A DNA stretch of 64,000 nt from Escherichia phage B9-1. How positions within the stretch are numbered: the stretch's first letter is position 1; each line of letters begins with the position of its first letter. This document shows positions 1 to 64,000 of this stretch, piece after piece. The stretch lies in the sequence record OQ420740.1. One strand, written 5' to 3'. A program made the position numbers and the translations under genes. Below the pieces are notes generated by a model. That model worked only from the letters and a program-made list of their open reading frames with translations, did not search any database and was not told the DNA's origin.

Positions 1-2
1 TG

Positions 3-347
3 AGTAAAGACACCATCAAAAAGGCTAAAGATAATTGGGACGCAGCATACGCCGCAGGCCTAGTTTCTGAAAACCTTTTCCACTTGACCTCTACAGATGC
101 TTTCACTATTGAAAAGACGTGGATTCAAGAAGAGTTTGATGTTGTAGTAATTGGTACTGAGCAGGTCATCAAGGCTGGCTCTTGGGTTGCTAAAGTTAAA
201 TACAATAATCCTGAATTATGGGAAGCTAAGAAGGCTGGCATTGTTGGTGGCCTAAGCATTCAGGCAACAGGTAATGTTGATGAAGAGACGGGCGAAATTA
301 CCAATGTAAATTTCGGGATCAGTGTTGTAGAAGAGGGCAATGAATAA
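3..347 (+). CDS. 5-prime-truncated CDS, C-terminal part of a head morphogenesis protein (identity unresolved)
   Basis: Frame open from window edge (nt 3) to TAA 345-347; stop overlaps next ATG (TAATG); lies directly upstream of scaffold-like gene. Confidence 0.45.
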   Translation, partial: SKDTIKKAKDNWDAAYAAGLVSENLFHLTSTDAFTIEKTWIQEEFDVVVIGTEQVIKAGSWVAKVKYNNPELWEAKKAGIVGGLSIQATGNVDEETGEITNVNFGISVVEEGNE

Positions 348-1324
348 TGTCTGAAAAAACAATCACTATTAAAGAGAAGGGGATTGCCCTGTGCCATAAG
401 GCGCAAGGCTATAGCGCTAACAACAGACCTGTATCTCTTTTGATGAAGAGTGATCTTCAGCCTGAGCAGTTAACAGACGATATTGTTAAGGCACTTCGCC
501 AAGTTACTGTGGAGCTGAGTTTTGAAGAATACCTGCGTCGTTTCTTCGATATGTGGTATGACGATGCCAAAGCACTCGCACACATGCTTGGTTTTGAGAT
601 TGAAGAGGAGGCTTGGGCTAAAGAGCATCCTGATTGGGAATGGGCGCAAGCTGACGCAGAGTCTTGTATTGCATGGCTGGAAGAGCGTTGTGATAACGTG
701 ACCATTCATAAAGCTGCAAAAGAAGGCAAGCAGCTTAGTGTGGTAGATCAGTACAGTCTGTTAAAAACACAACAGATTTTTGAACAAGTAACCGCTGATC
801 TCTTCGATAAAGAAGGGAACCTGATCAAGGCGGTACAGGAACCTGCTGAGGTGGATAAAACTACCGAGGTGGATGATGTTGCAAAATCCGCAAATACCGA
901 GGAGAATCCGGTGGACGTAACCAAAACTAAAGAGTATCTGGATCTGCTGAAGCAAGTAGAAGAGCTGAAAGCAACCCAGAGTAAAGCTGAAGAAATCATC
1001 AAGGCCCAGATTGAAGTTGAAAAAGCTAAAATGCTGGCTAAGGCTCAAGCTTTAAGCTTTGTTAGTGAAGAAGATCATGCAACACTGGTTGACTTCATGC
1101 TGGAAAAAGCTAACGAACCTATCGTAGCTATGCTAGAGAAAGCTCAAGCCAAAATTAAAGAGCTTGAAGCAGAAGTGCATAAAACTAAAGAAGAGTTTGC
1201 CACCACTGAACATGGTAATGATGGCGAACCTGTTGTGGATGATATTGCAAAATCCGCAGAAGAAGTTCTTGCTGAAAACGTTGCAAAAGCACTTGCTCGT
1301 GCACGTGCAGAATCTGCCAAATAA
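347..1324 (+). CDS. head scaffolding protein (candidate)
   Basis: 325 aa, strongly E/K/A-rich helical-type composition, repeated motif VDD(V/I)AKSA near aa 180 and 298; translationally coupled; sits just upstream of capsid genes. Confidence 0.55.
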   Translation: MSEKTITIKEKGIALCHKAQGYSANNRPVSLLMKSDLQPEQLTDDIVKALRQVTVELSFEEYLRRFFDMWYDDAKALAHMLGFEIEEEAWAKEHPDWEWAQADAESCIAWLEERCDNVTIHKAAKEGKQLSVVDQYSLLKTQQIFEQVTADLFDKEGNLIKAVQEPAEVDKTTEVDDVAKSANTEENPVDVTKTKEYLDLLKQVEELKATQSKAEEIIKAQIEVEKAKMLAKAQALSFVSEEDHATLVDFMLEKANEPIVAMLEKAQAKIKELEAEVHKTKEEFATTEHGNDGEPVVDDIAKSAEEVLAENVAKALARARAESAK

Positions 1325-1344
1325 GACATTAACGGGGGAAATAA

Positions 1345-1734
1345 ATGATTACCACTCAATATTCTGATATCGTGCTCGGCAAAGTTGATTCTAGCGATGC
1401 TGGCTACAATTTTAAAGAGATGGAAATTACACTGACAGAGCATCACCACGCTGGCACGGTTGTGACCAAAGATGGTAGCATTGCCAATCAGGACGGTTCA
1501 GACGCTTACGGCGTTCTGGTGGATCGTGCTTTAATTCCAGACTCCTCTGGTAAAGTGCATATCGCTGAACCTCTTGGCACAAAGAAATATAAACTGGTTG
1601 TTGCTGTGCGTGGTGTTACTTTTGCCAAGGATAAATTGCTGGCAACTGGTGGCGCTAAAGCAGCACAGGCTGTGTTAGACAAGCTTGAGGCTCTGGGTAA
1701 CAAGGTTCAAGTCCAGACCCTTGGTGATGAGTAA
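1345..1734 (+). CDS. small capsid accessory / decoration-like protein (candidate)
   Basis: 129-aa ORF with RBS GGGGGAA before ATG, optimal codon usage, in the position lambda D occupies between scaffold and major capsid gene; fold not verified. Confidence 0.4.
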   Translation: MITTQYSDIVLGKVDSSDAGYNFKEMEITLTEHHHAGTVVTKDGSIANQDGSDAYGVLVDRALIPDSSGKVHIAEPLGTKKYKLVVAVRGVTFAKDKLLATGGAKAAQAVLDKLEALGNKVQVQTLGDE

Positions 1735-1781
1735 GCCCTAAATTGTTCGGGAAATATTTAAGTTTTACTTTGGAGAAATAA

Positions 1782-2789
1782 ATGATTACTCGTAAAGATG
1801 AATTTGGCATTGTTGATTTAGGTGCTACTCTGGAACTTGTTCCGCGCCAATTCCGACTGATTACTGGTATGGATCTGTTCGAAACCCGTCTCGGCACCTC
1901 AACGATTGCTCAGATCGAGCGTGTTGATGAAGTTGTAACCGACATTCCGGCACGCCGTCGTGGTGGTGAGCGTAACTACGTCGGTAGTGAACGTGCCCAG
2001 GTTAAAAACCTGAACATCCCGTTCTTCCCTCTGGACAAAGGCATCACTGCCGCAGATGTTCAGAACTTCCGTCGTTACTTCACCCCTGATGCTCCGAAAA
2101 CTGTTCAGGACGTAGTAACCCGCGTTGTTCGCCGTATCCGTGTTTCTCATGAAGCACTGCGTGAGAAAGCACTGTTCCAGGCTATTCTGGGTAAATCCTA
2201 TGCACCTGGTGACACCACCTGTCAGTATGACTACTACACTCTGTGGGGTGTTGAACAGAAATCTGTTGAGATTGACCCTGCAAAAGCAGATCAGGATCCT
2301 ATGGAGGTTCTGGAAGAGGCTCGTCTGCACATCGCGCTGCAAGCTGGTGATAACGCAGCTGGCTATCGCATTGTAGCTCTGTGCTCACCGGAGTTCTTCA
2401 GTGCTATTACCCATCACCCACTGGTAGAACTGGCATACACCTATTACGGCTCTGCTCAGGAACCTCTGCGTCGCCGTCTGGGTGCTGGCGGTCAAGACAG
2501 CGTATACCGCGTGTTTGAACATAAAGGTATCACCTTTATCGAAGATATCTCTGGCAATATTCCTAAGAAAGAAGCTCGCATCCTGCCGATGGGTATTGAT
2601 CAGATGTTCCAGCTGCACTTTGCTCCGGCAGATGATGTTAACGAAGCAAACACCCCTGCACAGGAACTGTACATGTGGTATAAACACTCTGCATACCTGC
2701 GTGAAGAGAAGATTGAATCTGAAACTTCAATGCTGGCAGTTAACACCCGCCCAGAGCTGGTTGTTAAAGCAACTCTGAAAGGTGACTAA
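1782..2789 (+). CDS. major capsid protein (candidate)
   Basis: 335 aa, strong RBS (GGAGAAATAAATG), strongest optimal-codon bias in window (CTG/CGT/GGT/AAA/GAA), follows scaffold, followed by strong terminator. Confidence 0.6.
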   Translation: MITRKDEFGIVDLGATLELVPRQFRLITGMDLFETRLGTSTIAQIERVDEVVTDIPARRRGGERNYVGSERAQVKNLNIPFFPLDKGITAADVQNFRRYFTPDAPKTVQDVVTRVVRRIRVSHEALREKALFQAILGKSYAPGDTTCQYDYYTLWGVEQKSVEIDPAKADQDPMEVLEEARLHIALQAGDNAAGYRIVALCSPEFFSAITHHPLVELAYTYYGSAQEPLRRRLGAGGQDSVYRVFEHKGITFIEDISGNIPKKEARILPMGIDQMFQLHFAPADDVNEANTPAQELYMWYKHSAYLREEKIESETSMLAVNTRPELVVKATLKGD

Positions 2790-2813
2790 TCACTAAGGTG
2801 ATTCATCCCATAT

Positions 2814-2848
2814 GGGGAGGGGGTTCTCCCCTCCCCTTTTTATTTATT
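2814..2848 (+). terminator. rho-independent terminator after capsid gene
   Basis: Perfect 9-bp stem GGGGAGGGG / CCCCTCCCC, loop GTTCT, then TTTTTATTTATT. Confidence 0.75.
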
Positions 2849-2869
2849 AGGGTTTAACAGGAGTGTCCC

Positions 2870-3724
2870 GTGAAGAGAGCCGTATATCCAGTCGAGTATG
2901 ATCCTCTATTAAGAGTTTTCAACAATCAGTTAAGTTTTTATCAATTTTTAGCACAATACAATCCAGAAATCAATGTTGGTTTATCAGCCCTGCTGCCACC
3001 AACAGAATTCGTTATTGGCAGTGTTCACTATCCGTGCAGAACGATTGTAGACTTCTTCGAGAAGATTGCAAAACACACAGGCCTGCCAATTGATACTGGT
3101 ATCTCAACTATCCGTATGGGTGTTATTCTTCTGTTCTTCACAGAGAACCTTGATGAAAGCACTTTAACACTGCAAAGCGGTGATGTCAATATCACACTCA
3201 CCCCGTCAGTGTTTAAAGAGGTAGATGCCGCTTTCAAAGTTTCAGTGGCAGAAGGTCATCTGTGGGACCCTGAAGGGATGCCCAAAAAAGTGACCATAAA
3301 CGATGAGCAATGCGATGTTGCTTATGCAGAAGATACCCAGACTTTCACCATTGAGTGGCCTAAGAAACGTTCCCAGGTTGTAAATCTTGGGCTGACTTCT
3401 ACAGTGGCCCCAGAACCTGAACCAGAGCCGGAGCCACCTGTAGGCCCTACTGAACCTGGTGGTGGCAGTGAGGAATCACCAGGTCCGACCGCACCGGAGG
3501 GTACGGAAGGTACTGAGCAGGATCCTGAACAGGCACAAGAATCAAGATCTTCTCACGGCGATGTTGATGCCATACTGCAGCAAGCCGCAGCTCTTAACAA
3601 CGAAGATGACAAGAGTGGTTCGAAAGATGCACTCCAAACCTTCGCTAAAGAGCACGGTGTTACCTTAAGTAAGGCAAAAACTTTCCAAAATATGATGAAA
3701 GATTTTGAGGCTGCACTGGCATAA
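2870..3724 (+). CDS. hypothetical virion protein with acidic Pro-rich linker
   Basis: 284-aa ORF, GTG start after GGAG; contains low-complexity linker APEPEPEPEPPVGPTEPGGGSEESPGPTAPEGTEGTEQDPEQ; lies between capsid gene and head-tail joining genes. Confidence 0.55.
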   Translation: MKRAVYPVEYDPLLRVFNNQLSFYQFLAQYNPEINVGLSALLPPTEFVIGSVHYPCRTIVDFFEKIAKHTGLPIDTGISTIRMGVILLFFTENLDESTLTLQSGDVNITLTPSVFKEVDAAFKVSVAEGHLWDPEGMPKKVTINDEQCDVAYAEDTQTFTIEWPKKRSQVVNLGLTSTVAPEPEPEPEPPVGPTEPGGGSEESPGPTAPEGTEGTEQDPEQAQESRSSHGDVDAILQQAAALNNEDDKSGSKDALQTFAKEHGVTLSKAKTFQNMMKDFEAALA

Positions 3725-3734
3725 TTTTGTTAAG

Positions 3735-3768
3735 GCCCCTTCCAAATCAGGAATGGGGCTTTATTTTT
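3735..3768 (+). terminator. intrinsic terminator-like hairpin
   Basis: Stem GCCCCTTCC / GGAA(t)GGGGC, loop AAATCA, followed by TTTATTTTT; overlaps the first 19 codons of the ORF-track start at 3727. Confidence 0.5.
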
Positions 3769-3783
3769 ACGAGGTATTTTCAA

Positions 3784-4404
3784 ATGGCATGGTATGAAGA
3801 TGAAGAGATTATCCCGTCACCGCCTAACCATGATGGTGTAGTCGATACCCCAGAAGAACCACCAAAAGAAGATCCTGTGCCTCCGGAACCTGATCCAGAC
3901 CAACCTCTTATCGATATTATGAGGTTATTGCTTGGCAATGTTGATGAGGAAACACTCCCTGATGAGGTAATTAAAACATTCCTTGACATGGAGAAGCTGA
4001 AACTAAACTATCCTGCAGACCCCGATAAGCTACCCCTGCTTAAGTACAATGTGCTTGTGCAGCTTGTGCGGTGGCTGATGATGCAGGAAGTTTCCAGCGG
4101 TAATGCAAGTATAACTTCTCGTCTGGAAAAAATAGGTGATGAGACCATAGAGATTCGTGGTGGATCTTCCTACGCTCAGTGGAAAGATTTTCTTGATTGG
4201 TTGCTGGCACACCCAGATTATGTAGACTCTGAGCTAGATGCTTATAGCAGAATGATTATCATCGGTGGTGTTCGTGTAGACGAGGGAATTCGGGTTAAAT
4301 TTAATGAAAACAGTAACGGCCCGTTCGATGTTCAAGGGATTACACCTATCAGTGGTCTAAATAATCAACCTCCTCGCCACCCAAGACGCAAACGCAGTTT
4401 TTAA
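3784..4404 (+). CDS. hypothetical head-tail joining protein
   Basis: In-frame ATG at 3784 downstream of the terminator hairpin (ORF-track start 3727 lies inside the hairpin); acidic Pro-rich N-terminus; position between capsid and tail genes. Confidence 0.5.
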   Translation: MAWYEDEEIIPSPPNHDGVVDTPEEPPKEDPVPPEPDPDQPLIDIMRLLLGNVDEETLPDEVIKTFLDMEKLKLNYPADPDKLPLLKYNVLVQLVRWLMMQEVSSGNASITSRLEKIGDETIEIRGGSSYAQWKDFLDWLLAHPDYVDSELDAYSRMIIIGGVRVDEGIRVKFNENSNGPFDVQGITPISGLNNQPPRHPRRKRSF

Positions 4405-4410
4405 AAATTG

Positions 4411-4439
4411 TTGCTTTTGATGTATCTTTGTGGTAAAAT
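4411..4439 (+). promoter_or_regulatory. sigma70-like promoter (-35 TTGCTT, 17-bp spacer, extended -10 TGGTAAAAT)
   Basis: TTGCTT at 4411-4416, TAAAAT at 4434-4439 preceded by TGG; same motif recurs at 7936, 23049 and 28560. Confidence 0.5.
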
Positions 4440-4457
4440 ACATTAGTGAGGAATATA

Positions 4458-4916
4458 ATGCTAAAGGTTAAATGTCAAACAAGGTTCAACCTAAAGCGTT
4501 TAGATCGCTTTTATAAAGACCTTGTGAAACTTGAAAGCAAAACAATAACCTACGGCTTTTATGATGAACCTCACCCGTCAGGCTTAAATATGGCAACATT
4601 GGCAGCTATTCACAACTTCGGTTGGAACGGGCTGCCTGTTCGCAATTTCATGGAGACGGCCTTTGCATTTCACAGCACGCAACTACAGACCTTGACAGAA
4701 AAATTGTTGAGAGCTATGGCTAGAGGATCAAGTGCAGAGGCTGTTCTTAGGCAGATGGGGGACACAGGGGCCAAAGCTATCCAGTTTGTTATTGAGGCTG
4801 GTCAGTTTAGTAACCCTACTGTTAGTGAGCAGTGGGCACAAGAGAAGGGCTTCAACGAGGCTATGCGGCATTACGATGTGCTGCTTGAATCTGCAACCTT
4901 TAAAATTGGACAGTAA
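4458..4916 (+). CDS. HK97 gp10-like head-tail connector / tail completion protein (candidate)
   Basis: ATG 4458 after GAGGA; segment TITYGFYDEPHPSGLNMATLAAIHNFGW resembles the gp10-family signature as recalled; position in head-tail joining cluster. Confidence 0.45.
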   Translation: MLKVKCQTRFNLKRLDRFYKDLVKLESKTITYGFYDEPHPSGLNMATLAAIHNFGWNGLPVRNFMETAFAFHSTQLQTLTEKLLRAMARGSSAEAVLRQMGDTGAKAIQFVIEAGQFSNPTVSEQWAQEKGFNEAMRHYDVLLESATFKIGQ

Positions 4917-4934
4917 AAATAAGGGGGTGGTTGA

Positions 4935-5360
4935 GTGGCAGCAGGTTATAAGCTGATAGGAAAGAACAGGCTAATACCTCGTAAAACATTCAAAGGTCGC
5001 CACAGAGTGTATAACAAAACAGTTGGCAGTCCTTTTGCTAACGAGGGGTTAGAACTTGAGTATGAAGAGTTTGATGTCTTAGAGTGTGTTGTGCAGCCGT
5101 TGACAGGAAGAGCAGCTAAAGATTACTCCTCCCAGATAAATCCTGAGGGTGACAGACAGTACGAGGCTTTTACAGTTTACTCCTCAACCAAGTTGTATAG
5201 TCCAGACGAAGGAACATATGCAATGGCTGATCAAATTCAACTGCCTGACATCCGTGGTGACCTGAAGTGGTTTACCGTTTTAAAATGCGATTCTTATGTC
5301 ACGTCTGGTGGTGGAAGATACAGATTTTTTGTGGTAGAAGAGCCTGAAGGAGAAAACTGA
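4935..5360 (+). CDS. hypothetical head-tail joining protein
   Basis: 141-aa ORF, GTG start after AAGGGGG; stop overlaps next start (TGATG). Confidence 0.5.
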   Translation: MAAGYKLIGKNRLIPRKTFKGRHRVYNKTVGSPFANEGLELEYEEFDVLECVVQPLTGRAAKDYSSQINPEGDRQYEAFTVYSSTKLYSPDEGTYAMADQIQLPDIRGDLKWFTVLKCDSYVTSGGGRYRFFVVEEPEGEN

Positions 5361-5911
5361 TGGAAGCTTTCGAAAAAGTTTTTTCTGATCTTGAAACAAC
5401 CATCGCTAAGCTTGTCAAGGTTGCCACAGGAAGAACTGTAGTTCTGGCAGAAAGCTCTACCATACCGAAGCCGGAAGGTGAGTTTGTACTTTTGCAAACC
5501 CTGGCGATCAATCCCACCACTTGGGAAGATAATGAGTTTCAAGATGCGGAGGGTAATGCTTACGTCACCCACAGTTACACTGTCACTTATCTGTTAACAG
5601 CTTATCGCGGCAGGGCATATGCTGCACTTAGCAGAGTATTGCAAGCAATAAACCTTCCAATGTTTTATGACAAGTATTTCCCTCTGGGGTCGTGCTTTGC
5701 CTACTCTAACAATTCGACAATTTCACCTCAAAGGGTGCCGTTGAATAAGCAGACGTATGAAAATAGAGCCACCGTAATGCTGACATTTAACGTAAGGTTT
5801 GTTGAGACAGACATTGGGGCTTTTGAGGATCTTCAGGGAATTAAGGCTGAAATAACCACACACTTCCCTTCACCCAATTCTGGTAAAGCGGTTACAGACA
5901 GTGGTCAGTAA
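5360..5911 (+). CDS. hypothetical virion protein
   Basis: 183-aa ORF translationally coupled to upstream ORF; immediately precedes sheath gene. Confidence 0.5.
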   Translation: MEAFEKVFSDLETTIAKLVKVATGRTVVLAESSTIPKPEGEFVLLQTLAINPTTWEDNEFQDAEGNAYVTHSYTVTYLLTAYRGRAYAALSRVLQAINLPMFYDKYFPLGSCFAYSNNSTISPQRVPLNKQTYENRATVMLTFNVRFVETDIGAFEDLQGIKAEITTHFPSPNSGKAVTDSGQ

Positions 5912-5926
5912 TCGTTATAATTGTGT

Positions 5927-5943
5927 AGTGTAATGATTACACT
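5927..5943. promoter_or_regulatory. perfect inverted repeat AGTGTAAT-g-ATTACACT upstream of sheath gene
   Basis: 8-bp arms with 1-nt spacer in the 72-nt gap before the sheath ATG; possible operator or mRNA hairpin. Confidence 0.3.
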
Positions 5944-5983
5944 GCGTGTTTGATATCCGTGCACAGATATTAAGAGGAAACAA

Positions 5984-7360
5984 ATGCCATATTTAGATAA
6001 AGTGGTAGATGTTACAGTTAACCTCGGAACCCAACCTATTGACACTGTAGGTTTCGAAACTCCCCTGTTCATCGCTATCCACAACAACTTTACTGAGCGA
6101 GCTCGCGTATATGCGGAGCTGGATCAGATGGTGGAAGATGGTTTCGCACAAGGCTCTGCAGCGTATGAGTTTGCAGCAAAAGCTTTTGGTGGTGTATTCC
6201 CTCCACAATATGTTATGATCGGCAGACAGGCCAAAGAAAAAACCACTGTAGACTTTAAAGGTATTGCTGCCGCAGCCGATACCGATGTCGTAATGACTAT
6301 TGCAAAAGGTGGCTACAATACCTCTCTGATAGTGCCTATCTCTGGTGGAACAGGTGCAACTCAGATTGCAGAGTCAATGAAGACTAAAATCGAAGCAGAT
6401 GATAATTTGGACGGTATCACTGTAGAGGCTGAAGAAGGTGTTATCACCATCACTGGTAACTGCACTGTTGGTTATCATACTGGTAACTATACAATCAAGA
6501 ATATTGCCAATTCTGAAAAACCTTCTACAGTAGTTGATAAGATCAATGCTGAGCGGGACAATTGGTACTTCCTGTGCCATGAAGACCACACCGACATTGA
6601 AGCATGTGCTAAGTGGGCTCAGGCCAACTACAAGCTGCACGTCTACTCTACTGCAGAAGATGTGACTGGCAAAGATAGTAACATCGCTACCAAACTGAAA
6701 GCTGCACAATATGACAGTGTTGGCATGTACGATCCTCGTGCAGATAAGGACTTCCCGGAGGGTGGTATCATAGGTGCTATGGCATCCAACGATCCGTCCT
6801 ACGGTGACAGCTTGCACTTAAAACAGATGCCAGGTGTGATTGCACCATCTCTGACTTTAACTCAGCGTATGGCTATTTGGGAAAACCACGTTAACTTCTA
6901 CAGAATGATTAACGGTGTTGGCGCTTTCTGGGAAGGTAAGTGTGCTTCAGGTCAGTATGCAGACGCTATTCGTTTTGCACACTGGATCAAGTTCAGATCT
7001 GAAGAATCCATGTTTGGGTACATGCATCGCCGCTCCAATATGGGTTTAAGCATGAAGATGTCTGATGATGATCTTCCGGTTATCAAGTCTGTTCTGATGA
7101 ACAACCCGATCAATACTGGCATTAAGAATGGCGCGATCCTGACAGGTTTTGACGAAGACAACAATGTGTTCTACGACCCGATCATCACAGTTCCTAAACG
7201 TGCAGAGATCCCAACCAATCAGTTGGCTGCTCGTGTTCTGGAAGGTGTGAAAGTAGAACTGGTGTATAACAACGCCCTGCACTTCGTTCGTATCCGGATC
7301 AACGTCCTTCTGGACAAAGTTGGTTCTAAATCCACCAATGCTGTTGCAATGACTGAATAA
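5984..7360 (+). CDS. tail sheath protein (candidate)
   Basis: 458 aa, strong RBS AAGAGGAAACAAATG, optimal codon usage; order 458 aa + 157 aa + chaperone + tape measure is the canonical sheath-tube-chaperone-TMP order of contractile tails. Confidence 0.55.
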   Translation: MPYLDKVVDVTVNLGTQPIDTVGFETPLFIAIHNNFTERARVYAELDQMVEDGFAQGSAAYEFAAKAFGGVFPPQYVMIGRQAKEKTTVDFKGIAAAADTDVVMTIAKGGYNTSLIVPISGGTGATQIAESMKTKIEADDNLDGITVEAEEGVITITGNCTVGYHTGNYTIKNIANSEKPSTVVDKINAERDNWYFLCHEDHTDIEACAKWAQANYKLHVYSTAEDVTGKDSNIATKLKAAQYDSVGMYDPRADKDFPEGGIIGAMASNDPSYGDSLHLKQMPGVIAPSLTLTQRMAIWENHVNFYRMINGVGAFWEGKCASGQYADAIRFAHWIKFRSEESMFGYMHRRSNMGLSMKMSDDDLPVIKSVLMNNPINTGIKNGAILTGFDEDNNVFYDPIITVPKRAEIPTNQLAARVLEGVKVELVYNNALHFVRIRINVLLDKVGSKSTNAVAMTE

Positions 7361-7370
7361 GGAAGACTAG

Positions 7371-7844
7371 ATGGAAACTCAAATTTTAACTCCTTATGCT
7401 TATGACCCTAAAAAGGTCAAACTGTACCTGATGCAGCAGCGTGTCACTGGCTTCGCTGCTGACACCAAGATCGTTGTTTCAAGAAACGAAGACAACATCT
7501 ACCCTCATGTTGGTGTGGATGGCGAAATGTCTGCGGCCCTGTCTCGTAACCAATCCGGTGTTATGACTGTGTCTTTGCAGAACACTTCTGTATGGAACGC
7601 TTACCTTTCTGACTGGCAGAAACAGGCATCTATTACTGGTCTGGTATTCTTCCCGGTTCTGCTGGAAGGTAGCCAGGGTCCTGGTATTGCTACAATCGGT
7701 TGGATCCAAAAACAGCCTGACCTCACTTACGGAACTGAAGTAGGTCAGCTGGACTGGGATATCGGTATTCTGGATGCATGGCTCAACCGTGACAACATCA
7801 CTGGTGCCCTCACTGGCCTCGCAGGTCTTGCAGGTATTATCTAA
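7371..7844 (+). CDS. tail tube protein (candidate)
   Basis: 157 aa, RBS AAGGAAGA, directly after sheath candidate and before chaperone/TMP; followed by terminator. Confidence 0.55.
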   Translation: METQILTPYAYDPKKVKLYLMQQRVTGFAADTKIVVSRNEDNIYPHVGVDGEMSAALSRNQSGVMTVSLQNTSVWNAYLSDWQKQASITGLVFFPVLLEGSQGPGIATIGWIQKQPDLTYGTEVGQLDWDIGILDAWLNRDNITGALTGLAGLAGII

Positions 7845-7861
7845 GGGCACACTTTAGTATA

Positions 7862-7896
7862 AGCCTCACCTTCGGGTGGGGCTTTTTTGCTTTTAT
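7862..7896 (+). terminator. rho-independent terminator after tube gene
   Basis: Stem CCTCACC / GGTGGGG (one G-T wobble), loop TTCG, then TTTTTTGCTTTTAT. Confidence 0.7.
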
Positions 7897-7935
7897 GGTT
7901 TTGACAAACTCTTTTGGATTGCTTGAAAGGTTAAA

Positions 7936-7964
7936 TTGACAATGCACCATAATCATGGTAAAAT
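7936..7964 (+). promoter_or_regulatory. sigma70-like promoter (TTGACA, 17 bp, TGGTAAAAT)
   Basis: Consensus -35 TTGACA at 7936-7941, 17-nt spacer, TAAAAT at 7959-7964 with upstream TGG; about 45 nt before chaperone gene. Confidence 0.6.
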
Positions 7965-8007
7965 ACACAAATATGGTGCACAACATGACTAATAAGGATG
8001 CTATAAA

Positions 8008-8481
8008 ATGGCTATAAACTTTAGACCTACAACAGAGATTGATTTAGCAGGGCACAACTTTGTGATCACCCACTGGGGACCGATGAAAGCAATGAAAAAC
8101 ATGCCTAAAATCGGTAAGATTGTGGCTGTCCCGCTAGGTGCTGTCGGTGGATCTATTCTCTCAGGTGGTCAAAATATGGCAGAGGTCCTTCCTACAGCCT
8201 TGGCTTACCTGTTCCAAGAACTCGATGATAACTCTATTGAAGAGTTATTTAAAATCTTGTTCGAAGATATTACCGTGGATGGTGTGGATAAGCTTAACCC
8301 TGATGTTGTGTTTGCAGGGCATTTGCTGGAGATGATTAAGCTGGCAGGTAAGGTTCTGGAGGTTAACTACGGCTGTTTTTTCACACAAGACGGTTTAGGA
8401 AGCCTTCTGGAGATGTTACAGCAGATGGGTATGATCCAGCAGGTGAACAATCTGGATCAGACTCCGGAAGAGCAGGAATAA
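8008..8481 (+). CDS. tail assembly chaperone (G-like)
   Basis: 157-aa acidic ORF between tube and tape measure genes; contains slippery heptamer T TTT TTC at 8376-8382. Confidence 0.6.
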   Translation: MAINFRPTTEIDLAGHNFVITHWGPMKAMKNMPKIGKIVAVPLGAVGGSILSGGQNMAEVLPTALAYLFQELDDNSIEELFKILFEDITVDGVDKLNPDVVFAGHLLEMIKLAGKVLEVNYGCFFTQDGLGSLLEMLQQMGMIQQVNNLDQTPEEQE

Positions 8482-8741
8482 GCAAGGTTGTTGTGAGGGC
8501 CAGTGAGTGGGCAGCCAAGAACAGTTCACTTAACTGGTTCGACTTTCTTTGGTGCAGGGTGCTCAAGAATTTCAAAGGGGAAAATTTTGAATCGCTAAAT
8601 CTTGCAGATATGGCGTATTTCCTGAAACTCTGTGAGTATCTTGATATCGAAGAATTCCTAGATACCGTCCAAAACAGGGAAATGGAGCGGGAGCAGAAGG
8701 CTGCCGCAGCTGCTGCGAAAGCTAAGCGCAGGAGAGGATAA
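8008..8741 (+). CDS. tail assembly chaperone frameshift product (G-T-like), predicted -1 slip at TTTTTTC 8376-8382
   Basis: The -1 frame is open with no stop from the slip site through 8741 and ends in a basic tail (AAAAAAKAKRRRG); matches the conserved G/GT arrangement upstream of tape measure genes. Confidence 0.45.
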
Positions 8742-8745
8742 TCTA

Positions 8746-8784
8746 AGGGCCGGATTCCTTTTCTGGGATCTGGCCCTTTTTATT
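8746..8784 (+). terminator. terminator-like / attenuator hairpin before tape measure gene
   Basis: Imperfect stem GGGCCGGAT...ATCTGGCCC followed by TTTTTATT, 12 nt before TMP ATG. Confidence 0.35.
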
Positions 8785-8795
8785 ATGAGGAAAGC

Positions 8796-11132
8796 ATGGC
8801 TACAAACAAAATAGTTGCCACAACAGTCAACAAGATTGGCTTTGAGATAGAGAACTCCTCCTACAAAAAAGCTGTAGAGAAAATTCGCAGTATTGGGAGG
8901 GAGTTCAGGAAACTGGGCGAGGATTTTAACTCAGCCAACCCAATGAGTAGATGGCAGGCAGTGGCTGTTAAAACCCAGCAAACAATGCAGCGGGTTGCCA
9001 GGCAGCAATCTCAGGCAAATGCTAAACTGCACAGGGAGAGCGTAACACAAGCCAAGAAAGAGGCTGCAGTAAGGGCTGCAATAGAACGTAGGGAGAACGC
9101 GAGACGTAAACAAGCTGTGGGTAATCTTACCGCTAAAAATCCAGAAATGGCTAGGATGCGTAAGTTCTACCAGCAGCAAGCTAAAGAGGCCAAAAAGGCT
9201 GCCAAATCTGCACCAGTGTCTTACGGCGGGTATAAGGCACCTAAGGCAAGAGTTTTGGCTAATGCCAAATCTTTCAAATATATCCCCGGTAACCCTAACA
9301 TGGGTGGTGTGGCTTCCGACCCTAATCTTGTGAAAGCTCAGACAGCGGCTATGAACCGTTACCATAGGCAGCTAAGAAGGGACAGTAAAGCTGGTATGGA
9401 TAATAGGCTTATGTCGGATCGTGAGGCAAGAAGAACCCACCTCTACAACTCTGCGATAAGACTTTCTGCCAAGTATGGGGCTGGATTCCGTGGAAGCTTG
9501 CCAGGATACTCAGAGTTAGAGTCCAGGTTTGCTCGCGGAGAGATGAAAAAGTCAACCTTTAACGCCCACCTGTCAGCTCTGCAGTCTGGGTTTAAAAGCG
9601 CCACCAGCCAAACGCTTACACTAGGCGATGCCCTGAGAGACTTACGTAGATCTGTTATTAATGCAACAGCTGCGTATACAGCTTTTTCTGGATTTGCTGC
9701 GGTGAACAGATCCGGTCACATGATGGAGGGGGCAAGTGCTGCTCTTACTGCTGTTACTGGAGATCCAAACAAAGCCAACAGTGAAGTTGCGTTTGTCCAG
9801 CAGGAGGCTATGCGTCTTGGTTTTGATCTCAAATCTGGTCTTCAGGGTTATTCTCAGATGGCGGTGAACGCCAAAAATCAGATGACAAACCAAGAGGTCC
9901 ATGAGCTATTCTCTGCATACTCACAGTATGCTGCTGCTTATGGTGCCGATGAGGTAAAATACCAGCGCGGTATTATGGCAATCCAGCAAATGCTTGGTAA
10001 AGGACAGGTAATGTCCGAAGAACTTAAGCAACAACTTGCTGAAGCGTTACCTGGGGCATATGAACCTTTTATCAAGGCCACCAAAGAGGCTTTTGGTCTT
10101 TCTGAACTCTCCATGGATCAGTTCATGGACATGATGAAGAAAGGCGAGGTTAAAACAGCCAAGATCATGAAGTATGTAGCTAAGTACATGAACGAGGCAT
10201 CTGCAGCTGGTTATGAAAGAATGCAGAAGTCTAACGTGCTGGCAGAAAACAGGCTGAAAACCTTCATCGAACTGTCTCGTCAGAAACTGTTCACCCGTTG
10301 GGCTGACGAACTAACAGAGTTCTATTATACACTGATCCGCACTGGTGAGACTTTGCAATTTGTGTGGGATGCCTCTGGTGATTTTGTTAGCGGGTTTGTG
10401 AGAGGTCTTAACTGGGTAGTTGGTGAACTGAACAACACTATAGTCAAGATCCGCATGTTTTTCCTTGAATGGGGGATTAAATGGGGATTCATAACAGCTA
10501 AGACGAAGGAATATTCTGAAGAGCTTCATGACACCTTTAGCTATGCTAAATGGGCAGGGTTTGCTGCTGCCATCATGCTGGTCGTCAACGCACTGACAAA
10601 AGGTTTTGTCATGGCATCCATGCTTGTAAAAACCTTTAAATTCCTTAGTTCTCTAAGAGGTGCAGCTGGAGCAGCAGGTGCAGCCACTGCAGAAGGATCT
10701 GGTGGCGGCGGCGCGGCAGGAAAAGGTGGAGGTGGCCTCAAAACACCTGGTGGTAAAGTTGGCATACTTGGCAAGCTGGGTATTATCGGCACAATATTAA
10801 GTGCCGGAGAGTTATTTAATGACCGTTTCAACCCGCTGAGTGAAAGAAATCAGCAACTGGATACTATCAGCGATATGATTCGCAAAGATATTATATCTGG
10901 AGGTAACGGGTTTGTTGATCCTTTGGACACCTTACCGGGCGGTACTCTTCCGTTGCCGGGTGGCCCTGGTTTTGCTTCTCAATTAAGAACTATGGAAATG
11001 CTCCCTTTAGAGATTAGTGATGGTAAAATCACGATTTCAATAGATGAGGGTGAGTTTAGCAAAATACTTGATGCAAAACTTGAGTGGGAGAACAACAAAG
11101 ATATTAACTTTATGTCAACAGATCTTTGGTAA
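8796..11132 (+). CDS. tail tape measure protein
   Basis: 778 aa after chaperone pair; long helical Q/A/K/R-rich N-terminal half, Gly-rich hydrophobic segment (GAAGAAGAATAEGSGGGGAAGKGGGG), low-expression codon usage. Confidence 0.75.
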   Translation: MATNKIVATTVNKIGFEIENSSYKKAVEKIRSIGREFRKLGEDFNSANPMSRWQAVAVKTQQTMQRVARQQSQANAKLHRESVTQAKKEAAVRAAIERRENARRKQAVGNLTAKNPEMARMRKFYQQQAKEAKKAAKSAPVSYGGYKAPKARVLANAKSFKYIPGNPNMGGVASDPNLVKAQTAAMNRYHRQLRRDSKAGMDNRLMSDREARRTHLYNSAIRLSAKYGAGFRGSLPGYSELESRFARGEMKKSTFNAHLSALQSGFKSATSQTLTLGDALRDLRRSVINATAAYTAFSGFAAVNRSGHMMEGASAALTAVTGDPNKANSEVAFVQQEAMRLGFDLKSGLQGYSQMAVNAKNQMTNQEVHELFSAYSQYAAAYGADEVKYQRGIMAIQQMLGKGQVMSEELKQQLAEALPGAYEPFIKATKEAFGLSELSMDQFMDMMKKGEVKTAKIMKYVAKYMNEASAAGYERMQKSNVLAENRLKTFIELSRQKLFTRWADELTEFYYTLIRTGETLQFVWDASGDFVSGFVRGLNWVVGELNNTIVKIRMFFLEWGIKWGFITAKTKEYSEELHDTFSYAKWAGFAAAIMLVVNALTKGFVMASMLVKTFKFLSSLRGAAGAAGAATAEGSGGGGAAGKGGGGLKTPGGKVGILGKLGIIGTILSAGELFNDRFNPLSERNQQLDTISDMIRKDIISGGNGFVDPLDTLPGGTLPLPGGPGFASQLRTMEMLPLEISDGKITISIDEGEFSKILDAKLEWENNKDINFMSTDLW

Positions 11133-11145
11133 CAAACAGCACATA

Positions 11146-11169
11146 GGGGGCTCCGGCCCCCTTTATTTT
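11146..11169 (+). terminator. rho-independent terminator after tape measure gene
   Basis: Stem GGGGGC / GCCCCC, loop TCCG, then TTTATTTTAT. Confidence 0.7.
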
Positions 11170-11176
11170 ATCGGTG

Positions 11177-11205
11177 TTGTAAAAACGGCTATTTTATGAT
11201 ACAAT
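11177..11205 (+). promoter_or_regulatory. sigma70-like promoter (TTGTAA, 17 bp, TACAAT)
   Basis: -35 at 11177-11182, -10 at 11200-11205; puts transcript start near 11212, so the ORF-track ATG 11212 is unlikely to be translated. Confidence 0.5.
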
Positions 11206-11238
11206 ATCTAGATGGTATCGGAGTGTCCTGGAGAGGTT

Positions 11239-12123
11239 ATGCCAAGCAATATAGTTGATGAAAAAGACCTGTACAAGCCTCAAGAGGTTAAATCTCCAAA
11301 GGCTGAAAAGGCAGAGCAGCAAACTGAAAGCGATGTAAAGTACACTATGTTTGTCAGTGGTCTTAACTACGGTGGTCGTAATACGGAGATGAAGGGTAAA
11401 AACTTTACTAACGATCTTGCCATTATCTTCGATCAGGTTGAGAACTACTCTTTCAAACATTCTGTTGATAAAACTAGTTTTGCAGTGGAAGATAAATCTA
11501 CCCTGTCAGACCACGCTGTAATTAAAGATGGTGTATTTTCTTTTACTGGTAGGGTAAATACATCTCCACATATAATTTATGAGCAAAACTACATTGATAG
11601 AAACACTGACTCTAAAAACCCTGCAGCATCTATGCGACCAGGCACTGCATTGGAGGCTTTGACTGAGATTATCAATAAGCGACAGTTGGTTTCTTTGGTT
11701 ACCGAGGAGAGACTTCTTGAGAACTACATCATAACCAGTCTTTCTGCCAACAAGTCTGTTGGTGAAGGCGCTGCAATGGTGTTTGATGTAGAGCTTACAG
11801 AGTTCCGCACATTCTACTTGAATAAGGTTGTTAATGCAACTGTATACAGCAATCCTAAGAAAGTAGGCAAGACCCAGCAAAAGGGCGCTGTCAACGATTG
11901 TAAGAATGGCAGTAACGTGGGTAACAAAAGGGACACAGGAGCATTTGCAGACACTGCATCCACAAATGCCGCAGAAGAATGGCAGCCATACAAATCTATG
12001 ATGTGGACGGATGAAAACGGTGTTACTCAATCTGCTGCGGATTGGTATTATCAGGAATATGGAAGACCTTCTACCATAGTCCCATCTGAGCAGGGAAACT
12101 ACAACAAAGTTAACGGAAAATAA
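11239..12123 (+). CDS. hypothetical baseplate / distal tail protein
   Basis: ATG 11239 five nt after GGAG (11230-11233); first gene after tape measure, where tail hub-associated proteins are usually encoded. Confidence 0.5.
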   Translation: MPSNIVDEKDLYKPQEVKSPKAEKAEQQTESDVKYTMFVSGLNYGGRNTEMKGKNFTNDLAIIFDQVENYSFKHSVDKTSFAVEDKSTLSDHAVIKDGVFSFTGRVNTSPHIIYEQNYIDRNTDSKNPAASMRPGTALEALTEIINKRQLVSLVTEERLLENYIITSLSANKSVGEGAAMVFDVELTEFRTFYLNKVVNATVYSNPKKVGKTQQKGAVNDCKNGSNVGNKRDTGAFADTASTNAAEEWQPYKSMMWTDENGVTQSAADWYYQEYGRPSTIVPSEQGNYNKVNGK

Positions 12124-12134
12124 GGGGGCGTGCA

Positions 12135-12515
12135 ATGGAGCTTAAAGATTGGTGCATAATCACCTTTGTGTGGGACATTGACGGCTTTCCTGATCAAACC
12201 ATGCGTGTTGTTTTAGACAATGAAACGTATGAAATGCGTATGCAATGGAATGAGAGGGATGAGTCTTGGTGGTTATCCCTTGGTCCGGTAGGTGACAGCC
12301 CTTTAGTAATCAGAAAAGTAACAGCTTGTCAAGATATCTTAGACGGACTGCATTACAGAGACGATTTACCGAAAGGTAGATTGATGGCGCTGTCGTTTAA
12401 AGATGATCAATATTGGGGCAGGGTTGGAAGATACAACCTTGGAGCAAGATCCGAGCTACAGCTTGTATACGGCACCCCAGTTGATCTTTACAAGGAACAG
12501 CAAGGGTTAGAATAA
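12135..12515 (+). CDS. hypothetical tail protein
   Basis: 126-aa ORF with RBS AAGGGGG, stop overlaps next start (TAATG). Confidence 0.5.
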   Translation: MELKDWCIITFVWDIDGFPDQTMRVVLDNETYEMRMQWNERDESWWLSLGPVGDSPLVIRKVTACQDILDGLHYRDDLPKGRLMALSFKDDQYWGRVGRYNLGARSELQLVYGTPVDLYKEQQGLE

Positions 12516-13513
12516 TGGCAGAGTACAGACGTAGAACATGGCGATTATTATTTGGTCGTCCTGTAGAGCATGGCGGTAAATCAAAAACCAATATCCCAAA
12601 ATCTGTTGAAAAGAAAGGAGAGAGTGATTCCGGAGTTTATGAGATTAGCTCGGACACTGGTGCTGCCAATATAGAGTTTGACATACAAAAGGACAATACC
12701 AAAGAGCCAAACAAAGGCTATGTGACAGTTTACAACCTGTCTGACGATACAGTTAACTATCTGGATATGCATCAAGCTGATGCTCTTGCAGTTATGTTTG
12801 AGGCTGGCTATGATAATGAGAACCAGTTGATATTCTCAGGAACTGTAGAGTTTGTTGAGGACAGATGGGAAGGTCCGACCAGAAAAACTAAGTTCATCTT
12901 TGGGGATGGCACTGAGAACATCATTAAGTGCCAAAGCACAAGGTCTTATCAGAAAGGTACACCTCTGAACTCTGTGCTTAATGACCTGCTGAAGGATATG
13001 AACTTGCCAAAAGGCAGGGTTGTTGGTTTTGGAAACCAGACTTTACAATACTCTATGGCTTTCTCTGGGAACACTGCAGAGAACCTCCGCAGGTTTGCAA
13101 GGCTGACAAACTCAACATTCAGCGTTCAGGACGGTGCTCTATATTGGACCAAGGTTGGAAAAAGGTTCAAGGACTCTGTATTTGAAATAAGTGCAGAGTC
13201 TGGGATGCACGGATCACCCACACCTAAAAACCCAGAACCTGCTAAAAAACGAAAAGCTAAAGCTGCTGCGAAAGGTGGCACAAGTAAGAAAAAGAAAAAC
13301 CCGAGAGAGGATGTTGGTCTTACTGTAACCACATGTCTTAACGGGGCTATCCTCCCAGAGTCCACCATTTATCTTAAAAGCAGGCAATACACAGGCTTCT
13401 ATAAGGTGATCACAGTCCATCATAAGGGCACCATAGAAGGCGGTGATTACACTACAGAGCTTGGCCTTGGGGAAACAATAGGTGGAGTTGTTGACAAAAC
13501 TGAGGAGGTATAA
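12515..13513 (+). CDS. baseplate hub-like protein (candidate)
   Basis: 332 aa, lysine-rich internal segment (PAKKRKAKAAAKGGTSKKKKNP), precedes spike-like gene with TAATG coupling; hub call is from position only. Confidence 0.35.
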   Translation: MAEYRRRTWRLLFGRPVEHGGKSKTNIPKSVEKKGESDSGVYEISSDTGAANIEFDIQKDNTKEPNKGYVTVYNLSDDTVNYLDMHQADALAVMFEAGYDNENQLIFSGTVEFVEDRWEGPTRKTKFIFGDGTENIIKCQSTRSYQKGTPLNSVLNDLLKDMNLPKGRVVGFGNQTLQYSMAFSGNTAENLRRFARLTNSTFSVQDGALYWTKVGKRFKDSVFEISAESGMHGSPTPKNPEPAKKRKAKAAAKGGTSKKKKNPREDVGLTVTTCLNGAILPESTIYLKSRQYTGFYKVITVHHKGTIEGGDYTTELGLGETIGGVVDKTEEV

Positions 13514-14190
13514 TGGCAATAAATAGGAAAGATGCTGCTGTAAGATCCTTTATAGAAAAAATAATGAGGGACTACCACACCAGTATCAGGGCCAGAGTTG
13601 TCAGTGTAGATTACAGTATCCCTTCTGCAGCCGTGCAGCCGATAGCTGAAACCACGTTTGATGACGGAGATGTTGAGAGATACCCTCTTATCTATGATGT
13701 TCCAATCCAGGTGATGTCTGCAAACAGTGGGAAGGCAAGGTTAACACTACCAATTAAGGCTGGGGATGTTGTAGGGTTGCAGTTTTCAGAGAGAAATGAA
13801 AACAATAACGATGATCAACAAACTCACGGCCTATTTCCAGGGTGGGCAATAACCTCTGTTCATTCAGACTCGAATGCTTTGCAGATCGATCCTGATAATG
13901 TAGAGTTATGGAATGATAGGGTTTATTTTAAGCTAACACCCTCTGGTGATTTTGAGCTTCAAACACCTGGTGGGACATTACGGTGCGACAGTAGCGGGGA
14001 GTTTTCTTTCACCAACGGGGCTGCCAATTTACGAGCTGCTGTGGATGGAAATATCAGAATGAATGGTGCCACAATAGACCCATCAGGTAGAATTATAACG
14101 GCTGCTGGTGTGGATTTGGACTCATTCTATGCAGAATATAAAGGTCATACCCACTCTTGCCCTGATGGCGAGACAAGTGGACCGCACTAA
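13513..14190 (+). CDS. baseplate central spike, gpV-like (candidate)
   Basis: 225 aa; OB-fold-like segment (LTLPIKAGDVVGLQF) and C-terminal GHTHSCPDGETSGP resembling the His-rich metal-binding apex of P2 gpV-type spikes. Confidence 0.5.
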   Translation: MAINRKDAAVRSFIEKIMRDYHTSIRARVVSVDYSIPSAAVQPIAETTFDDGDVERYPLIYDVPIQVMSANSGKARLTLPIKAGDVVGLQFSERNENNNDDQQTHGLFPGWAITSVHSDSNALQIDPDNVELWNDRVYFKLTPSGDFELQTPGGTLRCDSSGEFSFTNGAANLRAAVDGNIRMNGATIDPSGRIITAAGVDLDSFYAEYKGHTHSCPDGETSGPH

Positions 14191-14202
14191 TAGAGGGCTT
14201 GA

Positions 14203-14919
14203 ATGGCTACGCTTTATAGTGATATATTGATGGACCCACAGACAGGTGATTTGGCGATAGACAAAGGTCTTGAGTTGATAGATTCAAACCAAGTAAGTCT
14301 GCGCCAGCGCCTGTGGATGAGGTTTAATACATGGAAGGGGAGCTGGTACTTTGATGAGTTGTTTGGCTTCCCTTATATGGACTTTCTCAGTAAGAAGGTC
14401 ATGAAGACTGTTCTTGATAACAAGATTATGGAAGTGGCAAGACAAGAGCCAGATGTGCTAAACATCATAAACTTCCAGTCCACTATGGATCGAAGATCGA
14501 GGACATACCAAGCGTTCTTTGAGGTTGTTACCAAGGAGAACGAGATTGTAAGGCTGGCTTTCGTAGGTCTTGATCAGTTTACCTACCCACAGCCTGATGA
14601 CGGGGCAACCTCTCTTTGTGATGATGAAGGTTGGATTAAGTGGGCTAATAAACTGTACTACCTGATCAACTTCAGATTGCCTAGAACTGGAGATGCTACG
14701 TGGTGGAACCAGTATGCTGGTCCTGAGATGGAAAACCCGATCCCTGTAGGTTCTCTGTTGACTCAGGATAAAGATCTGCTGATGACTGATGCAGAACAAA
14801 CCATTAACCGCAATACCTGGACGCTTGCTCCAGATGAGCGCGAATATTCTGGTGTTATTGCTACCTCTAATGATGAGGCTATTGCCAACCAGTCTGGTCG
14901 TGCTATTGATGTTAACTAA
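14203..14919 (+). CDS. baseplate wedge protein, gpW/gp25-like (candidate)
   Basis: 238 aa directly after spike gene; N-terminal segment (GDLAIDKG...SLRQRLWMRFNTWKGSWYFDELFGFPY) resembles W/gp25-type baseplate proteins as recalled. Confidence 0.35.
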   Translation: MATLYSDILMDPQTGDLAIDKGLELIDSNQVSLRQRLWMRFNTWKGSWYFDELFGFPYMDFLSKKVMKTVLDNKIMEVARQEPDVLNIINFQSTMDRRSRTYQAFFEVVTKENEIVRLAFVGLDQFTYPQPDDGATSLCDDEGWIKWANKLYYLINFRLPRTGDATWWNQYAGPEMENPIPVGSLLTQDKDLLMTDAEQTINRNTWTLAPDEREYSGVIATSNDEAIANQSGRAIDVN

Positions 14920-14928
14920 GGAGAAATC

Positions 14929-15597
14929 ATGGCTGTAGCTTATCCTACAATACCAATCCCAGATCTTGAAGATGCAGAAACAGTCTTGAGTGATGACTTC
15001 TTGGTTGTCAACCAGACTGACGGGACAAGAAAGGCTAAGATTGATGATGTTGTCAATGATCTTAGCATTACTAAAATAGTTTATTTCACAGAGGGCGGTT
15101 ATCTTAAGAGCAAGAAGGATTTTGCTTATGATCCGGAAACTAAGCGCTACTACACATGGAATGGAGATTATCCTAAAATAATCCTCCCGGATTCTACTGT
15201 AGAGGGTGCCGGAGGTGTGTCTGCAAAAGCATGGTCTGTTTTTGGAGAGCTTGCTGCAACTTCTTCAGGTAGGATAGTTGATTACGGCTCTATTGGTGGT
15301 CAACTTGACATGGATCTTGACGTTGCAGACACGTTTAAAGTTCGGCTCACTTCAAACACCACAATCTCTTTTGAAAATCAAACAGAAGGGCTCGACGGAG
15401 TGGCAAGAACTATAACTGTATGCATAACGCAGACCTCGGGTGGTAACAAAGTTTATTGGCCTGACAATGTTAAATGGGCCTACGGAAGAGATCCTATCCT
15501 AACATTTACAGCTGGTGCAACAGACATTTTCAAGTTGGAAACATATGATAATGGACTAACTTGGTACGGGGCACTGATCATCGCAGGAGCTATCTAA
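14929..15597 (+). CDS. tail fibre-related protein sharing an N-terminal domain with the 1479-aa fibre
   Basis: N-terminal about 100 aa align by eye with N-terminus of ORF 18232 (DDFLVVNQTDGTRKAKIDDVV vs DDYLVVQQPDLTRRVKIGDVV; FTEGGYLKSKKDFAYDPE vs FKEGGKLNGPMDFAYFEE). Confidence 0.5.
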   Translation: MAVAYPTIPIPDLEDAETVLSDDFLVVNQTDGTRKAKIDDVVNDLSITKIVYFTEGGYLKSKKDFAYDPETKRYYTWNGDYPKIILPDSTVEGAGGVSAKAWSVFGELAATSSGRIVDYGSIGGQLDMDLDVADTFKVRLTSNTTISFENQTEGLDGVARTITVCITQTSGGNKVYWPDNVKWAYGRDPILTFTAGATDIFKLETYDNGLTWYGALIIAGAI

Positions 15598-15598
15598 G

Positions 15599-18196
15599 AT
15601 GCGTATTCAACACAACATTGATAACGTATTTCAGATGATCGAGGGGCACAGGAAGTGCCTCGATAACAACACAGGTATTACCAATCTCCCTACACAGAAC
15701 AAACTGGTAAACCAGGATGGACTTATAGCGTCAGGTTGGTCAGGAAGTAAGATAAACAATGATTGGGCAATGCATGAGTCCCAAGCTGTGTTGATTCTGG
15801 GATACATTGAGGCATACAGGGCATCAAAAAGCGATTTTTATCTAGACAGGGCCAAAGAGGCTTGGGAAGCCTACAACAGTCATCTTCTGGGCGTATATGC
15901 AGTAGAAAGTAAAATGCAAAGATTGTCCCACTACCCGTTATCCACAGATGGGGTTCCATCGCATGGTGGGTTTAAAGATGTGGTTGTGTCTTTTAACAAA
16001 GGTAGAGGAAAAATCCCAGCAGGATCCCCGACATGGGGAGAATACTTGGACAAGGCTTTTCAGGCGTATAACGGTGTTTTAGGAAGAAACACTGTAGACT
16101 CTGATGTTTACGGCGGCACAGATGCTAATCCTAATTGGACAACTTCCGGATTAAGTTGGTGGGTTGAGTGGTATATAGCATGGGATGGTAACCGCTATTG
16201 GGCCAACGGTAGCATAGCCGACAGTGGTCATACGTCTGCAGAGTTCGGCACAATCCAACTGCAAGATAAGGGTGTTACAGGCAACCATAAGGTCACCTAT
16301 TGTGTGAGATTGCCTCAAGAGCAGGGAGGATCGGTGATACCTGCTGGATCCCCTGTAATTGTAAATCCTATAAATGTGGTTGCAGACAATCAAGCCCCAG
16401 AGTTAGACGGGGAAGAGATGTGGTGTGACGCTTGCTATCAACTCTATACCTTGACAGGTGAGGAAAAGTATTACACCGCGTTTAAGCAGTCTTACAACAA
16501 GCTGCTTAATTTCAGTGATATAAATGCCTACGACAAACTGTTTAGAAAAACCACGTTAATTAAGGCACCGTTCACGGATGGTACTTGTCTCGTCGCAGGA
16601 ACAGTTCCTGTCATGAGTAGGGACAGTGACGGGTATATCAATTTTAGAATGAACGCTCGCCAGCCTTGCGAAATAATCCAAAAAGGGACTACATACAAAA
16701 TAGGCAGAGATGCTGAAATTGTTATGAATTTCGGAGGGGAAGGGGTTCTGTTCCAGCCACATTTCATCCTTAATGATGGCAACAATAACAAAAAACAGTA
16801 CAGAATAGGTGTCCCTTTCGGAGGAGCAGAGGTAACAGAAACAGTTGCCAAGGTTACTGATTTTGTAGAGGTGGTTGGTAAAGACGGTAACCCATATCTC
16901 TTGCCAAAAGAGGAAAACATTGCCGTAAGCGGTGGCGCTAGTGTTAGTATGCAGTATGATACCGACATTTACAACCACTCTGACAACTTCACCCGTTGCA
17001 ATATAGTAAAAGGCAAAGTAACTTTCAATTTTGGAAGAGAGATTTCTTTAAACTCAGTAACTTATCGATCAGATGATGAGATGGTAAGGGTCAAATTTCT
17101 TGACAAAGACCGTTGGTTATGGTATGCTGATCTATATGCCACTAATGGACAATGGATAACAGAAACTCTTACTCTGGGAGATTTTAAACTAGACCCTACA
17201 CAACCTCATCACACCGAAGAGGAGATTAAACCTTTCTTTGCTAACACCAAAGGGATCACCTCCGTAGATTTCAGTCTGAGCGACAGGCAGATAGGCAATG
17301 GCTTGTTTGATCTGTATTGCGTCAACACACTGCCGCAATTTTATATTGCTGATAGGGATGCTTACCTGATCTGGTTTAGTGTATGGATGGCAAGCAATAC
17401 AGAATCAACCGCTAAGGTTGGCGATTGTTATGTCAGAAACTACAAGCAAGGTGCATACAGGCACACGCCGGGTGTGTTCCCTGCCGGAAAGGTGATAGAT
17501 AAGGAAAATTATCTCTTAGAGGAAAGGCCAAGTTGGCCCTATCCTGGTATGCAATACCCAGCAGTCTACTGCATGGGTGCAGAAAACATAGACCGCCATA
17601 GATTGTCAAATACAATAGGCTTTCTGTATGACTCTCAAGTCTGGTATAACAATACATTTAAGACAGAGGGTCCAGTTGCCTCACGTTATGTATGGCAGAG
17701 AGGTAATGAAGGGTTGACTGGTTGGTGGGAGATGGTAGATAACTCTAAACTCCAGTCAAGATCTTTTGTTGCTGCGTGCCGCACAATATATGAGCTAAAG
17801 AAACATAAAGAGCCTGTTGATGAAAGACTATTCCTGTTCTGCCAGAAATGGGCATGGTTCCTCAACAGATTCCAGTCATCCCATTCAGGAAATTTGCCTA
17901 CAGACTTTAACACCTCTGGTGGATACTCTTATCAAGATAGAGGAGATAGGATGTGGGTGGTAGGTGAATGGCTTGCAGGTTGCTGCTGGCTAGGTCTGTG
18001 CGGGTATTCAGAAACAATACCTCAAATAGATATTGTTGTAGAAGCCTGTATGAAGCTACTGCAAAAGCACCACTTTATTAATGGGGATAATGTTTTAAAT
18101 GGCTGCTGGGCAGTTTCTGATCCGGTAGGCTATCACTCTGGCGAAATCCTTCGCGGTCTTGGCCTTTATGCTCAATACCGTGGATTGTACCTTTAA
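15599..18196 (+). CDS. large tail-associated protein, candidate polysaccharide-degrading enzyme
   Basis: 865 aa, Trp/Tyr-rich; segments such as AVLILGYIEAYRASKSDFYLDRAKEAW and CDACYQLYTLTGEEKYYTAFKQSY resemble helical-hairpin motifs of (alpha/alpha)6 glycosidase folds; coupled to the upstream adaptor-like ORF. Confidence 0.4.
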   Translation: MRIQHNIDNVFQMIEGHRKCLDNNTGITNLPTQNKLVNQDGLIASGWSGSKINNDWAMHESQAVLILGYIEAYRASKSDFYLDRAKEAWEAYNSHLLGVYAVESKMQRLSHYPLSTDGVPSHGGFKDVVVSFNKGRGKIPAGSPTWGEYLDKAFQAYNGVLGRNTVDSDVYGGTDANPNWTTSGLSWWVEWYIAWDGNRYWANGSIADSGHTSAEFGTIQLQDKGVTGNHKVTYCVRLPQEQGGSVIPAGSPVIVNPINVVADNQAPELDGEEMWCDACYQLYTLTGEEKYYTAFKQSYNKLLNFSDINAYDKLFRKTTLIKAPFTDGTCLVAGTVPVMSRDSDGYINFRMNARQPCEIIQKGTTYKIGRDAEIVMNFGGEGVLFQPHFILNDGNNNKKQYRIGVPFGGAEVTETVAKVTDFVEVVGKDGNPYLLPKEENIAVSGGASVSMQYDTDIYNHSDNFTRCNIVKGKVTFNFGREISLNSVTYRSDDEMVRVKFLDKDRWLWYADLYATNGQWITETLTLGDFKLDPTQPHHTEEEIKPFFANTKGITSVDFSLSDRQIGNGLFDLYCVNTLPQFYIADRDAYLIWFSVWMASNTESTAKVGDCYVRNYKQGAYRHTPGVFPAGKVIDKENYLLEERPSWPYPGMQYPAVYCMGAENIDRHRLSNTIGFLYDSQVWYNNTFKTEGPVASRYVWQRGNEGLTGWWEMVDNSKLQSRSFVAACRTIYELKKHKEPVDERLFLFCQKWAWFLNRFQSSHSGNLPTDFNTSGGYSYQDRGDRMWVVGEWLAGCCWLGLCGYSETIPQIDIVVEACMKLLQKHHFINGDNVLNGCWAVSDPVGYHSGEILRGLGLYAQYRGLYL

Positions 18197-18200
18197 CATA

Positions 18201-18220
18201 GGGGGCTGTTTGCCCCCTTT
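18201..18220 (+). terminator. weak terminator / attenuator hairpin
   Basis: Stem GGGGGC / GCCCCC, loop TGTTT, short T run (TTT) only. Confidence 0.3.
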
Positions 18221-18231
18221 CAGGAGAAAGA

Positions 18232-21200
18232 ATGGCTGATATTAAAGTTGTCAGAATTGAATCTCTTCCTGCCACTACCGCAGTGACAGAGGATGATTAC
18301 CTGGTTGTTCAACAACCAGACCTGACCCGTCGTGTGAAAATTGGCGATGTTGTCCATGTGGATGGGACTGTTTCTCATGTAATCTCCTTTAAGGAAGGTG
18401 GTAAGTTAAACGGCCCAATGGATTTTGCCTACTTCGAAGAGGAAGATCTATACCTGCGTTGGAAAGGCGAATTTCCACACACTGTTCCTGCACTGTCTTC
18501 ACCATATTCTGATGGTGGGATTACCGATGCTGCATGGATGGTATATACAGACCCGTCCTTAAGGGAGGAGCTGGAGTCTACCATTGGTGCGTCTATGATT
18601 ATGACAGCCGAAGGGCAGTCTGTCCAGGATGTAATGGATGTTACTGTTCAGACAGCCAACGATGCTAAAGCACTTGCACAGCGGGTAGATTTTGGTACAG
18701 TACATACTGTGGGCGATGTTGTTCACCTTGTCAACTTTGTTGGCCCTGCAGTTATTGAAGAGGGACGAACCACTAACTATCCTTCCGTAGCAGCTGGTGA
18801 AAAATTTCTGAATGGTGTGGTATCTCGTCGTGATACTACAACTGTTGATGGTATTTTCCGTGGCGCTACTTCCGGAGCCATGTATACCATTGCAGTAACA
18901 AACGGTGTGGTAACAACAAAAAGAATAGCCCTTCGTGATGAATTTAAACGCCTGGAGGCAAATAATCCAACAAGAACAGTTATCCGTGCTGGGGATGATG
19001 TAAACACAGCAGGGTACTTGCAGCTTGATGCAACAGGCCGTTGGGGTATGTGGAACCAACAGACAGCTTCGTGGCAACCTCTTGCTATAGAGCAGGGCGG
19101 CACAGGAGCTAGAGATGCCGCAGGTGCACGCATTAACCTAGGTGCTTTCTATAAGCAACGTGCAGCCCTTGAGGCAAATTTCAATATCAATAACCTGACT
19201 GGTAATCAGGATGGTGTATACTACCAGCCTATGACTGCTAATGCAACTGAGGCAAATGGTTACCCTGCGGGTTCTGGTGCGGGTCACCTAATTGTTTGGC
19301 AGAACAATGCTAACGGCGGCACAGGCTGTCGTCAGGAATACTACCCATTCTCTAACGTAGATGTTTGGTATTTGAGAACCTATCAGGCCAACACAAACCA
19401 GTGGACTGCATGGCAGCCGATGGTCAGACCTCGTAACGATGAGACCTTTAGATCGCACATCGGTCTTGGGTCTAGGAATTCTCCTACCTTCGGGCACCTT
19501 TACTTATCTCAAAGTTCTGCTGATGTCAAGTCGGCATCTGGCATTGTTAACGGGGACAAGTACAGTGCTGACGGTGTCCTTGAGCATGGGTATAGGATCT
19601 ATTCCGAGGTAAGAAACGACAATAAGGCGTGGTTAACAATCCACCTGCACAAAGGTGCAAAAGGATCTGAAACTCATAGATATTTAGGTTTCCGCGAAGA
19701 CGGCGTATTAGACTGCCCTAAATACATGCAGGTTGGGGATCTTACTGGTCAGCTGACAAACTGGGGACTCGGAGAATGGATCCGTAGTTCAGGAGCAGAA
19801 AGAGGGTTCTGGGGATCCAAGAAAGCCGCCAAGATGGTCATCTGGGATGGCGGGATGGATGAATCCGGTAATGGTACTCTAGAATGGGGTGTTTATAACA
19901 ACCGGAAGGCCAAGTGGGAACCTTTACCTCAAGCCGCAGGTGGTACTGGGGCTACAACTCTAGCAGATGCTCAGAATCTGTTCAAAGTTCCTATAGCAGC
20001 AGGTGTAAAAGACTTCTTAACACTGCCAAGAACCGCAGGAATGGAAGATGGGAAATACTACCCGATCATCGTCAGAACAGATCCGTACTATGCTCCAGCA
20101 ACTGGCACTGATATTACCATAGTTACCAGATCGTCATCTGGAAATGACCCTATGAACTGTGCTACCTTACAGTGTCACTATAGAACTGGAGGATGGACAG
20201 ACAGAGGAGGCTCTTTCTACGGGGTAGTAAATTTCTACCAGAATGAAAAAGCAATTCTTGGGATGGTTGCTCCAACAAGGGGTAAACAAGAGTATGTTGC
20301 TTTCTATGTGGAGGCTCGTGCTTTCCCTGTCAGCATATACGCAAGTAGAAATGTTGTCGAAGTGTTTACCAGAGAGCAAGATTATCAGGTCGGCTCTGTA
20401 ACAAACAATCAGGACGGTGTTAAGTTCGTTTCACCTCTCCAGTCGGCAGACTTGAATCTTGCTATTCTTGGAGATAACAATACAAACACCAGACCTATTG
20501 TTGACTTCAAAGGCACCTCTGGGTTCTACACTGGCGGCGGCACACAGTGGCACTATATAGGCACTGCTGAGCGCTATGCAGTGATGAGCAAAATGAACAT
20601 GCCAAAAGTCGAGCTATGGGCAGACGGTCTTGACTATTTGTGCTACGGCAGTCCTAGAAAGGCGTTATTCTCTAATGCAGGATTCCAGTGTGCATCAGAC
20701 GGGACAGAAGACCTGACTAACGGTACGTTTACCTCTAAATGCGGTAATGGTGCTGGCCTCAAAGGACAGGCAGAGTTCAGATCTACTCCAGAAGCTGGTC
20801 AAGTTATTGTTCGTGATGTTGTAGGTTCTGCTCACAGATTCTACAATTTCAACAAAGATGGTACTTTCTCAGCACCGGGTGGTTTTGTATGTCATACTGG
20901 TGCAGATTGGAACAATCAGTTCGGGAATAATAATCCGTCCAAAATACTGGCTGGCAATGTCAACGGACCTGAAGGTTCAATGGTTGTTGGCGGGTTGTCT
21001 GTGGCATTTTCTGGAAACTATGCTTTCCAGATGGCAGGCCGTTTAGATCAGCTGTACACCCGTTCCATAGAGCAGGGTAACCACAGAGCGTGGAACAAAG
21101 TTATTCAGCACCGTGGTCAAGGGTTGGGTACTAGTGACCTTAACGATTACAAAGCGGATCGCGAAGGTATTTACCATCAAGAGGCAAATGCCAACGCCAC

Positions 21201-22671
21201 AGCGGAAAGACACTATCCACCAGGGCAGCAGATGGCTGGTACGCTGATCGTGCTTAGAAACTCTGCCAACGAGGGTACTGGGTGTGTCCAGATATATAAA
21301 ATGTATCTTGGTGGGACGTGGGAAAGGTATTATAATAACACTGGCAGTGGGATGAACTGGAGCCCTTGGAAGAGAACTAGCTTCCCAGAAAGTACAACTG
21401 CCCCAGTTATGCCAGATCTGTGGCTACCTTTAACCTCTAACCTGAAACCTGTGTTAGGTGAGGGGGAGATGATCTTCTCCAGACCTTCTACCGCAACCTA
21501 TTTCACTAAGCGTGGTGTTATGGCTGTTGCACAAGCAAACCAACCACGTTTCGAAAGAGATGGGCTGCTTATTGAAGGGCAAAGGACAAACCTAATGCTT
21601 AATAGTGAGGACCCAAGTAAGTGGGGGGCAAGTCAACAGATCACTGTTGGTAGCACTGTAACAAACACTAATGGAACAAAAGGTGCAAGATTTACAGTAA
21701 ACACCATATCCGGTGTAGAAACAACAGCGTTAAACCTAGCTACGGTTCCAGCCACCAGGGGTGCCGATGTAACAGGTGCTGAGAAATTCTGTACTGGGTC
21801 TATTATTGCAAGGGGCGGTAAAGCTCACCAAAGACTGCGTGTAAGATTCGACATGTACGACGGGTCCACCACAGTATTTCAAGGTGATGCTTATGTCAAC
21901 CTGTCAACACTTGAAGTTAAAACAACAGGTGTCGCAGCTGGGAGAATTAAAGTAAAAGCTGAGAGATGGCAAACAGCCGGACCTGCTTGGATAAGAGTTG
22001 TTGCTACGTTTGAGGCAGTGGACTCTGACATGAATATTGGGTGCCAGTTCCAGATTGCCCCACCGGATGGTTCTCAACATGCCGTAGGGGATTGGGTTGA
22101 CGTCGCAATACCTCAGTTTGAGTTAGGATCTTGTGAGTCCTCGTTTATCCCTACAGGGTCTTCACCAGTGACTAGGGCAGCAGACCTTTGTAAATTCCCA
22201 ATGACTGATAATTTAGCACCTAGACCGTTCACCATCGCCGCTACGGTGGATGCCAACTGGAGAGGTTGGGGAAAAGCTCCTAACGCAGCTCCTAGAGTTA
22301 TTGATACAGAGGGCCACCAATCAGGTGCTGCATTTATCATGGGATTTGGCTCTGCAGCAAATATTGCAGAAGATGGTTATCCATATTGTGATATTGGCGG
22401 TTCAAACAGACGTGTCTATGAGATGGCTAAAACACGTAAATTGAAAATTGGGTTCAGGATAAAAGATGACGGTAAAACCTGCTCTTTTGCTAACGGATTG
22501 GTGAGTACGGAAACGCAATCTTCTTGGGAATTCCTGGCAGGAGGCGCTCTCATCCGTCTCGGAGGTCAAACGGCGACAGGTGAAAGACATTTGTTTGGTC
22601 ATATTAAAGATGTAAGAGTTTGGAACTCTGCATTGACCGACACCCAGCTTATGATGGAGAGTGTTGAATAA
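18232..22671 (+). CDS. long tail fibre protein with internal repeats and LamG-like C-terminal domain
   Basis: 1479 aa; N-terminal domain shared with ORF 14929; two copies of a 60-aa repeat (19237-19425, 21181-21377); two QGGTGA motifs; C-terminus ...HLFGHIKDVRVWNSALTDTQL resembles the LamG/concanavalin-like signature. Confidence 0.6.
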   Translation: MADIKVVRIESLPATTAVTEDDYLVVQQPDLTRRVKIGDVVHVDGTVSHVISFKEGGKLNGPMDFAYFEEEDLYLRWKGEFPHTVPALSSPYSDGGITDAAWMVYTDPSLREELESTIGASMIMTAEGQSVQDVMDVTVQTANDAKALAQRVDFGTVHTVGDVVHLVNFVGPAVIEEGRTTNYPSVAAGEKFLNGVVSRRDTTTVDGIFRGATSGAMYTIAVTNGVVTTKRIALRDEFKRLEANNPTRTVIRAGDDVNTAGYLQLDATGRWGMWNQQTASWQPLAIEQGGTGARDAAGARINLGAFYKQRAALEANFNINNLTGNQDGVYYQPMTANATEANGYPAGSGAGHLIVWQNNANGGTGCRQEYYPFSNVDVWYLRTYQANTNQWTAWQPMVRPRNDETFRSHIGLGSRNSPTFGHLYLSQSSADVKSASGIVNGDKYSADGVLEHGYRIYSEVRNDNKAWLTIHLHKGAKGSETHRYLGFREDGVLDCPKYMQVGDLTGQLTNWGLGEWIRSSGAERGFWGSKKAAKMVIWDGGMDESGNGTLEWGVYNNRKAKWEPLPQAAGGTGATTLADAQNLFKVPIAAGVKDFLTLPRTAGMEDGKYYPIIVRTDPYYAPATGTDITIVTRSSSGNDPMNCATLQCHYRTGGWTDRGGSFYGVVNFYQNEKAILGMVAPTRGKQEYVAFYVEARAFPVSIYASRNVVEVFTREQDYQVGSVTNNQDGVKFVSPLQSADLNLAILGDNNTNTRPIVDFKGTSGFYTGGGTQWHYIGTAERYAVMSKMNMPKVELWADGLDYLCYGSPRKALFSNAGFQCASDGTEDLTNGTFTSKCGNGAGLKGQAEFRSTPEAGQVIVRDVVGSAHRFYNFNKDGTFSAPGGFVCHTGADWNNQFGNNNPSKILAGNVNGPEGSMVVGGLSVAFSGNYAFQMAGRLDQLYTRSIEQGNHRAWNKVIQHRGQGLGTSDLNDYKADREGIYHQEANANATAERHYPPGQQMAGTLIVLRNSANEGTGCVQIYKMYLGGTWERYYNNTGSGMNWSPWKRTSFPESTTAPVMPDLWLPLTSNLKPVLGEGEMIFSRPSTATYFTKRGVMAVAQANQPRFERDGLLIEGQRTNLMLNSEDPSKWGASQQITVGSTVTNTNGTKGARFTVNTISGVETTALNLATVPATRGADVTGAEKFCTGSIIARGGKAHQRLRVRFDMYDGSTTVFQGDAYVNLSTLEVKTTGVAAGRIKVKAERWQTAGPAWIRVVATFEAVDSDMNIGCQFQIAPPDGSQHAVGDWVDVAIPQFELGSCESSFIPTGSSPVTRAADLCKFPMTDNLAPRPFTIAATVDANWRGWGKAPNAAPRVIDTEGHQSGAAFIMGFGSAANIAEDGYPYCDIGGSNRRVYEMAKTRKLKIGFRIKDDGKTCSFANGLVSTETQSSWEFLAGGALIRLGGQTATGERHLFGHIKDVRVWNSALTDTQLMMESVE

Positions 22672-23003
22672 TGAATACTTTTACCCTTGGGTTTACTGGT
22701 AGGGAGGATTTTAACGGTTTCATGGACGAAATCGGCTTTTACGAGAATGAGGTGTTGCAAAACACCCTTCTTGTAGAGGTTGTCGGGTTCATTTACACAG
22801 AAACTGAAGACACTTATGAGGCCGAGGATGAGTTTGGCAACATGGTTGTCTACCCAGTTTGCGAGAAAAGTAAATTGTTTTATGTCAACGTTCTGGCTCT
22901 GGACGAAGATGCAGAAAATATCATCTCTAAAAGCGGAAAAATTGTAGATCCGATAAGGTTGAACATGTTCGACCCATCAGTATCTACCTTGGAAGCACTT
23001 TAA
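22671..23003 (+). CDS. hypothetical small acidic protein, possible fibre chaperone
   Basis: 110-aa ORF overlapping fibre stop (TAATGA), followed by terminator. Confidence 0.4.
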   Translation: MNTFTLGFTGREDFNGFMDEIGFYENEVLQNTLLVEVVGFIYTETEDTYEAEDEFGNMVVYPVCEKSKLFYVNVLALDEDAENIISKSGKIVDPIRLNMFDPSVSTLEAL

Positions 23004-23016
23004 AGTATAAAGTATT

Positions 23017-23047
23017 GCCCTCGCTTCGGCGAGGGCTTTTTGTTTGT
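23017..23047 (+). terminator. rho-independent terminator
   Basis: Stem GCCCTCGC / GCGAGGGC, loop TTCG, then TTTTTGTTTGT. Confidence 0.75.
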
Positions 23048-23048
23048 A

Positions 23049-23077
23049 TTGCGTATTAACTTAAAATCTGGTAAAAT
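23049..23077 (+). promoter_or_regulatory. sigma70-like promoter (TTGCGT, 17 bp, TGGTAAAAT)
   Basis: -35 at 23049-23054, -10 TAAAAT at 23072-23077 preceded by TGG; about 30 nt upstream of ORF 23109. Confidence 0.55.
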
Positions 23078-23108
23078 AACTATCATAATTGTTTAACCTG
23101 GAGGCATA

Positions 23109-23699
23109 ATGTTTTTATGGGAAAGACCTAGATATCTTCCAGATATTAGATTGGAGTTGCTGGCAGATATTGTTACGTTTAAAAGCCCGTTTACAGGTAA
23201 GACGCAAAAAGTAACCTATGCCACGCCCAACTGGAAAGGAACTTTGACGGTTTCCAATATAAGTGAGTCCCAGCTATTGGAGCTTAAAAGTTTTGTTGAT
23301 CAGGTTTACAAAGATGGAAACATTTTTCTTATCAAGGCTTATGGTCATTCAGTTACTTCCAATGAGCCAATCGCTCTAGGACCAACTGGTAATGACGATT
23401 TTTTGAAGACGGTTGGTTGGGAACCGAACAGAGATATAGTCAGGGCTGGGGATAAAATATCTGTCAATGATGAGTTGAAAGTTGTGACATCCTCAGTGCG
23501 AAGTGATGGTGTGGGGGCAGCTGTTATAAACATATCACCAAGACTTAGAAAACCTATTGCCGCAGGGGATACTATGAAGATAATAACTCAATCTCCGAAG
23601 GGTAGATTTCATATCAGGGATCTCTATAAGATTAAGCAAAAGGTTGATGCTATGCAGAAAGGTGATAATATAGTTATCAACTTTTTTGAGGATTTCTAA
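23109..23699 (+). CDS. distal tail protein (first gene of lambda/GTA-like tip cassette, candidate)
   Basis: 196-aa ORF with RBS GGAGG; first of a 196/183/141/1279-aa set whose sizes and order resemble GTA g12-g15 and lambda M-L-K-J. Confidence 0.4.
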   Translation: MFLWERPRYLPDIRLELLADIVTFKSPFTGKTQKVTYATPNWKGTLTVSNISESQLLELKSFVDQVYKDGNIFLIKAYGHSVTSNEPIALGPTGNDDFLKTVGWEPNRDIVRAGDKISVNDELKVVTSSVRSDGVGAAVINISPRLRKPIAAGDTMKIITQSPKGRFHIRDLYKIKQKVDAMQKGDNIVINFFEDF

Positions 23700-23700
23700 G

Positions 23701-24252
23701 ATGATAAGAGCGCCATTAGATAATTTATTTCTTGAAAAGCTAGAGCTTGATAGTGTTGAGATCTTAATTGCCGCAAAGCTAGAGCTGCCAACAGGAACTG
23801 TCAGGGTGTGCTCAGGCACTGGTGTTGTGGTGATTGAGGGGCAGCATTTTATAGGGATAGGTGGATCAGCAACATTGACTGCTGTATCTGAGAAAGATGC
23901 CACCAACTTTGGGTCTGTGGTAGCAACATTGAACGGGTTTGATCCCAAGTATGTAGGTGATCTGCTGAAGACGGAGTATTCGGGTTGTCGTGCCACGTTG
24001 TATATCACGGCTATGGAGAATGGTTTACCTGTTACAACCAATGGCTTGTTTGACGGCCTTATAACAGACATGGCTATTCAGACAGGGGAGAATAGTGCTT
24101 TGTCCATATCCATATCTTCCATCTTCAACAGCTGGTTAAGAGGTTTTCCTTATCGATACACAGAGGAGAGCCATAGCTCAAGAAACGATAATGACAGATT
24201 TTTTAAATATGTGGATCAGGTGGCAAGCCGCCCGATCATTTGGGAGGTTTAA
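23701..24252 (+). CDS. distal tail protein (gpL / DUF2163-like position)
   Basis: ATG 23701 right after upstream stop; 183 aa; Gly-rich beta-type composition; call is from position only. Confidence 0.35.
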   Translation: MIRAPLDNLFLEKLELDSVEILIAAKLELPTGTVRVCSGTGVVVIEGQHFIGIGGSATLTAVSEKDATNFGSVVATLNGFDPKYVGDLLKTEYSGCRATLYITAMENGLPVTTNGLFDGLITDMAIQTGENSALSISISSIFNSWLRGFPYRYTEESHSSRNDNDRFFKYVDQVASRPIIWEV

Positions 24253-24677
24253 TGAGCACACACCCTCGTTTAGTGGACTGGCAAGAAAGATTGTGGAAAG
24301 TGTTTGACGAAGAAGCCACCGTCCCGTTTGAATGGGGATTCCACGATTGCTGCACTTTTGCGGCTAAGTGTGTTGATGCCCAATACGGAACAGATTTTCT
24401 TTCTAACTTTGAAGGAACGTATAAAACAGAGTTGGAAAGCAAAAGATGGTGCATGCTTCGTTTCAAAACCACACATCTGCCTACTATTTTTGATCTCTTT
24501 TTGACTCGACTGGATACTCCTAAACAGGTTCAGCGTGGTGATATTGTTATTTTCGAAGGTCTGAACGGGCTCACCGCTGGTGTGTTCTGGAACAACCAGA
24601 TTTGGGCGAAAGGTGATAAAGGGATCTTTATGTTCGACATGAAAGATTCTATCGTTGTTGATGTCTGGAGGTATTAA
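24252..24677 (+). CDS. small NlpC/P60-like tail protein (gpK / GTA g14-like, candidate)
   Basis: ATG 24252 overlaps upstream stop (TAATG); contains WGFHDCCTF (candidate catalytic Cys in a D-C context) and GDIVIFEG; about 141 aa as for phage NlpC-family tail peptidases. Confidence 0.35.
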   Translation: MSTHPRLVDWQERLWKVFDEEATVPFEWGFHDCCTFAAKCVDAQYGTDFLSNFEGTYKTELESKRWCMLRFKTTHLPTIFDLFLTRLDTPKQVQRGDIVIFEGLNGLTAGVFWNNQIWAKGDKGIFMFDMKDSIVVDVWRY

Positions 24678-27600
24678 TGCCAATTGCAATGATTGATAAC
24701 ATCGTTGCTTCTGCAAGATCTTCGAGCTATGACTGGAACGCATCCAAGGCAGCTCTGGCTGACAGCCTGAACACTGTTACCACCAGAACCCTTGATAAGA
24801 TTTTCGAAGGCAACAAATCTTACAGAAGTCAACAAGATAGACAAAAACTTCTCAGATCTTCTGCTGCACCTTGCTCTGTAGTATATGGGAAGACACGCAC
24901 ATCTGGATTGCTTGCGTTTTTAGAGCAGGACAGGGACAGAACCCTTCATTGTGCTATTGTTCTTGCCAATCATCCCTTGGAAGGTATAGAAGATATACTT
25001 ATCGACGGTAATCCTATTTCCTCGTATGGGGATTTGGTATCGTGGGAGTTGCATAATGACAGGAAAACCTCTGATCCTTTCATGGGCACACACTGCCCTT
25101 CGTGGTCACCAGACATGATAGGTAGAGGGATCAGTTGGCTACGTGCCAGCTTTAAGTTTGACCCTAACAAGTTTCCTTTTGGGTTGCCAAACGTTACACT
25201 CGTCAAGGTTGGTAAAAAATGTTATGATCCTCGTATCAGTAAAGAGGTGTATACCAACAACGCTGCCTTGGTGATTCTGGACTATCTAAGAACGTACCTT
25301 AAATGTCCTGACGAAACCATCAACTGGGAGTCCTTCAAGGAAGCTGCCAACATATGCGACGAGGCTGTAAAAAACGCGGACGGAACCAGTGAGCGCCGTT
25401 ACACCATTAATGGTGAGTTCGACATGGACGAAGCACCAGCAAGTATTATGGCAGAAATGCTGAAGGCTTGTGGTGCAGACCTTAGCTATGTAGCTGGCAA
25501 ATACGGTCTGCTGGTAGGTGCATACTATGGCCCGGCAACAATGACACTGAGTGAGGACTGTGTTTGCGGTGAGGTTAAGATCTATCCTGAAGCCTCCTTC
25601 GACAAAAGATCAAACACAATAACTGGGAGATTCACCAGTCCAACCAAAGGGTATTCTGAAACAGACTTCCCATCGGTGTTCGTACCTGAATGGGTAGAGA
25701 AGGACGGAGAAAGAAAGATAATTGATATAGATTATCGTTTTGTTACCAGTCCTTATCAGGCTCAGCGTGTTTCCGCAATATTCTTAAGACGTGCCAGAGC
25801 TGGCAGGATTATTGAAGTAACCTGCAATATGAGGGGTTTTAAATTTAAGCCTGGGCGTTACGTTACGATGGACCTCCCAAGTATTGGTATAGTGGGCCAA
25901 GAAATGAGGGTTCTTGAATGGGAGTTCACCAAAAAGGGCGGTGTCAAGGTAAAACTCCGTCAAGATGCTAAAGAGTGGAATGATGCCACAGGGCAACTTC
26001 CGGATTCTGGAGATGTGGATATTCCGATATCCCCGTCCGGTGTAGCTCAACCGCAAAACTTCAGATACTCTGTTCTTCAAGCTGGGGAAGTAACTCATGG
26101 TGTTTTGGCTTGGGACAACGTTGGAACTTATGCTCAAAATATTGTGCAGGTAAGAAAGAACGGAGAGATTATTTGGACAGCACAAACAGTCGAGCAGTTT
26201 GTCCGCGTAGAAGGATTGACCAAAGGGTCATACACAGCAACCGTGGTTGCAACATCTTATAAGGGTGGTGTATCTCCAGAAGCCTACTGCGAGTTCAACA
26301 TTCAAGCACCTGAAGCTCCTGTTTCTGTAGAAGTTAAGCAGGGATACTTTGCTATCACCTTGATTCCGCACAGCAGGGACTTAGCAAGTGTAAGCACCCA
26401 GTATGATTTTTGGACATCTGGTATGACAAGGTTGCCGGACACAAGTGATGCAACCGTTACTTCAAAAGCCACCCGTATGGGTGTTGGTTCAACTTGGACA
26501 TCTGAAGGTCTGCAGAACGATAAGATTTATTATTGGTATATTCGAACCACAAACGCTTTTGGTAGTTCTCAGTTTGTAGAATGCGCTGCACGCTGCTACA
26601 CCTCTATTGAAGATTTGATGCCTCAGATAGATGCTGAATTTAAAAAGACAGAAACTTATAAAGAGTTGATGAGCACTTTAGATTCCTCTATCGAGGAGGT
26701 TGAAAATCGTGTCACAGAGCTTAACAAGTACATGGACGGAAGGGTAGATGAGGCATTCCAACAACTTGGAGATAGGATAGGTGCGGTAGTTACAGAGACA
26801 ACTCAGAAGTTTGAGGATGTCAATGGAAATATCACAGCTCTGGATAGGAAACTTGTTGCTGCACAGAACAAGTTCACCAACGATCTGAACACTGAAAGTG
26901 GAAGACTGGCATCCCTGATCGAGACAACCAATAAAGCAACCACTGATCTTCTGAACAAAAAGACAGAGGCTTTAGACGAGAAATTGGTTGCAGCCAAAGG
27001 GGAGTTGGTAGAACAAATAAGTGGTGTGGAGAGCGGATACCTTGCCGGAGATAAAACTCTAGATGGCAAGATCAATACCCAGAGAACGGAACTTGATGCA
27101 AGCATCTTAAGCACCAACCAGGCGACAGTGGATCTTCTCAACAGGACATCTGAAACTCTGGATCAAAAGATCAGTCAGACAAACGCGACGGTATCTAAGA
27201 ACTATACCACCCTTGATGGTAAGATAACTACCGCAAAAACTGATCTCAATACCTTGATTGCCAATACCAACAAGGCCACCACAGATTTGTTGAATCAGAA
27301 AACCTCTGCACTGTCGGAGCAGATAACTTCTGCACGTGGGGAAATTTCTACCAACAAACAGGCGATTAAGGATTTAGATGGGAAGCTGACCTCCACAAAA
27401 ACAGCACTGGACGCTACAATCTCCGATACCAACAAAGCAACCGTGGATCTTATTAACGGCACAGCGTCAGCTATTCGTCAAGAACTTGCTGTTGCTAAGC
27501 AGGAGATCATTGATGATGTCGGTGATGTGTCAGAGCTTAGAGCTGCAGTAGCTACAACATCTAAGGCTGTGACAGACTTAGAGGGCAAAGTAAATGCTCA

Positions 27601-28516
27601 ATGGGGCACAAAAATACAGGTAGACTCCGCAGGGAATAAGTATGTGGCAGGTATCCAGTTAGGCATGGAAGGCTCTGGAGGCCAAGTTCAGTCATATTTC
27701 ATGGTTAGCGCAAACAACTTTGCGGTATACAACCCAGGCAATGGAACAGCAACCCTTGCTTTCGCAATCAAGAACAACCAAGCGTTCTTGAAAGACGCTT
27801 TTATAGAGAACGGCACGATCTCTTCTGCCAAGATCGCGCAAGAAATTTCGTCAAACAACTACGATGGCAATGGGTACCACAAATACGGTTGGTATATTAA
27901 CAAGAACGGGCACGCCCAGTTTATGGATGTGTGGGTGAAAGGTAACATCAACGCTAGTGCAGGTAACTTCACAGGGGCAGTTAACGCCACCAGTGGTACC
28001 TTCCGTGGGGATGTTTATGCCAACAATGGTAGCTTTAGAGGGACCATAGATGCAACAGGAGGTACATTCCGTGGACGTGTAGAAGCTTCCGTTATCCGTG
28101 CTAACCAGTTCGAAGGTGCGATTGTTGCACACAGGACTTACGGAGATTGTGCTCCAGTATATAACTCGCAGCAAAGGGTTTGCCGTTGGAGGTGGAGATA
28201 TGTGGACAACGTGCAAGGCCAAGGTAAAAACGTAACATTCTTCTTTAAACTGAACGGTACACTTGCTAATTCTCAATTAAACGCGTGGATAGCAGGTCAT
28301 CAGCTGCTTGCTGGCAAGAAGTATTTTAATAACAACGATGGCATGTGTGCAGTTGGGATAACAGGTCTAGGTGAACAAACTATAGACATTATTATCGAGA
28401 TTTACACACCCTGGTCAACAGGGAACGTGACAGGAGTTACAATATCTTGTCCTACAGTCGTTGTAAGTCGTTCTAACTCAAGTTTCCAGGGACCTTGGAA
28501 CGAGTCTCACGACTAA
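24677..28516 (+). CDS. central tail fibre / host-specificity protein, lambda J-like (candidate)
   Basis: 1279 aa; four tandem 45-aa repeats in a helical stalk (about 26830-27600); C-terminal segment QWGTKIQVDSAGNKYVAGIQLG...FMVSANNFAVYNPGNG resembles the conserved region of J-type host-specificity proteins as recalled. Confidence 0.5.
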   Translation: MPIAMIDNIVASARSSSYDWNASKAALADSLNTVTTRTLDKIFEGNKSYRSQQDRQKLLRSSAAPCSVVYGKTRTSGLLAFLEQDRDRTLHCAIVLANHPLEGIEDILIDGNPISSYGDLVSWELHNDRKTSDPFMGTHCPSWSPDMIGRGISWLRASFKFDPNKFPFGLPNVTLVKVGKKCYDPRISKEVYTNNAALVILDYLRTYLKCPDETINWESFKEAANICDEAVKNADGTSERRYTINGEFDMDEAPASIMAEMLKACGADLSYVAGKYGLLVGAYYGPATMTLSEDCVCGEVKIYPEASFDKRSNTITGRFTSPTKGYSETDFPSVFVPEWVEKDGERKIIDIDYRFVTSPYQAQRVSAIFLRRARAGRIIEVTCNMRGFKFKPGRYVTMDLPSIGIVGQEMRVLEWEFTKKGGVKVKLRQDAKEWNDATGQLPDSGDVDIPISPSGVAQPQNFRYSVLQAGEVTHGVLAWDNVGTYAQNIVQVRKNGEIIWTAQTVEQFVRVEGLTKGSYTATVVATSYKGGVSPEAYCEFNIQAPEAPVSVEVKQGYFAITLIPHSRDLASVSTQYDFWTSGMTRLPDTSDATVTSKATRMGVGSTWTSEGLQNDKIYYWYIRTTNAFGSSQFVECAARCYTSIEDLMPQIDAEFKKTETYKELMSTLDSSIEEVENRVTELNKYMDGRVDEAFQQLGDRIGAVVTETTQKFEDVNGNITALDRKLVAAQNKFTNDLNTESGRLASLIETTNKATTDLLNKKTEALDEKLVAAKGELVEQISGVESGYLAGDKTLDGKINTQRTELDASILSTNQATVDLLNRTSETLDQKISQTNATVSKNYTTLDGKITTAKTDLNTLIANTNKATTDLLNQKTSALSEQITSARGEISTNKQAIKDLDGKLTSTKTALDATISDTNKATVDLINGTASAIRQELAVAKQEIIDDVGDVSELRAAVATTSKAVTDLEGKVNAQWGTKIQVDSAGNKYVAGIQLGMEGSGGQVQSYFMVSANNFAVYNPGNGTATLAFAIKNNQAFLKDAFIENGTISSAKIAQEISSNNYDGNGYHKYGWYINKNGHAQFMDVWVKGNINASAGNFTGAVNATSGTFRGDVYANNGSFRGTIDATGGTFRGRVEASVIRANQFEGAIVAHRTYGDCAPVYNSQQRVCRWRWRYVDNVQGQGKNVTFFFKLNGTLANSQLNAWIAGHQLLAGKKYFNNNDGMCAVGITGLGEQTIDIIIEIYTPWSTGNVTGVTISCPTVVVSRSNSSFQGPWNESHD

Positions 28517-28525
28517 CCTTTAAAG

Positions 28526-28550
28526 CCCCGCTTCGGCGGGGTTTATTTTT
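28526..28550 (+). terminator. rho-independent terminator
   Basis: Stem CCCCGC / GCGGGG, loop TTCG, then TTTATTTTT. Confidence 0.75.
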
Positions 28551-28559
28551 ATGCTCAGA

Positions 28560-28588
28560 TTGACTATTGTTACAAAATTTGGTAAAAT
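28560..28588 (+). promoter_or_regulatory. sigma70-like promoter (TTGACT, 17 bp, TGGTAAAAT)
   Basis: -35 at 28560-28565, -10 at 28583-28588; followed by GGAGGAG RBS and GTG start at 28622. Confidence 0.55.
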
Positions 28589-28621
28589 ACCTTGTAGAGA
28601 TTTTCATACCGGAGGAGTGAC

Positions 28622-30112
28622 GTGGCTAAGTATGGATTGACAGAGGCTGGTTTCGTTATACCAACTCTAAATGACCTAATCGTTGAAACTAAGCAAAGCC
28701 TGATCCGTGCTTTTGGCGAAAACTTCAACGTACAAAGTAACTCCGTTGCAGATAAGCTGACCACTATCTTCAACGAGCGAGAGTATCAACTTATTCTTAT
28801 GGCAGCATCTGTATACGCATCGCAGACGCTGTATGGGGCAGAAGGTATTTACCTTGATGAACTTCTTGGAAGGCAAGGTATTTATCGAAGAGGCCGTTCT
28901 AAATCATCAGGTACTTGCCAGTTGACAATTAACACAACTGTGCCGTACAATATGATTTATGATTCCAAAACCTACACGCTGGACAGTGGCAACTTTGTTC
29001 TTAGCAACGATGTGCAGGTGGCGGGAAATCTTATTGCTCACAGAATAAACGCTCCAGACCTAAGAATTGGGAAATACAACTTTCAAATTACCAACCAGAC
29101 AGATGGAAGTATCAAAACAAAAAGTCTGGTTTTAACAGATAAGGCTCTGGACTCTTCTGATTTGCCAAGCTTTTACGGCGAGATTAAGCAATTCATTGTC
29201 GATAATACAACCCTGCTGAATGATGATTTAATTCAGATAGATATGTTGACAGGGACGTTGTGGATAGGGTACAATTCGAATCTTGATCAAGTTGGACTTA
29301 ATAGCAGGGTAGATTTCAGAGTATCCCCGATTGTAGGGGAAAGAACTATCACCCTAGATGTTATCGCTAACGAGGCTGGTGAGCTGTCAAGAGAGGCAGA
29401 AACCGTGACAACAATGTCACCTACTCCCAGTGGATTTATCAAGCTTACCAACCGAGAAAGATTCAATGAGGGCAGGGATGTTGAGAAAGACTCTGAGTAT
29501 CGCCTAAGAGCTTCCAGCACTAAGCAGTTAACATCTAAAGCTACCCGCCCTGCAATTCTTAGCGCTGTAAGCGAGGTGAAAGGTGTTGAGAAAGTAAGAG
29601 TGTTCTCCAACAACACCGATAAAACGGATGCGAAAGGTATACCACCTTATAAGTTTCAAGTGGTGGTGTTTGGTGGTGCAACAGAGGATATCTGTCAGGC
29701 GCTGTATCAAACCATAGCTTGCACAAACAGAACTTATGGGAATATCTTCTACGATATTACCACATCGGACGGTCAGACTGAAAGGATTTATTACTCCAAG
29801 GCAAATACCTACCGCCTAGATGTAAGAATTACCTACTCAGGTGCTGCGCTTTCCACAACCGAAAAAGATGCCATTGTAGAGGCTCTTTTGCAGGTTGTTA
29901 ACGGACTGGATGTTGCAGATACGTTGTACAATATTCAATTGGTTGGTGCTGCATCGGCTGCTGTGTCAATAGGCAGATTTAACAGACTTGTAATTCAAGT
30001 CAAACCTGTGGGGGCCTCTGATGAAGCTTACACCACAAACGATATTGTTGCAAACATGACTGAGGTGTTTGATCTAGACGAAAGTAATATAACTTTCCAA
30101 CAAACTATTTAA
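28622..30112 (+). CDS. baseplate J-like wedge protein (candidate)
   Basis: 496 aa, GTG start; N-terminal MAKYGLTEAGFVIPTLNDL and later AEGIYLDELLGRQGIYRRGRSKSSG resemble the Baseplate_J family pattern; followed by gpI-like and fibre genes as in P2/Mu. Confidence 0.45.
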   Translation: MAKYGLTEAGFVIPTLNDLIVETKQSLIRAFGENFNVQSNSVADKLTTIFNEREYQLILMAASVYASQTLYGAEGIYLDELLGRQGIYRRGRSKSSGTCQLTINTTVPYNMIYDSKTYTLDSGNFVLSNDVQVAGNLIAHRINAPDLRIGKYNFQITNQTDGSIKTKSLVLTDKALDSSDLPSFYGEIKQFIVDNTTLLNDDLIQIDMLTGTLWIGYNSNLDQVGLNSRVDFRVSPIVGERTITLDVIANEAGELSREAETVTTMSPTPSGFIKLTNRERFNEGRDVEKDSEYRLRASSTKQLTSKATRPAILSAVSEVKGVEKVRVFSNNTDKTDAKGIPPYKFQVVVFGGATEDICQALYQTIACTNRTYGNIFYDITTSDGQTERIYYSKANTYRLDVRITYSGAALSTTEKDAIVEALLQVVNGLDVADTLYNIQLVGAASAAVSIGRFNRLVIQVKPVGASDEAYTTNDIVANMTEVFDLDESNITFQQTI

Positions 30113-30123
30113 GGCGGTGAGAT

Positions 30124-30810
30124 ATGGCAGAGATTAAGTCGGATGTCAACCACATCCACACTCTGCCAGATTTTGTTCAGGGAGGTCTTGATTACCTCCC
30201 TGGGGATTTTCTGGCTGAGAAGGTTAATTTAGTCACATTCTTAACCGTGTACCTTAAAAGGTTGGAGAATGTTGATAAAATGCTGGTAGGCTTGGCTGAA
30301 GGAAGACTGCTTAACAATGCCAGCGGGAGATACCTTGACGAAGTTGGTAATCAACTTGGTATTCTTAGGAATGGTCTTTCAGACGCGGATTTTCGTGCTA
30401 CGCTGATTATTCAGCAGGCAGCATCATCAAGAGGTGGTACTCGCGAAGATGTCATCTCCACCTTACGACAGTTGTTCGGAAGAGATAATTTCGATACGTG
30501 GAAAGGTGACAATTTCAGGTTTGACATAAACATTAGAAAAACTTGCTTTGACATATTGCAGTCTATCGACCAGATCTTAGATATGCTGCCATTGCCTTGT
30601 CATTTGCGTCTTACGGAGTCGCAAGGGCAAGCTTTTGGTTTTGAAGGAGACTCTACAGCTCTCGGCTTCGGATCAGTGTGGGAAGAAAACCAGTTCGGGG
30701 TTGGTGGGCTGGCTACTTTGCTATATGTTCCTGACGTAAGACCTGATTGGGATACCACAACTATTTATTGTGAAAGTATTACAGTAAACGCAACTAGACA
30801 GGAGGGTTAA
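30124..30810 (+). CDS. baseplate/tail protein, gpI (DUF2313)-like (candidate)
   Basis: 228 aa after J-like gene; motif YLDEVGNQLGILRNG resembles the conserved L-D-x-W/V-G-x-x-L-G core of P2 gpI-type proteins. Confidence 0.35.
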   Translation: MAEIKSDVNHIHTLPDFVQGGLDYLPGDFLAEKVNLVTFLTVYLKRLENVDKMLVGLAEGRLLNNASGRYLDEVGNQLGILRNGLSDADFRATLIIQQAASSRGGTREDVISTLRQLFGRDNFDTWKGDNFRFDINIRKTCFDILQSIDQILDMLPLPCHLRLTESQGQAFGFEGDSTALGFGSVWEENQFGVGGLATLLYVPDVRPDWDTTTIYCESITVNATRQEG

Positions 30811-32882
30811 TGGCAACAGCTGTTTTTAAACCTTACCGTGATTACTCTACGATGGCTGCACGGTTTCATTACCGCACAGTTCAGGATACTGCAGTTCCGG
30901 GTAGGGATTATGATCATGTTGAGGGTGATGTAACTATCCCGGTTGGGGCAACCAGTATTGAGATCCCTGTAGAAATTGTTGACAAATTGCCAAACAGGTT
31001 GCCAAGAAGCTTCTTTATGGAGTTTTCATCAAACTCCCAAGGGGTTATGATTGGAACACAAAGAGCGAAATGTACAATAGTTTCAGATGAGAATCTTGAC
31101 AGAATATCTTGGGATACCGTTGAGGAGAGAATGTTTCACCCAAGATACTGGGTTACAACCACGCAGCAGACTGAAAGCACCTGTATTGTTGCGGATAATA
31201 ACTGCTGTATTAACCGTTTAGTGTCAAGAACATATGGAGGCATGGCTGGGTGCATTTGGGAAACAGTTGACAAGTATGACCATTTCGGCATTGGATTTGA
31301 TGATCACTACGAGATGAGAAACACCAAGCTTTGGTTCAGAATGTCAATAACCAATGCCAGCAACTTCTCCACCCCTGAAAAGATGATTATGACTGTAGAC
31401 CTTGTTGATGGTACAATCATCTATGTTCCTTTAGCTCAATATGCTGTCAGCATCTCAGAGGATAAGAATGTTGCAGAAATTCATATTGATTTCGAGGACT
31501 GCGTCGGGATGGACCAGAACAACAACATGATGGGTGTTGATCCTCGGCAGGTGAGAAGGATTTTAATACCGCTTATGCCTAAAGATTGGGTAAGTAATAG
31601 CACAGACCCAAGAACGGAAAATGTAGAGTGTGAGCTGCGTCTAGATCTGCTTCAGCCGGACACAGGCTGGAAAATGATGCAACTTAACAATATCCAGGTG
31701 AAAGAGCACGACGTCGGGATCTGCACAGCATATGACGATATGTGGAACGTATCCCCTTTAAGGGTGTTGAGCAATATCAAGCGTCTGGGCTATACCGGAA
31801 CCATAAATCATTATGTTGGTATGAGTCATTATTATGACTACACATGGTCAGGAACCCAATGGTCTATAAACAAAACAGGAGCTCTAAACGCTGCAGCTTA
31901 TAAATGGCATGATGATTTTATGTACAATGCCAAACGACATGACTTCGACGTTATGCAGTCTGTAAGCTTTGAGCTTTATAGCGATGCCTGCCCGTTGGAA
32001 TGGACCCAGAGAGACTGGAACGATAACTATGCTAAAACAGGCTATACGCCTTGTAGTTACCTCCTGTCTCCAACCATTGAAGAGGGTATGAATTTCCTTA
32101 CTGCAGTATTTAAGAATTTTGCATCAGCCGCTATGAGAAACAACCTGCCAGTGATTATGCAGATTGGTGAACCGTGGTGGTGGTTCAATACCGATACTCG
32201 TAAGCCTTGTATTTATGACTACCCTACAAAGCAGGCGTTTTATGATGAGACTGGTGAATATGCACTAGACATTGGGACTATTGACGATCCTAAAACTGGC
32301 GGTGTTTATGACAAGTATGTAGCATTTTGTCGTGGTAAGCTTGGCGCTCGTATTGTAGCCATTTCAAAGGCAATAAAAGCACACGCTGCATCGGCTCAGA
32401 TGACAGCTTTACTGTTTTTCCCCACTATTATGGAAACCGAGCTTACGCAAAAACTGAACCTTGCTGACCAATATAAAAAGGAAGCAGGTGCTCTTGATTT
32501 CTTCTGCACTGAGTGCTACGATTGGGTGATGCAGGGAGGTATTGAAAAGGCAAAAGAGTCTGTAAACATACCTATCGTTAAGTTAGGTTGGAAACCGTCT
32601 GAAATACAATACCTTGCAGGGTTCGTTCCTAGCAAAGAGCTTGCTCCGGTATATGGCTACGACCCAACCAGGAATTACCAAGAATTTTTATGGAGATGTA
32701 TTTGCGGAAACATGGCAACTATAGAGTATAGATACCCTGAGGTAAAACAGTATGTGTGGGCATACCCGCAAGTAATGTCTGACAGCATCACTGTTACCGC
32801 CAGAGATTCTACCGTTCTGCACATGGGGCAGGTTGCTCTAAAAGGGTATGTAGAAGATGTTGTTCCGCCAGACTTCTCATAA
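30810..32882 (+). CDS. tail-associated protein with N-terminal Calx-beta-like domain and large enzymatic-looking domain
   Basis: 690 aa; aa 14-58 (AARFHYRTVQDTAVPGRDYDHVEGDVTIPVGATSIEIPVEIVD) matches the Calx-beta pattern; remainder Trp/Tyr/Asp-rich. Confidence 0.45.
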   Translation: MATAVFKPYRDYSTMAARFHYRTVQDTAVPGRDYDHVEGDVTIPVGATSIEIPVEIVDKLPNRLPRSFFMEFSSNSQGVMIGTQRAKCTIVSDENLDRISWDTVEERMFHPRYWVTTTQQTESTCIVADNNCCINRLVSRTYGGMAGCIWETVDKYDHFGIGFDDHYEMRNTKLWFRMSITNASNFSTPEKMIMTVDLVDGTIIYVPLAQYAVSISEDKNVAEIHIDFEDCVGMDQNNNMMGVDPRQVRRILIPLMPKDWVSNSTDPRTENVECELRLDLLQPDTGWKMMQLNNIQVKEHDVGICTAYDDMWNVSPLRVLSNIKRLGYTGTINHYVGMSHYYDYTWSGTQWSINKTGALNAAAYKWHDDFMYNAKRHDFDVMQSVSFELYSDACPLEWTQRDWNDNYAKTGYTPCSYLLSPTIEEGMNFLTAVFKNFASAAMRNNLPVIMQIGEPWWWFNTDTRKPCIYDYPTKQAFYDETGEYALDIGTIDDPKTGGVYDKYVAFCRGKLGARIVAISKAIKAHAASAQMTALLFFPTIMETELTQKLNLADQYKKEAGALDFFCTECYDWVMQGGIEKAKESVNIPIVKLGWKPSEIQYLAGFVPSKELAPVYGYDPTRNYQEFLWRCICGNMATIEYRYPEVKQYVWAYPQVMSDSITVTARDSTVLHMGQVALKGYVEDVVPPDFS

Positions 32883-32894
32883 TCAGGAGATAAA

Positions 32895-33935
32895 ATGTCA
32901 AAACCTAGTTTTCCATTAGAGATTTGGGCAGAGGAGGATCAGGTTCTGCCTAACACCCACAGACAGAACAGGCTACGCCCGATTGATGATTTGTGGAGAA
33001 AAGGTTGGGATCTTGGTCAAAAGCCGTCATGTGAAGAACTTAACTATATTTTCAATATGCTCGGGACTTGGGCAAAATATATTGCTGACGAGCAGATCCC
33101 AGCCCAAGAAGGCCGTTATCTGGTACGTGATAATAACCTAAGTGATCTTTTGAACATTCCTGTTGCCCGTAGAAACCTTGGGATTATTACTAAGGAAGAG
33201 GCAGACACCAGGTATGTAAAAGTTACAGGCGATACAATGACAGGCCCCTTAGGTTTGCAGCGTATCAACTTTAAAGCTGCTGAGACAGATAAGGCTTGGA
33301 TAGAGACAACTATTGGCCCAGATAAGACAACTCTCGACTTTGGGTTAAGTGATAACACTGGGGCGTTTGATGATGGTGGCACATCTACAGTAGATGCGTT
33401 TCGTTGGAGATTCCAGCCAACTCAGCCAGATATTAATCCAGAGTTCACTTTGATGTACCTGAACGCGATCACGGCTAACCGTGCGCTGTTGAAAGTGGTA
33501 GGTAATGTTGAAGTTGTCGATAACATGCGGTGTAACAACCTTACCATTAGCAGCACAGCAACATTCACCAACTGTAATGTGGCTAGTCAGTTGACAGCTG
33601 GGTCCGTTTATGTTAATGGCGGCGCAAGTTGTGACAGTATGGTTGTAAGAAGCCAGCATTGTGTTGTCGGTAACAGAAATGTGGTGCGCTCTGTGAATGG
33701 AGTGACGGCTAACGGTAACGGCGATGTAACGATCACCATCCCGCAGACAGGGGTACAGGATATCAGAATCGGTGCAAGACTTGTTGATGGTGTTTCTGAA
33801 TCTCCAGTTCGCAACGGCTACGTTGTCACAGGTTGGCATTTTGGTGATAAAAAAGAGATGCGTGGTTCAACCTACTGGGCAGGACCTTTACAAAAACTTG
33901 TAAACGGTCAATGGATCACTGTTAATTATGCGTAG
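32895..33935 (+). CDS. tail fibre protein, paralogue A (P2 gpH-like C-terminus)
   Basis: 346 aa; paralogous to ORF 34948 in N-terminal region; C-terminus LQKLVNGQWITVNYA resembles the conserved fibre C-terminus (P2 gpH ...IQKYINGTWYNVAQV as recalled). Confidence 0.55.
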   Translation: MSKPSFPLEIWAEEDQVLPNTHRQNRLRPIDDLWRKGWDLGQKPSCEELNYIFNMLGTWAKYIADEQIPAQEGRYLVRDNNLSDLLNIPVARRNLGIITKEEADTRYVKVTGDTMTGPLGLQRINFKAAETDKAWIETTIGPDKTTLDFGLSDNTGAFDDGGTSTVDAFRWRFQPTQPDINPEFTLMYLNAITANRALLKVVGNVEVVDNMRCNNLTISSTATFTNCNVASQLTAGSVYVNGGASCDSMVVRSQHCVVGNRNVVRSVNGVTANGNGDVTITIPQTGVQDIRIGARLVDGVSESPVRNGYVVTGWHFGDKKEMRGSTYWAGPLQKLVNGQWITVNYA

Positions 33936-33949
33936 ATCGGAGGACTAGC

Positions 33950-34534
33950 ATGAAAATACTTCAAGAGTTTAAACTTTACCAACCGGGATCTGGCGAATAC
34001 CACACCAACAAGGAGACCAAGGAGCTGACTCCTCAGGAGGTTGAGGATTACACAGCATACACTGGATATTTTTTACGTAATGATGATGGCGATTGGTATG
34101 TGCAATCACGAACACTGCGACAAGAAAATCCAGGCTGTATCTTCTTACTTGTTGACGAGAAGGGTATTCTTAAGACATCTACAGAAGAACCTGATGCCTT
34201 GTGGCCTGCTCCGGGTCTTCGTGTGGTTATCGCCAAAAAAGAAGAGGTACCAGAAAACATTATGCTCCACCACGACGCTTTGCGTTTAGTTGGTGATGAA
34301 TTTGTCACAGACAATGAATTCTTTGTTCAACAGGCAGAGGGTGTCATAGAGACAGAACTTGCTTGGGCTACTGCTAGAATTGGTGCCTATCAAGACATGA
34401 TTGACCTTGAATACGATCTTACTGATGACCAAAAACGCAACATCAGAGATTTGAAAATGTACAGGGTAAAACTTCTTGAAATAGATACATCTAAAGCCCC
34501 TGACATTTTCTTCCCGGAACGACCTACCCTCTAA
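33950..34534 (+). CDS. tail fibre assembly protein (Tfa-like chaperone)
   Basis: 194 aa directly after fibre paralogue A; C-terminal LAWATARIGAYQDMIDLEYDLTDDQKRNIRDLKMYRVKLLEID...FFPERP resembles the Tfa family conserved region. Confidence 0.5.
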   Translation: MKILQEFKLYQPGSGEYHTNKETKELTPQEVEDYTAYTGYFLRNDDGDWYVQSRTLRQENPGCIFLLVDEKGILKTSTEEPDALWPAPGLRVVIAKKEEVPENIMLHHDALRLVGDEFVTDNEFFVQQAEGVIETELAWATARIGAYQDMIDLEYDLTDDQKRNIRDLKMYRVKLLEIDTSKAPDIFFPERPTL

Positions 34535-34545
34535 GAGGAGGTGTT

Positions 34546-34860
34546 GTGGAGTTGGATTTGGCGGCATTGTACGGTATCTGCATGGGTACCGTTGTCCCGA
34601 TCTGTGTATGGGCTTTCAACCAGTGGCACACCAAATGGAAAGGCATTTCCAAGAGGTTGGATGAGCTGGAGAAAGACCTCATTTTAGTGAAAAATAGCAT
34701 GGTTACAAAAGATAGACTTGATTCCATTATTGAAACCCGGTTAAGTAAGCTAGAGGCTGATATCAACGACCTTAAGCAAGATGTCAGGACAGATGTCTCC
34801 GGTATCAGAGCTGATGTGCAAAAGATTTTACACATGCTTGTAGAGCATAGTAAAAGGTAA
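34546..34860 (+). CDS. small membrane protein with N-terminal hydrophobic segment and charged helical domain
   Basis: GTG start after GAGGAGG; aa 5-27 hydrophobic (LAALYGICMGTVVPICVWAF), remainder charged helical-type; 104 aa; followed by terminator. Confidence 0.45.
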   Translation: MELDLAALYGICMGTVVPICVWAFNQWHTKWKGISKRLDELEKDLILVKNSMVTKDRLDSIIETRLSKLEADINDLKQDVRTDVSGIRADVQKILHMLVEHSKR

Positions 34861-34870
34861 ACAAAGGCCA

Positions 34871-34900
34871 GAACGGCAAGGATGCCGTTCTTGCATTTTG
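34871..34900 (+). terminator. rho-independent terminator
   Basis: Stem GAACGGCA / TGCCGTTC, loop AGGA, then TTGCATTTTGTT. Confidence 0.5.
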
Positions 34901-34919
34901 TTCTCTAAAGTGTTAAAAT
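34891..34919 (+). promoter_or_regulatory. sigma70-like promoter (TTGCAT, 17 bp, TAAAAT) overlapping terminator tail
   Basis: -35 at 34891-34896, -10 at 34914-34919; upstream of fibre paralogue B. Confidence 0.4.
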
Positions 34920-34947
34920 AGTCCTTAAGGAATTTTCTCAGGAGAAC

Positions 34948-35994
34948 GTGATGACTAAACCAGTTATCCCTCTTGATATTTGGGCCAATCAGGATGTTGT
35001 GCTTGAAAATACGGGAGAATTGAATAAGTCCCAACCAAAAAAAGAAGAGAGATTGAAAGGTTGGGATATGACACAAAGAGTGGCATGTGAAGTTGTTAAC
35101 TTTGAACTTCACATGCTTTCTGCGTGGTTAAAGCATTTAACAGAAGATGTTGTCCCAGGATGGGATAATAGATTCTTAAGGGTCACTAATAATCTGGCAG
35201 ACGTTCCAGACAAAGCTGCTGCACGTCAAGTTCTCAATGTATACTCGCCTGAAGAAATGGATGACCTTTATGTTGACAAGACTGGAGACACAATGATCCA
35301 GACTCAAACTTTAGGTCTTCAAAGAATTGAGTTTGCATCTGCGTCAACAGACAATGCGGCGATATACACCACCATAACTCCAGACAAGACGATGATGGAT
35401 TTCTGGATTATGGACAACATCGGTGGCGCTGACGGCACAGACCTTGATGATCCTTCTCACCAAATAGACGGTTTCCGTTGGAGATTTCAACCTTCTGGTG
35501 GGCAGCCTGTGTTTTCGGCTATGAAGCTCAATGCTATAACTGCCAACCGTGCAAGACTGGCTATCCAAGGAAATCTTGAATGCAATGATGCAAAAAGCTC
35601 CTCTGCAAATGCCAATGCGGTAACGATACCAAGAGCCACTGTTAATGGACAACAATCCTGCGGCAGCGCTCAAATAGGTGGAAGAGTAGATTGTAACGAT
35701 AAAACCGCCAGGGGTCAATATGCAACAGTTGGTGGGAGAAACGTGGTCCGCAGGGTAAATGGTAGTAGCGCAGATAGCAGTGGTAACCTTACTATCCCTA
35801 TGCCTAGTAGGGGTGTTGAAGATGTAAGGATAGCAAACCGTTTCAGAACCACCTACAGAGAATCAAGAGTATACCCTGGGCATGTAATGTGCTCCGGCAA
35901 TTACGCCTATAAACACCCGTATCAAGGTGACTATTGGACTGGTGCTATTCAAAAATTTGTAAACGGTCAATGGATCACGATATCTTATGCTTAA
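34948..35994 (+). CDS. tail fibre protein, paralogue B
   Basis: 348 aa; N-terminus MMTKPVIPLDIWANQDVVLENTGELN parallels MSKPSFPLEIWAEEDQVLPNTHRQN of paralogue A; C-terminus IQKFVNGQWITISYA. Confidence 0.55.
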   Translation: MMTKPVIPLDIWANQDVVLENTGELNKSQPKKEERLKGWDMTQRVACEVVNFELHMLSAWLKHLTEDVVPGWDNRFLRVTNNLADVPDKAAARQVLNVYSPEEMDDLYVDKTGDTMIQTQTLGLQRIEFASASTDNAAIYTTITPDKTMMDFWIMDNIGGADGTDLDDPSHQIDGFRWRFQPSGGQPVFSAMKLNAITANRARLAIQGNLECNDAKSSSANANAVTIPRATVNGQQSCGSAQIGGRVDCNDKTARGQYATVGGRNVVRRVNGSSADSSGNLTIPMPSRGVEDVRIANRFRTTYRESRVYPGHVMCSGNYAYKHPYQGDYWTGAIQKFVNGQWITISYA

Positions 35995-36003
35995 AGAGGG
36001 TAA

Positions 36004-36270
36004 ATGAAATTAACTCAGTTTTTATGGGGGTTGGTTGCGGCATCTGATGACCCTACGAAAGTGTCCCAATCTAAGCTATGGTCAAACATAGGCATGGCAG
36101 TGATGACTGGGGTGTTTATTCATATGGGGTACAATGATACGCTTCCTGAATGGTATGCGTGGATATACGCACCTTCGGTAGCTTGCCCCCAGCTTATTAG
36201 CAAATTCATCTCGCTCCGGTGGGGTTGCCAGCACCCTGACCACGTTAAAAACGAAGAGCAAAAAGCTTAA
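36004..36270 (+). CDS. small hydrophobic protein (holin-like topology, speculative)
   Basis: 88 aa; two hydrophobic stretches (LWSNIGMAVMTGVFIHMGY; WYAWIYAPSVACPQLISKFISL) and a charged C-terminus (HPDHVKNEEQKA). Confidence 0.4.
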   Translation: MKLTQFLWGLVAASDDPTKVSQSKLWSNIGMAVMTGVFIHMGYNDTLPEWYAWIYAPSVACPQLISKFISLRWGCQHPDHVKNEEQKA

Positions 36271-36279
36271 GGAGAAATC

Positions 36280-38025
36280 ATGGCGCAAGACATGACAAGC
36301 TTTGAGCAGGCGGTAGATCAAGTAATTGTTGATTCTGAACGTTTGCACTTGGTTGTCAACGGCAACGCTGTGGATGAAGTTGTCGTAGAGGATGGGACCA
36401 CTATCCCTACGGTACGAAAAGCCATGCTTGACAACCTTTATTTTAAAACGCCACCGATCCCTTGGGCGTATGGTGCATCCACAACAGTTTTTAACCAGTT
36501 GTATGAGTTTAAAGGGGATACAGGCACTCAGTGGTGGTACGCCCCCGCAGCATCAAAATCTAACCCGGTTAGGATGCCAGCAGATCCTTCACAATCTCCG
36601 AACTGGAGATTATACACCGATTCTGCAGTAATGGCAAAATACTACGCAAAACTTAACAGCCCAAGGTTCGAAGGTGACCCGAGAGTACCTACACCTCCGA
36701 TGGATGATAAGTCAGAGTCTATAGCAAACACAGAGTTTGTTGTTGACTATGTGGATAGCATATTTAAAGCCATGGAGGGGATGAAAGTTACTGTAGGATC
36801 TTTGGTGGTAAAAGGTCTTACAGAACTTGCCAACACCATAGTTGGGGGCACCCTTACCTTACACGGACCTGTTAATGGAGCAGATTCTACTGCACGCTTC
36901 AGGAACCTAATCCTTACGGCAAATACTTCTACACTAACTTTTGCGTGGAGCGATCCTAAGCATGCAGACTGGAGAAGCACAGAGCTGCAACCTCATGAAG
37001 TATCAACTCACAGAGTTATAGCTGACACTATAACTTCTGGGAAACCAGTGGCTAATAACAACGATGTGCATTTTGATGGTCTAGGTAATAACTTTTTTGA
37101 CTACGTGTACATTCGTGGTAATGCCATGAAGGCAGCCACCGAACCGACATTGCAGGTTGATGGGACCACTAGGGTTAAGAACCTTGAGGTGACAGGCACC
37201 GTTACAGGGATAACCTACTCTGTAGATGGCACCATGATCTACCCTAGCTATATTGAAAGCACGGGAGATGCACTGATCAATGGAGATTTAGAGGTTGGTG
37301 GATCTATAGTCATTCGTGGCACAGCATCTGTCCAGAACATATCTTTAAATACTCTGAGGGTGAATGAGCGTGCCACTTTTGAAGGAGAGGGGCTTACAGC
37401 CAACAAAGGTGTAATTACCGAGCTGACAACCACCACTCTAACTGCAACAACTGCAAACTCTGAAAACTGCAACGTTACCAGAAACTTGCAGGTAAATGGA
37501 GATGTTAGTTTAAACGCAGCAGGGACGGGCACTACCTACCTTCACAACCTTGAAATATCAGGTACAGTGACTGGGTGGCTGCCAGACTTCTCTAATGTCA
37601 ACTTTGTCTGTAATGGCATTAACTCCAGTGGCAAGATAACCACCTCTCAAGAAATTGAAGCTGGTAAAACTATTACTGCCCCTGCTTTCCATGCAGGGAA
37701 GGTGGAGTTTGACTTAGAGGAGGCTGACGCATCTAGTGGGACATGGACACCTAACGGGCAGGCCAATATGTATGTTGTCCACGCGAAAGGGGATTTTACA
37801 ATAGGGCAATGGCCTGGAACATCGGCTGAAGATAAACCTTACCCGTTCACTGCAATCATCTATGTCATTCAAGATGCTGTAGGCCACAACGTGACTTTAC
37901 ACGATAAATATGCCATACTGTCGGCTACTCCTGTTATTAACAACAAAGCCAACAGTGTCACCTTGCTACAATTGACATATTGTGGTGTTGGTGATATTGT
38001 GGATGTGGTTATTGCACAACGTTAA
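36280..38025 (+). CDS. tail fibre protein (581 aa)
   Basis: RBS AAGGAGAAATCATG; Thr/Gly/Asn/Val-rich beta-type composition with short repeated motifs (LTATTANSEN, GTVTGITYSVDG, ISGTVTGWLPD); within fibre cluster. Confidence 0.5.
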   Translation: MAQDMTSFEQAVDQVIVDSERLHLVVNGNAVDEVVVEDGTTIPTVRKAMLDNLYFKTPPIPWAYGASTTVFNQLYEFKGDTGTQWWYAPAASKSNPVRMPADPSQSPNWRLYTDSAVMAKYYAKLNSPRFEGDPRVPTPPMDDKSESIANTEFVVDYVDSIFKAMEGMKVTVGSLVVKGLTELANTIVGGTLTLHGPVNGADSTARFRNLILTANTSTLTFAWSDPKHADWRSTELQPHEVSTHRVIADTITSGKPVANNNDVHFDGLGNNFFDYVYIRGNAMKAATEPTLQVDGTTRVKNLEVTGTVTGITYSVDGTMIYPSYIESTGDALINGDLEVGGSIVIRGTASVQNISLNTLRVNERATFEGEGLTANKGVITELTTTTLTATTANSENCNVTRNLQVNGDVSLNAAGTGTTYLHNLEISGTVTGWLPDFSNVNFVCNGINSSGKITTSQEIEAGKTITAPAFHAGKVEFDLEEADASSGTWTPNGQANMYVVHAKGDFTIGQWPGTSAEDKPYPFTAIIYVIQDAVGHNVTLHDKYAILSATPVINNKANSVTLLQLTYCGVGDIVDVVIAQR

Positions 38026-38034
38026 TATATCTGA

Positions 38035-38059
38035 CCGCTCCTGACGGGGCGGTTTTCTT
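38035..38059 (+). terminator. terminator-like hairpin
   Basis: Stem CCGCTCC / GGGGCGG (one G-T wobble), loop TGAC, then TTTTCTT. Confidence 0.45.
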
Positions 38060-38073
38060 ATCTGGAGAACACA

Positions 38074-41000
38074 ATGCTTCCAATCCCTTTGCTAAAACTT
38101 GGTCGTCATTTCCTCGATAAGAGGGGTGGAGTTAAGGAACTTGCTGTTCTGTCATACCCAATAGACAACAGTGACGGTACAAGCACTACAGTAGCTTATG
38201 TAAATAGCTTAGCTATACTTTTTGACGACGGTCAGCTTAATATTACTGGCTATAACAAGTTCGGGGAGTGTCGCACTGGGGATCGTAACCCTATAAACTA
38301 CCCGAGCGAGACGGCCTGGAATGTCGATCATGTGTGGAGAGCAGACCGTGCGTTTGTGATCCGGACTTTTGATAACCAGTTTTTCTACATCGGCTGCACT
38401 GCAGGTCTTATCGGATCCACTGCGGCAGGTGGTAACGATGTTTGCGTAAACGAGTGGACACCTCTTCCGGAACAGATTGTTCAAGGATTGCACCTTGACA
38501 CCCACCCAGAGCGCCTTATCGAGGTAATGGGTGGTATTAACAACACTGTTTGGGTTATGGCAGAGGCTGAGGGTGACGGCATTTTACACCTGTACGGGTC
38601 TGGTAACAACACCTACGGATCTTTACATGTAGATAAGAACCAGCATGCAACTCCTGTAAAGATTGGTGAAACATCAGAAAATCCTGAAACAGGCCCTTGG
38701 AAAAACCCAAGTATCAACTGCGAGGTGCATGACAACTCTGTTATTTTCGGTGGTCCTAGAGGTTTCTGGATTGCTGGGTACGACTTTCTGAGAAACAATA
38801 GTAGAAACACTCTCGTTTGGCCTCCTGCTCAGATTACCCGTGACGATTTGAGAGGAATTCCTGCAGATGAGGAGTGGAAAGGGTTCATGTGCGGTCCGAA
38901 TGGGGCAGTGGTTGCAACACAAAGAATGCACAGACCTGATGACCAACAACTTGTTAACGTATTTTATGGTCAAAACGTTTGGGGAGATGATACCTGGCGT
39001 GCTTTGAATATAACCTACACCCATGAGGTGATAATGGCTCGTGGGTACGGCACAAGTGGCATTTTCTTCAACAATGGTACTAAGCAGTATCGTGGCTTCT
39101 CTCGAAACCTGTGCAACGATATTGGCGCACAATCTGCAAACAATAATCCCCGTGCCGATTTTGTTCATTACCAGGCCCTTGCTACGGCCAAATATGTTGA
39201 GCAACGTTTGCCAGTTAGCTGGACAGAGAGTGTTTATTTCCAAGGCATCCATAGAGAAGGTTTTTTAGGGACCTTTACTGTTGTTAATGGTAAACTTTGG
39301 TGGTCAGGTATCCCAAGGGGAAGTTTTGCAGGCTCTAATAACCTGTTTGGCGGTAGACTTAATAGTCAAGGGTTCACAGAGGTTCCTGAGAATTGGTATA
39401 AAAATGTCCCAGTAGATAGTTGGGGTGTTGATGATATTTTTGACGTTAACGGTGTTAGCAGCGTTAGCAATATTTACATTGGTGACACGGTCAAGATGAA
39501 ATTGAAGCCTCAGCCAGAGGGGGCTACGTTCATTATTGACAAGATTGAGCTGGTAAATGCTGCGGGTACGGTTGTTACAGATGCAAATTACCAATTCTCC
39601 ACCAACTGGAACCACGGCGGGGCCAACGAAGTTGTTGTTACTCAGTATAACAGGAATGTTAACAGACGTGGCCTGTACTCTGTAAAAATAACCTATCATG
39701 ACAAGCATGGCACAGGAAGAACTCACACGACAAGGACTTTGAACTGGAACACCATAGTTCCTGCGTATCCTTCTGACGGTAAGTGGCATACCGTTGGTAG
39801 AAACAAGCAGTTCCATGTTAACGATACTGTATACTTCGGGCTGAATGGGACTCAGCCTGCGGTAGAAGGAGATACATCGTATATGGTCCGACTCCACAGA
39901 ATGGATGCTGGATCAGTCACCTATGATGTTACCCAAGAGATTTATGATCAGAGACGAAATACCTACAACAACTTAGTGCAGACACAGGCCGTATGGGAGT
40001 TCAACCCTAACGGCAGAGGCGGTAAAATGTTGCAGGTTAACGAGCAAAACGGAACGTCGTTGACTGTCCACGAACACCCAGACCCTTGGCCTGATCCTGG
40101 AAAACCTCACCCAGGTGCTCGTACACTGAAAATTGTCAGCCATGATGCAGGATATTTCGGAATACGCTGGGAAGCCACAGTAAGATATGCAGACGGGACA
40201 ACAAACAACATAGGGATTACACTTGGAGGCACCAGTGAAGATAGCTCTCTGAAAATTGCCTACACCCCTAGGGGCATCTCTATTGATAATATGGATGTTG
40301 TTCGCAATGGTTACGGCGATGTGAATGTCAAAGTTACTCTTGGCGAACATCTTGGTGGGGAAAGGATCATCATGTATGCCTTTGATCATGACCCGCGAAC
40401 CAATGGAACTTATGCAAATCAGGCATGGAGTTACCTGATAAATGCACCTGAGCCGAATACTAAAGAGTTCTACTACGGTATGAAGCGAGATGTATGCAAG
40501 AAAACAGGAACACATGACTGGATTGCTATCTGCGTTAAAGATGAGCGCACAGCTTGGGATGAGCCTGTTAATAGATGGTTCATAGGTATTCCTACCAGAA
40601 GCGATAAGTATATCGCAGAATACATTGTGTGCATGGGCGGTACCAACCTAAATATGTGTTGGAACGAAGATGCAAACAAATACTCTGATTATGACTATAT
40701 GAGAGATTACTCTTGTAATCAGTGGTTTAACCAATCAACAGGGTATCCTCCACGACAGGCGAGAGTAAACCCTGCAATCTTTACAGATACGCAGGTTTTC
40801 TTGACAAAACAGGCCAACGAGGTTCAGACCTTCAAGAACAAATACGACCCTAACAAGTGGTTTTATAACTGTTATGGCGCATTTTTCTGGGGTCCTGGCG
40901 AACTGCCTAATGGAGGATCTTGCTTCGAGGCTGCAACTTACGCCAGTGACAGGTTCATGGGGCAGGTTAAGAAGTACAAGATAATCCCAGGGCCTGAAAC

Positions 41001-43710
41001 TTTAGGCAACGCTGTTGACCCATATATCATCATGACAGCACTAAGATCGAACATGGACGGAACATCCATATCTATGCAAGTTCCAGTAACAAACGGGTAC
41101 AAACGTGTTGTGATGATCATTAAGTGCGACTTAATAGGTAAGCAAGTTCTTGCAGAAAACGGAACCTCAACACATCTATTCGAGACTGCTCTGCATTATC
41201 AGTTTGCTGATTCACCTTTTGCAGGGGATAAGAGAATATCTGATACAGACAACACTCGATGCAAGAAATTTATGCTTGGTGGTGGATGGTGGTGGTATGA
41301 ATTTGATTTAACAGACAAATTCACTGACACGTCTAAAGTGGTGACAGGGCTTCGTCTAGATCTTGGCGAAAACATGCACAAAAGTGTTTGTGATGGCACC
41401 TACGGTGACCCAACAATCTACTTAAAGTATGTCTCTTTTGAGCATCCGGAAGATGTTGTTTACGGTCCAAAACTGAGATTGTTTGGCAGTTGGATTGCAA
41501 AAGACAGGGTAGGCATGGGTAAAAAGGTAAGAGGGTTCTTGGTTGATGCAGGAACAGAAGACATGCTGGTTAATGCAGTGTGGCCTGAATTACCTGGGAC
41601 TCAGTGGGATAACTCAGCCAAGTCCATAAACTGGTTCAACATTCACAGAGCTATGTGGACAACTAACTGCTACCTGTGGAAAGAGTTGAATGACGGCGCT
41701 TTCGGGTTTACAGGTGGCAGAAGAATGGCAATCATTTGCTGGACAACGCTGCAAAGATGTTATGACCATGACTACGAGATTGGGGGTAGGGCATGGAAAA
41801 ATATTAGGGATAGAATCATAACTAACTTCGCAGACCCTAATGGTGGTGGAGCGTATGGCTTCGACTGCAGCAGGCTCATCCATTTGAACGGGTCCTCTGC
41901 ATATAAGAAAGAGGGTTACTCTGGATCTATGATTGAGTGGGGCCTGGTGAAAGATGCTCGCGTATTGATGGGTCAACAACTTGCTGCTGCAATAGGACCT
42001 AACGCAGTGCAGTCTGTTAAACCAGCGTGGTTCGATATCCCAATATGGTCATCTGGAACACCAGGAACTGCGGCAATCAACCCTACCACTGGGGATCTGG
42101 AAATCTCTTGGGAGGACTTGAAGCAGGTTGGTGGCTGGGATAAGACAGGCTACCAGGTACAATGGTGGAGATCTGACGGATCGTTAGCGGCTGATGAGTT
42201 TGTTAAGGACAATTTCTACACTATGTCCTCTGCAAAAGCACAGCAATTGTTTGGTCAGGCAACTCCGTCAACGATCACCATGTCCATGTGCTGTAAAGAC
42301 AACAGGACTGGAGCCCTGGGACCAAGGGTTGCTAAAGTTTTCTCAGGTATTAAATGGAATCTCCCTGTTCAAAGTGTTTCATGGAAGCAAATAGGTGATA
42401 ACAAGCTGCTGGTTACTCCTGCCTGTCAGTTCAACGCAACTCTTAACGTTGATCCTGCTGTTGCGGCAAACTCAGCTAAAGCTTCTGACTTCTCTGTGTC
42501 TAACACTGCTATGGCAGATGTGAGGAAGATTGATACACTGAATGCCAGAATTACCTGTAAAAACACTTATGGCACATTCCAGATCATCAACAACTTCACA
42601 GATGCTGATTCTAAGGTAGTGAGGACAGCAAGCCAGACTATGCAGTTGGGAACTCTGGCATACTCTGCCTTGATCACTGAACAATCTCCTACCCTTCAGG
42701 GTGGGGGTGTTGGTAAGTTGATCACAACACCTGTGTGGAAGCCAAATGAGTGGGTTGTGTTTGATTTGACTGTAGACTTCTCCAGTGACAATAACTGGAC
42801 ATGGGTAAGGAATTGCTTGTCACAGTTGATGGGTGGTCCAAGCTCTGTTAGTGATAGCCACGACTCTACTGACCCGAGCGTGTTCCAGGTGGGTAAAACT
42901 CACCCAGAAACTGGGGCACAGTTGCCTGACAGGAAGTATGCTTTGGTTTGCATCTCTTACGGAAAAGCAGATGTCACCTTCTCAGGGACGCACACTTATA
43001 ACGGAACTTACAACTTCTCAAGGAAGTATAGTCTCAAGGCTGGTAACATTATAGATGAAGTTGGTGCGTTGTATAACCCAGGTAACGGCATAGGGATTGT
43101 GGGTGGTAAACTGCAGATGCAGGAACCTTCTATTACCCCTTCCAATGTGTCTGGGATTAGAAAGACTTGGGAAAGCAGTAATACCAACATTGCAACAGTG
43201 GATGCTACCACAGGGCTGGTAACATTTAAAGCCCCTGGTAATGTCACTATAAAGTTTGTAGTTACTGATGATGCAGGGCGCAAAACGTCTTCAACATCTT
43301 TTACTGTCAAACAGATGACACCACAGTGGAGAATGTGGATAGGTACAGCAACAAACGGGGCATACCCTAATCCGGCAGGTACTTCTGGTATGAAGACTTT
43401 CTCTACAAGCAAACCGATGGAGTACGGCAGCGGTCCTAAGGTAGGGCAGATGGTGTACTTTGGTGCGTATATTCCTGAAATTATAGGGCTTCCGAGAAGT
43501 CAGCTTCAGTTGCTGTTTGGGGCTGGTGTTGACGATCTTGCCACTTTCGGGTATAGCGACAACATCGAGGCTGCAAGGAGTTCAGGATGGGTAGGGTTCA
43601 GAATGGAGTCTGGAAAGGAAGGCAGGATTCTAGGGACAGCCTCTATAGGTGTTATGTTCCCTGGTGACCAGCAGTATCGTCTGGAAGCCTACGCGACTTT
43701 CTCTCTTTAA
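38074..43710 (+). CDS. giant virion-associated protein with RCC1-like repeats and C-terminal Ig-like (Big_2-type) domain
   Basis: 1878-aa uninterrupted ORF; N-terminal 400 aa carry recurring G-x-N-x-x-G motifs (YNKFGECRTGD, LYGSGNNTYGSLHV, VFYGQNVWGDDT, GSNNLFGGRLNSQGF); segment at 43141-43312 (IATVDATTGLVTFKAPGNVTIKFVVTDDAGRKTSSTSFTV) matches Big_2 pattern. Confidence 0.55.
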   Translation: MLPIPLLKLGRHFLDKRGGVKELAVLSYPIDNSDGTSTTVAYVNSLAILFDDGQLNITGYNKFGECRTGDRNPINYPSETAWNVDHVWRADRAFVIRTFDNQFFYIGCTAGLIGSTAAGGNDVCVNEWTPLPEQIVQGLHLDTHPERLIEVMGGINNTVWVMAEAEGDGILHLYGSGNNTYGSLHVDKNQHATPVKIGETSENPETGPWKNPSINCEVHDNSVIFGGPRGFWIAGYDFLRNNSRNTLVWPPAQITRDDLRGIPADEEWKGFMCGPNGAVVATQRMHRPDDQQLVNVFYGQNVWGDDTWRALNITYTHEVIMARGYGTSGIFFNNGTKQYRGFSRNLCNDIGAQSANNNPRADFVHYQALATAKYVEQRLPVSWTESVYFQGIHREGFLGTFTVVNGKLWWSGIPRGSFAGSNNLFGGRLNSQGFTEVPENWYKNVPVDSWGVDDIFDVNGVSSVSNIYIGDTVKMKLKPQPEGATFIIDKIELVNAAGTVVTDANYQFSTNWNHGGANEVVVTQYNRNVNRRGLYSVKITYHDKHGTGRTHTTRTLNWNTIVPAYPSDGKWHTVGRNKQFHVNDTVYFGLNGTQPAVEGDTSYMVRLHRMDAGSVTYDVTQEIYDQRRNTYNNLVQTQAVWEFNPNGRGGKMLQVNEQNGTSLTVHEHPDPWPDPGKPHPGARTLKIVSHDAGYFGIRWEATVRYADGTTNNIGITLGGTSEDSSLKIAYTPRGISIDNMDVVRNGYGDVNVKVTLGEHLGGERIIMYAFDHDPRTNGTYANQAWSYLINAPEPNTKEFYYGMKRDVCKKTGTHDWIAICVKDERTAWDEPVNRWFIGIPTRSDKYIAEYIVCMGGTNLNMCWNEDANKYSDYDYMRDYSCNQWFNQSTGYPPRQARVNPAIFTDTQVFLTKQANEVQTFKNKYDPNKWFYNCYGAFFWGPGELPNGGSCFEAATYASDRFMGQVKKYKIIPGPETLGNAVDPYIIMTALRSNMDGTSISMQVPVTNGYKRVVMIIKCDLIGKQVLAENGTSTHLFETALHYQFADSPFAGDKRISDTDNTRCKKFMLGGGWWWYEFDLTDKFTDTSKVVTGLRLDLGENMHKSVCDGTYGDPTIYLKYVSFEHPEDVVYGPKLRLFGSWIAKDRVGMGKKVRGFLVDAGTEDMLVNAVWPELPGTQWDNSAKSINWFNIHRAMWTTNCYLWKELNDGAFGFTGGRRMAIICWTTLQRCYDHDYEIGGRAWKNIRDRIITNFADPNGGGAYGFDCSRLIHLNGSSAYKKEGYSGSMIEWGLVKDARVLMGQQLAAAIGPNAVQSVKPAWFDIPIWSSGTPGTAAINPTTGDLEISWEDLKQVGGWDKTGYQVQWWRSDGSLAADEFVKDNFYTMSSAKAQQLFGQATPSTITMSMCCKDNRTGALGPRVAKVFSGIKWNLPVQSVSWKQIGDNKLLVTPACQFNATLNVDPAVAANSAKASDFSVSNTAMADVRKIDTLNARITCKNTYGTFQIINNFTDADSKVVRTASQTMQLGTLAYSALITEQSPTLQGGGVGKLITTPVWKPNEWVVFDLTVDFSSDNNWTWVRNCLSQLMGGPSSVSDSHDSTDPSVFQVGKTHPETGAQLPDRKYALVCISYGKADVTFSGTHTYNGTYNFSRKYSLKAGNIIDEVGALYNPGNGIGIVGGKLQMQEPSITPSNVSGIRKTWESSNTNIATVDATTGLVTFKAPGNVTIKFVVTDDAGRKTSSTSFTVKQMTPQWRMWIGTATNGAYPNPAGTSGMKTFSTSKPMEYGSGPKVGQMVYFGAYIPEIIGLPRSQLQLLFGAGVDDLATFGYSDNIEAARSSGWVGFRMESGKEGRILGTASIGVMFPGDQQYRLEAYATFSL

Positions 43711-43722
43711 CAAGTAGTAGAT

Positions 43723-43753
43723 AAAAAAGGGGCCAAATGGCCCCTTTCTTTTT
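43723..43753. terminator. bidirectional rho-independent terminator at strand switch
   Basis: Stem GGGGCC / GGCCCC, loop AAAT, flanked by AAAAAA upstream and TTTCTTTTT downstream; converging plus and minus blocks meet here. Confidence 0.75.
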
Positions 43754-43757
43754 ATAG

Positions 43758-43958
43758 TTAGTAATACTCCCAACATGCCCCATCTTCAGACGGCTTGACG
43801 CGCTTACCTTTATGGTCAACATAGGTATAGCCACAACCTTCACAAATAACAGGTGCTGCATAGCCTTCCTTCCACTGATCCTCAGTGATCAGACCTTCCA
43901 AATCTTTGCAGTCAAAGCCAAACAACTCTTCAGAGCAATCTTTACAAAAATCAGCCAT
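43758..43958 (-). CDS. small zinc-ribbon-like protein
   Basis: 66 aa with Cys pairs (CKDCSEE...CKD and CEGCGY); last gene of minus block before terminator. Confidence 0.45.
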   Translation of the reverse strand: MADFCKDCSEELFGFDCKDLEGLITEDQWKEGYAAPVICEGCGYTYVDHKGKRVKPSEDGACWEYY

Positions 43959-43961
43959 TTC

Positions 43962-44444
43962 TCAGTCCTCGCATTTAACAAATTTTTCTACAGATCCACC
44001 AAGCACAGCTTGTTGTTTGATGGCACTTTCTTCTTCATAGTGGATAGACTTATGTGCCGTACCTCCGAACTTACCTGTGTGGAAGGTGTGCACCCAAATC
44101 TCTTTGGGAAGGGATTTATTCTCTTCTTCCACCAATTCCCACATACCCCACAAGTGATCTGTGATATCTTTGATGAAATACCCCTCGCCGAGGTTTGTAT
44201 TCACACTATAGGCCGATTCGTGATCTCCACAAATATAACGGAAGGCAGTGTACTCCTTCCCAGGTGTGAAGTGGGTATCCATCAGTATAGCTGTTAGAGA
44301 ATTAGGGTCTCGAAAGCCCAAGAACTTTAGTTTAACAATTTCGACGTTCACACTTGCAAGATTATCCATGACAATCTCCTCTGCTTGGTTGATGAGATAA
44401 TCATATATAAATCTGGTGTTGATGTCAAGCTTAATTTTAAGCAA
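43962..44444 (-). CDS. hypothetical protein
   Basis: 160-aa ORF in minus-strand early-type block; no recognisable motif. Confidence 0.5.
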   Translation of the reverse strand: MLKIKLDINTRFIYDYLINQAEEIVMDNLASVNVEIVKLKFLGFRDPNSLTAILMDTHFTPGKEYTAFRYICGDHESAYSVNTNLGEGYFIKDITDHLWGMWELVEEENKSLPKEIWVHTFHTGKFGGTAHKSIHYEEESAIKQQAVLGGSVEKFVKCED

Positions 44445-44532
44445 TTTGAGAGGGTATTTTATTTAGAAGGGTAATCACACAGAGGCAGGTAGTTTATGAA
44501 GGCATAGGCCTCGTTTGAGGCCTTAAAATAGG

Positions 44533-44916
44533 TTACGACGATACCTTGACAGATTTATCTGATAAAGCTGGGAAACCTAAAGCAGCACCAAGACCGCCAT
44601 ACGCTATCCACCACTGGAGTTCATCGTGGCACCATTTTCCAATCAAGAAGGTGCTGTAGTAGCGGGTCAGTATCTTGGCATATGCTTTAGGATCTGCATT
44701 CTCCGGTATGATAATGCTTGGTGGGCGTTTGTTATGACCACAGCAGCAGTTTAAGGTCTTCAATCCTGCCGCCCATAGGCTCATGATAGGTTTAGCCATG
44801 CACTTATCAAGGCACACACGTTTTTTGCCGTCACGGAGCTTTTTAGGCACATCAACGATAACATTTGGATGCTTGGCACCTTTCACTTTCCAATTATAAG
44901 ATTTACACTTGCACAT
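44533..44916 (-). CDS. cysteine-rich hypothetical protein
   Basis: 127 aa with clustered Cys (MCKCKSY, CLDKC, LNCCCGH) and hydrophobic C-terminus; RBS GGAGAC before ATG. Confidence 0.45.
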   Translation of the reverse strand: MCKCKSYNWKVKGAKHPNVIVDVPKKLRDGKKRVCLDKCMAKPIMSLWAAGLKTLNCCCGHNKRPPSIIIPENADPKAYAKILTRYYSTFLIGKWCHDELQWWIAYGGLGAALGFPALSDKSVKVSS

Positions 44917-44946
44917 TTAGTCAGTCTCCATCTAGAAAGCCATATT

Positions 44947-45117
44947 TTACTTAAAGTCTTTGTCACCTATTACGATTGCACGAATCCACTCATTGTGATG
45001 CTCAATGGATGTAAGGTGTAACATAATGCAGTGATTGTCATTACCAAACACGGCTCGATAAGCCTTAGCAGCACCATGATATAACTTCCACATCACGTAA
45101 TGGTATCTTCGTTTCAT
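44947..45117 (-). CDS. small hypothetical ORF (56 aa), absent from ORF track
   Basis: ATG overlaps stop of upstream HAD-like gene (ATGA at 45114-45117); fills an otherwise 197-nt gap; hand translation MKRRYHYVMWKLYHGAAKAYRAVFGNDNHC... to TAA at 44947-44949. Confidence 0.3.
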   Translation of the reverse strand: MKRRYHYVMWKLYHGAAKAYRAVFGNDNHCIMLHLTSIEHHNEWIRAIVIGDKDFK

Positions 45118-45593
45118 GGTTCTTTCTCCGGTTCAGGATCTGGATAATCTTCAATAATAAAGGGCCATCCGTTACGCTTAGCGTCAGACTTATACTCAAT
45201 CTCCTTCATTGCAAACTCTAACTGATTCTTAGCCGGAATGCAAGCTGGAGAATCATCAACCCAGATGTCTGGGTAGATATCAAACTGCGCCAGATAAGCG
45301 GCCTTCTGAACGCCTTCAGTATAAAACACTCCAACATCTAACTCCTTGCGCCAGTATTCGATGTCCACGTTGTCTTGAGTGATGAATCGGAAAGTCACAA
45401 GATAGACTGTCCACCCTTCCTTCTTCAGGTCCTTAATAAGGCGGGAGAAGATGAAAGGGCTCGCATTAAACGTTCCATCAAAGTCGATAGCAATGATGTG
45501 GGTGCCGTGACGAGTCTCATATGGATTGCTCGTGGTGAGATTGCTGTAGTTGAAAGGTACTTCTTCTCCGCAGTAGCTGTAGTCCATATTCAC
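45114..45593 (-). CDS. HAD-superfamily phosphatase-like protein
   Basis: 159 aa; motif I IAIDFDGTF (D-x-D-G-T) and later WVDD acidic motif typical of HAD phosphatases or nucleotidases. Confidence 0.5.
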   Translation of the reverse strand: MNMDYSYCGEEVPFNYSNLTTSNPYETRHGTHIIAIDFDGTFNASPFIFSRLIKDLKKEGWTVYLVTFRFITQDNVDIEYWRKELDVGVFYTEGVQKAAYLAQFDIYPDIWVDDSPACIPAKNQLEFAMKEIEYKSDAKRNGWPFIIEDYPDPEPEKEP

Positions 45594-45865
45594 ACCTTCT
45601 CGTTGATAAATTTACGGGCGGTTTGGTGAGTTGTTTCTGCTGTCTTCAGAATGATATTAATTTTATTGTCAAGATCATTCATCTCAGCAGTTAATTCAGG
45701 AATCTCTCCAGCATGCATGGTGAAATCATACATAGACATACCCAGGATCTCATTGATTCGGCGGTTGCATTCTGCAGCACGTTGGTTCATTTTCCAAGCT
45801 AACACTAGAGCCTCTTGCGTAGCCTCTAGTGCAAAGTCTAATACGTCAGCTTCTTCTTTCGTCAT
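45590..45865 (-). CDS. hypothetical protein
   Basis: 91-aa ORF, start overlaps downstream gene; helical-type composition. Confidence 0.45.
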   Translation of the reverse strand: MTKEEADVLDFALEATQEALVLAWKMNQRAAECNRRINEILGMSMYDFTMHAGEIPELTAEMNDLDNKINIILKTAETTHQTARKFINEKV

Positions 45866-45921
45866 CTCAGTCTCTCTTGTTGTATTGTTGATAGGTGTAT
45901 GAATGCTTTATAACTCACCTT

Positions 45922-46488
45922 TTATTCAAACTGCAATAGCAAATCCACTACCGCGCTAGGTCTGTCAACAAACTCACCGGGTCCACATGCCCACAGAGGG
46001 TATCCGTCTACATACCGCCAAATCCAACCTGCAGTGTGGAGTTCTAGCAGGGCAGTACCGTCCTTACTGTCAACCACTCTTTCCCACAGTGTTGGGCAGC
46101 GAAGCTTGAGGATCGGATCCCCTCCCTTATACCCATCCATGTAGATACCCATTGCAAAGTTCAGCATCATCTTTTTGTGCACTGACCTCTTACTGAGGGT
46201 GCTCATCACTTCCTCTTTGTGGATGTTTGTAAGCTTCTCCTTGGCTACCTGCAGATCGTTGCAGCCATTGTTCAGAAGATCTTCCAGACACTTGACCCGA
46301 AGGTCGTGAATATCTTTGTCGTGCACCGTTGGTACAGGGTCGTAGCGATATAGCACTGTTGATACAAGGTTGCTCGGGTGTGGGTCTGACAGCAACCCAT
46401 AACCCCAATACTCCTCTGTATCTGAAAGGACAAGACACCCAATGTCTCTGTCAAGCTTTCCTGTGTTGTAAGCCACATTGACCGCCAT
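45922..46488 (-). CDS. hypothetical protein
   Basis: 188-aa ORF in minus block; no recognisable motif. Confidence 0.5.
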   Translation of the reverse strand: MAVNVAYNTGKLDRDIGCLVLSDTEEYWGYGLLSDPHPSNLVSTVLYRYDPVPTVHDKDIHDLRVKCLEDLLNNGCNDLQVAKEKLTNIHKEEVMSTLSKRSVHKKMMLNFAMGIYMDGYKGGDPILKLRCPTLWERVVDSKDGTALLELHTAGWIWRYVDGYPLWACGPGEFVDRPSAVVDLLLQFE

Positions 46489-46490
46489 AA

Positions 46491-46736
46491 TTATAGCTCC
46501 ACTAGCAAAGTGCTCTCAAAATGCCTCTCATGCAGACCACTATAAGGAACCACTTCCACAACACCGTCGCGGATGTATGGAGTCATCATGGTGACATAAT
46601 CACCGAACGGGTTGGCATTATCACTAACCACGACCACATGCTGCCCCTCCTTGGCAGAGTGCCAGATAGATCTGCACTTCATCATGTGTTCGAGAGCGCC
46701 AGGTAAAATCTTGTTACGTTCTTTACGGGTCTTCAT
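46491..46736 (-). CDS. hypothetical protein
   Basis: 81-aa ORF, tightly packed with neighbours. Confidence 0.45.
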   Translation of the reverse strand: MKTRKERNKILPGALEHMMKCRSIWHSAKEGQHVVVVSDNANPFGDYVTMMTPYIRDGVVEVVPYSGLHERHFESTLLVEL

Positions 46737-47182
46737 AACAGATATAGCTCCTTATGAAAGTGGGCTTTCAATTTCTCACCGAGAAACTTCTTGATACCTT
46801 CCTCTAAAGTGTTTTCGATGTAGTCCAGCTTAACTGCTTCGATAGACATATCATAGATCGCCAGCTCTAAGCTGTCAAGTCCCATCATAGCATGAACCAT
46901 AAGATTTTCATCTTCAGATACATTCAGGGGACTTCCTATAACATCTGGAGGCAGAATAGTTTCCCAATTATTCTGGGCGGTAGATCTCCCGCCATCCACC
47001 TTACGTCTCAGCTCGAATGTATTCTTAGTGTAGAACACTTCATAAGAAACGATACGACTGTCACTCTCATAATAGACGAAGTTCAAGTAGGAGCCCAGCC
47101 GTAGTCGGCAAACTTCTACCCCAAACCATTGTTTCTTATAAGAATTCAGGCTAATGCTGTCGCATTCACGTTTGCTCAACAC
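46733..47182 (-). CDS. hypothetical protein
   Basis: 149-aa ORF; stop overlaps next gene start. Confidence 0.5.
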   Translation of the reverse strand: MLSKRECDSISLNSYKKQWFGVEVCRLRLGSYLNFVYYESDSRIVSYEVFYTKNTFELRRKVDGGRSTAQNNWETILPPDVIGSPLNVSEDENLMVHAMMGLDSLELAIYDMSIEAVKLDYIENTLEEGIKKFLGEKLKAHFHKELYLL

Positions 47183-47198
47183 GGCTCTCTCCTTCTTG

Positions 47199-47432
47199 TT
47201 AATCTTCGTAAATAATGATTTCTGCTTTAGGTTTTCGTGCTTTCAGGTCCAGCTCTATCCAGTGCACCATCGCTGTTTCAAGAAAAACAGCCTGGATGCA
47301 TCCGTCTTCAGCGTGCCCTACCAGCATAACAAGATCTTCACATTCATCATCTGCATCACGGACATACAAGATCTCTCCAGATTCAAAGTCTTTCACAACC
47401 TGATTGCTGGATAATTTACGAATTTTTGCCAT
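47199..47432 (-). CDS. small protein, diverged member of tandem paralogue family
   Basis: 77 aa; pattern MAKIRKLSSNQ...FESGEILYVRDADDECEDLVMLV parallels the 87-aa paralogues upstream. Confidence 0.45.
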   Translation of the reverse strand: MAKIRKLSSNQVVKDFESGEILYVRDADDECEDLVMLVGHAEDGCIQAVFLETAMVHWIELDLKARKPKAEIIIYED

Positions 47433-47433
47433 A

Positions 47434-47697
47434 TCAGAAACCCTCTAAAAAGCTCTTGTAGAAAATAATCTCAGTATCCACACCAGTCACGATCTTGTCG
47501 TTCCTGATTTCATCTGTAAGATAGGTGTCAAAACGCAGCACCTGTGTGGTATTGTCACACATCCACTCGGCTGTTACCATGGCAAAAATCTTAGCATCTT
47601 CATTATCTGGTGTAAATGTCACCACCTCACCGCATTTAAACTTTTCGATAGGTTGCGTGTTAGCTTTTGGTTCTGCAATGGTGATTTTCGTGGTCAT
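47434..47697 (-). CDS. small protein, tandem paralogue 3
   Basis: 87 aa; shares length and motifs with 47697..47960 and 47960..48223. Confidence 0.5.
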   Translation of the reverse strand: MTTKITIAEPKANTQPIEKFKCGEVVTFTPDNEDAKIFAMVTAEWMCDNTTQVLRFDTYLTDEIRNDKIVTGVDTEIIFYKSFLEGF

Positions 47698-47960
47698 TAT
47701 TCTCCTCCTTCTTTTGAATAGCTTGTCTCTCCAAGGATGGTAATTTTGGTGTCAAGCTCTGTAACTTTCATGTTTGGTGGCAGATCGTACAACTCATTAT
47801 TTTCTAAATCGAACCCCCATACACAATGTTCCCCTGTTTTGACAATCATAACTATGTTTTGAATGCCGTCTCCGTCACAACTTACCACGGTCCCACATGG
47901 AAAACTGTCTGCACGCTTTTTGTTCTTCACTTTAGAATTGAATACAATGCTAGTAGCCAT
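47697..47960 (-). CDS. small protein, tandem paralogue 2
   Basis: 87 aa (MATSIVFNSKVKNKKRADSFPCGTVV...ITILGE); start/stop overlap with neighbours. Confidence 0.5.
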   Translation of the reverse strand: MATSIVFNSKVKNKKRADSFPCGTVVSCDGDGIQNIVMIVKTGEHCVWGFDLENNELYDLPPNMKVTELDTKITILGETSYSKEGGE

Positions 47961-48223
47961 TATTGTTCCTCCACCATAACTTCGCCAAGAATTTCTATGC
48001 AGGCATCCATTTCTGTAACAACCAAGGTGTGAGGTAGTTCTGCAAACACCTTTCTGAACAGGTCAAATACCCCAACATATATGTTTGCAGGATGTGATCT
48101 CACAACAAGTGCTGTATTCACATCTCCAAGTTCATCAACAAACATCACCACAGTACCTGGAGCTACTGAAGACAGATACTTCTTAGTTTTACGGTTGGAT
48201 GCAAATTTTAACTCTGTTGCCAT
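47960..48223 (-). CDS. small protein, tandem paralogue 1
   Basis: 87 aa (MATELKFASNRKTKKYLSSVAPGTVV...IEILGE); RBS AGGAGG before ATG. Confidence 0.5.
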   Translation of the reverse strand: MATELKFASNRKTKKYLSSVAPGTVVMFVDELGDVNTALVVRSHPANIYVGVFDLFRKVFAELPHTLVVTEMDACIEILGEVMVEEQ

Positions 48224-48238
48224 AAATAATCTCCTCCT

Positions 48239-49720
48239 TTATTTAACGTACTCGATTAATTCCACAGTTCTCCCAAAGCTAGGGATATAATTTTTATTAT
48301 ACCCTTCGGTGAGAACCCATAAAGTATCGTACTTTTTCCACTTGTTGTCAACAGCCTTTTGTTCAAAGTTATGCTCAAAGTATAGGTCGGTAAGGACGAT
48401 GACATCTTTTGCATTTGGTATGTTAGCATCCAGATACTCGAACACGCAGGCGGCTGTTGTGCCCCATGTTGAGTGGACCTCATAGTTGATCATCTCATCG
48501 ATGTTACCGCGAGTGTATACTTTAACCTCTCCAACCTCGGTTGACCAACAGAACATCGTAACCTTAAACTCTTTATACAAATTGCACAACCCGGTGATCT
48601 CATTGAACATTTTCTTTAAAGTTCTTTGTGAGATCGATCCAGAAACGTCTAAAGCCACCACAATATCTATAGTGTTTTCCGGATTACGACCAGGAACAAT
48701 AACGTGCTGATTCTTGTTTATAGCTCCAACTTTTCGCATTGTGGTGGTCAAAGACCCAGATCGGCGACCCGGTTTTCTGTAGGTTAACTCAGCCTTCCTT
48801 TTAGATAACATACGTTGCTTAATAATATCTATATAATTGATTACAGGCTTGCCTCTGTTTTTGACAAACTCGCGCACCGCCTCGGGGCAACGACCTCCTG
48901 AAGCTTGCATTGCTGCTTCCAACATGTCACCAGAGTCCTGCATGGCCTGATCTTTATCCGATTGACTGATTACTGGTTGCGGCTGATCATACCCCATAGC
49001 CTTTCCAAGATCATCACTAGTGCCACCGTTCCCGCTCATGTGATCATCGGTTTGTCGTTTATCTCCTTGGGAGTTCTCTCCTTTACCGTTCTTACTTTTA
49101 CCGCTATTCTGATCTCTTTGTTTATCAAGAACTGCATAGACGTTCTCAGCAATCCATCCATGAAACTTCATGTCGCAGTAGCAACTAGCTAAGAAGCCAA
49201 AAGGCTTACCTTTTACGAACTCAGTGCTTTTCCCCTTCGGGAAGAAAACACAAGGAGGCTTGCTAAAGTCAACCACAAGACCTGTGTTGATAACGTGATC
49301 ACAAGCAATATTGAACAGTTCCGGCTCAAAGCTTTTACCACGGACCAGATGATCACAGATAATATGCCCCACCTCATGTGACAGAAGAAAGGCCACCTCT
49401 TTCACAGATTTTGGGGAATAGAAAACCTCAGCCATCTCAAACTGCTTGTCAGTCAGAGATGCTTTAAGAATGGTTTTACGCTCATCTGCCAACCCCATAA
49501 TGAACTCAGGGCTGTAGTAGATGCGTTTATGGTCTGTTGCCATAGTGGAGCACCATGTGTGGTTTTCTACGAACTGCAACCCTGACAACAGTGTGCCATA
49601 AAACGGCAGCTTTTCAAGAAGGTACATGCGAGCGGCCTGCAGCATTCGCAAGGCATCATCTTTTTGTGCGGTAATGATTTCTGAACTTCTGCTATCCATT
49701 AAAACTCCAGAAGGGGCCAT
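48239..49720 (-). CDS. metallopeptidase-like (HExxH) plus von Willebrand factor A domain protein
   Basis: 493 aa; N-terminal region has LSHEVGHIICDH (HExxH); C-terminal region has MIDAS-type DVSGSIS in IDIVVALDVSGSISQ; this architecture typically partners with MoxR-type AAA+ ATPases. Confidence 0.6.
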   Translation of the reverse strand: MAPSGVLMDSRSSEIITAQKDDALRMLQAARMYLLEKLPFYGTLLSGLQFVENHTWCSTMATDHKRIYYSPEFIMGLADERKTILKASLTDKQFEMAEVFYSPKSVKEVAFLLSHEVGHIICDHLVRGKSFEPELFNIACDHVINTGLVVDFSKPPCVFFPKGKSTEFVKGKPFGFLASCYCDMKFHGWIAENVYAVLDKQRDQNSGKSKNGKGENSQGDKRQTDDHMSGNGGTSDDLGKAMGYDQPQPVISQSDKDQAMQDSGDMLEAAMQASGGRCPEAVREFVKNRGKPVINYIDIIKQRMLSKRKAELTYRKPGRRSGSLTTTMRKVGAINKNQHVIVPGRNPENTIDIVVALDVSGSISQRTLKKMFNEITGLCNLYKEFKVTMFCWSTEVGEVKVYTRGNIDEMINYEVHSTWGTTAACVFEYLDANIPNAKDVIVLTDLYFEHNFEQKAVDNKWKKYDTLWVLTEGYNKNYIPSFGRTVELIEYVK

Positions 49721-49732
49721 TGGCCCCTGTCA

Positions 49733-50722
49733 TTATTTAACGTGCTTGAAAATACCAGCCAACTCGGTCATTGTCATGCGAGTGGTCTTCATAAGGTCTG
49801 TCATAGCCTTCTCCATGATTGGAGATACTACCATGAAGTTACCTTTGGTGAAACCTTTGTTCCAGTCGGTAACTAATAGGGGTTTAAGTCCGGCACCGAG
49901 ACGTTCACCAGTTAAAGCACAACATTTTCGAATGTATGTGCTCTTAAACTGGCTGAATGACAGATCAACTTTCATACCTGCATCGTAGAACGTCTGGCAA
50001 TAGAAAGTGTAAGCTTTGGCAATCTCAACATCGTCAGGCAGTGCAGGAACCTCTTCTGTAAGCTCTTCTTCGACCCCTTGAGGCTCTTTTTCCTCTTCGT
50101 AAGCCTGTTGCGTCATCTCTTCAATCTCCTCTACTACAGGCTCGTTTACAATGTCAGAAATGTGCTTGTTGGCTCCACGATTAGCCATGAAGTTTTTAAA
50201 ATCCTGCATTGGTGACATATCTTCCTCCCATTCTTCGTCAAAGAGTGCTAGTTTATCCTCTTCCGTTCCATATTGCAAGATGAAATCTTCAAAAGTGTAA
50301 TCACCTTTCAATTTCTCCATACGCTCTTCGCTCAGGTGGAGCATCATCTGCTGGACAATTTTTCGATCAGTTTTGTCTTTAATCAAGACTGCGGTCTTTT
50401 TATCTACCAGGCAGTCCTTTAGGGAGTTGCATCTCAATCCCACCACACAACAATTATCAACCGCATAAGGACCTTCATCATCTATCCGCTCCAGAGATGG
50501 GTAGAAAGGATTTCCCAGTCCGTTTTCATCTGTGTGCATGTCGAAAGGTATAAGGGTATAGTCGCATACTCCCTCTCCTAAAAGTTTTTTACCAAATAGG
50601 AGATATTCTTCCCATGACAGGTTGAACTCTATATCCCGTTTCCGTGCGTTATTCTGTTTGCGTCTGTATTTTTTGAGCAAGCGCTCTAACTCTTCTGGTG
50701 TATAATATTTTTCAAGATTCAT
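49733..50722 (-). CDS. HNH-like nuclease domain protein
   Basis: ATG at 50722 chosen because the ORF-track TTG at 50782 is the -35 of the minus promoter; segment FDMHTDENG...PSLERIDDEGPYAVDNCCVVGLRCNSLK resembles phage HNH endonuclease cores. Confidence 0.45.
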   Translation of the reverse strand: MNLEKYYTPEELERLLKKYRRKQNNARKRDIEFNLSWEEYLLFGKKLLGEGVCDYTLIPFDMHTDENGLGNPFYPSLERIDDEGPYAVDNCCVVGLRCNSLKDCLVDKKTAVLIKDKTDRKIVQQMMLHLSEERMEKLKGDYTFEDFILQYGTEEDKLALFDEEWEEDMSPMQDFKNFMANRGANKHISDIVNEPVVEEIEEMTQQAYEEEKEPQGVEEELTEEVPALPDDVEIAKAYTFYCQTFYDAGMKVDLSFSQFKSTYIRKCCALTGERLGAGLKPLLVTDWNKGFTKGNFMVVSPIMEKAMTDLMKTTRMTMTELAGIFKHVK

Positions 50723-50753
50723 GAGTTGTCTCTTGTTCTCTGTGGGTGGAGAA

Positions 50754-50782
50754 ATCTTACCAAGTGCCTGAGAAGATGTCAA
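50754..50782 (-). promoter_or_regulatory. sigma70-like promoter for minus-strand block (TTGACA, 17 bp, TAAGAT)
   Basis: On minus strand: TTGACA (50782-50777), 17-nt spacer, TAAGAT (50759-50754); about 35 nt upstream of ATG at 50722. Confidence 0.5.
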
Positions 50783-50795
50783 CCTGAAAAACGTG

Positions 50796-50824
50796 TTGAC
50801 TTTACTCTAAATCCACGATATAGT
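50796..50824 (+). promoter_or_regulatory. sigma70-like promoter for plus-strand early block (TTGACT, 17 bp, TATAGT)
   Basis: -35 at 50796-50801, -10 at 50819-50824; RBS AGGAG and ATG 50865 downstream; back-to-back with minus promoter. Confidence 0.55.
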
Positions 50825-50864
50825 GCACCCATTCAAAAGAAAACTAACATAGGAGCACTTACTC

Positions 50865-51764
50865 ATGACAAATCTTAACAGTTTTAGCACCAGGTGGAAA
50901 CAAGATATCACAACCAATCTCTCAGCAGGTGATATCCTTTCTGCAATTTACGAGGCTTTGGATGATAAAGCTACTTCAAAATCGGTTTGTACTAATCCGC
51001 TAATCCCTGTAGTGATGAAGGTAATTGAGCGGAGGTTGGTATCTGGGTCCGATAAGTGGACATACCTTGATAATGGAGGGCATACTTACTCCAACGGATA
51101 TGTTGATATAAAAGTGGAATACGCAGTATCATACCGCCGGAGCGGTTCTGTAACTTTCAACTTCTCTGGAGGTTTCCGATCTCTGGCAACTTCACCTTTT
51201 GTTTCCTCAGAGGAGAAGTATGAGCTGCCATTTCTTTGGATGATGGCTAACGCGACAGGAAAAACCCCCGTTAGCATCCGAGTAAAATACAACTACAACG
51301 GATCTAGTAAGATCTATGCCGAGAGTGTCTCAGCAAGTTTTTATTTTGTGATGGGGGATGGAATCCTCAAACATATAAAGATGTGCGATATGCATGATGT
51401 TATAAATGAAGTGACTGATAAGAATGTCCTAGTGAAAGACCTCAATAATTTTTATACACCTGGAGACTATTACGTCAACCGCCCACTGTGCATCTTTAAT
51501 GCCGCACACCCTTTAGGTGAGTATTTGATCGCCAATAGCGATATTGCCAATAATCGCTTCGAGGTAGCAAGAGTACAGAATGAGGTGTTGACATCTTGCA
51601 AGAGCGGTGATAAGTTTACCGAAGAAGAGATGGGTGTTTTAGAGATGATGGGATATAAGTGTAGCCTTTGGGTAGATGAGGTGTTTAATGACGGCATCTA
51701 TGGACAGGATATTTACCCACTAAAGAAGTATACTGATTCCAGTTTAATTTACGCGGGGATTTGA
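50865..51764 (+). CDS. hypothetical protein
   Basis: 299-aa ORF, first gene after plus promoter; no recognisable motif. Confidence 0.5.
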   Translation: MTNLNSFSTRWKQDITTNLSAGDILSAIYEALDDKATSKSVCTNPLIPVVMKVIERRLVSGSDKWTYLDNGGHTYSNGYVDIKVEYAVSYRRSGSVTFNFSGGFRSLATSPFVSSEEKYELPFLWMMANATGKTPVSIRVKYNYNGSSKIYAESVSASFYFVMGDGILKHIKMCDMHDVINEVTDKNVLVKDLNNFYTPGDYYVNRPLCIFNAAHPLGEYLIANSDIANNRFEVARVQNEVLTSCKSGDKFTEEEMGVLEMMGYKCSLWVDEVFNDGIYGQDIYPLKKYTDSSLIYAGI

Positions 51765-52039
51765 CTATGATGAAGTCATGTGGTAGTGTATATTATGTTG
51801 GTGAGAATGTTCAGGCAGATAGTGTGTGGAAATCCATTAAGTCCACCACCGATGATGCCTTCTTGAGCGGATCATGTTTCCCCAATCCTGGGGACATTCT
51901 CCCTTACCCTGGGGATTTTGTTGTCAATAAGATGGACGGTTACACCGTGTGCCTGATGGTTGAAAAAATCTTTTTAGACACTAGACACAATCACCGTCTT
52001 GTGTTAAAATTTCAAGAATGTAAAATGACAGTTGCCTAA
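51761..52039 (+). CDS. hypothetical protein
   Basis: 92-aa ORF overlapping upstream stop. Confidence 0.45.
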   Translation: MTMMKSCGSVYYVGENVQADSVWKSIKSTTDDAFLSGSCFPNPGDILPYPGDFVVNKMDGYTVCLMVEKIFLDTRHNHRLVLKFQECKMTVA

Positions 52040-52051
52040 GGAGGCCTACCA

Positions 52052-52408
52052 ATGTCTAAAGTTACTTATCGTGCAGCTATTTACTGCAATGAGCAACCAA
52101 TCAATAGTGATGGTCACTGCTTTTTTAAAGAAAATCAGTTGGGCTGTATTGCCCTCCCTGATGAAGGGGAAGGTTATATGATTGCATTGACAGGGTTTGA
52201 GCCTGAAGCCTTGGAAGCCAATCTGGACTACCTGGTAGAGAAGGGTGCTGCAGACTTGGTTGCCAATGGCCTCTCCATAAGCCTTGAAGAAGTGGAGCGC
52301 TTCATGGGCAATTACCGTGTAGTGCGTGAGTTTACTGTCGAGGTGGAAACTCCAGAGTGGGGTGGTACTGAAACTAATGCTGAAGAAAAAGAAGAGGAGG
52401 CAGAATAA
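52052..52408 (+). CDS. small acidic protein
   Basis: 118 aa, strongly acidic C-terminus (ETNAEEKEEEAE); RBS AAGGAGG. Confidence 0.5.
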   Translation: MSKVTYRAAIYCNEQPINSDGHCFFKENQLGCIALPDEGEGYMIALTGFEPEALEANLDYLVEKGAADLVANGLSISLEEVERFMGNYRVVREFTVEVETPEWGGTETNAEEKEEEAE

Positions 52409-52665
52409 TGAAAGTGCAAATCTTAACTAATGCCGAGAAGATGTTTATCGAAGATACGCCTTTTGAAACTGGTGAGCTACAGTTTGTATATTTTGTTGAC
52501 TTAGATAAGGTTTTTCCTGCGCTGAATCTGGGTTTGGAGAAAGTACCTTATAAAACTCTATGCCAGGTTGTCCGTGCCTTAGCGGCAGATGGAGAGTTCC
52601 ACACCTTTGAAGATATCCAGACCTATGGGTATCTTGAACTGCAACGAGAAGAAGAGGTAGACTGA
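52408..52665 (+). CDS. small acidic protein
   Basis: 85 aa, acidic (ends LQREEEVD); ATGA-type coupling to upstream ORF. Confidence 0.5.
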   Translation: MKVQILTNAEKMFIEDTPFETGELQFVYFVDLDKVFPALNLGLEKVPYKTLCQVVRALAADGEFHTFEDIQTYGYLELQREEEVD

Positions 52666-52667
52666 TA

Positions 52668-53048
52668 ATGGCCCAGTGGAAGACAACAGTTGACCTTCAT
52701 GATCAGTGGTTAGGACGCATAACTGAAGACGGGAAACTGGTAGAGTGGGACAACAAACATGTTAGCGAGTTGGCAAGTATTGTGGCTGGCAAGTTACGCT
52801 CCAAGTTCCCTGAACAGCTGGATCCTGATAGTTCAAAGTTCGATCCTGAGTTGGAGGATGTTGTATACTACTTCGATACCGTTGATGACTACGACGCGTG
52901 GTTTGCAGCACGGGAGCTTTACCCACAAGGCTCTGCTATGCGCAAGATGGAAGAAGATTATCCTCCGTGTGAGCAATTCAATAGTGCAATGACTTGCCTC
53001 TATGATTGGGCAGATAAGAACCTTGTCTGGATTCGGACTGCATTTTAG
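52668..53048 (+). CDS. hypothetical protein
   Basis: 126-aa ORF; no recognisable motif. Confidence 0.5.
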   Translation: MAQWKTTVDLHDQWLGRITEDGKLVEWDNKHVSELASIVAGKLRSKFPEQLDPDSSKFDPELEDVVYYFDTVDDYDAWFAARELYPQGSAMRKMEEDYPPCEQFNSAMTCLYDWADKNLVWIRTAF

Positions 53049-53092
53049 TGGGTAGGGATGGCGGCAAGGATGCTGCTTAAGGAGCAGTAGAG

Positions 53093-53362
53093 ATGTTATA
53101 CCAGCAGTACGAACTTCGTGCAGAAAAAGAATTAAATTTTGACAAAGATATTCACAGATATTATTATGGGAAAGTTAGAGGGCAAGCAAGAAAGTGTACT
53201 CCAACACTCTTTTATGCCAGCAGACGACTAGCGCCAGAAGAGGCAACAGCAGAAAGGGTTGCATATGGCTGGAGAGTTGCGTATGATATTGACAGATCCG
53301 ATGTGATGTCTGTTTTGGAAAACTTTGAAAACACTTACACACAAGTAGAGGACTTTTACTAA
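53093..53362 (+). CDS. hypothetical protein
   Basis: 89-aa ORF; stop overlaps ATPase start. Confidence 0.45.
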   Translation: MLYQQYELRAEKELNFDKDIHRYYYGKVRGQARKCTPTLFYASRRLAPEEATAERVAYGWRVAYDIDRSDVMSVLENFENTYTQVEDFY

Positions 53363-54546
53363 TGTCAAGAAACGTATTCGAAAGTGGTCAAATCACTGTC
53401 CGCGAGTTGCCAGCTATTATTCAATTTGCCCAGCGTCATAACCGATCTGTCCTGATTTTAGGACCGATGGGCGTGGGGAAGAGCCAGGTGATGAAGCAGA
53501 TTGCTGATAGTATGTTCGGTGAGCGAGATGACAACCTTGTTGACGTGCGACTGTCAGATAAAGACCCTGCTGACTTATCTGGGCTACCTATCCCTGTAGA
53601 GTCGGATGGGACTACACGTACAGTGTTTGCAATTCCAGAATTTTGGCCTGCAGATCCGGACTGGAGCGGAATTATCTTTCTAGACGAGCTTACTCATGCA
53701 GATAACTACCTGCAGAAGGTTGCAATGCAAATTATGCTCGACCACAAGTGCGGCACCTATGCATTTCCTAAGGGCTCTGTTTTTGTAGCTGCAGGTAACC
53801 GTGCTACAGACGGTGCTGTTCTTTCGGCGCTCGAAGCTCCTCTAGCTAACCGCTTTATCATTGTAGAAGTTACAAGCAGTGCAGAGGTGTTTATTGAGGA
53901 CTATGCATTCCTTAATGGGGTGCACTCCTCTGTAATTGGATATCTGAAAAGAGTCCCATCAGCCATTGATAATTATGAGGCCATGGCTGAGATTAATTGT
54001 CCATCTTTTGCCACACCGCGATCTTGGGTTGCTGCATCTGACATCTTGCACGATTTTGACAGCGGTATTATTTCTGACGCTATGGCCCGTGTCCTTCTAC
54101 AAGGTGCCATTGGTCACACTGCAGCGGTAGAAATTTGGACCTACCACACCAAGAAACGAAACTTGCCAGAAATCGGTCGGATTATGGCAGGAGGCTGCAA
54201 AGAATATGTAGGTCCTAAGCAGCCAGACATCTTGTGGATTCTGGGGTCTGAAGGTTGTATCGCTATTCGTAATATGATGGAAAATGCAAGTATCTCCGAC
54301 GAAGATCTCGTCAGCTGTGTGGCAAACTTCCTTGATTTCCTTTGGGAAAATTTCAAGGATGAGAACCGAGACTTTGTATTCTCAGTCTTTATGGCGATGA
54401 TGAAACCTAACGCCTTAGGAAATGCCTTACTTATTGGTAAAGGCAGGGACAAGATCGTTGCTCAGCTGATCAAAGCATACCCAAACCTGATGAAGATTGT
54501 AAAAGAGTTTGGTGAAGAGTTTAGCGCCATTTTAGCTAAAGCTTGA
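53362..54546 (+). CDS. AAA+ ATPase, MoxR/CbbQ/CobS-like
   Basis: 394 aa; Walker A GPMGVGKS (aa 34-41), Walker B IIFLDELTHAD; size and motif spacing typical of MoxR-type ATPases that pair with vWA proteins. Confidence 0.65.
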   Translation: MSRNVFESGQITVRELPAIIQFAQRHNRSVLILGPMGVGKSQVMKQIADSMFGERDDNLVDVRLSDKDPADLSGLPIPVESDGTTRTVFAIPEFWPADPDWSGIIFLDELTHADNYLQKVAMQIMLDHKCGTYAFPKGSVFVAAGNRATDGAVLSALEAPLANRFIIVEVTSSAEVFIEDYAFLNGVHSSVIGYLKRVPSAIDNYEAMAEINCPSFATPRSWVAASDILHDFDSGIISDAMARVLLQGAIGHTAAVEIWTYHTKKRNLPEIGRIMAGGCKEYVGPKQPDILWILGSEGCIAIRNMMENASISDEDLVSCVANFLDFLWENFKDENRDFVFSVFMAMMKPNALGNALLIGKGRDKIVAQLIKAYPNLMKIVKEFGEEFSAILAKA

Positions 54547-54555
54547 GGAGGTTGT

Positions 54556-54936
54556 ATGGCTAAAGTAGGTAAGCGGGGAAACTACTTGGTGGTATTGACC
54601 GAGGAGCCGGAGAAGGAGTACGAATGCAGCTCCGCTTGTGTGATCGATATCCGAGAAAAAGATGTGGATGAAATCTGGTTTAAAATACTGGACGCTTGCG
54701 ACAGCAGTGACTATTTCTTCATCTATGTCAACGATAAAGCGGGGTTCTTCCATGACGATGGGGAATTACCGTATGAAATCTATGAACTTGTAGAGGCTTG
54801 CCATCGTGGAGATGCGGAGTTGTTTGGTCTACGGCTGAAAAGCGGTAAATTCTTCTATCAAGATGAATGCATGAATCTTCACAACTTCGTAGAGGGGACT
54901 TGCAACGATGGAGAGATTTTGGCACACTACGATTAA
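54556..54936 (+). CDS. hypothetical protein
   Basis: 126-aa ORF with RBS GAGGAGG; followed by terminator. Confidence 0.5.
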   Translation: MAKVGKRGNYLVVLTEEPEKEYECSSACVIDIREKDVDEIWFKILDACDSSDYFFIYVNDKAGFFHDDGELPYEIYELVEACHRGDAELFGLRLKSGKFFYQDECMNLHNFVEGTCNDGEILAHYD

Positions 54937-54949
54937 TTTCTAAGACACA

Positions 54950-54977
54950 CCCCGCTTCGGCGGGGATTTTCTATTTG
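54950..54977 (+). terminator. rho-independent terminator
   Basis: Stem CCCCGC / GCGGGG, loop TTCG, then ATTTTCTATTT. Confidence 0.7.
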
Positions 54978-54985
54978 GAGCTATT

Positions 54986-55486
54986 GTGAAAATTAAAATC
55001 TTTGCTATTATTTTGAGCGCATTTTTATCGCTGCCTGTTGTTGCAGCACCAAAACAAAAAGTATATCACACTTGCAAGCCGTCGGATACTAAGGAAAACA
55101 TTCTAGCATGCAATATCTACAGGGAGGCTAGAGGGGATGGCACGATGGGTATGCTGGCATCCGGATTTGCCACACTAAACAGGAAATCTCACCCCAAATA
55201 CCCAGACACTATAAGAAAGATTGTCTACCAACCTAACCAGTTTTCGTGGACAAACCACGGCAAAACTTTTAAGGTGACAGAAAAAGATTCATGGGATCAC
55301 GCTAAAAGTCTTGCAAAGATGCTTCTAAAGGTCTATAATAACAACCATGTTGCATACATGGCTATGGATATAACAGGCGGAGCAACACACTACCATACAA
55401 CAAAAGTACGACCGAAATGGGCAAAAAAGATGCAGAGGACAGCTCAATTCGGGAGCCATATCTACTACAAGGAGCGCAATAAATGA
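54986..55486 (+). CDS. secreted cell-wall hydrolase, SleB/Hydrolase_2-like (candidate endolysin)
   Basis: GTG start after GGAG; N-terminal signal-peptide-like segment (MKIKIFAIILSAFLSLPVVAAP); motif CNIYREARGDG...ATLNRKSHPKYP...QPNQFSW matches the SleB-type pattern. Confidence 0.55.
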   Translation: MKIKIFAIILSAFLSLPVVAAPKQKVYHTCKPSDTKENILACNIYREARGDGTMGMLASGFATLNRKSHPKYPDTIRKIVYQPNQFSWTNHGKTFKVTEKDSWDHAKSLAKMLLKVYNNNHVAYMAMDITGGATHYHTTKVRPKWAKKMQRTAQFGSHIYYKERNK

Positions 55487-57465
55487 TTGTAAACAGCAAT
55501 GAAACTAAAGCGGTGCTAACTGGGAATATGGAGGTAACCAGGGGATCAATTTCTCTGAACAAAGAGACTTTTGGGCTAATCATCAAAGGGATTTATGAAG
55601 ATAAGGTACTGGCAAGCTGCCGTGAACCGATCTTCAATGCTGTGGACTCACATGTTGAGTCTGGACGAGGTGATGTACCGATCATCATTCACTCTCCTAC
55701 AGACCTTGAACCATACTTCTTTGTGCAGGACGTTGGATTAGGCATGTCAGAAGAGATGGTCCGTAACACTTTCATGAACCTAGGTGAGTCGACCAAGCGC
55801 AACAGCAACGCTCTGGTAGGCAATAAAGGTGTTGGTTCAAAGGCCCCGTTCAGCATGGTGGACACTTTCGATGTAATCAGTGTGCACAACGGTGTGGAAA
55901 GCACATACCTATTGTTCTTGGACCAGGGTATCCCAAATGTCACCAAGATCCGTGAGCGGAAGACTGAAGAGCACAACGGGGTAAAAGTTCAGTTTCATGT
56001 TAAGAAAGAGCATGTTCTGAAATATCGCACCGCTATTGCATCATGCCTGCGCTATGCAAAATTTCCGTTCACTGTCACCGACCCGATGACGAGCAAGATG
56101 CTGGAGGGAGACAAAGTAGAGGCGCAGTATTATTATGAAAAAGATGGTTGGAAGATGACCATCCTGAAGGGTTATACCAGCTCTGACGAGAGTCGTGTGG
56201 TAATGGGTCACCAACCTTACCGTTCTAAGTTCCTGGAGACACTAATAGATTATCCTGCAATTTGTGTAGAGATCCCTATCGGAGATTGCAATATTAACCC
56301 AGGGCGTGAATGGACCATAGAAGGTCACGACGATGGTGGATTCCAAGAGCGTTTGGAAGCTTTTGTCAAAGAAGGCATTCGCCTTCGTGGAGCAGAAGTT
56401 GTTGCAGAACTGGAGACAGCAAAAACATCCTCAGAAGCACGCGAGATGATGAAGAACAGTGGAGTGTTCGGGCACATCTTCGGTAAGAATTTTATGTATG
56501 ACCGCTGGGAAGAAACAGGGCTAGGAAATTTGGGGGACTGCGAGATCTTCGCTGGCGGCTTAAATAAAGGCCGCATAGGTTACGCCTGCTACGGAAAGGT
56601 AGAATTCTTACGGGGAGTTTATTTAGTATTTAACGACGGAGACGGCAAATATAACCGGAATAAGTGTAACTACTTAAGCGAGATTACCGGACGCAACGTT
56701 TTCTATTGCCGTAACACGGATCTGGTGAAAGAGTTTAAAGAGGCGGCACACCATCCGTTTTTTGCAGATACGGTCAAATTGTTATCGGAGCTTCCACGCC
56801 GACCTACGAAGAAAGGTGAAACCAAAACCCGTTACGAACCAGGCTATTGGGTTAAAAAACTTGAGAAGGATGGTTACTTCCGGCGTGAGCGTATTACTAA
56901 GGCAGAGTTCAGGAAGATTAAGCACTGCATACCGTATGAGGGGGATATCCAACGCGGAAGTTGTTGGCTAGGGCAGATGAGCAACATCTACCAGCAAGAT
57001 TATGACCGTGTGCGTTCGGCACTCCAGATTCCTGAAGGGGAAGATCTGTACCTGGTGTCGGAATCTCGTCTGCTTTGGACTGATCCTGATTGCCAATATG
57101 TTACAGAGAAGAATGTGGAACATTTGTTGAAAGAGGATGCTTGGAAATTCTTACTAACTCGCGCAGCAAATGAAACTTCATATGACAGCCTGTACAGACA
57201 GTTAGGTAAAATTATCCCCATGCAGGATTTTGGAAGTTATCGGCCACATTTCCACAAGTGGGAAGGTAGCACCACGTGGAAGTACGGTGAGCTAAATCAT
57301 CGTGCCAAAATCTTAATCGCCAACCGGGTTAAGTGCGGGAAGGCCTATATTGCAAGATTGGAAAAGAAATATCCACTTTTGAAGCATGTAGGCTTGAAAT
57401 ATTGGGACACTCCTGCTATGATTGAATACCGTGAACTGATTGATACAAAGAATAACATCAAATAA
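55483..57465 (+). CDS. rIIA: rIIA-like protein (GHKL/Bergerat-fold ATPase domain at N-terminus)
   Basis: 660 aa; N-box-like REPIFNAVDSH, G1 box VQDVGLGMS, G2 box GNKGVGSKAPFS in the first 130 aa; immediately followed by an rIIB-like gene. Confidence 0.65.
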   Translation: MIVNSNETKAVLTGNMEVTRGSISLNKETFGLIIKGIYEDKVLASCREPIFNAVDSHVESGRGDVPIIIHSPTDLEPYFFVQDVGLGMSEEMVRNTFMNLGESTKRNSNALVGNKGVGSKAPFSMVDTFDVISVHNGVESTYLLFLDQGIPNVTKIRERKTEEHNGVKVQFHVKKEHVLKYRTAIASCLRYAKFPFTVTDPMTSKMLEGDKVEAQYYYEKDGWKMTILKGYTSSDESRVVMGHQPYRSKFLETLIDYPAICVEIPIGDCNINPGREWTIEGHDDGGFQERLEAFVKEGIRLRGAEVVAELETAKTSSEAREMMKNSGVFGHIFGKNFMYDRWEETGLGNLGDCEIFAGGLNKGRIGYACYGKVEFLRGVYLVFNDGDGKYNRNKCNYLSEITGRNVFYCRNTDLVKEFKEAAHHPFFADTVKLLSELPRRPTKKGETKTRYEPGYWVKKLEKDGYFRRERITKAEFRKIKHCIPYEGDIQRGSCWLGQMSNIYQQDYDRVRSALQIPEGEDLYLVSESRLLWTDPDCQYVTEKNVEHLLKEDAWKFLLTRAANETSYDSLYRQLGKIIPMQDFGSYRPHFHKWEGSTTWKYGELNHRAKILIANRVKCGKAYIARLEKKYPLLKHVGLKYWDTPAMIEYRELIDTKNNIK

Positions 57466-57475
57466 GGAGACCAAG

Positions 57476-58681
57476 ATGATTTTCATCTACGAACATTTCA
57501 AAACTCGTAAAGAAGCACGTGACCGCCGTGCAGAACTTGAGAAGAAGGGTTTCACATGCGCTATTGAGAAAGGTAACACAACCTGGACACTGGCAGTAGG
57601 TGCCCCAGAGTTGTTCGATCCTGACCGTGACAGCGTCTGCTACACCCGTGAGGATTTTGAAACCCGTGAAGAGGCCCGTTTATTTCGATATGGGCTGGAA
57701 GATAACGGTAAGTACGCCATGATCTTAGATTTAGGAGAAGGTTCCGTTAAACGTTGGGGTGTGGTATATCCACTGTGTGTTGTTCACGGTGTAGGGTTCA
57801 CTGGGGTAGCAATCAAGTCAGAAGAACCTTTAGTAGAAGTAAAAGACCCGGTGCTGGAGGTGGTGAGCAGTGTGTCTCAGCAACAGACCCGAAGCATCGA
57901 GCCTTTGGTGGTTATTTGCGGGGAACTCCTCCAGATCACCTGCAACGAAGGTATTTTTGAAATTCGCCGCAGTGAAAGTGAGGAAGTTTACCAGAAAGTC
58001 TTCGACCATATCTCTGTTCAGGAATATGACGAGGCAATTGGTGAAATCCTTGTCTGGCTGGAACGCAAGAATGAGTTCACCACACTTGCAGACAACCTGA
58101 TCATGAAAGATGGTAAGCTCTACTACTACGGTGTAGAGATGCGATCCACCATTGCAAAGAAAATTGAGAAAGATTATGCAGACGGAACACTGGATGACCG
58201 CTATGTGAAATTCCTCGTTCGCCTGCTACGCAATCCTTCTGCAAAATCTGTAAACATGCTCTACGATTTTATGCAGGCAAACGACATTCAGATTGCAGAA
58301 GATGGTCGAATCATTTGCTACAAAGGGGTTCAGTTTAACGGCGACAAGTGGGTGGATTGGCACAGTGGTAAAGTCCCACAATACCAGGGGGCTTTTGTAT
58401 CCATGCCTCGTAACTTTGTAGAGGATGATCCGGAAGCTGCATGCTCTTATGGCCTGCACTGTGCCAGCAAAGAGTATGCAAAGAGCTACGGAACTGTGAT
58501 GACGGTTATGGTTGACCCTGCCGATGTAGTTAGTGTACCTTACCAACACAACAGCGCCAAGTGCCGTGCATGCCGCTACGAAATCGTAGTAGCTCCAGAA
58601 TCGCGCAAAGATGGCGACCCAATTGAGTACGTGGTTGACCGCGACGGTAATACTATCGACATTATCTACGAGGAGGCGTAA
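57476..58681 (+). CDS. rIIB: rIIB-like protein
   Basis: ATG 57476 five nt after AAGGAGA (ORF-track TTG 57440 lies inside rIIA); C-terminal motifs LYDFMQANDIQIAEDG, ACSYGLHCASKEY and AKCRACRYEIVV parallel conserved T4 rIIB motifs as recalled. Confidence 0.6.
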   Translation: MIFIYEHFKTRKEARDRRAELEKKGFTCAIEKGNTTWTLAVGAPELFDPDRDSVCYTREDFETREEARLFRYGLEDNGKYAMILDLGEGSVKRWGVVYPLCVVHGVGFTGVAIKSEEPLVEVKDPVLEVVSSVSQQQTRSIEPLVVICGELLQITCNEGIFEIRRSESEEVYQKVFDHISVQEYDEAIGEILVWLERKNEFTTLADNLIMKDGKLYYYGVEMRSTIAKKIEKDYADGTLDDRYVKFLVRLLRNPSAKSVNMLYDFMQANDIQIAEDGRIICYKGVQFNGDKWVDWHSGKVPQYQGAFVSMPRNFVEDDPEAACSYGLHCASKEYAKSYGTVMTVMVDPADVVSVPYQHNSAKCRACRYEIVVAPESRKDGDPIEYVVDRDGNTIDIIYEEA

Positions 58682-60051
58682 TGGAAAAAGGGCAGTACGA
58701 TGTAGGCACAGATGCTGCCCTTGTTGCAATCATGAGCGGTGAGAATGTCTTCGTAAGTGGACCTGGTGGAACCGGGAAGACATATCTTATCAACATGATC
58801 CAGTCCATGTATGGAGACTCTTGCATAACGGTTGCCCCGACAGGGGTAGCCGCTTTAAACGTTAATGGAGCAACAGCGCACCGAACTTTCGATCTTGCCG
58901 CAGGTGTGAGCATGGAGTCAGACTGGACAGCAATAAGGGCAAAAACAGCAAAGCCTCTGAAAAGCAAGGCATTTACCATCCTGATTATCGATGAAATCTC
59001 TATGATCCGTGCTGACAAGTTCATAGAGATGGATAGAAAACTCCGCTTTCTTCGGAAAAATGACAAACCTTTCGGAGGCATTCAGGTGTTATTGTTTGGA
59101 GATTTCTACCAAGCACCTCCAGTTGTCTCTTCTATGGAGAAAGAAGCCTACTTCAACTTCTACCACACAGACCTGTGTTGCTATACAGAATCTTGGGAGG
59201 ATCTTAATCTTCACAACATAGCCTTAGTAGACCAGTTCCGTCAGGAATCTGTTCGCTTCGCCACAATGTTGAACTGTGTTCGTGAAGGTCGTCGCATAAA
59301 AGAGGTTGTAGCAGAGCTTAACACTCGTTGCTATCATGGTGGTGTCCCAACAGATGCCTTGACCATCTGTGCCACCAATAAGCAAGCAGAGGAGGTGAAC
59401 AGACGTTTCTATGATGCCATCAAGGCCCCAGAGAAGACCTACATTGGTAAAATGAAAGGTAAGTTCCCTTCCACACTACCTGTGGAGCAGGAAATGAGGC
59501 TGAAGATAGGGATGAAGGTTATGATAACCTCAAACGATGTTGACCCTACTCACAAAGTTCCGTATTATGTTAACGGGACACGTGCCACAGTGGTAAAATT
59601 CAAGACCAAATCCGTAGTAGTTGAGCTAGAAGACGGAACACAGGTTGAAATTGAGCCAAGATTGTGGGAGAATAACGAGTACAAACCTTCCCAGAGGTAC
59701 AATATTGCCGAAAGGAAGATGGAGAAGTTCATAGAGAGGGTTGTGATCGGGTCTTATGAGCAACTTCCTTTGAAATCTGGGTACGCAGTAACATCGCATA
59801 AAAGTCAAGGACTTACGTTAGATTGTTACAACCTAGACCTCGGAAAGAACGGAGCTTTCTCTCCCGGAATGACGTATGTTGCCTTGAGTCGGGTTAAGAC
59901 GATACAAGGAATAAACTTGTTGCGTCCATTAAGAGAGGTGGATATTATTGTTGACCCGAGAGTCGTAGAGTTTTATAATACAACTTTCCCTGGCTTAGAC
60001 GAGAAAGTCAGGAAAGATTTTGAAACTAGAGCAGAAAAGGGGGACGTATGA
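58681..60051 (+). CDS. Dda-like SF1B DNA helicase
   Basis: 456 aa; Walker A GPGGTGKT, Walker B ILIIDEISM, C-terminal helicase motif VTSHKSQGLTLD and VALSRV; coupled to rIIB stop (TAATG). Confidence 0.75.
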   Translation: MEKGQYDVGTDAALVAIMSGENVFVSGPGGTGKTYLINMIQSMYGDSCITVAPTGVAALNVNGATAHRTFDLAAGVSMESDWTAIRAKTAKPLKSKAFTILIIDEISMIRADKFIEMDRKLRFLRKNDKPFGGIQVLLFGDFYQAPPVVSSMEKEAYFNFYHTDLCCYTESWEDLNLHNIALVDQFRQESVRFATMLNCVREGRRIKEVVAELNTRCYHGGVPTDALTICATNKQAEEVNRRFYDAIKAPEKTYIGKMKGKFPSTLPVEQEMRLKIGMKVMITSNDVDPTHKVPYYVNGTRATVVKFKTKSVVVELEDGTQVEIEPRLWENNEYKPSQRYNIAERKMEKFIERVVIGSYEQLPLKSGYAVTSHKSQGLTLDCYNLDLGKNGAFSPGMTYVALSRVKTIQGINLLRPLREVDIIVDPRVVEFYNTTFPGLDEKVRKDFETRAEKGDV

Positions 60052-60389
60052 GTTTGTGGAGAAATATCGTTAACTACGTGTGTGGCAATCCGACTCCTGA
60101 AGAGAAGGATGTTGTGATTCACGATTTTACTAAAAGATCTCGTGAAAAAGATCTACTGCTAACAAAGGTGACTGATAAAGATCCTGCAGTAGGGGACTGG
60201 GCAGGTTTTGCGTTTACATCGGACAAATACACCTTTAACAAAGGTGACTACCTTGTTGTGGATTTTAACGAAGATATTGAGGGTGCTGAACCTTACTATC
60301 AAACCCTTATTGTTGCAGGGTGTGTTGATCTCTCTGCAGGCATGCACAGTTTGATTCTTTTTGAGCTTGACTCTGAAGACCTTGAGTAG
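60048..60389 (+). CDS. hypothetical protein
   Basis: 113-aa ORF overlapping helicase stop (ATGA). Confidence 0.5.
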   Translation: MSLWRNIVNYVCGNPTPEEKDVVIHDFTKRSREKDLLLTKVTDKDPAVGDWAGFAFTSDKYTFNKGDYLVVDFNEDIEGAEPYYQTLIVAGCVDLSAGMHSLILFELDSEDLE

Positions 60390-60406
60390 TAAGATGTGAG
60401 TATAAA

Positions 60407-60424
60407 GGGGAGGCACTCCTCCCC
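60407..60424. other. GC-rich hairpin without downstream T-tract
   Basis: GGGGAGG-CACT-CCTCCCC; followed by ACAAAAAC on plus strand; a T-run lies on the minus-strand side. Confidence 0.3.
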
Positions 60425-60450
60425 ACAAAAACTAAGGAGAGCACCAAACG

Positions 60451-61794
60451 ATGAGTAAAACCAAATTAGAACTTACCTGGATAGGTAAGAACGAGCGCAA
60501 AAAGCTAGAGCCTCACATTTTGCGAGAAGATTCGAGCAAGTCTTATCACGCCAGTAAAAAGGTGACCGAAAACGATATTTTTGATAATAAACTGATTTTT
60601 GGAGATAACTTACTGGCATTGAAGGCACTAGAGCAAGAGTATGCAGGCAAAGTGAAGTGTGTTTACATAGACCCGCCATTTAATACCGGAAGGGATTTTG
60701 AGCACTACGATGATAGCCTGGAGCACTCCATTTGGCTGGGCTTAATGCGGGACAGATTAGAAATAATTCGTAATCTGCTAAGCGATGATGGAGTGATATT
60801 CGTTCACTTAGATGACTGCGAAATGGCTTATTTAAAAGTCTTGATGGACGAGATTTTTGGTCGTGCAAATCAGTTAAATACCATATCGATGACTACAAAT
60901 TGCCCTTCAGGCTTTAAGGCAACAGGAACTACAGTTTTCTCCACAGCAAACTTTTTGCTTGTATATGCAAAAGATCGTACCAAGAAACCACTTAACAAAA
61001 TCTATATACCTAAAGAGTATGATACGGGATATAACAAATATCTATTAAACCCAGATGACCATTATAAAAGTTGGACGTGGTGCGGTATTGCCGATGCGTT
61101 TGCAAAGGCCAATGGCTATAAAGATACAAAAGAAGCCAAGAAAAAACTGCCTGATACATTTGATGATGAATTAGCACAATTTGCAATTGATAATGCAGAA
61201 CGTGTATTTCAATCCGTTGCAATTGGCGGTGGTGCCAAAATAAAGAGAAAAGAAACTATCGAGAAGTCAAAGAAAGATAGGGATAAGGTTTATGTACATC
61301 CAAATGAGGATGTCGAAGGCTTTTATATCGCAAATGGTAGGCAAATGGTCTTTTATTCCAATAGGCTTTTGGAAATTGACGGTGAGATGCAGCCTGCTGA
61401 ACTAATAACTGATGTTTGGACTGACATTAGTTGGAATGGAATAGCAAATGAAGGGGGCGTTAGTTTCAAAAATGGAAAAAAACCTGAAGCGCTTTTGAAG
61501 CGGATTTTAAAAATGTGTACGCGAGAAGGAGATTTAGTATTGGATTCATTCGGCGGTTCGGGGACTACTGCTGCTGTAGCTCACAAGATGAAAAGACGTT
61601 GGATCTCTGTTGAGCTAGGAGATCATTGTCATACCCATATTATTCCACGCTTGCAAAAAGTGATCGATGGTGAAGATCAAAGTGGTATTTCTAAATCTGT
61701 AAACTGGCAAGGTGGTGGGGGCTTTCGTTATTACAAACTTGCCCAGAACTTAGTTGTGAAAGATAAGCTTGACTCAGAAGAAGATTTAGAGTAA
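60451..61794 (+). CDS. DNA N6-adenine (or N4-cytosine) methyltransferase, beta-class amino-MTase
   Basis: 447 aa; motif IV VYIDPPFNTG (DPPF) precedes AdoMet-binding motif I LDSFGGSGTTA; no adjacent restriction gene seen, so likely orphan. Confidence 0.7.
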   Translation: MSKTKLELTWIGKNERKKLEPHILREDSSKSYHASKKVTENDIFDNKLIFGDNLLALKALEQEYAGKVKCVYIDPPFNTGRDFEHYDDSLEHSIWLGLMRDRLEIIRNLLSDDGVIFVHLDDCEMAYLKVLMDEIFGRANQLNTISMTTNCPSGFKATGTTVFSTANFLLVYAKDRTKKPLNKIYIPKEYDTGYNKYLLNPDDHYKSWTWCGIADAFAKANGYKDTKEAKKKLPDTFDDELAQFAIDNAERVFQSVAIGGGAKIKRKETIEKSKKDRDKVYVHPNEDVEGFYIANGRQMVFYSNRLLEIDGEMQPAELITDVWTDISWNGIANEGGVSFKNGKKPEALLKRILKMCTREGDLVLDSFGGSGTTAAVAHKMKRRWISVELGDHCHTHIIPRLQKVIDGEDQSGISKSVNWQGGGGFRYYKLAQNLVVKDKLDSEEDLE

Positions 61795-61850
61795 TATTTA
61801 AAATATCGAAGGAGAGGTCTACTCTTAACACAAGATAAGGAGAACACCGA

Positions 61851-62156
61851 ATGATGAAGCGTTATAAACCATATACTTTTGAAATCGATTTCGAACTTGA
61901 CAATATGCTCACTGTAGAGGCTCAGGCAGTTGTCCAGTTGCCAGATCCAGAGTGCCGTGATTCTGATGTTGATTATTATGGATTTAGACAGATTACTGAT
62001 GTGCATGTTTACCACAACGGAGAAGAGGTGGATTTTCACCAACTGCCGAACGATATGCGCCACTCGATTTACAAACGGGCAGCACGTGAACTAGAGTCCT
62101 ATCTGGATGCAGCAACAACAGCGGCTGCATTTGCTGAAGAGACAGGAGGTTTCTGA
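61851..62156 (+). CDS. hypothetical protein
   Basis: 101-aa ORF with RBS AAGGAGA. Confidence 0.5.
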   Translation: MMKRYKPYTFEIDFELDNMLTVEAQAVVQLPDPECRDSDVDYYGFRQITDVHVYHNGEEVDFHQLPNDMRHSIYKRAARELESYLDAATTAAAFAEETGGF

Positions 62157-62551
62157 TGATTACAGATGTGAAGATTATCCAATACCACCTAACCAAATTA
62201 GAAGATGCTGAAAAAGAGCTTTCAGAAGTTCTGAACAGTGGGTATACTTTACTGACATGCTCCTGTTCAGACACATACATTGTGTGGACACTTGCTAAGA
62301 AGGAAGAACCAGCAGGAATCTTGGTGCCAAACCCTAAGATTATTAGTGAGGTGGACGACTACTCTCAGGATGGCCTACCAGAAGGCTGGGAAACATGGGA
62401 AGGTGGTGAAAACCCTGCACCAGGTAAGTGGGTAAAATACAAACTACGTAGCGGTGCACAGTATGCTGACTACTCTGATGACCTAGACTGGAGTCACTCT
62501 TCACCAGGATCATCTGCAAGTGCATATGATATTGTTGCTTTTCAGGAATAA
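62156..62551 (+). CDS. hypothetical protein
   Basis: 131-aa ORF, start overlaps upstream stop. Confidence 0.5.
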   Translation: MITDVKIIQYHLTKLEDAEKELSEVLNSGYTLLTCSCSDTYIVWTLAKKEEPAGILVPNPKIISEVDDYSQDGLPEGWETWEGGENPAPGKWVKYKLRSGAQYADYSDDLDWSHSSPGSSASAYDIVAFQE

Positions 62552-62563
62552 GGAGAGAGTGTT

Positions 62564-63046
62564 ATGTCAGATTTTATGTGGAAGGTAGGCTACGCTGCTC
62601 CCGAGATGTGCAAGGCCTGCTTTGTGAAAATAGGCCGCGAGGATATCGACAAAGTTATCTTTAAGTTTCGTGATGTGGCTGTAATCGGCAACCGAGTGCT
62701 TAAGCACTTAAAAAATCTGAAACTCACCAAAAAGAAATTCTTCGGGCTTTTTGAAGAGAAAGTTGATGCTTGGACCCATTGCATTCAGGAAGCTAAATCT
62801 CACTACAGTGCTATTGTTACTCCAGAACGGGTAGCCAAGATGGAAGGATTCATCAACAGCACGGAGTTTGAGTGCTTAAAAGCTGCCCTTGATAGTTATC
62901 CAAAGTGCCTCAAACATCTCGACAAGTATGTAGAAGAGGATGGGGAAATGTATCTCACTCTGGATGCATACTATGAGATGCAAGAAATTTTAAATTTAGA
63001 TTTGACATTGGTATCCACCGAGTATACAATAGGTATCCGGGTTTAA
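62564..63046 (+). CDS. hypothetical protein
   Basis: 160-aa ORF with RBS AAGGAGAGAG; followed by terminator. Confidence 0.5.
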   Translation: MSDFMWKVGYAAPEMCKACFVKIGREDIDKVIFKFRDVAVIGNRVLKHLKNLKLTKKKFFGLFEEKVDAWTHCIQEAKSHYSAIVTPERVAKMEGFINSTEFECLKAALDSYPKCLKHLDKYVEEDGEMYLTLDAYYEMQEILNLDLTLVSTEYTIGIRV

Positions 63047-63051
63047 CACTA

Positions 63052-63080
63052 GGCCCTGCCCGAAAGGGTGGGGCTTTTTG
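63052..63080 (+). terminator. rho-independent terminator
   Basis: Stem CCCTGCCC / GGGTGGGG (two G-T wobbles), loop GAAA, then CTTTTTGC. Confidence 0.6.
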
Positions 63081-63097
63081 CATTAGGAGACAGCAAA

Positions 63098-63862
63098 TTG
63101 AAATTTATCTACAAAGAACACTACCACAAAGGTGTTGTGTGGAGTCTATTTGACGGGTCTGGTGGTGCAGTTATTGACTGGGCAAAAGCTGGATATCTGT
63201 GCCTGTGCTTTAACGCAGAAGGTGCTGACCATGGCAGTTATGCAGAGGTGATAACCGATCATCCCAACATTCACTACGTGGATTATTGGATTGACCCGTG
63301 GTTCCCTCAAGAAACTTTTTGCATGTACCCAGCTCCAGACTTTATTCTTGCATTTCCTCCGTGCACGCATTTAGCAGTATCAGGTGCTGCACATTTTAAG
63401 AAAAAGCTGGCTAAGGACCCTCTGATTCAAATTAATGCTGTAAAAGATGCTCGGGTTGCAGAAGAGTTGGGAGAGATTTACGATTGCCCGTGGCATGTAG
63501 AGAATCCTGTGGGAGTTATGTCCACACTGTGGCGAAAACCTGATTACCGTTTTCATCCTTCAGATTATGGCGGGTATTTACCGGAGGATGATGTAAACCC
63601 CTGGTTTCCTGAATTTATAGCTCCACGGGATGCCTACCCAAAAATAACTTGCGGTTGGATAGGCAATGGATTTATAATCCCCGCCACAAAACCTGTCCCG
63701 CAAATAGTTGATGTGGTTAGTGGTTATTCCATGCAACACGCTAAGCTAGGTGGAAAGAGTGCAAGGACGAAGATGATTCGAAGCCTTACACCACGTGGCT
63801 GGGCAAGAGCTGTATTCTTAGCAAACGAGCCTGCAGTAAGGAGAAGAATTAATGGGCAGTAA
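63098..63862 (+). CDS. divergent DNA cytosine-5 methyltransferase-like protein
   Basis: In-frame TTG at 63098 seven nt after AGGAGA (ORF-track start 63068 lies in terminator stem); motif I-like LFDGSGG, catalytic-like FPPCTHLAVSG (Pro-Cys), ENV-like HVENPVGV. Confidence 0.4.
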   Translation: MKFIYKEHYHKGVVWSLFDGSGGAVIDWAKAGYLCLCFNAEGADHGSYAEVITDHPNIHYVDYWIDPWFPQETFCMYPAPDFILAFPPCTHLAVSGAAHFKKKLAKDPLIQINAVKDARVAEELGEIYDCPWHVENPVGVMSTLWRKPDYRFHPSDYGGYLPEDDVNPWFPEFIAPRDAYPKITCGWIGNGFIIPATKPVPQIVDVVSGYSMQHAKLGGKSARTKMIRSLTPRGWARAVFLANEPAVRRRINGQ

Positions 63863-64000
63863 ATTCATGGCATCTGCATACAACCGTTTCGGTGAGCCAA
63901 ACCCGAAAGCAACTAAGTATAAAAGTGGGGGAAGTGTGAAACGAGACTATCGTGATGAAAAAGAAGTTGAAACTGTAGAGACTGTTTTAGAAAATACTAA
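63851..64000 (+). CDS. 3-prime-truncated hypothetical CDS
   Basis: ATG 63851 after AGGAGAAG, overlapping upstream stop; frame open to window end. Confidence 0.4.

Follow-up and report, generated by a model that had tools for sequence, protein, structure and literature searches.

The window analysed here is a stretch of 64,000 nucleotides from the rV5-like Escherichia phage B9-1 (OQ420740.1). Three tail genes lie in a row in the region of interest; all features below are on the plus strand and are numbered by window position. gp43 (ORF 14929, 14929-15597) encodes a protein of 222 aa that is orthologous to rV5 ORF43 and matches phrog_7760 over its full length (residues 1-221, E = 2.6e-118). The 38 members of this family, which includes gp140 of phage phi92, occur as a long form of 220-226 aa and a short form of ~157 aa. 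A ribosome binding site, AGGAG, is located 7 nt 5′ of the gp43 ATG. gp42 (15599-18196) encodes an 865-aa glycosidase-like protein without an anchor of its own (phrog_2871, “tail protein”). gp41 (ORF 18232, 18232-22671; phrog_6578) encodes a long tail fibre of 1479 aa, with the N-terminal module that it shares with gp43 and a lectin-like exchangeable tip. Homologs of all three proteins have been detected in rV5 virions (PMC3606486).

The first-pass annotation had noticed by eye that the first ~100 residues of gp43 and gp41 are alike, and formal pairwise alignment bears this out. BLASTP pairs residues 8-105 of gp43 with residues 7-105 of gp41, giving 38 of 99 positions identical (38%) and one gap (71.6 bits, E = 2e-18); all remaining HSPs between the two proteins are noise (E > 1). 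The Smith-Waterman score of the two N-termini is 176, compared with 27.4 ± 5.0 in 5000 shuffles (z = 29.6), so the identity is above chance. Residues 1-45 (z = 11.5) and residues 46-105 (z = 18.1) are each significant by themselves, and none of the 5000 shuffles reached the observed score in either case. The likeness ends at residue ~105 in both proteins. When either N-terminus was searched with tblastn against the window translated in six frames, two copies of the module were found, those of gp43 and gp41. A weak match to the first 45 residues within a baseplate wedge gene (29078-29122, E = 0.4) was put down to chance. In a codon alignment, the module DNA of the two genes is 50.5% identical, and the longest common word is 9 nt. 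Hence, the copies are paralogs from an old duplication, one of the readings first offered for the likeness, and not the product of recent gene conversion. The GenBank annotation of PVP-SE1 already records the shared N-terminus.

The module consists of two parts. Part 1 comprises ~45 residues (residues 1-45 in both proteins; 14929-15063 in gp43 and 18232-18366 in gp41), and the gp41 copy is 100% identical to that of rV5 gp41. In an alignment of gp43, gp41, PVP-SE1 gp51 and gp49, and phi92 gp140 and gp143, the residues L13, D23, V26, Q29, and T33 are invariant. Part 1 has no match in Pfam and none in the PDB by profile search, where an enoyl-ACP reductase at E = 0.49 was judged spurious, and it is poorly predicted in an AF2 monomer (pLDDT 38-59). 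As it is restricted to myoviruses of the rV5/PVP-SE1/phi92 type, we refer to it as a putative lineage-specific plug peptide. FelixO1-type N-termini (phiEa21-4 genes 70/71) resemble part 1 by eye, a likeness that hhalign did not support (probability below 1%).

Part 2 spans residues ~46-105 (15064-15243 in gp43 and 18367-18546 in gp41) and is a Tail_spike_N head domain (PF18668, TSP1/Gp66 N-terminal domain), with 40.4 bits in gp43 and 40.6 bits in gp41 against a curated gathering threshold of 25. Its fold agrees with those of solved family members (CBA120 TSP D1/D2, G7C gp63.1). In gp41, the PDB sequence matches 9occ_G, 9d84_A, and 9lna_A run on through residues ~105-160, which form a tailspike-type neck. 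In CBA120, tailspikes dock onto their partners by the Tail_spike_N head, as known for TSP1 and TSP3 (PMC8825819).

Behind the module, gp43 carries a C-terminal β-sandwich (residues ~116-222, 15274-15594). It is structurally similar to solved XD1-type sandwiches (T4 gp9/gp10 XD1, TSP4 XD1, and CpaA/StcE modules), and its structural neighbours are those of XD1, not those of XD2/XD3. TSP4-N, T4 gp9-like proteins, and the proximal subunit of the KP1 long tail fibre have the same fold in their fibre-attachment region. XD1 domains have been described as spacers, not binding platforms, in T4 gp9/gp10 and TSP4 and as glycan binders in CpaA/StcE. We propose that the gp43 domain may bind gp42, a glycan, or both.

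The start codon of gp42 is positioned 1 nt past the gp43 stop codon (TAA G ATG), and the two genes abut or overlap in the window, PVP-SE1, phi92, and phAPEC8. No sign of a gp43-gp42 fusion by frameshift or readthrough was seen, given the clean TAA, 1 nt, and ATG and the separate genes in all four. gp42 has no Pfam match and no PDB sequence match. Its N-terminus is conserved and common to phi92 gp141, and according to a GenBank note, the phi92 and PVP-SE1 proteins share 86% similarity. Homologs of gp42 are found in 524 phage records and are widespread in phages without part 1. A protein with the gp43 C-domain is encoded directly upstream of the gp42 homolog in nine of the ten phage lineages checked (the window, PVP-SE1, phi92, phAPEC8, SE13, Atoyac13, SPFM17, phiEa21-4, and Vibrio D506). 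Five of these phages are unrelated, and in them, a small protein combining the gp43 C-domain with a different N-terminus overlaps or abuts the downstream gp42 homolog (with a 3-nt gap in SPFM17). The C-domain matches are at E = 2e-17 in SE13, 8e-15 in the T7-like podovirus Atoyac13, 3e-19 in the jumbo phage SPFM17, 2e-20 in the FelixO1-like phiEa21-4, and 1e-17 in Vibrio D506. The exception is PCH45, for which, among the six distant gp42 homologs checked, no separate adaptor was detectable; the only possible gp43-gp42 fusion, in the same phage, is not significant (E = 0.014). The N-termini of these small proteins differ with the virion: rV5/phi92-type myoviruses have part 1, the podovirus has the N-domain of T7 gp17 (Pfam Phage_T7_tail), and the FelixO1-like, Rosemountvirus, Vibrio, and jumbo phages have others.

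In gp41, residues 1-1050 are 91% identical to rV5 gp41, and the sequences diverge further on, so that an invariant N-terminus is followed by a variable tip (residues ~1051-1479, 21382-22668; phrog_1419, E = 1.7e-122). The tip has a weak Laminin_G_3 match and, at E = 2e-7, matches 6tb9, the head spike fibre of RcGTA. Fibres of the gp41 type belong to RBPseg class TC12, and cryo-EM of EmilHeitz/MaxBurger located them at the baseplate wedge (PMC12143355). Between the gp42 stop codon and the gp41 ribosome binding site, there is a GC-rich hairpin, GGGGGC-tgttt-GCCCCC (18201-18217), which fails as an intrinsic terminator because the T tract is absent. The baseplate wedge proteins, homologs of rV5 gp36/gp35 and phi92 gp145/gp146, are encoded at 28622-30810 by two genes, 28622-30112, which has Pfam Baseplate_J, and 30124-30810; the sheath initiator is encoded at 14203-14919. 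In the phi92 cryo-EM structure, fibre I, which bears gp143, sits on the C-terminal domain of the wedge protein gp145, and its arm was left without an assigned protein. Pfam found no T4 gp10-like XD2/XD3 platform (β-jellyroll) in gp41, gp42, gp43, or the other tail proteins, a result at the level of sequence matches that leaves room for a hidden XD-like domain in the unmodelled gp42.

Part 1 is separable from part 2. phi92 gp140 joins part 1 to the gp43 C-domain and lacks exactly residues 44-107, and the endosialidases of phi92 (gp143) and phAPEC8 have part 1 ahead of another body; neither gp140 nor gp143 has part 2. In Klebsiella phage KP12, part 1 is joined precisely at its boundary to a receptor-binding body acquired from a siphovirus. 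KP12_110 residues ~47-521 are 86% identical to residues 185-659 of the Webervirus 1513 tail protein, the DNA homology begins 46 codons into the gene, and the recombination breakpoint falls at the end of part 1. Judged from these junctions, part 1 would act as a self-sufficient adaptor. The KP12 locus encodes three part-1 proteins, and the two small proteins of this locus that were tested both lack the gp43-type C-domain; the slot of gp42 holds no homolog of its size. Among Klebsiella phage records, part 1 is found in 31 and gp42 homologs in 6. A word-indexed search for homologs, run with the part-1 profile, yielded nothing but gene fragments of 46-82 aa. The full module is strictly N-terminal in about 20 clusters (50% identity) of proteins of 214-1599 aa, and the bodies behind it include S74-chaperone fibres, collar fibres, a β-helix depolymerase, and a SASA esterase. 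Vequintavirus, Seunavirus, Justusliebigvirus, and Phapecoctavirus all have the gp43/gp41-type pair of paralogs. The part-1 copies of one genome are slightly closer to each other (47% and 55%) than positional counterparts of different genomes are.

The results establish that the modules are homologous and built of two parts; they also establish the folds of the domains, the conservation of the paralog pair, the recombination breakpoint where part 1 ends, and the conserved gene pairing of the gp43 C-domain with gp42. On this basis, we propose the following arrangement. The module would be a two-part virion-attachment unit, in which the lineage-specific plug peptide of ~45 residues is followed by the trimeric Tail_spike_N head. 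Through it, two different receptor-binding units would be attached, in parallel, at the periphery of the rV5-type baseplate. One unit would be the long fibre gp41, a homotrimer with a distal tip that is exchanged among phages. The other would be gp43, a short adaptor whose XD1-like domain holds gp42, encoded directly downstream. We assign this parallel mounting, with gp43 as the adaptor that carries gp42, a probability of roughly 0.6. The first-pass annotation had suggested a common baseplate-docking domain. The module is indeed paralogous and N-terminal, has PF18668, is constant before swapped bodies, and belongs to two proteins present in virions; from these features, we infer the docking itself. 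The shared ~105 residues are most likely the plug that mounts gp43 and gp41 on the baseplate. Part 1, with or without part 2, would provide the physical docking surface, and the conserved wedge is a candidate for the socket. Since one genome can encode two or three proteins that bear this plug, there must be either several equivalent sockets or a chained order of attachment, and the data fit both. The anchor-and-cargo arrangement at this locus is probably gp43 carrying gp42; we infer the docking of gp42 on gp43 solely from their gene linkage. On a broader and more tentative view, to which we give somewhat less than even odds, gp43-type proteins may be plug-swappable universal adaptors, in which the XD1-like domain carries a gp42-type protein and the N-terminus is exchanged to suit each tail. 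In rV5/phi92-type phages, part 1 alone might then suffice to attach any receptor-binding body, and the unassigned phi92 densities (fibre I arm/base and fibre II) could be gp140-gp141.

The suggestion that one protein docks the other was not supported for this pair. In such a serial arrangement, gp43 would sit on the baseplate, and gp41 would dock onto it, either at a trimer of the XD1-like C-domain or N-terminus to N-terminus. The presence of the C-domain fold in fibre-attachment regions, the docking of CBA120 Tail_spike_N heads on the N-terminal platform of another spike, and the slightly higher similarity of part 1 within genomes would all suit this order. However, KP12 has three part-1 proteins, and the two small proteins tested in its locus lack the C-domain; the gene conserved beside the C-domain is gp42, which lies between gp43 and gp41. 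In unrelated phages, including a podovirus without gp41, the C-domain likewise travels with gp42 and not with gp41-type fibres. Furthermore, docking in CBA120 takes place on XD2/XD3 jellyrolls. The gp43 domain instead resembles XD1, which has been argued to be unable, when internal, to bind a trimeric partner on-axis. Docking of gp41 on the gp43 C-domain is hence disfavoured, and we consider the serial order unlikely. gp43 could also be an independent miniature receptor-binding spike, whose C-domain would bind a surface glycan as in CpaA/StcE; by analogy, this domain could be the receptor-binding tip, the linkage to gp42 then being indirect and reflecting co-regulation or a chaperone-like role. 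This is quite unlikely, as it leaves unexplained both the strict pairing of the C-domain with gp42 homologs, with the N-terminus changed to suit the virion type, and how the anchorless gp42 gets to the virion. The glycan-binding and gp42-tether roles are not mutually exclusive.

A common platform formed by gp42, the “arm” of the fibre cluster into which gp43 and gp41 both plug, is very unlikely. The conserved gene order gp43-gp42-gp41, the high conservation of gp42, and the unassigned arm of phi92 fibre I are compatible with it, but part 1 is present in KP12-type phages without gp42 in the slot and outnumbers gp42 homologs 31 to 6 in the Klebsiella records, which disfavours gp42 as the socket. 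The wide spread of gp42 homologs in phages without part 1, as well as the extra gene between gp141 and the part-1 endosialidase in phi92 and phAPEC8, also argues against it. Finally, the modules could be alike by chance, through low complexity, or because they share a nucleus of folding or trimerisation that has no role in attachment. The alignment statistics refute chance, and the Pfam membership, the strictly N-terminal position in about 20 clusters, and the breakpoint at the module boundary make a module without an attachment role scarcely credible.

It is well known that receptor-binding bodies are exchanged behind conserved N-terminal anchors, and the module is an ordinary kind of feature. 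Its minimal adaptor, about 45 aa long or about 105 aa if the head domain is included, is defined to within a few residues and is the part to retain when new receptor-binding proteins are engineered onto therapeutic phages of the rV5/phi92 type; the KP12/Webervirus chimera indicates that nature itself uses the junction at the end of part 1. The proposed gp43-gp42 pairing offers a testable assignment for fibre densities left uninterpreted in two recent cryo-EM studies (phi92; EmilHeitz/MaxBurger). If true, it would account for how a widespread anchorless glycosidase-like tail protein reaches very different virions.

The closest parallel for the head domain is CBA120 (Kuttervirus), where TSP1-4 likewise provide several receptor-binding proteins per virion with homologous Tail_spike_N-fold heads. 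There, the head is the attachment element that links TSP1 to the XD3 of TSP4 and TSP3 to TSP2, and an XD1-type β-sandwich is among the attachment hardware (PMC8825819). In contrast to CBA120, a single Tail_spike_N copy follows a 45-residue peptide without a CBA120 counterpart, Pfam detects no XD2/XD3 platform, and the XD1-like domain is C-terminal in the 222-aa gp43. The partner also differs, as it is the glycosidase-like gp42, without a fibre or spike signature, and not another tailspike. In the N4-like podovirus G7C, the Tail_spike_N protein gp63.1 is the cargo on the XD domains of gp66, whereas here, the Tail_spike_N-bearing gp43 is the proposed anchor. The P22 tailspike resembles the proposed module in that an N-terminal trimeric dome attaches the spike to the virion, and HHpred similarity of the rV5 gp43 N-terminus to P22 2VNL has been reported (PMC3606486); Pfam, however, places this region in PF18668 and not in the P22 head-binding family. 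phi92 is a direct relative, with gp140 as a short-form gp43, gp141 as gp42, and part 1 in the endosialidase gp143 (“fiber I”), but unlike in the window, both of its part-1 proteins lack Tail_spike_N. The 2026 cryo-EM paper on phi92 assigned gp140 and gp141 to no density and did not mention the shared N-terminus.

The anchor-branch scheme for KP32-type Klebsiella phages was reportedly laid out by Latka et al. in 2019. The first receptor-binding protein is said to unite a virion anchor with a branching domain, and the second to dock by a short conserved N-terminal peptide. At the present locus, gp43 and gp41 both have the anchor-like N-terminus, and Pfam found no gp10-like branching domain. Adaptors that carry separate tailspikes are known from T7-like phages, as in the case of gp37 of K1E, K1-5, and SP6. 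Like the proposed gp43, these are small proteins whose N-terminal adaptor is specific to the virion and whose C-terminal part holds an enzymatic receptor-binding protein from a separate gene. They differ in that a gp43-type XD1-like sandwich is the proposed holder in the present case, with a member of the gp42 family as its cargo; to our knowledge, neither belongs to the described K1-5, SP6, and KP32 systems. Atoyac13_09, which joins Phage_T7_tail to the gp43 C-domain and is followed by a gp42 homolog, provides a direct bridge to these T7-like adaptor systems.

The window is that of an rV5-like coliphage (Vequintavirus). Its 14-23 kb region shares 96.5% identity with phage ECP26 and 93-94% with many Vequintavirus genomes; of the 122 records matched at the DNA level, all except four reach ≥90% identity over 9 kb. 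Directly after the baseplate hub, spike, and a sheath-initiator-like gene (14203-14919), and ahead of the wedge genes, lie the equivalents of rV5 gp43 (14929-15597, 222 aa) and gp42 (15599-18196, 865 aa) and an allele of the long tail fibre gp41 (18232-22671, 1479 aa). In rV5, all three proteins were found in virions by proteomics (PMC3606486). About 18-23 GenBank records matching positions 14000-23000 and 14929-15258 are named "Campylobacter phage" (host Campylobacter jejuni). Among the matches listed, their gp43 N-terminus is 98-100% identical at the protein level, and the host label looks doubtful, via contamination or mis-assignment.

The first-pass annotation had noticed a common N-terminal block in gp43 and gp41. 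This block is real and correctly placed: residues 8-105 of gp43 align with residues 7-105 of gp41 at 38% identity with one gap (BLASTP, E=2e-18). The Smith-Waterman score of 176 compares with 27.4 ± 5.0 for 5000 shuffles (z=29.6), which places the pairwise identity well above chance, and residues 1-45 and 46-105 are significant separately (z=11.5 and 18.1, shuffle test). No third copy was found in the window by tblastn. As the coding regions of the two modules share 50.5% nucleotide identity and no common word longer than 9 nt, the duplication is old. Duplication is among the best supported of the explanations first proposed. So is a common docking domain, in that an N-terminal module with exchangeable ends is seen; the docking role itself is assigned by homology. 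The proposal that one protein docks the other found no support for the gp43/gp41 pair; a related arrangement, with gp43 carrying gp42, probably exists.

Alignment with relatives divides the module into two separable parts. Part 1 (residues ~1-45; consensus MADxxPTVKVSDLPxATxVxxxDYLVVDQxDxTRKxxIxD) has no Pfam family and no PDB match; part 2 (residues ~46-105) is Tail_spike_N (PF18668). In the AF2 model of gp43 (mean pLDDT 74.5), part 2 and the C-terminal domain are confident, residues 1-22 fall below ~50, and the hairpin and helix at 24-44 reach only ~56. The low confidence of part 1 in this model would fit a segment that folds upon assembly. Phage phi92 gp140 equals gp43 minus exactly residues 44-107, that is, part 1 joined to the gp43 C-domain (an XD1-like beta-sandwich). 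In the endosialidases of phi92 (gp143) and phAPEC8, an N-terminal part 1 leads into an unrelated body, and phi92 gp151 carries part 2 but lacks part 1.

The Klebsiella phage KP12 (Vequintavirinae) encodes three part-1 proteins, all without part 2. One of them, KP12_110, matches the tail protein of a Webervirus siphophage at 86% identity (residues ~47-521 against 185-659), and homology at the DNA level begins 46 codons into the KP12_110 gene. It is thus precisely part 1 that the myovirus lineage retains on capturing a foreign receptor-binding body. The 146-kb myovirus (L007 5582-8785) and the ~50-kb siphoviruses (Webervirus 1513, L008 949-4566) have a two-gene block in common at ~86% DNA identity, namely the tail protein and a downstream 541-aa gene; it differs only in the N-terminal anchor (myovirus, 46 aa; siphovirus, ~184 aa). 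Part 1 alone occurs in 237 phage records (tblastn), which, among the matches listed, are myoviruses of the rV5, PVP-SE1, Klebsiella, phAPEC8, and phi92 types with genomes of ~130-150 kb. Several lineages carry two copies per genome. The identity of part 1 within genomes (47% and 55%) is marginally above that between positional counterparts, which could reflect co-evolution with a common socket, the numbers being too small to rely on.

An exhaustive HMM search with the whole module (1.84 billion representative proteins, cut-off E≤1e-3) gave 378 matches. The complete module stands at residues 1-106 in about 20 clusters, in proteins of 214-1599 aa; most remaining matches are to part 2 only, at internal positions. 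Among the bodies that follow the full module are fibres with an S74 chaperone, a fibre with a collar domain, a beta-helix depolymerase, and a SASA esterase. gp41 itself is 91% identical to rV5 gp41 over residues 1-1050, and only the distal ~430 residues diverge. A constant N-terminus with varied bodies and tips is what an N-terminal attachment module with exchangeable receptor-binding ends typically looks like. For phage CBA120, binding of TSP1 and TSP3 to TSP4 and to the TSP2:TSP4 complex was demonstrated by analytical ultracentrifugation to occur "via their head domains" (D1-D2), and TSP1 sits on the XD3 platform of TSP4 (PMC8825819). By homology to these heads, part 2 would be expected to serve in attachment here.

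Further along gp41, a repeat of ~80 residues (~318-400 and ~969-1049) appears in secondary BLASTP HSPs against rV5 gp41 (E=4e-07, 25-28% identity) and probably corresponds to the repeated "mobile" pseudo-domains of RBPseg. The variable tip (21382-22668) has weak but significant similarity to the gene transfer agent head spike fibre Rcc01080 of Rhodobacter capsulatus (PDB 6tb9, E=2e-7). A 110-aa ORF (22671-23003, phrog_1361) overlaps the gp41 stop, with a strong intrinsic terminator downstream (23017-23036). EmilHeitz, with a matching lectin-type gp41 tip, has this ORF, and rV5, with an S74 chaperone-type gp41 tip, lacks it; the product may be a chaperone or accessory protein that is specific to the tip and travels with the tip allele. 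Beyond it, positions 23109-28516 hold a lambda/PY54-type tail-tip module. Its ORF 24677-28516 (1279 aa) matches Pfam Phage_Tail_Tip and the tip-attachment-protein-J Ig domains, and the rV5 record labels the three preceding ORFs (40-38) PY54-like. Such a tip on a contractile tail is an unusual combination, yet it is already in the rV5 annotation. In the rV5 gp34 homolog (30810-32882), a Calx-beta domain is joined to the N-terminal and TIM-barrel domains of the phage N4 non-contractile tail sheath protein (Pfam NCTSP_N and TIM-barrel_NCTSP, E=1e-79), a protein which recent papers regard as the N4 glycan-receptor binder.

gp42 starts 1 nt past the gp43 stop, and in PVP-SE1, phi92, and phAPEC8 the stop and start of the orthologs overlap. 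Searches of Pfam and of PDB sequences gave no match for gp42, and part 1 is absent from its N-terminus. A loose resemblance by eye links its N-terminus (15599-15778) to that of a 1878-aa ORF (38074-43710; 38074-38253) in a multiple alignment, with a hydrophobic stretch followed by ..LD..xGG/TG... A perfect 6-bp all-GC hairpin (GGGGGC-tgttt-GCCCCC, 18201-18217) separates the gp42 stop from the gp41 ribosome-binding site. It fails the criteria for a terminator, with just TTT after the stem, and could be an attenuator or RNA-stability element setting the gp43-gp42 pair apart from gp41.

Homologs of gp42 occur in 524 phage records from very different kinds of phage. We examined six distant ones and compared the upstream gene with the gp43 C-domain by hhalign. 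In five of the six, the gene immediately upstream encodes a small protein ending in this domain: Rosemountvirus SE13 (207 aa, E=2e-17), the T7-like Aeromonas podophage Atoyac13 (270 aa, E=8e-15), jumbo phage SPFM17 (157 aa, E=3e-19), FelixO1-like phiEa21-4 (gene 71, 244 aa, E=2e-20), and Vibrio phage D506 (175 aa, E=1e-17). Stop and start overlap, or are 3 nt apart in SPFM17. The N-termini of the five proteins are each different; that of Atoyac13 is the Pfam Phage_T7_tail adaptor (47 bits, cutoff 25), the domain which fastens T7 fibres to the tail. In the sixth, Serratia jumbo phage PCH45, the upstream gene has no match to the C-domain. Its gp42-like "tail protein I" (L012 958-4956, 1332 aa) shows the gp42-type N-terminus from about residue 262, and the extra ~260 residues contain a faint, non-significant echo of the C-domain (WPENIQW...FYLFTTQNKGQSY; hhalign E=0.014), so the protein may be an adaptor-cargo fusion. 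Judged from the linkage of the genes and the architecture of the domains, gp43-type proteins are most simply read as adaptors, with a virion-specific N-terminal plug and a constant C-domain. The C-domain would carry gp42, and the plug would vary with the virion.

As to where the plug docks, Pfam searches of gp41, gp42, gp43, and other tail proteins found no gp10-like XD2/XD3 platform. gp42 is an unlikely socket because part 1 occurs without it. The gp43 C-domain is unlikely to receive gp41 on evidence of a similar kind, from the KP12 locus, whose slot shows no gene resembling gp43 or gp42. The best candidate is the conserved baseplate wedge. Maps of EmilHeitz and MaxBurger at 7-9.5 Å show the gp41-type fibre (class TC12) at the wedge (PMC12143355). 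In the cryo-EM work on phi92 and on these two phages, the N-termini were not resolved, and gp43/gp140 was not considered jointly with gp42/gp141. If the adaptor reading is true, gp43-gp42 may account for the uninterpreted fibre densities.

The FelixO1-like Erwinia phage phiEa21-4 (L014 709-2961) offers a parallel. Its gene 71 adaptor and the adjoining gene 70 proximal fibre subunit have their N-terminal ~160 residues in common (31% identity, E=9e-15); hence, one plug on both adaptor and fibre is not peculiar to rV5-like phages. A likeness by eye of this plug to part 1 found no support in hhalign. Features of this kind are well known, and annotators had already spotted the common N-terminus: gene 49 of PVP-SE1 is annotated in GenBank as a "putative fusion protein similar to rv5_gp043 at N-terminus," and the rV5 paper reported HHpred similarity of the gp43 N-terminus to that of the P22 tailspike (PMC3606486). 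The common N-terminus is thus not new in the rV5-type group. Within the searchable literature, three things appear new: the division of the module into two parts, the minimal plug of 45 residues with a chimera junction found in nature, and the wide occurrence of the adaptor/gp42 cassette.

Follow-up and report, generated by a model that had tools for sequence, protein, structure and literature searches.

A four-gene block in the baseplate operon

The window (the entire 64,000-nucleotide stretch of Escherichia phage B9-1 that we analyzed, from sequence record OQ420740.1) is 98.5% identical in nucleotide sequence to Escherichia phage S127 BCL3, and the phage is a Vequintavirus (an rV5/FV3-like myovirus). 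The contractile-tail genes that the preliminary description had listed (sheath, tube, V-like spike, and Baseplate_J) were all found. Specifically, the window encodes a sheath (DUF3383), tube, tape measure protein, tube initiator (which matches Pfam Dit_like), hub, spike N-domain of the P2-V/phi92 type, sheath initiator, and Baseplate_J wedge protein.

At 23109-28516, ORF analysis of the window gave four translationally coupled genes on the + strand, with the positions and sizes (196, 183, 141, and 1279 amino acids) that were first described. The stop and start codons of neighboring ORFs abut or overlap. The longest ORF for ORF2 begins at a TTG (23686), as does the longest ORF for ORF3 (24240); the ATG starts and sizes given here agree with the deposited annotation of EmilHeitz and HMD-6 and with gp40-gp37 of rV5. 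The block and its flanking signals are:

23017..23036, + strand: 5' intrinsic terminator (GCCCTCGC-TTCG-GCGAGGGC, then a T-run); closes the upstream fiber operon and is the 5' boundary of the module
23069..23078, + strand: extended -10-like motif TGGTAAAATA, candidate phage late promoter of the module
23109..23699, + strand: ORF1, 196 aa, rV5 gp40; putative Dit with a T5 pb9-like fold
23701..24252, + strand: ORF2, 183 aa from ATG, rV5 gp39; putative hub N-terminal attachment-domain protein
24252..24677, + strand: ORF3, 141 aa from ATG, rV5 gp38; DUF6950, putative "peptidase"-like assembly protein of the g14/K slot
24677..28516, + strand: ORF4 (J), 1279 aa, rV5 gp37; putative J/megatron-type hub and fiber
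28523..28544, + strand: intrinsic terminator that immediately follows the stop codon of J and bounds the module on its 3' side
28580-28589, + strand: second TGGTAAAATA, candidate promoter that would drive the wedge operon

These are real genes rather than chance ORFs, because they match PHROG families (5e-49 to 7e-163 across the four ORFs) and Pfam families (DUF6950, 6e-34; Ig_J_second, 1e-30; Phage_Tail_Tip, 2e-38), are carried by more than 110 genomes, and evolve under purifying selection (see below). The motif TGGTAAAATA occurs four times in the window, versus 0.19 expected, always on the + strand and upstream of structural operons, and the copy at 23069..23078 is likely to be the phage late promoter for the module. 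With a terminator on each side, the four genes appear to be their own late transcription unit.

The block occupies a variable accessory-fiber slot between sheath-initiator/fiber genes and the true wedge genes, which adjoin it at 28622-30810, and it is 12 kb from the tape measure gene. The neighborhood is a mosaic, with other captured adhesin modules in the same operon: an N4 gp65-type NCTSP protein, Tail_spike_N adaptors, and a T5 L-shaped-fiber-like protein.

Predicted products of the four genes

ORF1 is predicted to be a distal tail protein (Dit). It matches phrog_1302 (5e-49) and is 33% identical to the Seuratvirus gene directly after the tape measure gene. For its AF2 model (pLDDT 77.5), the best 10 Foldseek matches are all pb9 of T5 or DT57C (2e-8 to 2e-5). 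The match of ORF1 to a GTA-like Dit is weak (E = 0.001). ORF1 had been described as DUF2460-like; there was no match to the DUF2460 profile.

ORF2 is probably the N-terminal attachment domain of a hub as a separate protein, equivalent to residues 1-142 of RcGTA g13 or residues 16-179 of T5 pb3. It matches phrog_2048 (1e-67) and is 40% identical to its Seuratvirus ortholog. When compared to the PDB, a deep profile of ORF2 matched the N-terminus of DT57C pb3 (2.7e-7) and T5 pb3 (2.5e-5), and hhalign matched ORF2 to the "hub protein" of a GTA-like phage (94%, 9e-8). ORF2 had been described as DUF2163-like. It does not match PF09931 (which we take to be DUF2163 under a new name) directly, but 6 of 95 distant relatives of ORF2 do. 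A C-terminal tail, WGSKKDAPGFxY, is present in 76 of 77 siphovirus homologs and absent from this ORF2, and its loss is common to a divergent lineage as well.

ORF3 matches DUF6950 (Pfam, 6e-34), is 45% identical to its Seuratvirus ortholog, and aligns by hhalign with the "peptidase" of Mesorhizobium phage P1 (99.4%, 7e-22), so it probably fills the g14/K slot as a "peptidase"-like assembly protein. As for the proposed similarity to NlpC/P60, there was no direct match, and what stands is a weak, motif-level hhalign match to the C40 domain of lambda K. In the alignment of ORF3, a Cys is invariant and the canonical NlpC/P60 His is not conserved.

ORF4 is predicted to be a J/megatron-type hub-plus-fiber protein, with these parts:

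24677..24817, + strand: residues 1-47, corresponding by position to the "iris/penetration" segment of the megatron, but hydrophilic here
24818..26083, + strand: residues 48-469, tail-tip hub domains with the J/pb3/megatron fold
26084..26632, + strand: residues 470-652, two Ig/FN3-like domains (Ig_J, Ig_J_second), aligned to lambda gpJ 666-850
26633..27544, + strand: residues 653-956, long coiled-coil stalk, with matches to coiled-coil families
27545..27967, + strand: residues 957-1097, Phage_Tail_Tip (central straight fiber; Pfam, 2.4e-38), aligned to lambda gpJ 844-990
27968..28516, + strand: residues 1098-1279 and stop codon, C-terminal distal domain, presumed receptor-binding end

That ORF4 is J-like, with a J-type C-terminal region, was borne out by Ig_J, Phage_Tail_Tip, and a direct alignment to lambda gpJ (E = 4e-28); its NCBIfam lambda_TipJ score is far below the cutoff. 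Checking the Phage-tail_3 profile gave a split answer: J itself scores E = 0.11, but its homologs at 49-58% identity pass. The J hub is 57% identical to J-like tail tip proteins of Queuovirinae, and its homologs carry PF13550. Foldseek matched the hub to pb3 (2e-18), the T1 tip (2e-15), lambda gpJ (7e-15), and the RcGTA megatron (6tba, 9e-9).

We equated residues 1-47 of J with the iris/penetration domain of RcGTA by position and composition, not by alignment, and the J N-terminal model is only moderate (pLDDT 58.6). In RcGTA, the first 46 residues of the megatron act as a plug in the tail channel, and it has been proposed that they make a pore in the outer membrane (PMC7296036). The maximum 19-aa Kyte-Doolittle value of the J N-terminus is 0.31-0.36, versus 1.44-2.30 in 65 of 65 siphovirus orthologs. 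The divergent lineage has the hydrophilic N-terminus too; in a GTA-like phage, the megatron begins with a hydrophobic N-terminus.

The stalk is the variable part of J, with indels between lineages. It is about 216 amino acids longer than in siphophage J (as compared with Seuratvirus), and its sliding identity to lineage L008 is 47-57%, with gaps. The C-terminal domain, which is presumed to bind the receptor, is 92-97% identical within the genus. It has no Pfam match, and its sole distant similarity is to a fiber protein of siphovirus ESCO3 (33%).

Origin and retention of the cassette

The four genes have collinear orthologs in Seuratvirus, in a cassette directly downstream of the tape measure gene (33%, 40%, 45%, and 54% identity for ORF1 to ORF4). 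Of 80 other siphovirus-type loci from IMG/VR, 72 have this cassette intact, and so does Vibrio phage K381. Together with the folds and profiles, these results support the original claim of a siphovirus/GTA-type distal-tail set in a contractile-tail phage.

In a simple neighbor-joining tree without support values, the J hub is nested inside the siphovirus radiation, as the sister to Queuovirinae. Among all phage records, J matches fall into two groups, one of 95% identity or more (Vequintavirus) and one under 60%, and the carriers of the latter have a siphovirus layout in every locus examined. Because of this nesting and this gap in identity, the transfer was probably from a siphovirus to Vequintavirus. 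Queuovirinae (Seuratvirus SeppeHuegi, bas24_0017-0020; Nonagvirus, SE1/9g-like) have the same four genes in the same order (194/194/144/1040 aa; 33-54% identity, 57% over the J hub). Their cassette is located downstream of the tape measure gene, and its products form the tip through which DNA leaves a non-contractile tail. The Vequintavirus copy lacks two features of theirs, namely a hydrophobic N-terminus on J and the KKDAPGF tail at the C-terminus of ORF2.

The module had been called lambda/GTA-like, and it is of the GTA/megatron type but not the lambda type. RcGTA g12-g15 (Dit, hub, peptidase, and megatron) have the same four-part architecture (Bardy et al. 2020, PMC7296036). However, g13 carries Fe-S, OB, and clip domains in addition to the attachment domain, which is all that ORF2 consists of, and the RcGTA megatron has a hydrophobic iris/penetration domain and lacks the lambda-type Ig_J and Phage_Tail_Tip fiber. 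The best structural matches are to the T5/DT57C tip, with ORF1 corresponding to pb9, ORF2 to pb3 16-179, and the J hub to the rest of pb3, but T5 combines the ORF2-like and J-like parts in a single chain of 949 aa, and sequence identity is only 10-15%. Of lambda M-L-K-I-J, only J is in common, via the Ig domains, the central-fiber domain, and the hub fold. The Pfam families of lambda M, L, and K are different ones, with no detectable similarity between ORF1 and M or between ORF2 and L, and this cassette has no I gene.

The genes were already annotated, since they are gp40-gp37 of rV5, which agree in all four lengths, and have orthologs in all Vequintavirus genomes. For gp37, Kropinski et al. 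(2013, PMC3606486) gave the label "tail fibre protein (host-specificity)", the families PF13550/COG4733, and similarity to gp27-like hubs by HHpred, and they reported siphovirus PY54 as the best match for gp38 and gp40. They proposed no single siphovirus tip cassette, gave gp38-40 no assignment, and did not discuss the clash with a contractile tail. The BASEL annotation describes gp37 as a lateral tail fiber, among three variable fiber genes. We found no paper that interprets these genes as a siphovirus tip cassette.

The Vequintavirus genomes that carry the block do so at 92-98% nucleotide identity and with identical synteny, and the divergent lineage has it at about 80-87% protein identity. 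It is absent from loci of Mydovirus, Certrevirus, Phapecoctavirus, and Plateaulakevirus that have orthologous hub, wedge, and sheath-initiator genes, from Septuagintavirus W70, and from the published inventory of the phi92 baseplate. None of the five sister genera with orthologous baseplates has the cassette, and among the contractile-tailed relatives compared, it is restricted to one genus. The dN of the cassette genes (0.08-0.16) is like that of baseplate genes, and dS is saturated. ORF3 evolves the fastest of the four (dN/dS = 0.14), and all family-invariant residues are kept in the cassette proteins. These patterns indicate purifying selection and a retained function.

The multivalent baseplate of phi92 has an orthologous tube initiator, plug, hub, spike, sheath initiator, and wedges (Schwarzer 2012; Chen et al. 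2026, PMC13450770), and phi92 likewise encodes several fiber types in the same genomic slot. The phi92 and Phapecoctavirus relatives lack the Dit/hub/DUF6950/J cassette, so the solved structure of phi92 cannot show the cassette's position.

A possible receptor-binding appendage

Our best explanation, which we consider probable but far from certain, is that a complete siphovirus tip cassette of the GTA/megatron type was captured and is now an accessory receptor-binding appendage, not a DNA conduit. The donor would have been a Queuovirinae-related siphovirus of enterobacteria and the recipient an ancestor of Vequintavirus, in which the cassette entered the variable accessory-fiber slot of the baseplate operon and came under the control of a native late promoter. 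The phage has kept a tape measure, tube initiator, hub, and spike of its own, which would still deliver DNA, so the captured complex is most likely an extra receptor-binding appendage of a multi-fiber baseplate. It most likely assembles as in the donor, where a trimer of ORF2 and a ring of Dit cap the J trimer and ORF3 helps with assembly. The lengthened stalk and C-terminal domain of J would reach the host surface, with the hub/Dit end as the anchor. The loss of the hydrophobic segment of J and of the ORF2 tail seems to mark the loss of the original channel-plugging and membrane-piercing role. In general, the hybrid adsorption apparatus that the preliminary description suggested seems plausible. 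On the other hand, Dit normally stacks on the tail tube, so docking of Dit at the periphery of the baseplate counts against an appendage. Nor would a J that was only a fiber obviously require Dit and ORF3 to be retained in the long term.

Mass spectrometry of rV5 virions gave one confident peptide and three weak ones for gp37 (5 spectra, in a shallow data set). Peptides from gp38-40 were not found, but the data set is too shallow to show that these small proteins are absent. gp37 might be the only cassette protein in the virion, as a lateral tail fiber whose former hub domain attaches it to the baseplate, with ORF1-3 acting only as assembly factors or adaptors and no ring or cap. This would fit with the BASEL curators' label, with gp37 being the sole cassette protein detected, with ORF3 being the fastest-evolving of the four, and with the mainly assembly role of the K/g14-type protein in lambda and RcGTA (PMC7296036). 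We consider it unlikely: no family-invariant residue has been lost from ORF1 or ORF2, neither of the two diverges faster than the true baseplate proteins do, and the Dit and ORF2 types are both structural partners of J in siphoviruses.

A still less probable arrangement is a true hybrid tip, in which Dit, the hub, and J are axial, lie beneath or surround the hub and spike of the myovirus, and have a part in triggering or DNA exit, with J as a central fiber as in lambda. The cassette is complete, all long-tailed phages have axial components homologous to Dit and the J hub, and the myovirus tube initiator is itself Dit_like. But a conserved tube initiator, hub, and iron-tipped spike already take up the axis; they are orthologs of the solved phi92 proteins and are common to genera without the module. 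Furthermore, both the penetration segment of J and the conserved tail of ORF2 are lost, and the module lies in the accessory-fiber slot, far from the tape measure gene.

A selfish or decaying passenger (a recent, non-functional siphovirus remnant or an assembly chimera) might also be bracketed by terminators, like a moron-type insertion, and restricted to one genus. This is largely refuted, and very improbable, given the identical synteny in over 110 independently sequenced genomes and the presence of the block in the divergent lineage, the intact ORFs with saturated dS and low dN, the native late-promoter motif, and the gp37 peptide in virions. Finally, the four genes lie within the baseplate operon and some records call them "baseplate protein", but the possibility raised at the outset, that they are ordinary myovirus wedge or baseplate proteins mislabeled through a coincidence of size, is refuted: none has a wedge-family profile or fold match, the best structural matches are exclusively siphovirus tip proteins, and the genuine wedge genes next to the block are conserved in genera without these four genes.

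The four-gene module and its setting

The module lies in a block that is carried by over 110 Vequintavirus genomes at 92-98% DNA identity; Escherichia phage S127 BCL3 has 98.5% DNA identity to it. Vequintavirus is the genus of rV5/FV3-like phages, which have genomes of about 136 kb and contractile tails. The stop and start codons of ORF1-ORF4 abut or overlap, and the lengths of the four proteins are identical to those of rV5 gp40-gp37. With a terminator on either side, the module is a separate transcription unit.

Features of the module and its flanks, with all copies of a recurrent motif
4431-4440, + strand: motif TGGTAAAATA
7956-7965, + strand: motif TGGTAAAATA
23017-23036: strong terminator before the module
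23069-23078, + strand: motif TGGTAAAATA
23109-23699, + strand: ORF1 (rV5 gp40), 196 aa
23701-24252, + strand: ORF2 (rV5 gp39), 183 aa
24252-24677, + strand: ORF3 (rV5 gp38), 141 aa
24677-28516, + strand: ORF4 or J (rV5 gp37), 1279 aa
28523-28544: terminator after the stop codon of J
28580-28589, + strand: motif TGGTAAAATA

The four copies of TGGTAAAATA in the window (0.19 expected) are each just upstream of a structural operon, and two of them come right after a terminator, namely the two terminators that bracket the module. The motif looks like a late-promoter element of this phage.

We considered a siphovirus-type tip cassette to be four collinear, tightly packed genes for proteins of about 195, 190, 135, and 880 or more aa, which describes ORF1-ORF4, in a phage with a non-contractile tail (no sheath and no wedges), which does not describe B9-1. 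The window also encodes a sheath (DUF3383), tube, tape measure protein, tube initiator, and hub, along with a phi92/P2-type spike, a sheath initiator, and a Baseplate_J wedge protein. Because the sheath, tube, spike, sheath initiator, and wedge are all encoded there, the contractile-tail setting that was claimed in the preliminary description is real. Also, siphovirus cassettes adjoin the tape measure gene, but the Vequintavirus module does not: it begins at 23109, about 12 kb past the end of the tape measure gene (11132), and the myovirus hub, spike, sheath-initiator, and fiber genes are in between.

Two genes in this interval deserve mention. The tube initiator (11212-12123) matches Dit_like from Pfam (7e-23), which brings the number of Dit-type proteins in the genome to two, the native axial one and the cassette's. 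The fiber gene upstream of the module (18232-23003) is an allele of 1479 aa, and a 110-aa ORF (phrog_1361) comes after it. The counterpart in rV5 and in L008 (from a divergent Vequintavirus-like lineage, L008-L010) is an allele of 1265-1272 aa that has a Peptidase_S74 chaperone domain at its end and lacks the additional ORF. This difference is an allelic cassette swap.

Assignment of the four proteins

ORF4 matches the PHROG family "central tail fiber J" (7e-163). It has Ig_J, Ig_J_second (1e-30), and Phage_Tail_Tip (2e-38) domains from Pfam, and residues 666-850 and 844-990 of lambda gpJ align directly with it (E = 3.6e-28), which bears out the J-type C-terminal region that had been proposed from the sequence. 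Over the first 500 residues of ORF4, we found no direct alignment with lambda gpJ, and ORF4 is not a lambda_TipJ equivalog (150 bits for NF049904 vs. a cutoff of 1950). These 500 residues are 57% identical to a "J-like tail tip protein" from the Queuovirinae, which are siphophages. Phage-tail_3 (PF13550) has a sub-threshold match to residues 313-413 of ORF4 (E = 0.11); many homologs of ORF4 at 49-58% identity carry a precomputed match to PF13550, and in the 2013 release of Pfam, it matched rV5 gp37. An AlphaFold2 model of residues 1-560 of J was of moderate quality (pLDDT of 58.6), which suits fold assignment but not interface analysis. When we compared this model to known structures with Foldseek, all of the top 15 matches were siphovirus tip hubs, including pb3 from DT57C/T5 (2e-18), the T1 tip (2e-15), lambda gpJ (7e-15), JBD30, and the megatron of RcGTA, which is the counterpart of J (9e-9). 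These matches assign the J/pb3/megatron hub fold to ORF4.

ORF1 matches the PHROG family "distal tail protein" (5e-49). With an AlphaFold2 model (pLDDT of 77.5), the top 10 Foldseek matches were all to the Dit protein pb9 from T5/DT57C (2e-8 to 2e-5), and below these were Dit-type proteins from Chi, JBD30, and R4C. The model has a Dit fold. The preliminary description expected DUF2460 here, but ORF1 had no match to it at E up to 10, nor did any of 28 family members.

ORF2 matches a PHROG family of "tail proteins" (1e-67). An exhaustive search with HMMER found 637 representatives of the ORF2 family, while a word-indexed search found only 3 proteins. A profile of 95 sequences matched the N-terminal domain of pb3 (residues 16-179) in the PDB (2.7e-7 and 2.5e-5). 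PF09931 ("Baseplate hub protein, N-terminal attachment domain"), which we take to be DUF2163 under a new name, was found in 6 of the 95 distant relatives (best 6e-5) and not in a direct scan of ORF2 itself. The family also aligns over its full length to the "hub protein" of a GTA-like phage, Mesorhizobium phage P1 (hhalign, 94%, 9e-8). By these profile comparisons, ORF2 is the hub N-terminal attachment domain. Some relatives of ORF2 (P0210, P0220, P0222, P0295, and P0315) are longer (323-493 aa) and have a further region at the N terminus, ahead of a C-terminal ORF2-like domain. They may be fusions of Dit and hub proteins, and this would explain why the match of ORF2 to its PHROG family is confined to positions 173-359 of the 390-position phrog_2048.

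ORF3 matches phrog_2134 (7e-49) and DUF6950 from Pfam (6e-34), and its family aligns to the "peptidase" of Mesorhizobium phage P1 (hhalign, 99.4%, 7e-22), which itself belongs to DUF6950 (7e-47). From these matches, we assign it as the DUF6950 protein of the "peptidase" slot. It has no match to NLPC_P60 from Pfam, and its similarity to the C40 domain of lambda K is at the level of a motif only (hhalign E = 0.004, probability 9%). The cysteine is invariant, but the position of K's catalytic histidine is not conserved in this branch: enterobacterial members of DUF6950 have an invariant D-C and QRGD, without the histidine expected for an NlpC/P60-type dyad. The GTA-like relative carries a histidine nearby. 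ORF3 may be catalytically inactive.

More shallow searches with ORF1-ORF3 were less informative. Single-sequence searches against solved structures gave only noise, profiles of 14-16 sequences gave non-significant or borderline matches, and scans of Pfam and NCBIfam at E up to 10 found no DUF2460, DUF2163, NlpC/P60, or lambda M, L, or K families.

Overall, we are confident that the four genes are a tip cassette. The genes agree in size and order with the siphovirus/GTA-type set that was proposed at the outset, and we assign their products as Dit, hub attachment, DUF6950, and J-hub proteins. The cassette is of the GTA/megatron type, and what it has in common with lambda is only the fiber part of J (the Ig_J domains and the Phage_Tail_Tip central fiber). 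Lambda has M-L-K-I-J, but ORF1-ORF4 have no Pfam matches to Phage_min_tail (M), Phage_tail_L (L), or JAB and NLPC_P60 (K), there is no fifth gene, and we did not find a counterpart of the I protein among the module's genes. Aligning the ORF1 family to lambda M, or the ORF2 family to lambda L, with hhalign also yielded nothing.

Distribution, origin, and changes in the myovirus copy

In a siphovirus of the genus Seuratvirus, SeppeHuegi (also Queuovirinae), the genes after the tape measure gene encode proteins of 194, 194, 144, and 1040 aa, which are 33%, 40%, 45%, and 54% identical to ORF1-ORF4, in the same order. Among 80 loci from IMG/VR that we found via the J hub, the cassette is intact in 72, on contigs of siphovirus or prophage size, and in the others it is cut by the ends of the contigs. 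In Vibrio phage K381 (83 kb) and in the GTA-like Mesorhizobium phage, the cassette also comes after the tape measure gene. We considered whether other large phages with the cassette are myoviruses, and rejected this, as K381 has a plain siphovirus layout.

We also searched 50,697 phage records with the N-terminal part of J. Each match had an identity of either at least 95% or under 60%. Matches of at least 95% identity came from 116 records, which were all Vequintavirus by name or were mislabeled. Matches of under 60% identity came from 348 records, and the carriers that we inspected among them all had a siphovirus layout. Eighteen "Campylobacter phage" records in GenBank (MG0656xx, with C. 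jejuni as the host) are 92-99% identical to E. coli Vequintavirus in this region; they are probably mislabeled or derived from contaminating coliphages.

In the loci that we examined from four related genera (Mydovirus, Certrevirus, Phapecoctavirus, and Plateaulakevirus), the hub, wedge, and sheath-initiator genes are clearly orthologous, but all four genes of the module are absent. The wedge gene comes directly next to the sheath-initiator gene in Certrevirus, and in the other three genera, the module's slot is filled by different fiber or spike genes. The module is also absent from Septuagintavirus W70. For phi92, its absence is indicated by the Phapecoctavirus locus, by the identity gap in the search of phage records, and by the published inventory of the phi92 baseplate, which does not include it (PMC13450770). 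The alternative that ORF1-ORF4 are ordinary wedge proteins of a myovirus, which would have undone the preliminary description, is ruled out: they have no profile or fold match to wedge families (gp6/Baseplate_J, gp7/gp53-like, or gp25-like), and they are missing from four genera that keep the wedge genes.

In a neighbor-joining tree, the J hub of Vequintavirus is nested within the siphovirus radiation, as a sister to Queuovirinae. The history with the fewest steps is one capture, in which the ancestor of Vequintavirus took up the cassette in a baseplate-operon slot that holds variable cargo. The Vequintavirus-like L008-L010 have the same synteny of the module. These sequences (Logan DRR842911; contig JZQG01000004.1 of NCBI assembly GCA_002973135.1) encode proteins in this region that are mostly about 80-92% identical to those in the window (61% for ORF3), and one copy is in a 73.7-kb contig of an E. 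coli genome assembly. Variation in J between the lineages (1279 vs. 1199 aa in L008-L010) is concentrated in the coiled-coil stalk, which has indels, and the C-terminal domain is 92-97% identical across the genus.

The module's proteins have kept all of the family-invariant residues. Between the window and L008-L010, dN is 0.115 for ORF1, 0.082 for ORF2, and 0.159 for J (dS is saturated), compared to 0.06-0.14 for true baseplate genes, a range in which we placed all three. ORF3 evolves faster (dN = 0.35, dN/dS = 0.14). In rV5 virions, gp37 was detected by mass spectrometry, with only 4 peptides and 5 spectra. Peptides from gp38-gp40 were not found in this data set, which is shallow (just 15 spectra for the sheath), too shallow for stoichiometry.

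The myovirus copy has changed in three ways. First, in 65 of 65 siphovirus orthologs of J, the first 45 residues or so are transmembrane-like and rich in Ala, Ile, Val, and Gly, with a maximum 19-residue Kyte-Doolittle hydropathy of 1.44-2.30. The homolog of this segment in the two Vequintavirus lineages is hydrophilic (0.31-0.36), so J does not have the hydrophobic iris/penetration segment. The megatron of the GTA-like phage also begins with a hydrophobic segment. In RcGTA, residues 1-46 of the megatron form the "iris/penetration domain," a plug of the tail channel that has been proposed to make a pore by inserting in the outer membrane (PMC7296036). BLAST alignments begin at residue 48 of J, as if the N terminus had been replaced, but in a multiple alignment, the segment is homologous and its composition is altered. 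Second, ORF2 has no C-terminal "WGSKKDAPGFxY" tail, a feature of 76 of 77 siphovirus homologs. Third, J has about 216 more residues in its coiled-coil stalk than the Seuratvirus J does.

Proposed role and significance

The captured tip has kept the ring, cap, hub, and fiber and lacks the element that is tied to channel plugging and membrane penetration. The axial parts of B9-1 that deliver DNA are shared with relatives that do not have the module. Because B9-1 has its own axial parts, and because the penetration segment was lost while the ring, cap, hub, and fiber were kept, we think that the module is probably an accessory receptor-binding appendage of a "Swiss-army-knife" baseplate rather than a conduit for DNA. 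Neighboring fiber genes that look captured fit with this reading. The same operon encodes an N4 gp65-type "non-contractile tail sheath" protein, CBA120/G7C-type Tail_spike_N adaptors, and a protein similar to the L-shaped fiber of T5. The first of these, a 690-aa protein that adjoins the wedge genes (30810-32882), has TIM-barrel_NCTSP (1e-79), NCTSP_N, and Calx-beta domains, and is a podovirus receptor-binding module in a myovirus baseplate operon.

A more specific proposal, which we offer tentatively, is that an entire siphovirus tip complex, stripped of its penetration helix, is hung on a myovirus baseplate as a fiber. The Dit ring, hub cap, and J hub-fiber would assemble as a self-contained sub-organelle, and this complex would then hang on the baseplate of the contractile tail. 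If so, it would be the first exaptation across morphotypes of a whole tail-tip machine and not just of one fiber gene, and it would require a previously unseen mode of docking, in which the Dit ring is not stacked on a tail tube.

Some of the parts were already known. The 2013 paper on rV5 described gp37 as a host-specificity protein with PF13550 and reported that the best matches of gp38 and gp40 were in the siphovirus PY54 (PMC3606486). BASEL counts gp37 as one of three variable lateral fiber genes, and states that the assignment of genes to the different fiber components is unclear. Annotation pipelines already label genes of the module as "central tail fiber J" and "distal tail protein." The context and the proposed exaptation are not described in the literature that we searched, in which we found no paper that sees a full siphovirus tip cassette in these four genes, no account of its restriction to one genus or of the loss of the penetration segment, and, for rV5-like phages, no baseplate structure from Vequintavirus, no host-range mutants in gp37, and no discussion of a siphovirus-like tip.

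These phages are among the most often isolated phages of E. coli, and they have uses in typing, in biocontrol, and in therapy cocktails. One of their "lateral tail fiber" loci is in fact a full tip cassette of the siphovirus kind. The tips of T5, lambda, T1, and RcGTA could serve as structural models for future maps of the rV5 baseplate. More broadly, the cassette shows that phages of different morphotypes exchange adsorption modules as multi-protein complexes. The Vequintavirus copy, which has lost the penetration helix and the ORF2 tail, is a natural experiment that separates the parts of a tip required for binding from those required for channel plugging and membrane penetration. The cassette is also a candidate for a portable, self-assembling adhesin for host-range engineering.

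Finally, the sheath initiator (14203-14919) is 238 aa in Vequintavirus and 177-208 aa in the genera without the module. Alignments of these proteins end at around residues 170-202, which leaves a genus-specific C-terminal extension that could be a docking site.

Follow-up and report, generated by a model that had tools for sequence, protein, structure and literature searches.

Paralogous short tail fibre genes A and B with a single Tfa chaperone in an rV5-like Escherichia phage

The short tail fibre module

The window, meaning the whole 64,000-nucleotide stretch of Escherichia phage B9-1 DNA analysed here (record OQ420740.1), belongs to a Vequintavirus (rV5/FV3-like) phage; it is 98.8% identical to Escherichia phage ECP32, and 117 Vequintavirus-type records were found. 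Cultured relatives are 95–100% identical. This part of the genome forms the short-tail-fibre module of the phage, an rV5-like (Vequintavirus) myophage, and carries two short tail fibre genes, termed A and B, within the following array.

28622..30112, + strand: large baseplate wedge protein (rV5 gp36; Baseplate_J-like), PF04865 E 4e-9, phrog_6
30124..30810, + strand: small baseplate protein (rV5 gp35), phrog_4056 'baseplate protein' E 2.3e-103
30810..32882, + strand: 690-aa lateral fibre protein (rV5 gp34) with N4 Gp65-like TIM barrel, PF23845 E 1.2e-79, PF23844, Calx-beta
32895..33935, + strand: short tail fibre paralogue A (rV5 gp33, 346 aa), phrog_4465 E 2.5e-171
33950..34534, + strand: tail fibre assembly chaperone Tfa (rV5 gp32, 194 aa), PF02413, phrog_136
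34546..34860, + strand: 104-aa protein (rV5 gp31), phrog_5345 E 1.1e-48
34870..34891, + strand: conserved hairpin between the 104-aa ORF and B, terminator-like, 9-bp stem, weak T tract
34898..34935, + strand: predicted late promoter of B (rV5 'P030'), core GTGTTAAAATA at 34910-34920
34951..35994, + strand: short tail fibre paralogue B (rV5 gp30, 347 aa), phrog_4465 E 6.5e-164
36004..36270, + strand: 88-aa membrane protein (rV5 gp29), phrog_1322 E 2.7e-32
36280..38025, + strand: 581-aa tail fibre protein (rV5 gp28), phrog_4549 E 2e-251
38033-38054: terminator-like hairpin corresponding to rV5 t028

The two fibre ORFs of a first-pass annotation are confirmed, A at 32895-33935 and B with its end at 35994. 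The start of B is more likely the ATG at 34951, with an AGGAG box 6 nt upstream, than the GTG at 34948.

The wedge gene at 28622..30112 lies upstream of the short tail fibre (STF) gene, as at the phi92-like locus, and by synteny its product corresponds to the short-fibre carrier, phi92 gp145 or phiTE wedge 1. The product of 30124..30810 would, solely by synteny, be the equivalent of phi92 gp146. A comes after these wedge genes but is separated from them by the 690-aa gene, an arrangement also present in Av-05, and is followed by Tfa; in phi92-like phages the STF gene likewise comes just after the wedge genes and precedes Tfa. The class of the 690-aa lateral fibre protein has been tied to the NGR glycan receptor in the literature. 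B has a different setting: it does not directly follow wedge genes, has no Tfa behind it and comes after the 104-aa ORF. The latter is kept 3' of Tfa in all relatives, with homologues in Av-05, SalP219, GAP31 and Seu621 that are 33% identical, and is listed with '1 TMD' in Table S3 for rV5 (Kropinski et al. 2013, PMC3606486). The 88-aa membrane protein is a conserved neighbour (51–58% identical in single-copy relatives), and homologues of the 581-aa tail fibre protein fall into PF26208/PF26209 (Phage_phiTE_241).

The predicted promoter of B is the rV5 P030 sequence (Table S4 of Kropinski et al.) but for one extra T in the window, and the rV5 gp28 gene closes the predicted P030 unit. A TTGCATTTT...TG-n-TAAAATA block upstream of B is conserved in three lineages. 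The pattern TTGCAT-N-TAAAAT has a single match in the window and is therefore no repeated motif; among repeated motifs, the one that matters here is the late-promoter core already published. In the hairpin preceding B, the stem is kept through three compensatory double changes in four sequences and the loop AAGGA is conserved.

The pair is real but ordinary: it is rV5 gp33/gp30 with the chaperone gp32, already published (Kropinski et al. 2013, PMC3606486; Maffei et al. 2021, S5D Fig, PMC8594841). In rV5, the locus and gene order are the same, the lengths of 346, 194, 104, 347, 88 and 581 aa match and the stated paralogue identity is 42.3% (PMC3606486). Nothing of substance differs, the window being another isolate of the genus. 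The rV5 text names gp30, gp32 and gp33 among the detected proteins; the mass spectrometry table lists neither paralogue nor Tfa, none of its 19 proteins being 346 or 347 aa long, and in Table S3 the three carry no mark of MS support (PMC3606486). As the pair has been in the literature since 2013, no new system is added. The displaced gene, the N-terminal clustering of changes in B and the tip exchange described below go beyond the published rV5 work. Broad-host-range E. coli phages of the rV5 type are common, serve in typing and have been considered as therapeutics, and which fibre carries out irreversible adsorption is of importance to host-range engineering.

Domain organization of the two paralogues

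A and B are paralogues along their full length, with 153 of 356 positions identical (43%; BLASTP E 4e-95). Both match phrog_4465 end to end, A over residues 1–346 (342 profile positions) and B over 2–348, and HMMs of the N-domain, shaft and tip match no further ORF in the window. The view that the termini are alike and the centre divergent is wrong. High similarity is confined to the last ~15–20 residues, and both proteins do have the C-terminal motif first noted (A, ...LVNGQWITVNYA; B, ...FVNGQWITISYA). In the alignment, the best conserved stretch is the centre, residues ~106–196 (46–68% identity), and the N-terminal 105 residues reach just 27–50%. The least similar parts are residues 197–254 (11–33%, with indels) and 285–332 (26–41%).

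This distribution bears on whether similar C-termini could nucleate mixed A/B trimers and thereby one mixed fibre type. Assembly would begin at the C-terminus, where A and B resemble each other most, and the central segment 106–196 is well conserved too. However, regular three-fold symmetry is unlikely with so dissimilar a shaft (197–254) and with differing N-terminal joints, A and B belong to separate predicted transcription units and there is no precedent among the relatives examined. We regard mixed trimers as very improbable.

Their sequences place A and B in the Vequintavirinae family of short tail fibres, together with phi92 gp147 ("fiber III") and the phiTE STF; the tip is of the Mu gpS type. 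A consists of an N-terminal joint homologous to the phiTE fibre–wedge joint, a short shaft and this C-terminal tip. In phmmer searches of PDB sequences, the phiTE STF (gp236; 9CUY, 9cuy_c) is matched by residues 1–108 of A (E 1.2e-19) and 2–84 of B (E 1.5e-8); in the structural model, its residues 3–92 attach to wedge 1. This wedge-attachment domain is shared with phi92 gp147. Residues 286–343 of A, but not B, match residues 440–501 of Mu gpS (5YVQ) in the same search (E 1.2e-6), and 5yvq_A is the sole significant Foldseek match for A (E 8.4e-7). This match is the usable part of the AF2 monomer models, which are poor (pLDDT 64 and 60, pTM about 0.3) and place neither the domain boundaries nor the divergent segments.

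The remainder of the phi92 and phiTE fibres departs from A and B, and both phages carry one STF copy where the window carries two. Alignment of A with the phi92-like STF is confined to the two ends (identities of 38% over 76 aa and 60% over 57 aa), and the phiTE STF, unlike A and B, has 554 aa with a coiled coil, Ig-like domains and a proposed flagella-binding role. Fiber III of phi92 is Mu-like and downward-pointing, with six trimers on the large wedge protein.

The label 'P2 gpH-like' fits just the C-terminal ~60 residues (pairwise E-values of 0.001 with A and 0.017 with B), which include the motif PIQK-x-ING-x-W, and the fibre-then-Tfa layout is the same in P2; it fails for the other ~280 residues, which have no similarity to the 669-aa gpH. 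Pairwise E-values to Mu gpS are better (1e-6 for A, 0.004 for B). Outside the last ~60 residues, neither gpH nor gpS aligns significantly with A or B, with the exception of a weak 64-aa repeat-like match to gpS (E 2e-4), and no N-terminal homology to gpS was found.

Mu, like the window, has two alternative fibre ends per genome, provided by gpS/gpU and S'/U', with a tip homologous to that of A and chaperones of the same family (the window Tfa matches U' at E 4e-5 and U at E 0.003); P2 gpG gives no BLASTP match to the window Tfa. DNA inversion of the G segment switches the Mu tips, each having its own chaperone, whereas the window holds two complete same-strand genes and one chaperone. We found no inverted repeats flanking A and B and no invertase. 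With both genes on the + strand and flanking inverted repeats lacking, a Mu-like invertible switch is excluded.

T4 gp12 has the same proposed role, that of a short fibre that binds the LPS core and triggers contraction; a phmmer search of all PDB sequences with E up to 1 gave no match of A or B to it. The chaperone of gp12 is gp57A rather than Tfa. In HHpred, gp30 and gp33 have each been described as matching a gp12 domain (Kropinski et al. 2013, PMC3606486).

Origin and retention of the second copy

Two copies occur in rV5-like phages only, and Avunavirus, Seunavirus, Mydovirus and phi92-like phages have one. By sequence and position, A is the ancestral copy. Its positional orthologues are the sole short fibre that related genera carry and phi92 gp147, which is itself an orthologue of the single-copy STF (98.2% to the PaulScherrer STF). 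Identity to single-copy STFs is 42–48% for A and 38–39% for B, and A and B form a clade with 81% bootstrap support on residues 1–284. B occupies the position at which single-copy relatives have a 157-aa membrane-protein gene (Phage_phiTE_239); tblastn detected no remnant of this gene in the window. The ancestral status of A and the replacement of the membrane-protein gene by B are new. A search with B turned up B-type proteins in rV5-like lineages alone, which leaves B with no donor lineage. These comparisons make B an old, derived and faster-evolving copy of the same fibre, belonging to the rV5-like lineages.

In each of three diverged two-copy lineages, A and B are both intact and under purifying selection in every genome examined (dN/dS 0.020 for A and 0.067 for B; 0.010 for Tfa). 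The dN of B exceeds that of A 2–2.5 times (0.169 against 0.086, and 0.496 against 0.198), as might be expected of a redundant or decaying duplicate without function. However, the ORF is intact alongside A in ~116 cultured genomes and across three deep lineages, its dN/dS is low and B has its own conserved promoter-like element and RBS; a functionless B is effectively refuted. A pseudogene or decaying copy is ruled out by dN/dS and universal retention.

Chaperone, tips and attachment to the baseplate

The claim that Tfa follows A only is upheld. The gene starts 15 nt past the stop codon of A, and its product scores 45.9 bits against PF02413 (cut-off 22.1), with residues 121–192 matching positions 60–130 of the 131 in the Caudo_TAP profile (E 8.1e-12) and an E-value of 2e-36 to phrog_136. 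A Tfa profile HMM run over six frames of the window found no second Tfa beyond 33950-34534, and tblastn of phage genomes gave one copy per complete genome (246 places, 244 records). Against L010 and lineage L013, the variable N-domain of Tfa shows identities of 72% and 43%, and the conserved C-domain shows 86% and 53%.

The extreme C-terminus is alike in A and B within every genome. In a recombination check, the A/B 3' ends are identical over runs of 22 and 29 nt, with the same codon used there at a fraction of 0.67–0.77 against ~0.3 elsewhere. The conversion signal at synonymous 3' sites is modest (permutation p 0.016 in L010), and the longest A/B run in the window lies not at the 3' end but at residues 36–50 (p 0.047). 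In L013, B is a mosaic with a B-type N-terminus and a tip 83–93% identical to that of L013 A. Tips are thus exchangeable between the paralogues while the single chaperone is kept, which adds to the published picture. Because each genome has one Tfa, the C-termini are alike and there are signs of exchange between the paralogues, B probably uses the Tfa of A.

B could instead fold alone, with host chaperones, or with gp31 or gp29, the C-terminal motif being a requirement of the fold. Its predicted late transcription unit is separate from that of Tfa, the rV5-like B tip is unlike that of A, and the motif P-x-QK-x-(I/V)NG-x-W is family-wide, including Mu and P2, and so in part a fold signature. 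However, the 104- and 88-aa proteins also occur in single-copy phages and are not specific to B, no second Tfa-like gene is present and the likeness of the 3' ends within a genome exceeds amino-acid conservation. Furthermore, a passage of PMC9608196, citing North 2019, states that Tfa-assisted assembly begins at the fibre C-terminus and that fibres of this class generally need Tfa. Folding of B independently of Tfa therefore seems unlikely.

The first-pass annotation had set alternative receptor specificities on a common anchor. We scored a site as B-specific if every B-type protein has changed it although all other family members conserve it. Eight sites qualify, all within residues 19–100 of the N-terminal baseplate-attachment domain, which is homologous to the phiTE joint; of the conserved sites, 8 of the 43 in this stretch are changed and 0 of the 40 outside it (Fisher p 0.006). 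As the B-specific changes are confined to this domain, the anchor does not appear to be common. On sequence grounds, the steadiest difference between A and B is at the baseplate-docking end, and not in the receptor-binding tip only; that this stable difference is in the attachment domain is a further new point. For this reason, B is probably mounted differently on the baseplate, through another contact or partner, rather than as an alternative at the same site.

In the phi92 and phiTE structures, the STF sits on the large wedge protein, which is present in one copy per wedge. An arrangement of 12 quasi-equivalent wedge sites was rejected on this basis. The same precedent, with six canonical sites and no second site known, counts against a different mounting of B.

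In the common-anchor model, A and B are alternative LPS-specific fibres on the same sites and B borrows the Tfa of A. This model gains from the difference between rV5-like tips (residues 285–332), the six canonical wedge sites of relatives, the single Tfa and the earlier proposal of two LPS chemotypes for the paired fibres (Kropinski et al. 2013, PMC3606486). The restriction of B-specific substitutions to the attachment domain argues against it, as do the L013 proteins, in which the tips are nearly the same and the N-termini distinct. All tested Vequintavirinae, moreover, have the same LPS-core dependence, with no sign of two specificities (Maffei 2021, PMC8594841). We consider this model rather unlikely. 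Alternative receptor specificities are possible for rV5-like phages, whose tips differ. As the conserved cause of the duplication, receptor choice is ruled out, since in L013 B bears the tip of A on a B-type N-terminus.

The reading that we prefer, at a probability of roughly 0.55, is that A is the ancestral fibre and B an old copy, that both are Tfa-folded short fibres for the LPS core and that B is mounted differently. Each paralogue would form homotrimeric, downward-pointing fibres that bind the LPS core and help to trigger contraction, as proposed for phi92 fiber III, and where tips differ, as in rV5-like phages, the two fibres may bind different core structures. One Tfa would fold both from their C-termini, which would account for the likeness of the last ~20 residues within a genome and for the exchange of tips in one lineage.

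More tentatively, and with the odds against it, mounting rather than receptor choice could be the conserved purpose of the duplication. The joint of B would then dock elsewhere, at a second baseplate position or on another fibre, giving each rV5-like phage two sets of short fibres and not one mixed set. A single Tfa would still be enough for both, and the C-termini that it recognises would be kept compatible by exchange between A and B.

The rV5-like tip segments (residues 285–332) are just 26–41% identical between A and B, which counts against a Tfa-dependent B, as one chaperone would then need to handle two different tips.

Paralogous short tail fibers and a single chaperone

The locus contains two short tail fiber genes, A and B, and a gene for a tail fiber assembly chaperone (Tfa), together with the following neighboring features.

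Features of the short tail fiber locus
32895–33935, plus strand: short tail fiber A, 346 aa, rV5 gp33
33950–34534: Tfa ORF, after A, rV5 gp32
104-aa ORF: rV5 gp31
34870–34891: hairpin with a conserved stem, in the spacer before B
34948–35994 as first annotated, plus strand: short tail fiber B, 347 aa, rV5 gp30; likely start at ATG 34951
88-aa ORF: rV5 gp29
581-aa fiber: rV5 gp28
38033–38054: terminator, end of the predicted P030 unit

The first-pass annotation had placed two paralogous ORFs here, with a Tfa gene adjoining A alone, and both points are borne out. A and B align end to end by BLASTP (153/356 identical residues, 43%; E 4e-95), and each covers the entire PHROG 4465 profile, 'tail fiber protein' (E 2.5e-171 for A and 6.5e-164 for B), which places their paralogy far beyond chance. 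The Tfa ORF matches PF02413 in residues 121–192 (45.9 bits; cut-off 22.1) and phrog_136 (E 2e-36). A profile HMM detects one Tfa ORF in the six-frame window, and tblastn locates Tfa at one place per complete genome. ATG 34951 is the most likely start of B, in agreement with an AGGAG box 6 nt upstream and with the annotation of curated relatives.

Across this 6.1-kb region, Escherichia phage ECP32 is 98.8% identical, and 117 records match, nearly all of them rV5/FV3-like Vequintavirus. About 16–21 'Campylobacter phage' records (MG065635, MG065662, MG065672, and similar), which name C. jejuni as host, share 94.8% identity with the rV5-like region, and further such records are 98.8% identical to phi92-like phages; these host labels look wrong. 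Upstream of A, a 690-aa protein (30810–32882) combines a TIM barrel of the N4 Gp65 'non-contractile tail sheath' type (PF23845, E 1.2e-79) with a Calx-beta domain, a protein class linked to the NGR glycan receptor by recent papers. In addition, rV5 gp37, a 1279-aa tail protein (24677–28516), shows by eye several coiled-coil-like segments in translation (…TNKATTDLLN-K/Q-T-x-AL…).

The feature is real and was correctly spotted, yet both the observation and its main interpretation are already in the literature, and the evolutionary details presented here are incremental. Maffei et al. (2021; PMC8594841) described little allelic variation in each of the paralogs and an LPS-core requirement that is alike in all Vequintavirinae. 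The main text of the rV5 study (Kropinski et al.; PMC3606486) asserts that gp30, gp32, and gp33 are incorporated in the virion; none of the 19 proteins in the MS table is 346 or 347 aa long, so that the claim is unsupported there, and Table S3 flags gp34 as MS-supported and leaves gp30, gp32, and gp33 unflagged. The labels 'gpH-like' and 'common anchor' need correction, as described below.

Origin and retention of the second copy

By tblastn, two copies are present in every rV5-like genome (~116 records; A 95–99.7% and B 95–100% identical), and one copy in Avunavirus, Seunavirus, Mydovirus, and phi92-like phages. The gene order in single-copy phages is short tail fiber, Tfa, 104-aa ORF, 157-aa polytopic membrane ORF, 88-aa membrane ORF, and large fiber. 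B occupies the exact slot of the 157-aa gene, which is absent from the window, with no detectable remnant there.

The 157-aa membrane ORF (phrog_7451) in three loci of relatives
L005: 5449–5922
L006: 5497–5970
L015: 7958–8431

A precomputed match for the L015 locus assigns this ORF to Pfam Phage_phiTE_239; our own Pfam scan of two 157-aa homologs returned nothing. The rV5-like phages have lost this membrane gene to fiber B, from a tail-fiber cluster that holds three small membrane proteins in the relatives. In phi92-like phages, the ORF equivalent to the 104-aa one shows weak PHROG matches to lipoprotein and Rz-like spanin families.

A is 42–48% identical to the single-copy fibers and B 38–39%, and with B as the query, no protein of its type was found outside rV5-like lineages. 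Neighbor-joining on residues 1–284 groups A and B with 81% bootstrap support; for residues 1–105 alone this value falls to 0%, because B is a long isolated branch there. The simplest reading is that A was duplicated on the stem branch of the rV5-like phages and that B then diverged fast.

Metagenomic contigs supply two more lineages, L010 and L013, with the same two-copy layout.

Identity of the two further lineages to the window
L010: A 88%, B 77%, Tfa 78%
L013: A 73%, B 45%, Tfa 45%

Both copies are retained under selection: dN/dS between the window and JeffSchatz, a phage of the same genus, has values of 0.020 (A), 0.067 (B), and 0.010 (Tfa), and at deeper splits amino-acid change in B is 2–2.5 times that of A. 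B is functional and faster-evolving, and no relic. In L013, the most divergent two-copy lineage, the homolog of the 88-aa membrane protein (3265–3618) has 117 aa and an extra charged C-terminal tail.

Attachment domain and tip

A sliding-window comparison of A and B yields an uneven profile along the fiber.

A–B identity by residue segment
1–105: 27–50%
106–196: 46–68%, best conserved
197–254: 11–33%, with indels in relatives
255–284: ~50%
285–332: 26–41%
Last ~15–20 residues: highly similar

The earlier description of conserved ends around a divergent center is not supported by this comparison, in which residues 106–196 are the best conserved. We defined B-specific sites as those conserved in at least 85% of the other family members (A-type and single-copy) and altered in every B-type protein. 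The eight sites (P19, R28, I30, W34, G41, K43, Y51, and K100) all lie within residues 19–100, corresponding to 8/43 conserved sites in residues 1–105 versus 0/40 elsewhere (Fisher p 0.006). This domain is homologous to the wedge-attachment joint of phiTE: the short tail fiber structure 9CUY matches residues 1–108 of A (E 1.2e-19) and 2–84 of B (E 1.5e-8), and in the phiTE structure residues 3–92 form the joint attaching to the wedge 1 protein. These changes argue against the proposal of a common anchor, and the B-type N-terminus is retained in 3/3 two-copy lineages. B may thus be mounted differently from A; against this, phi92 and phiTE have one large wedge protein per wedge, and no second canonical site is known.

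The likeness to P2 gpH holds for the tip and not for the rest of the fiber. In pairwise BLASTP, authentic gpH aligns with the last ~60 residues only (E 0.001 with A and 0.017 with B), and Mu gpS is a better match over this stretch (E 1e-6 for A). Among all PDB sequences, residues 286–343 of A match Mu gpS (5YVQ, E 1.2e-6). AF2 monomer models are poor (pLDDT 64 for A, 60 for B), and Foldseek with these models gave a single significant match, 5yvq_A (E 8.4e-7). The single short fiber of phi92-like phages, 98.2% identical to phi92 gp147 ('fiber III' in a 2026 cryo-EM study), is a distant relative of A that is similar at both ends only. A and B would each form homotrimeric, LPS-core-binding short fibers.

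Probable chaperone sharing and tip exchange, and predicted transcription units

The window Tfa matches Mu U′ (E 4e-5) and Mu U (E 0.003), with no match to P2 gpG. Tfa binds the distal C-terminal region of the fiber with a variable N-domain, starts trimer assembly at that region, and in Mu remains on the virion (PMC9608196, summarizing North et al. 2019). With one Tfa and C-termini that are alike within each genome, the most economical explanation is that A and B both use gp32.

L013 B is a mosaic protein. Its N-terminus is B-type (50–70% identical to other B proteins, 23–47% to A), whereas its last ~60 residues are 83–93% identical to L013 A and 14–28% to other B tips. The L013 tips share states missing from window A and the outgroups, such as the ending VQTL, which points to exchange between the paralogs rather than a retained ancestral state. 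Nucleotide identity in these tips is 59–88%, versus ~50% elsewhere, and the exchange is therefore old. In the window and L010, exact A/B runs of 22 and 29 nt occur in the last codons (run-length permutation p 0.016 for L010). Synonymous choices at the 3′ end match within each genome but not between genomes (window, GTA-AAC-GGT-CAA; L010, GTC-AAT-GGT-CAG), and the same-codon fraction is 0.67–0.77 in the last 20 codons versus ~0.3 elsewhere; this signal is suggestive and falls short of proof. Apart from this 3′ segment (63 nt, 78% identity), A and B share no notable DNA repeat. The two genes lack flanking inverted repeats, which rules out a Mu-like invertible switch.

B is preceded by a 90-nt spacer that is missing from single-copy phages, whose ORFs overlap. 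Across three lineages, compensatory changes preserve the stem of its hairpin, and the loop AAGGA is conserved. The published sequence of the rV5 late promoter P030, core GTGTTAAAATA, follows the hairpin (spacer features 34870–34935) and would place A and Tfa in a predicted P036 unit, and B, gp29, and gp28 in a predicted P030 unit; both units are predictions, not mapped transcripts. Farther downstream, a strong hairpin at 43726–43747 (GGGGCC…GGCCCC) matches the rV5 bidirectional terminators t026/t027. It lies at the turn of the cumulative GC skew (~43–51 kb) and marks the point (about 44000) at which transcription changes direction after the 1878-aa fiber gene.
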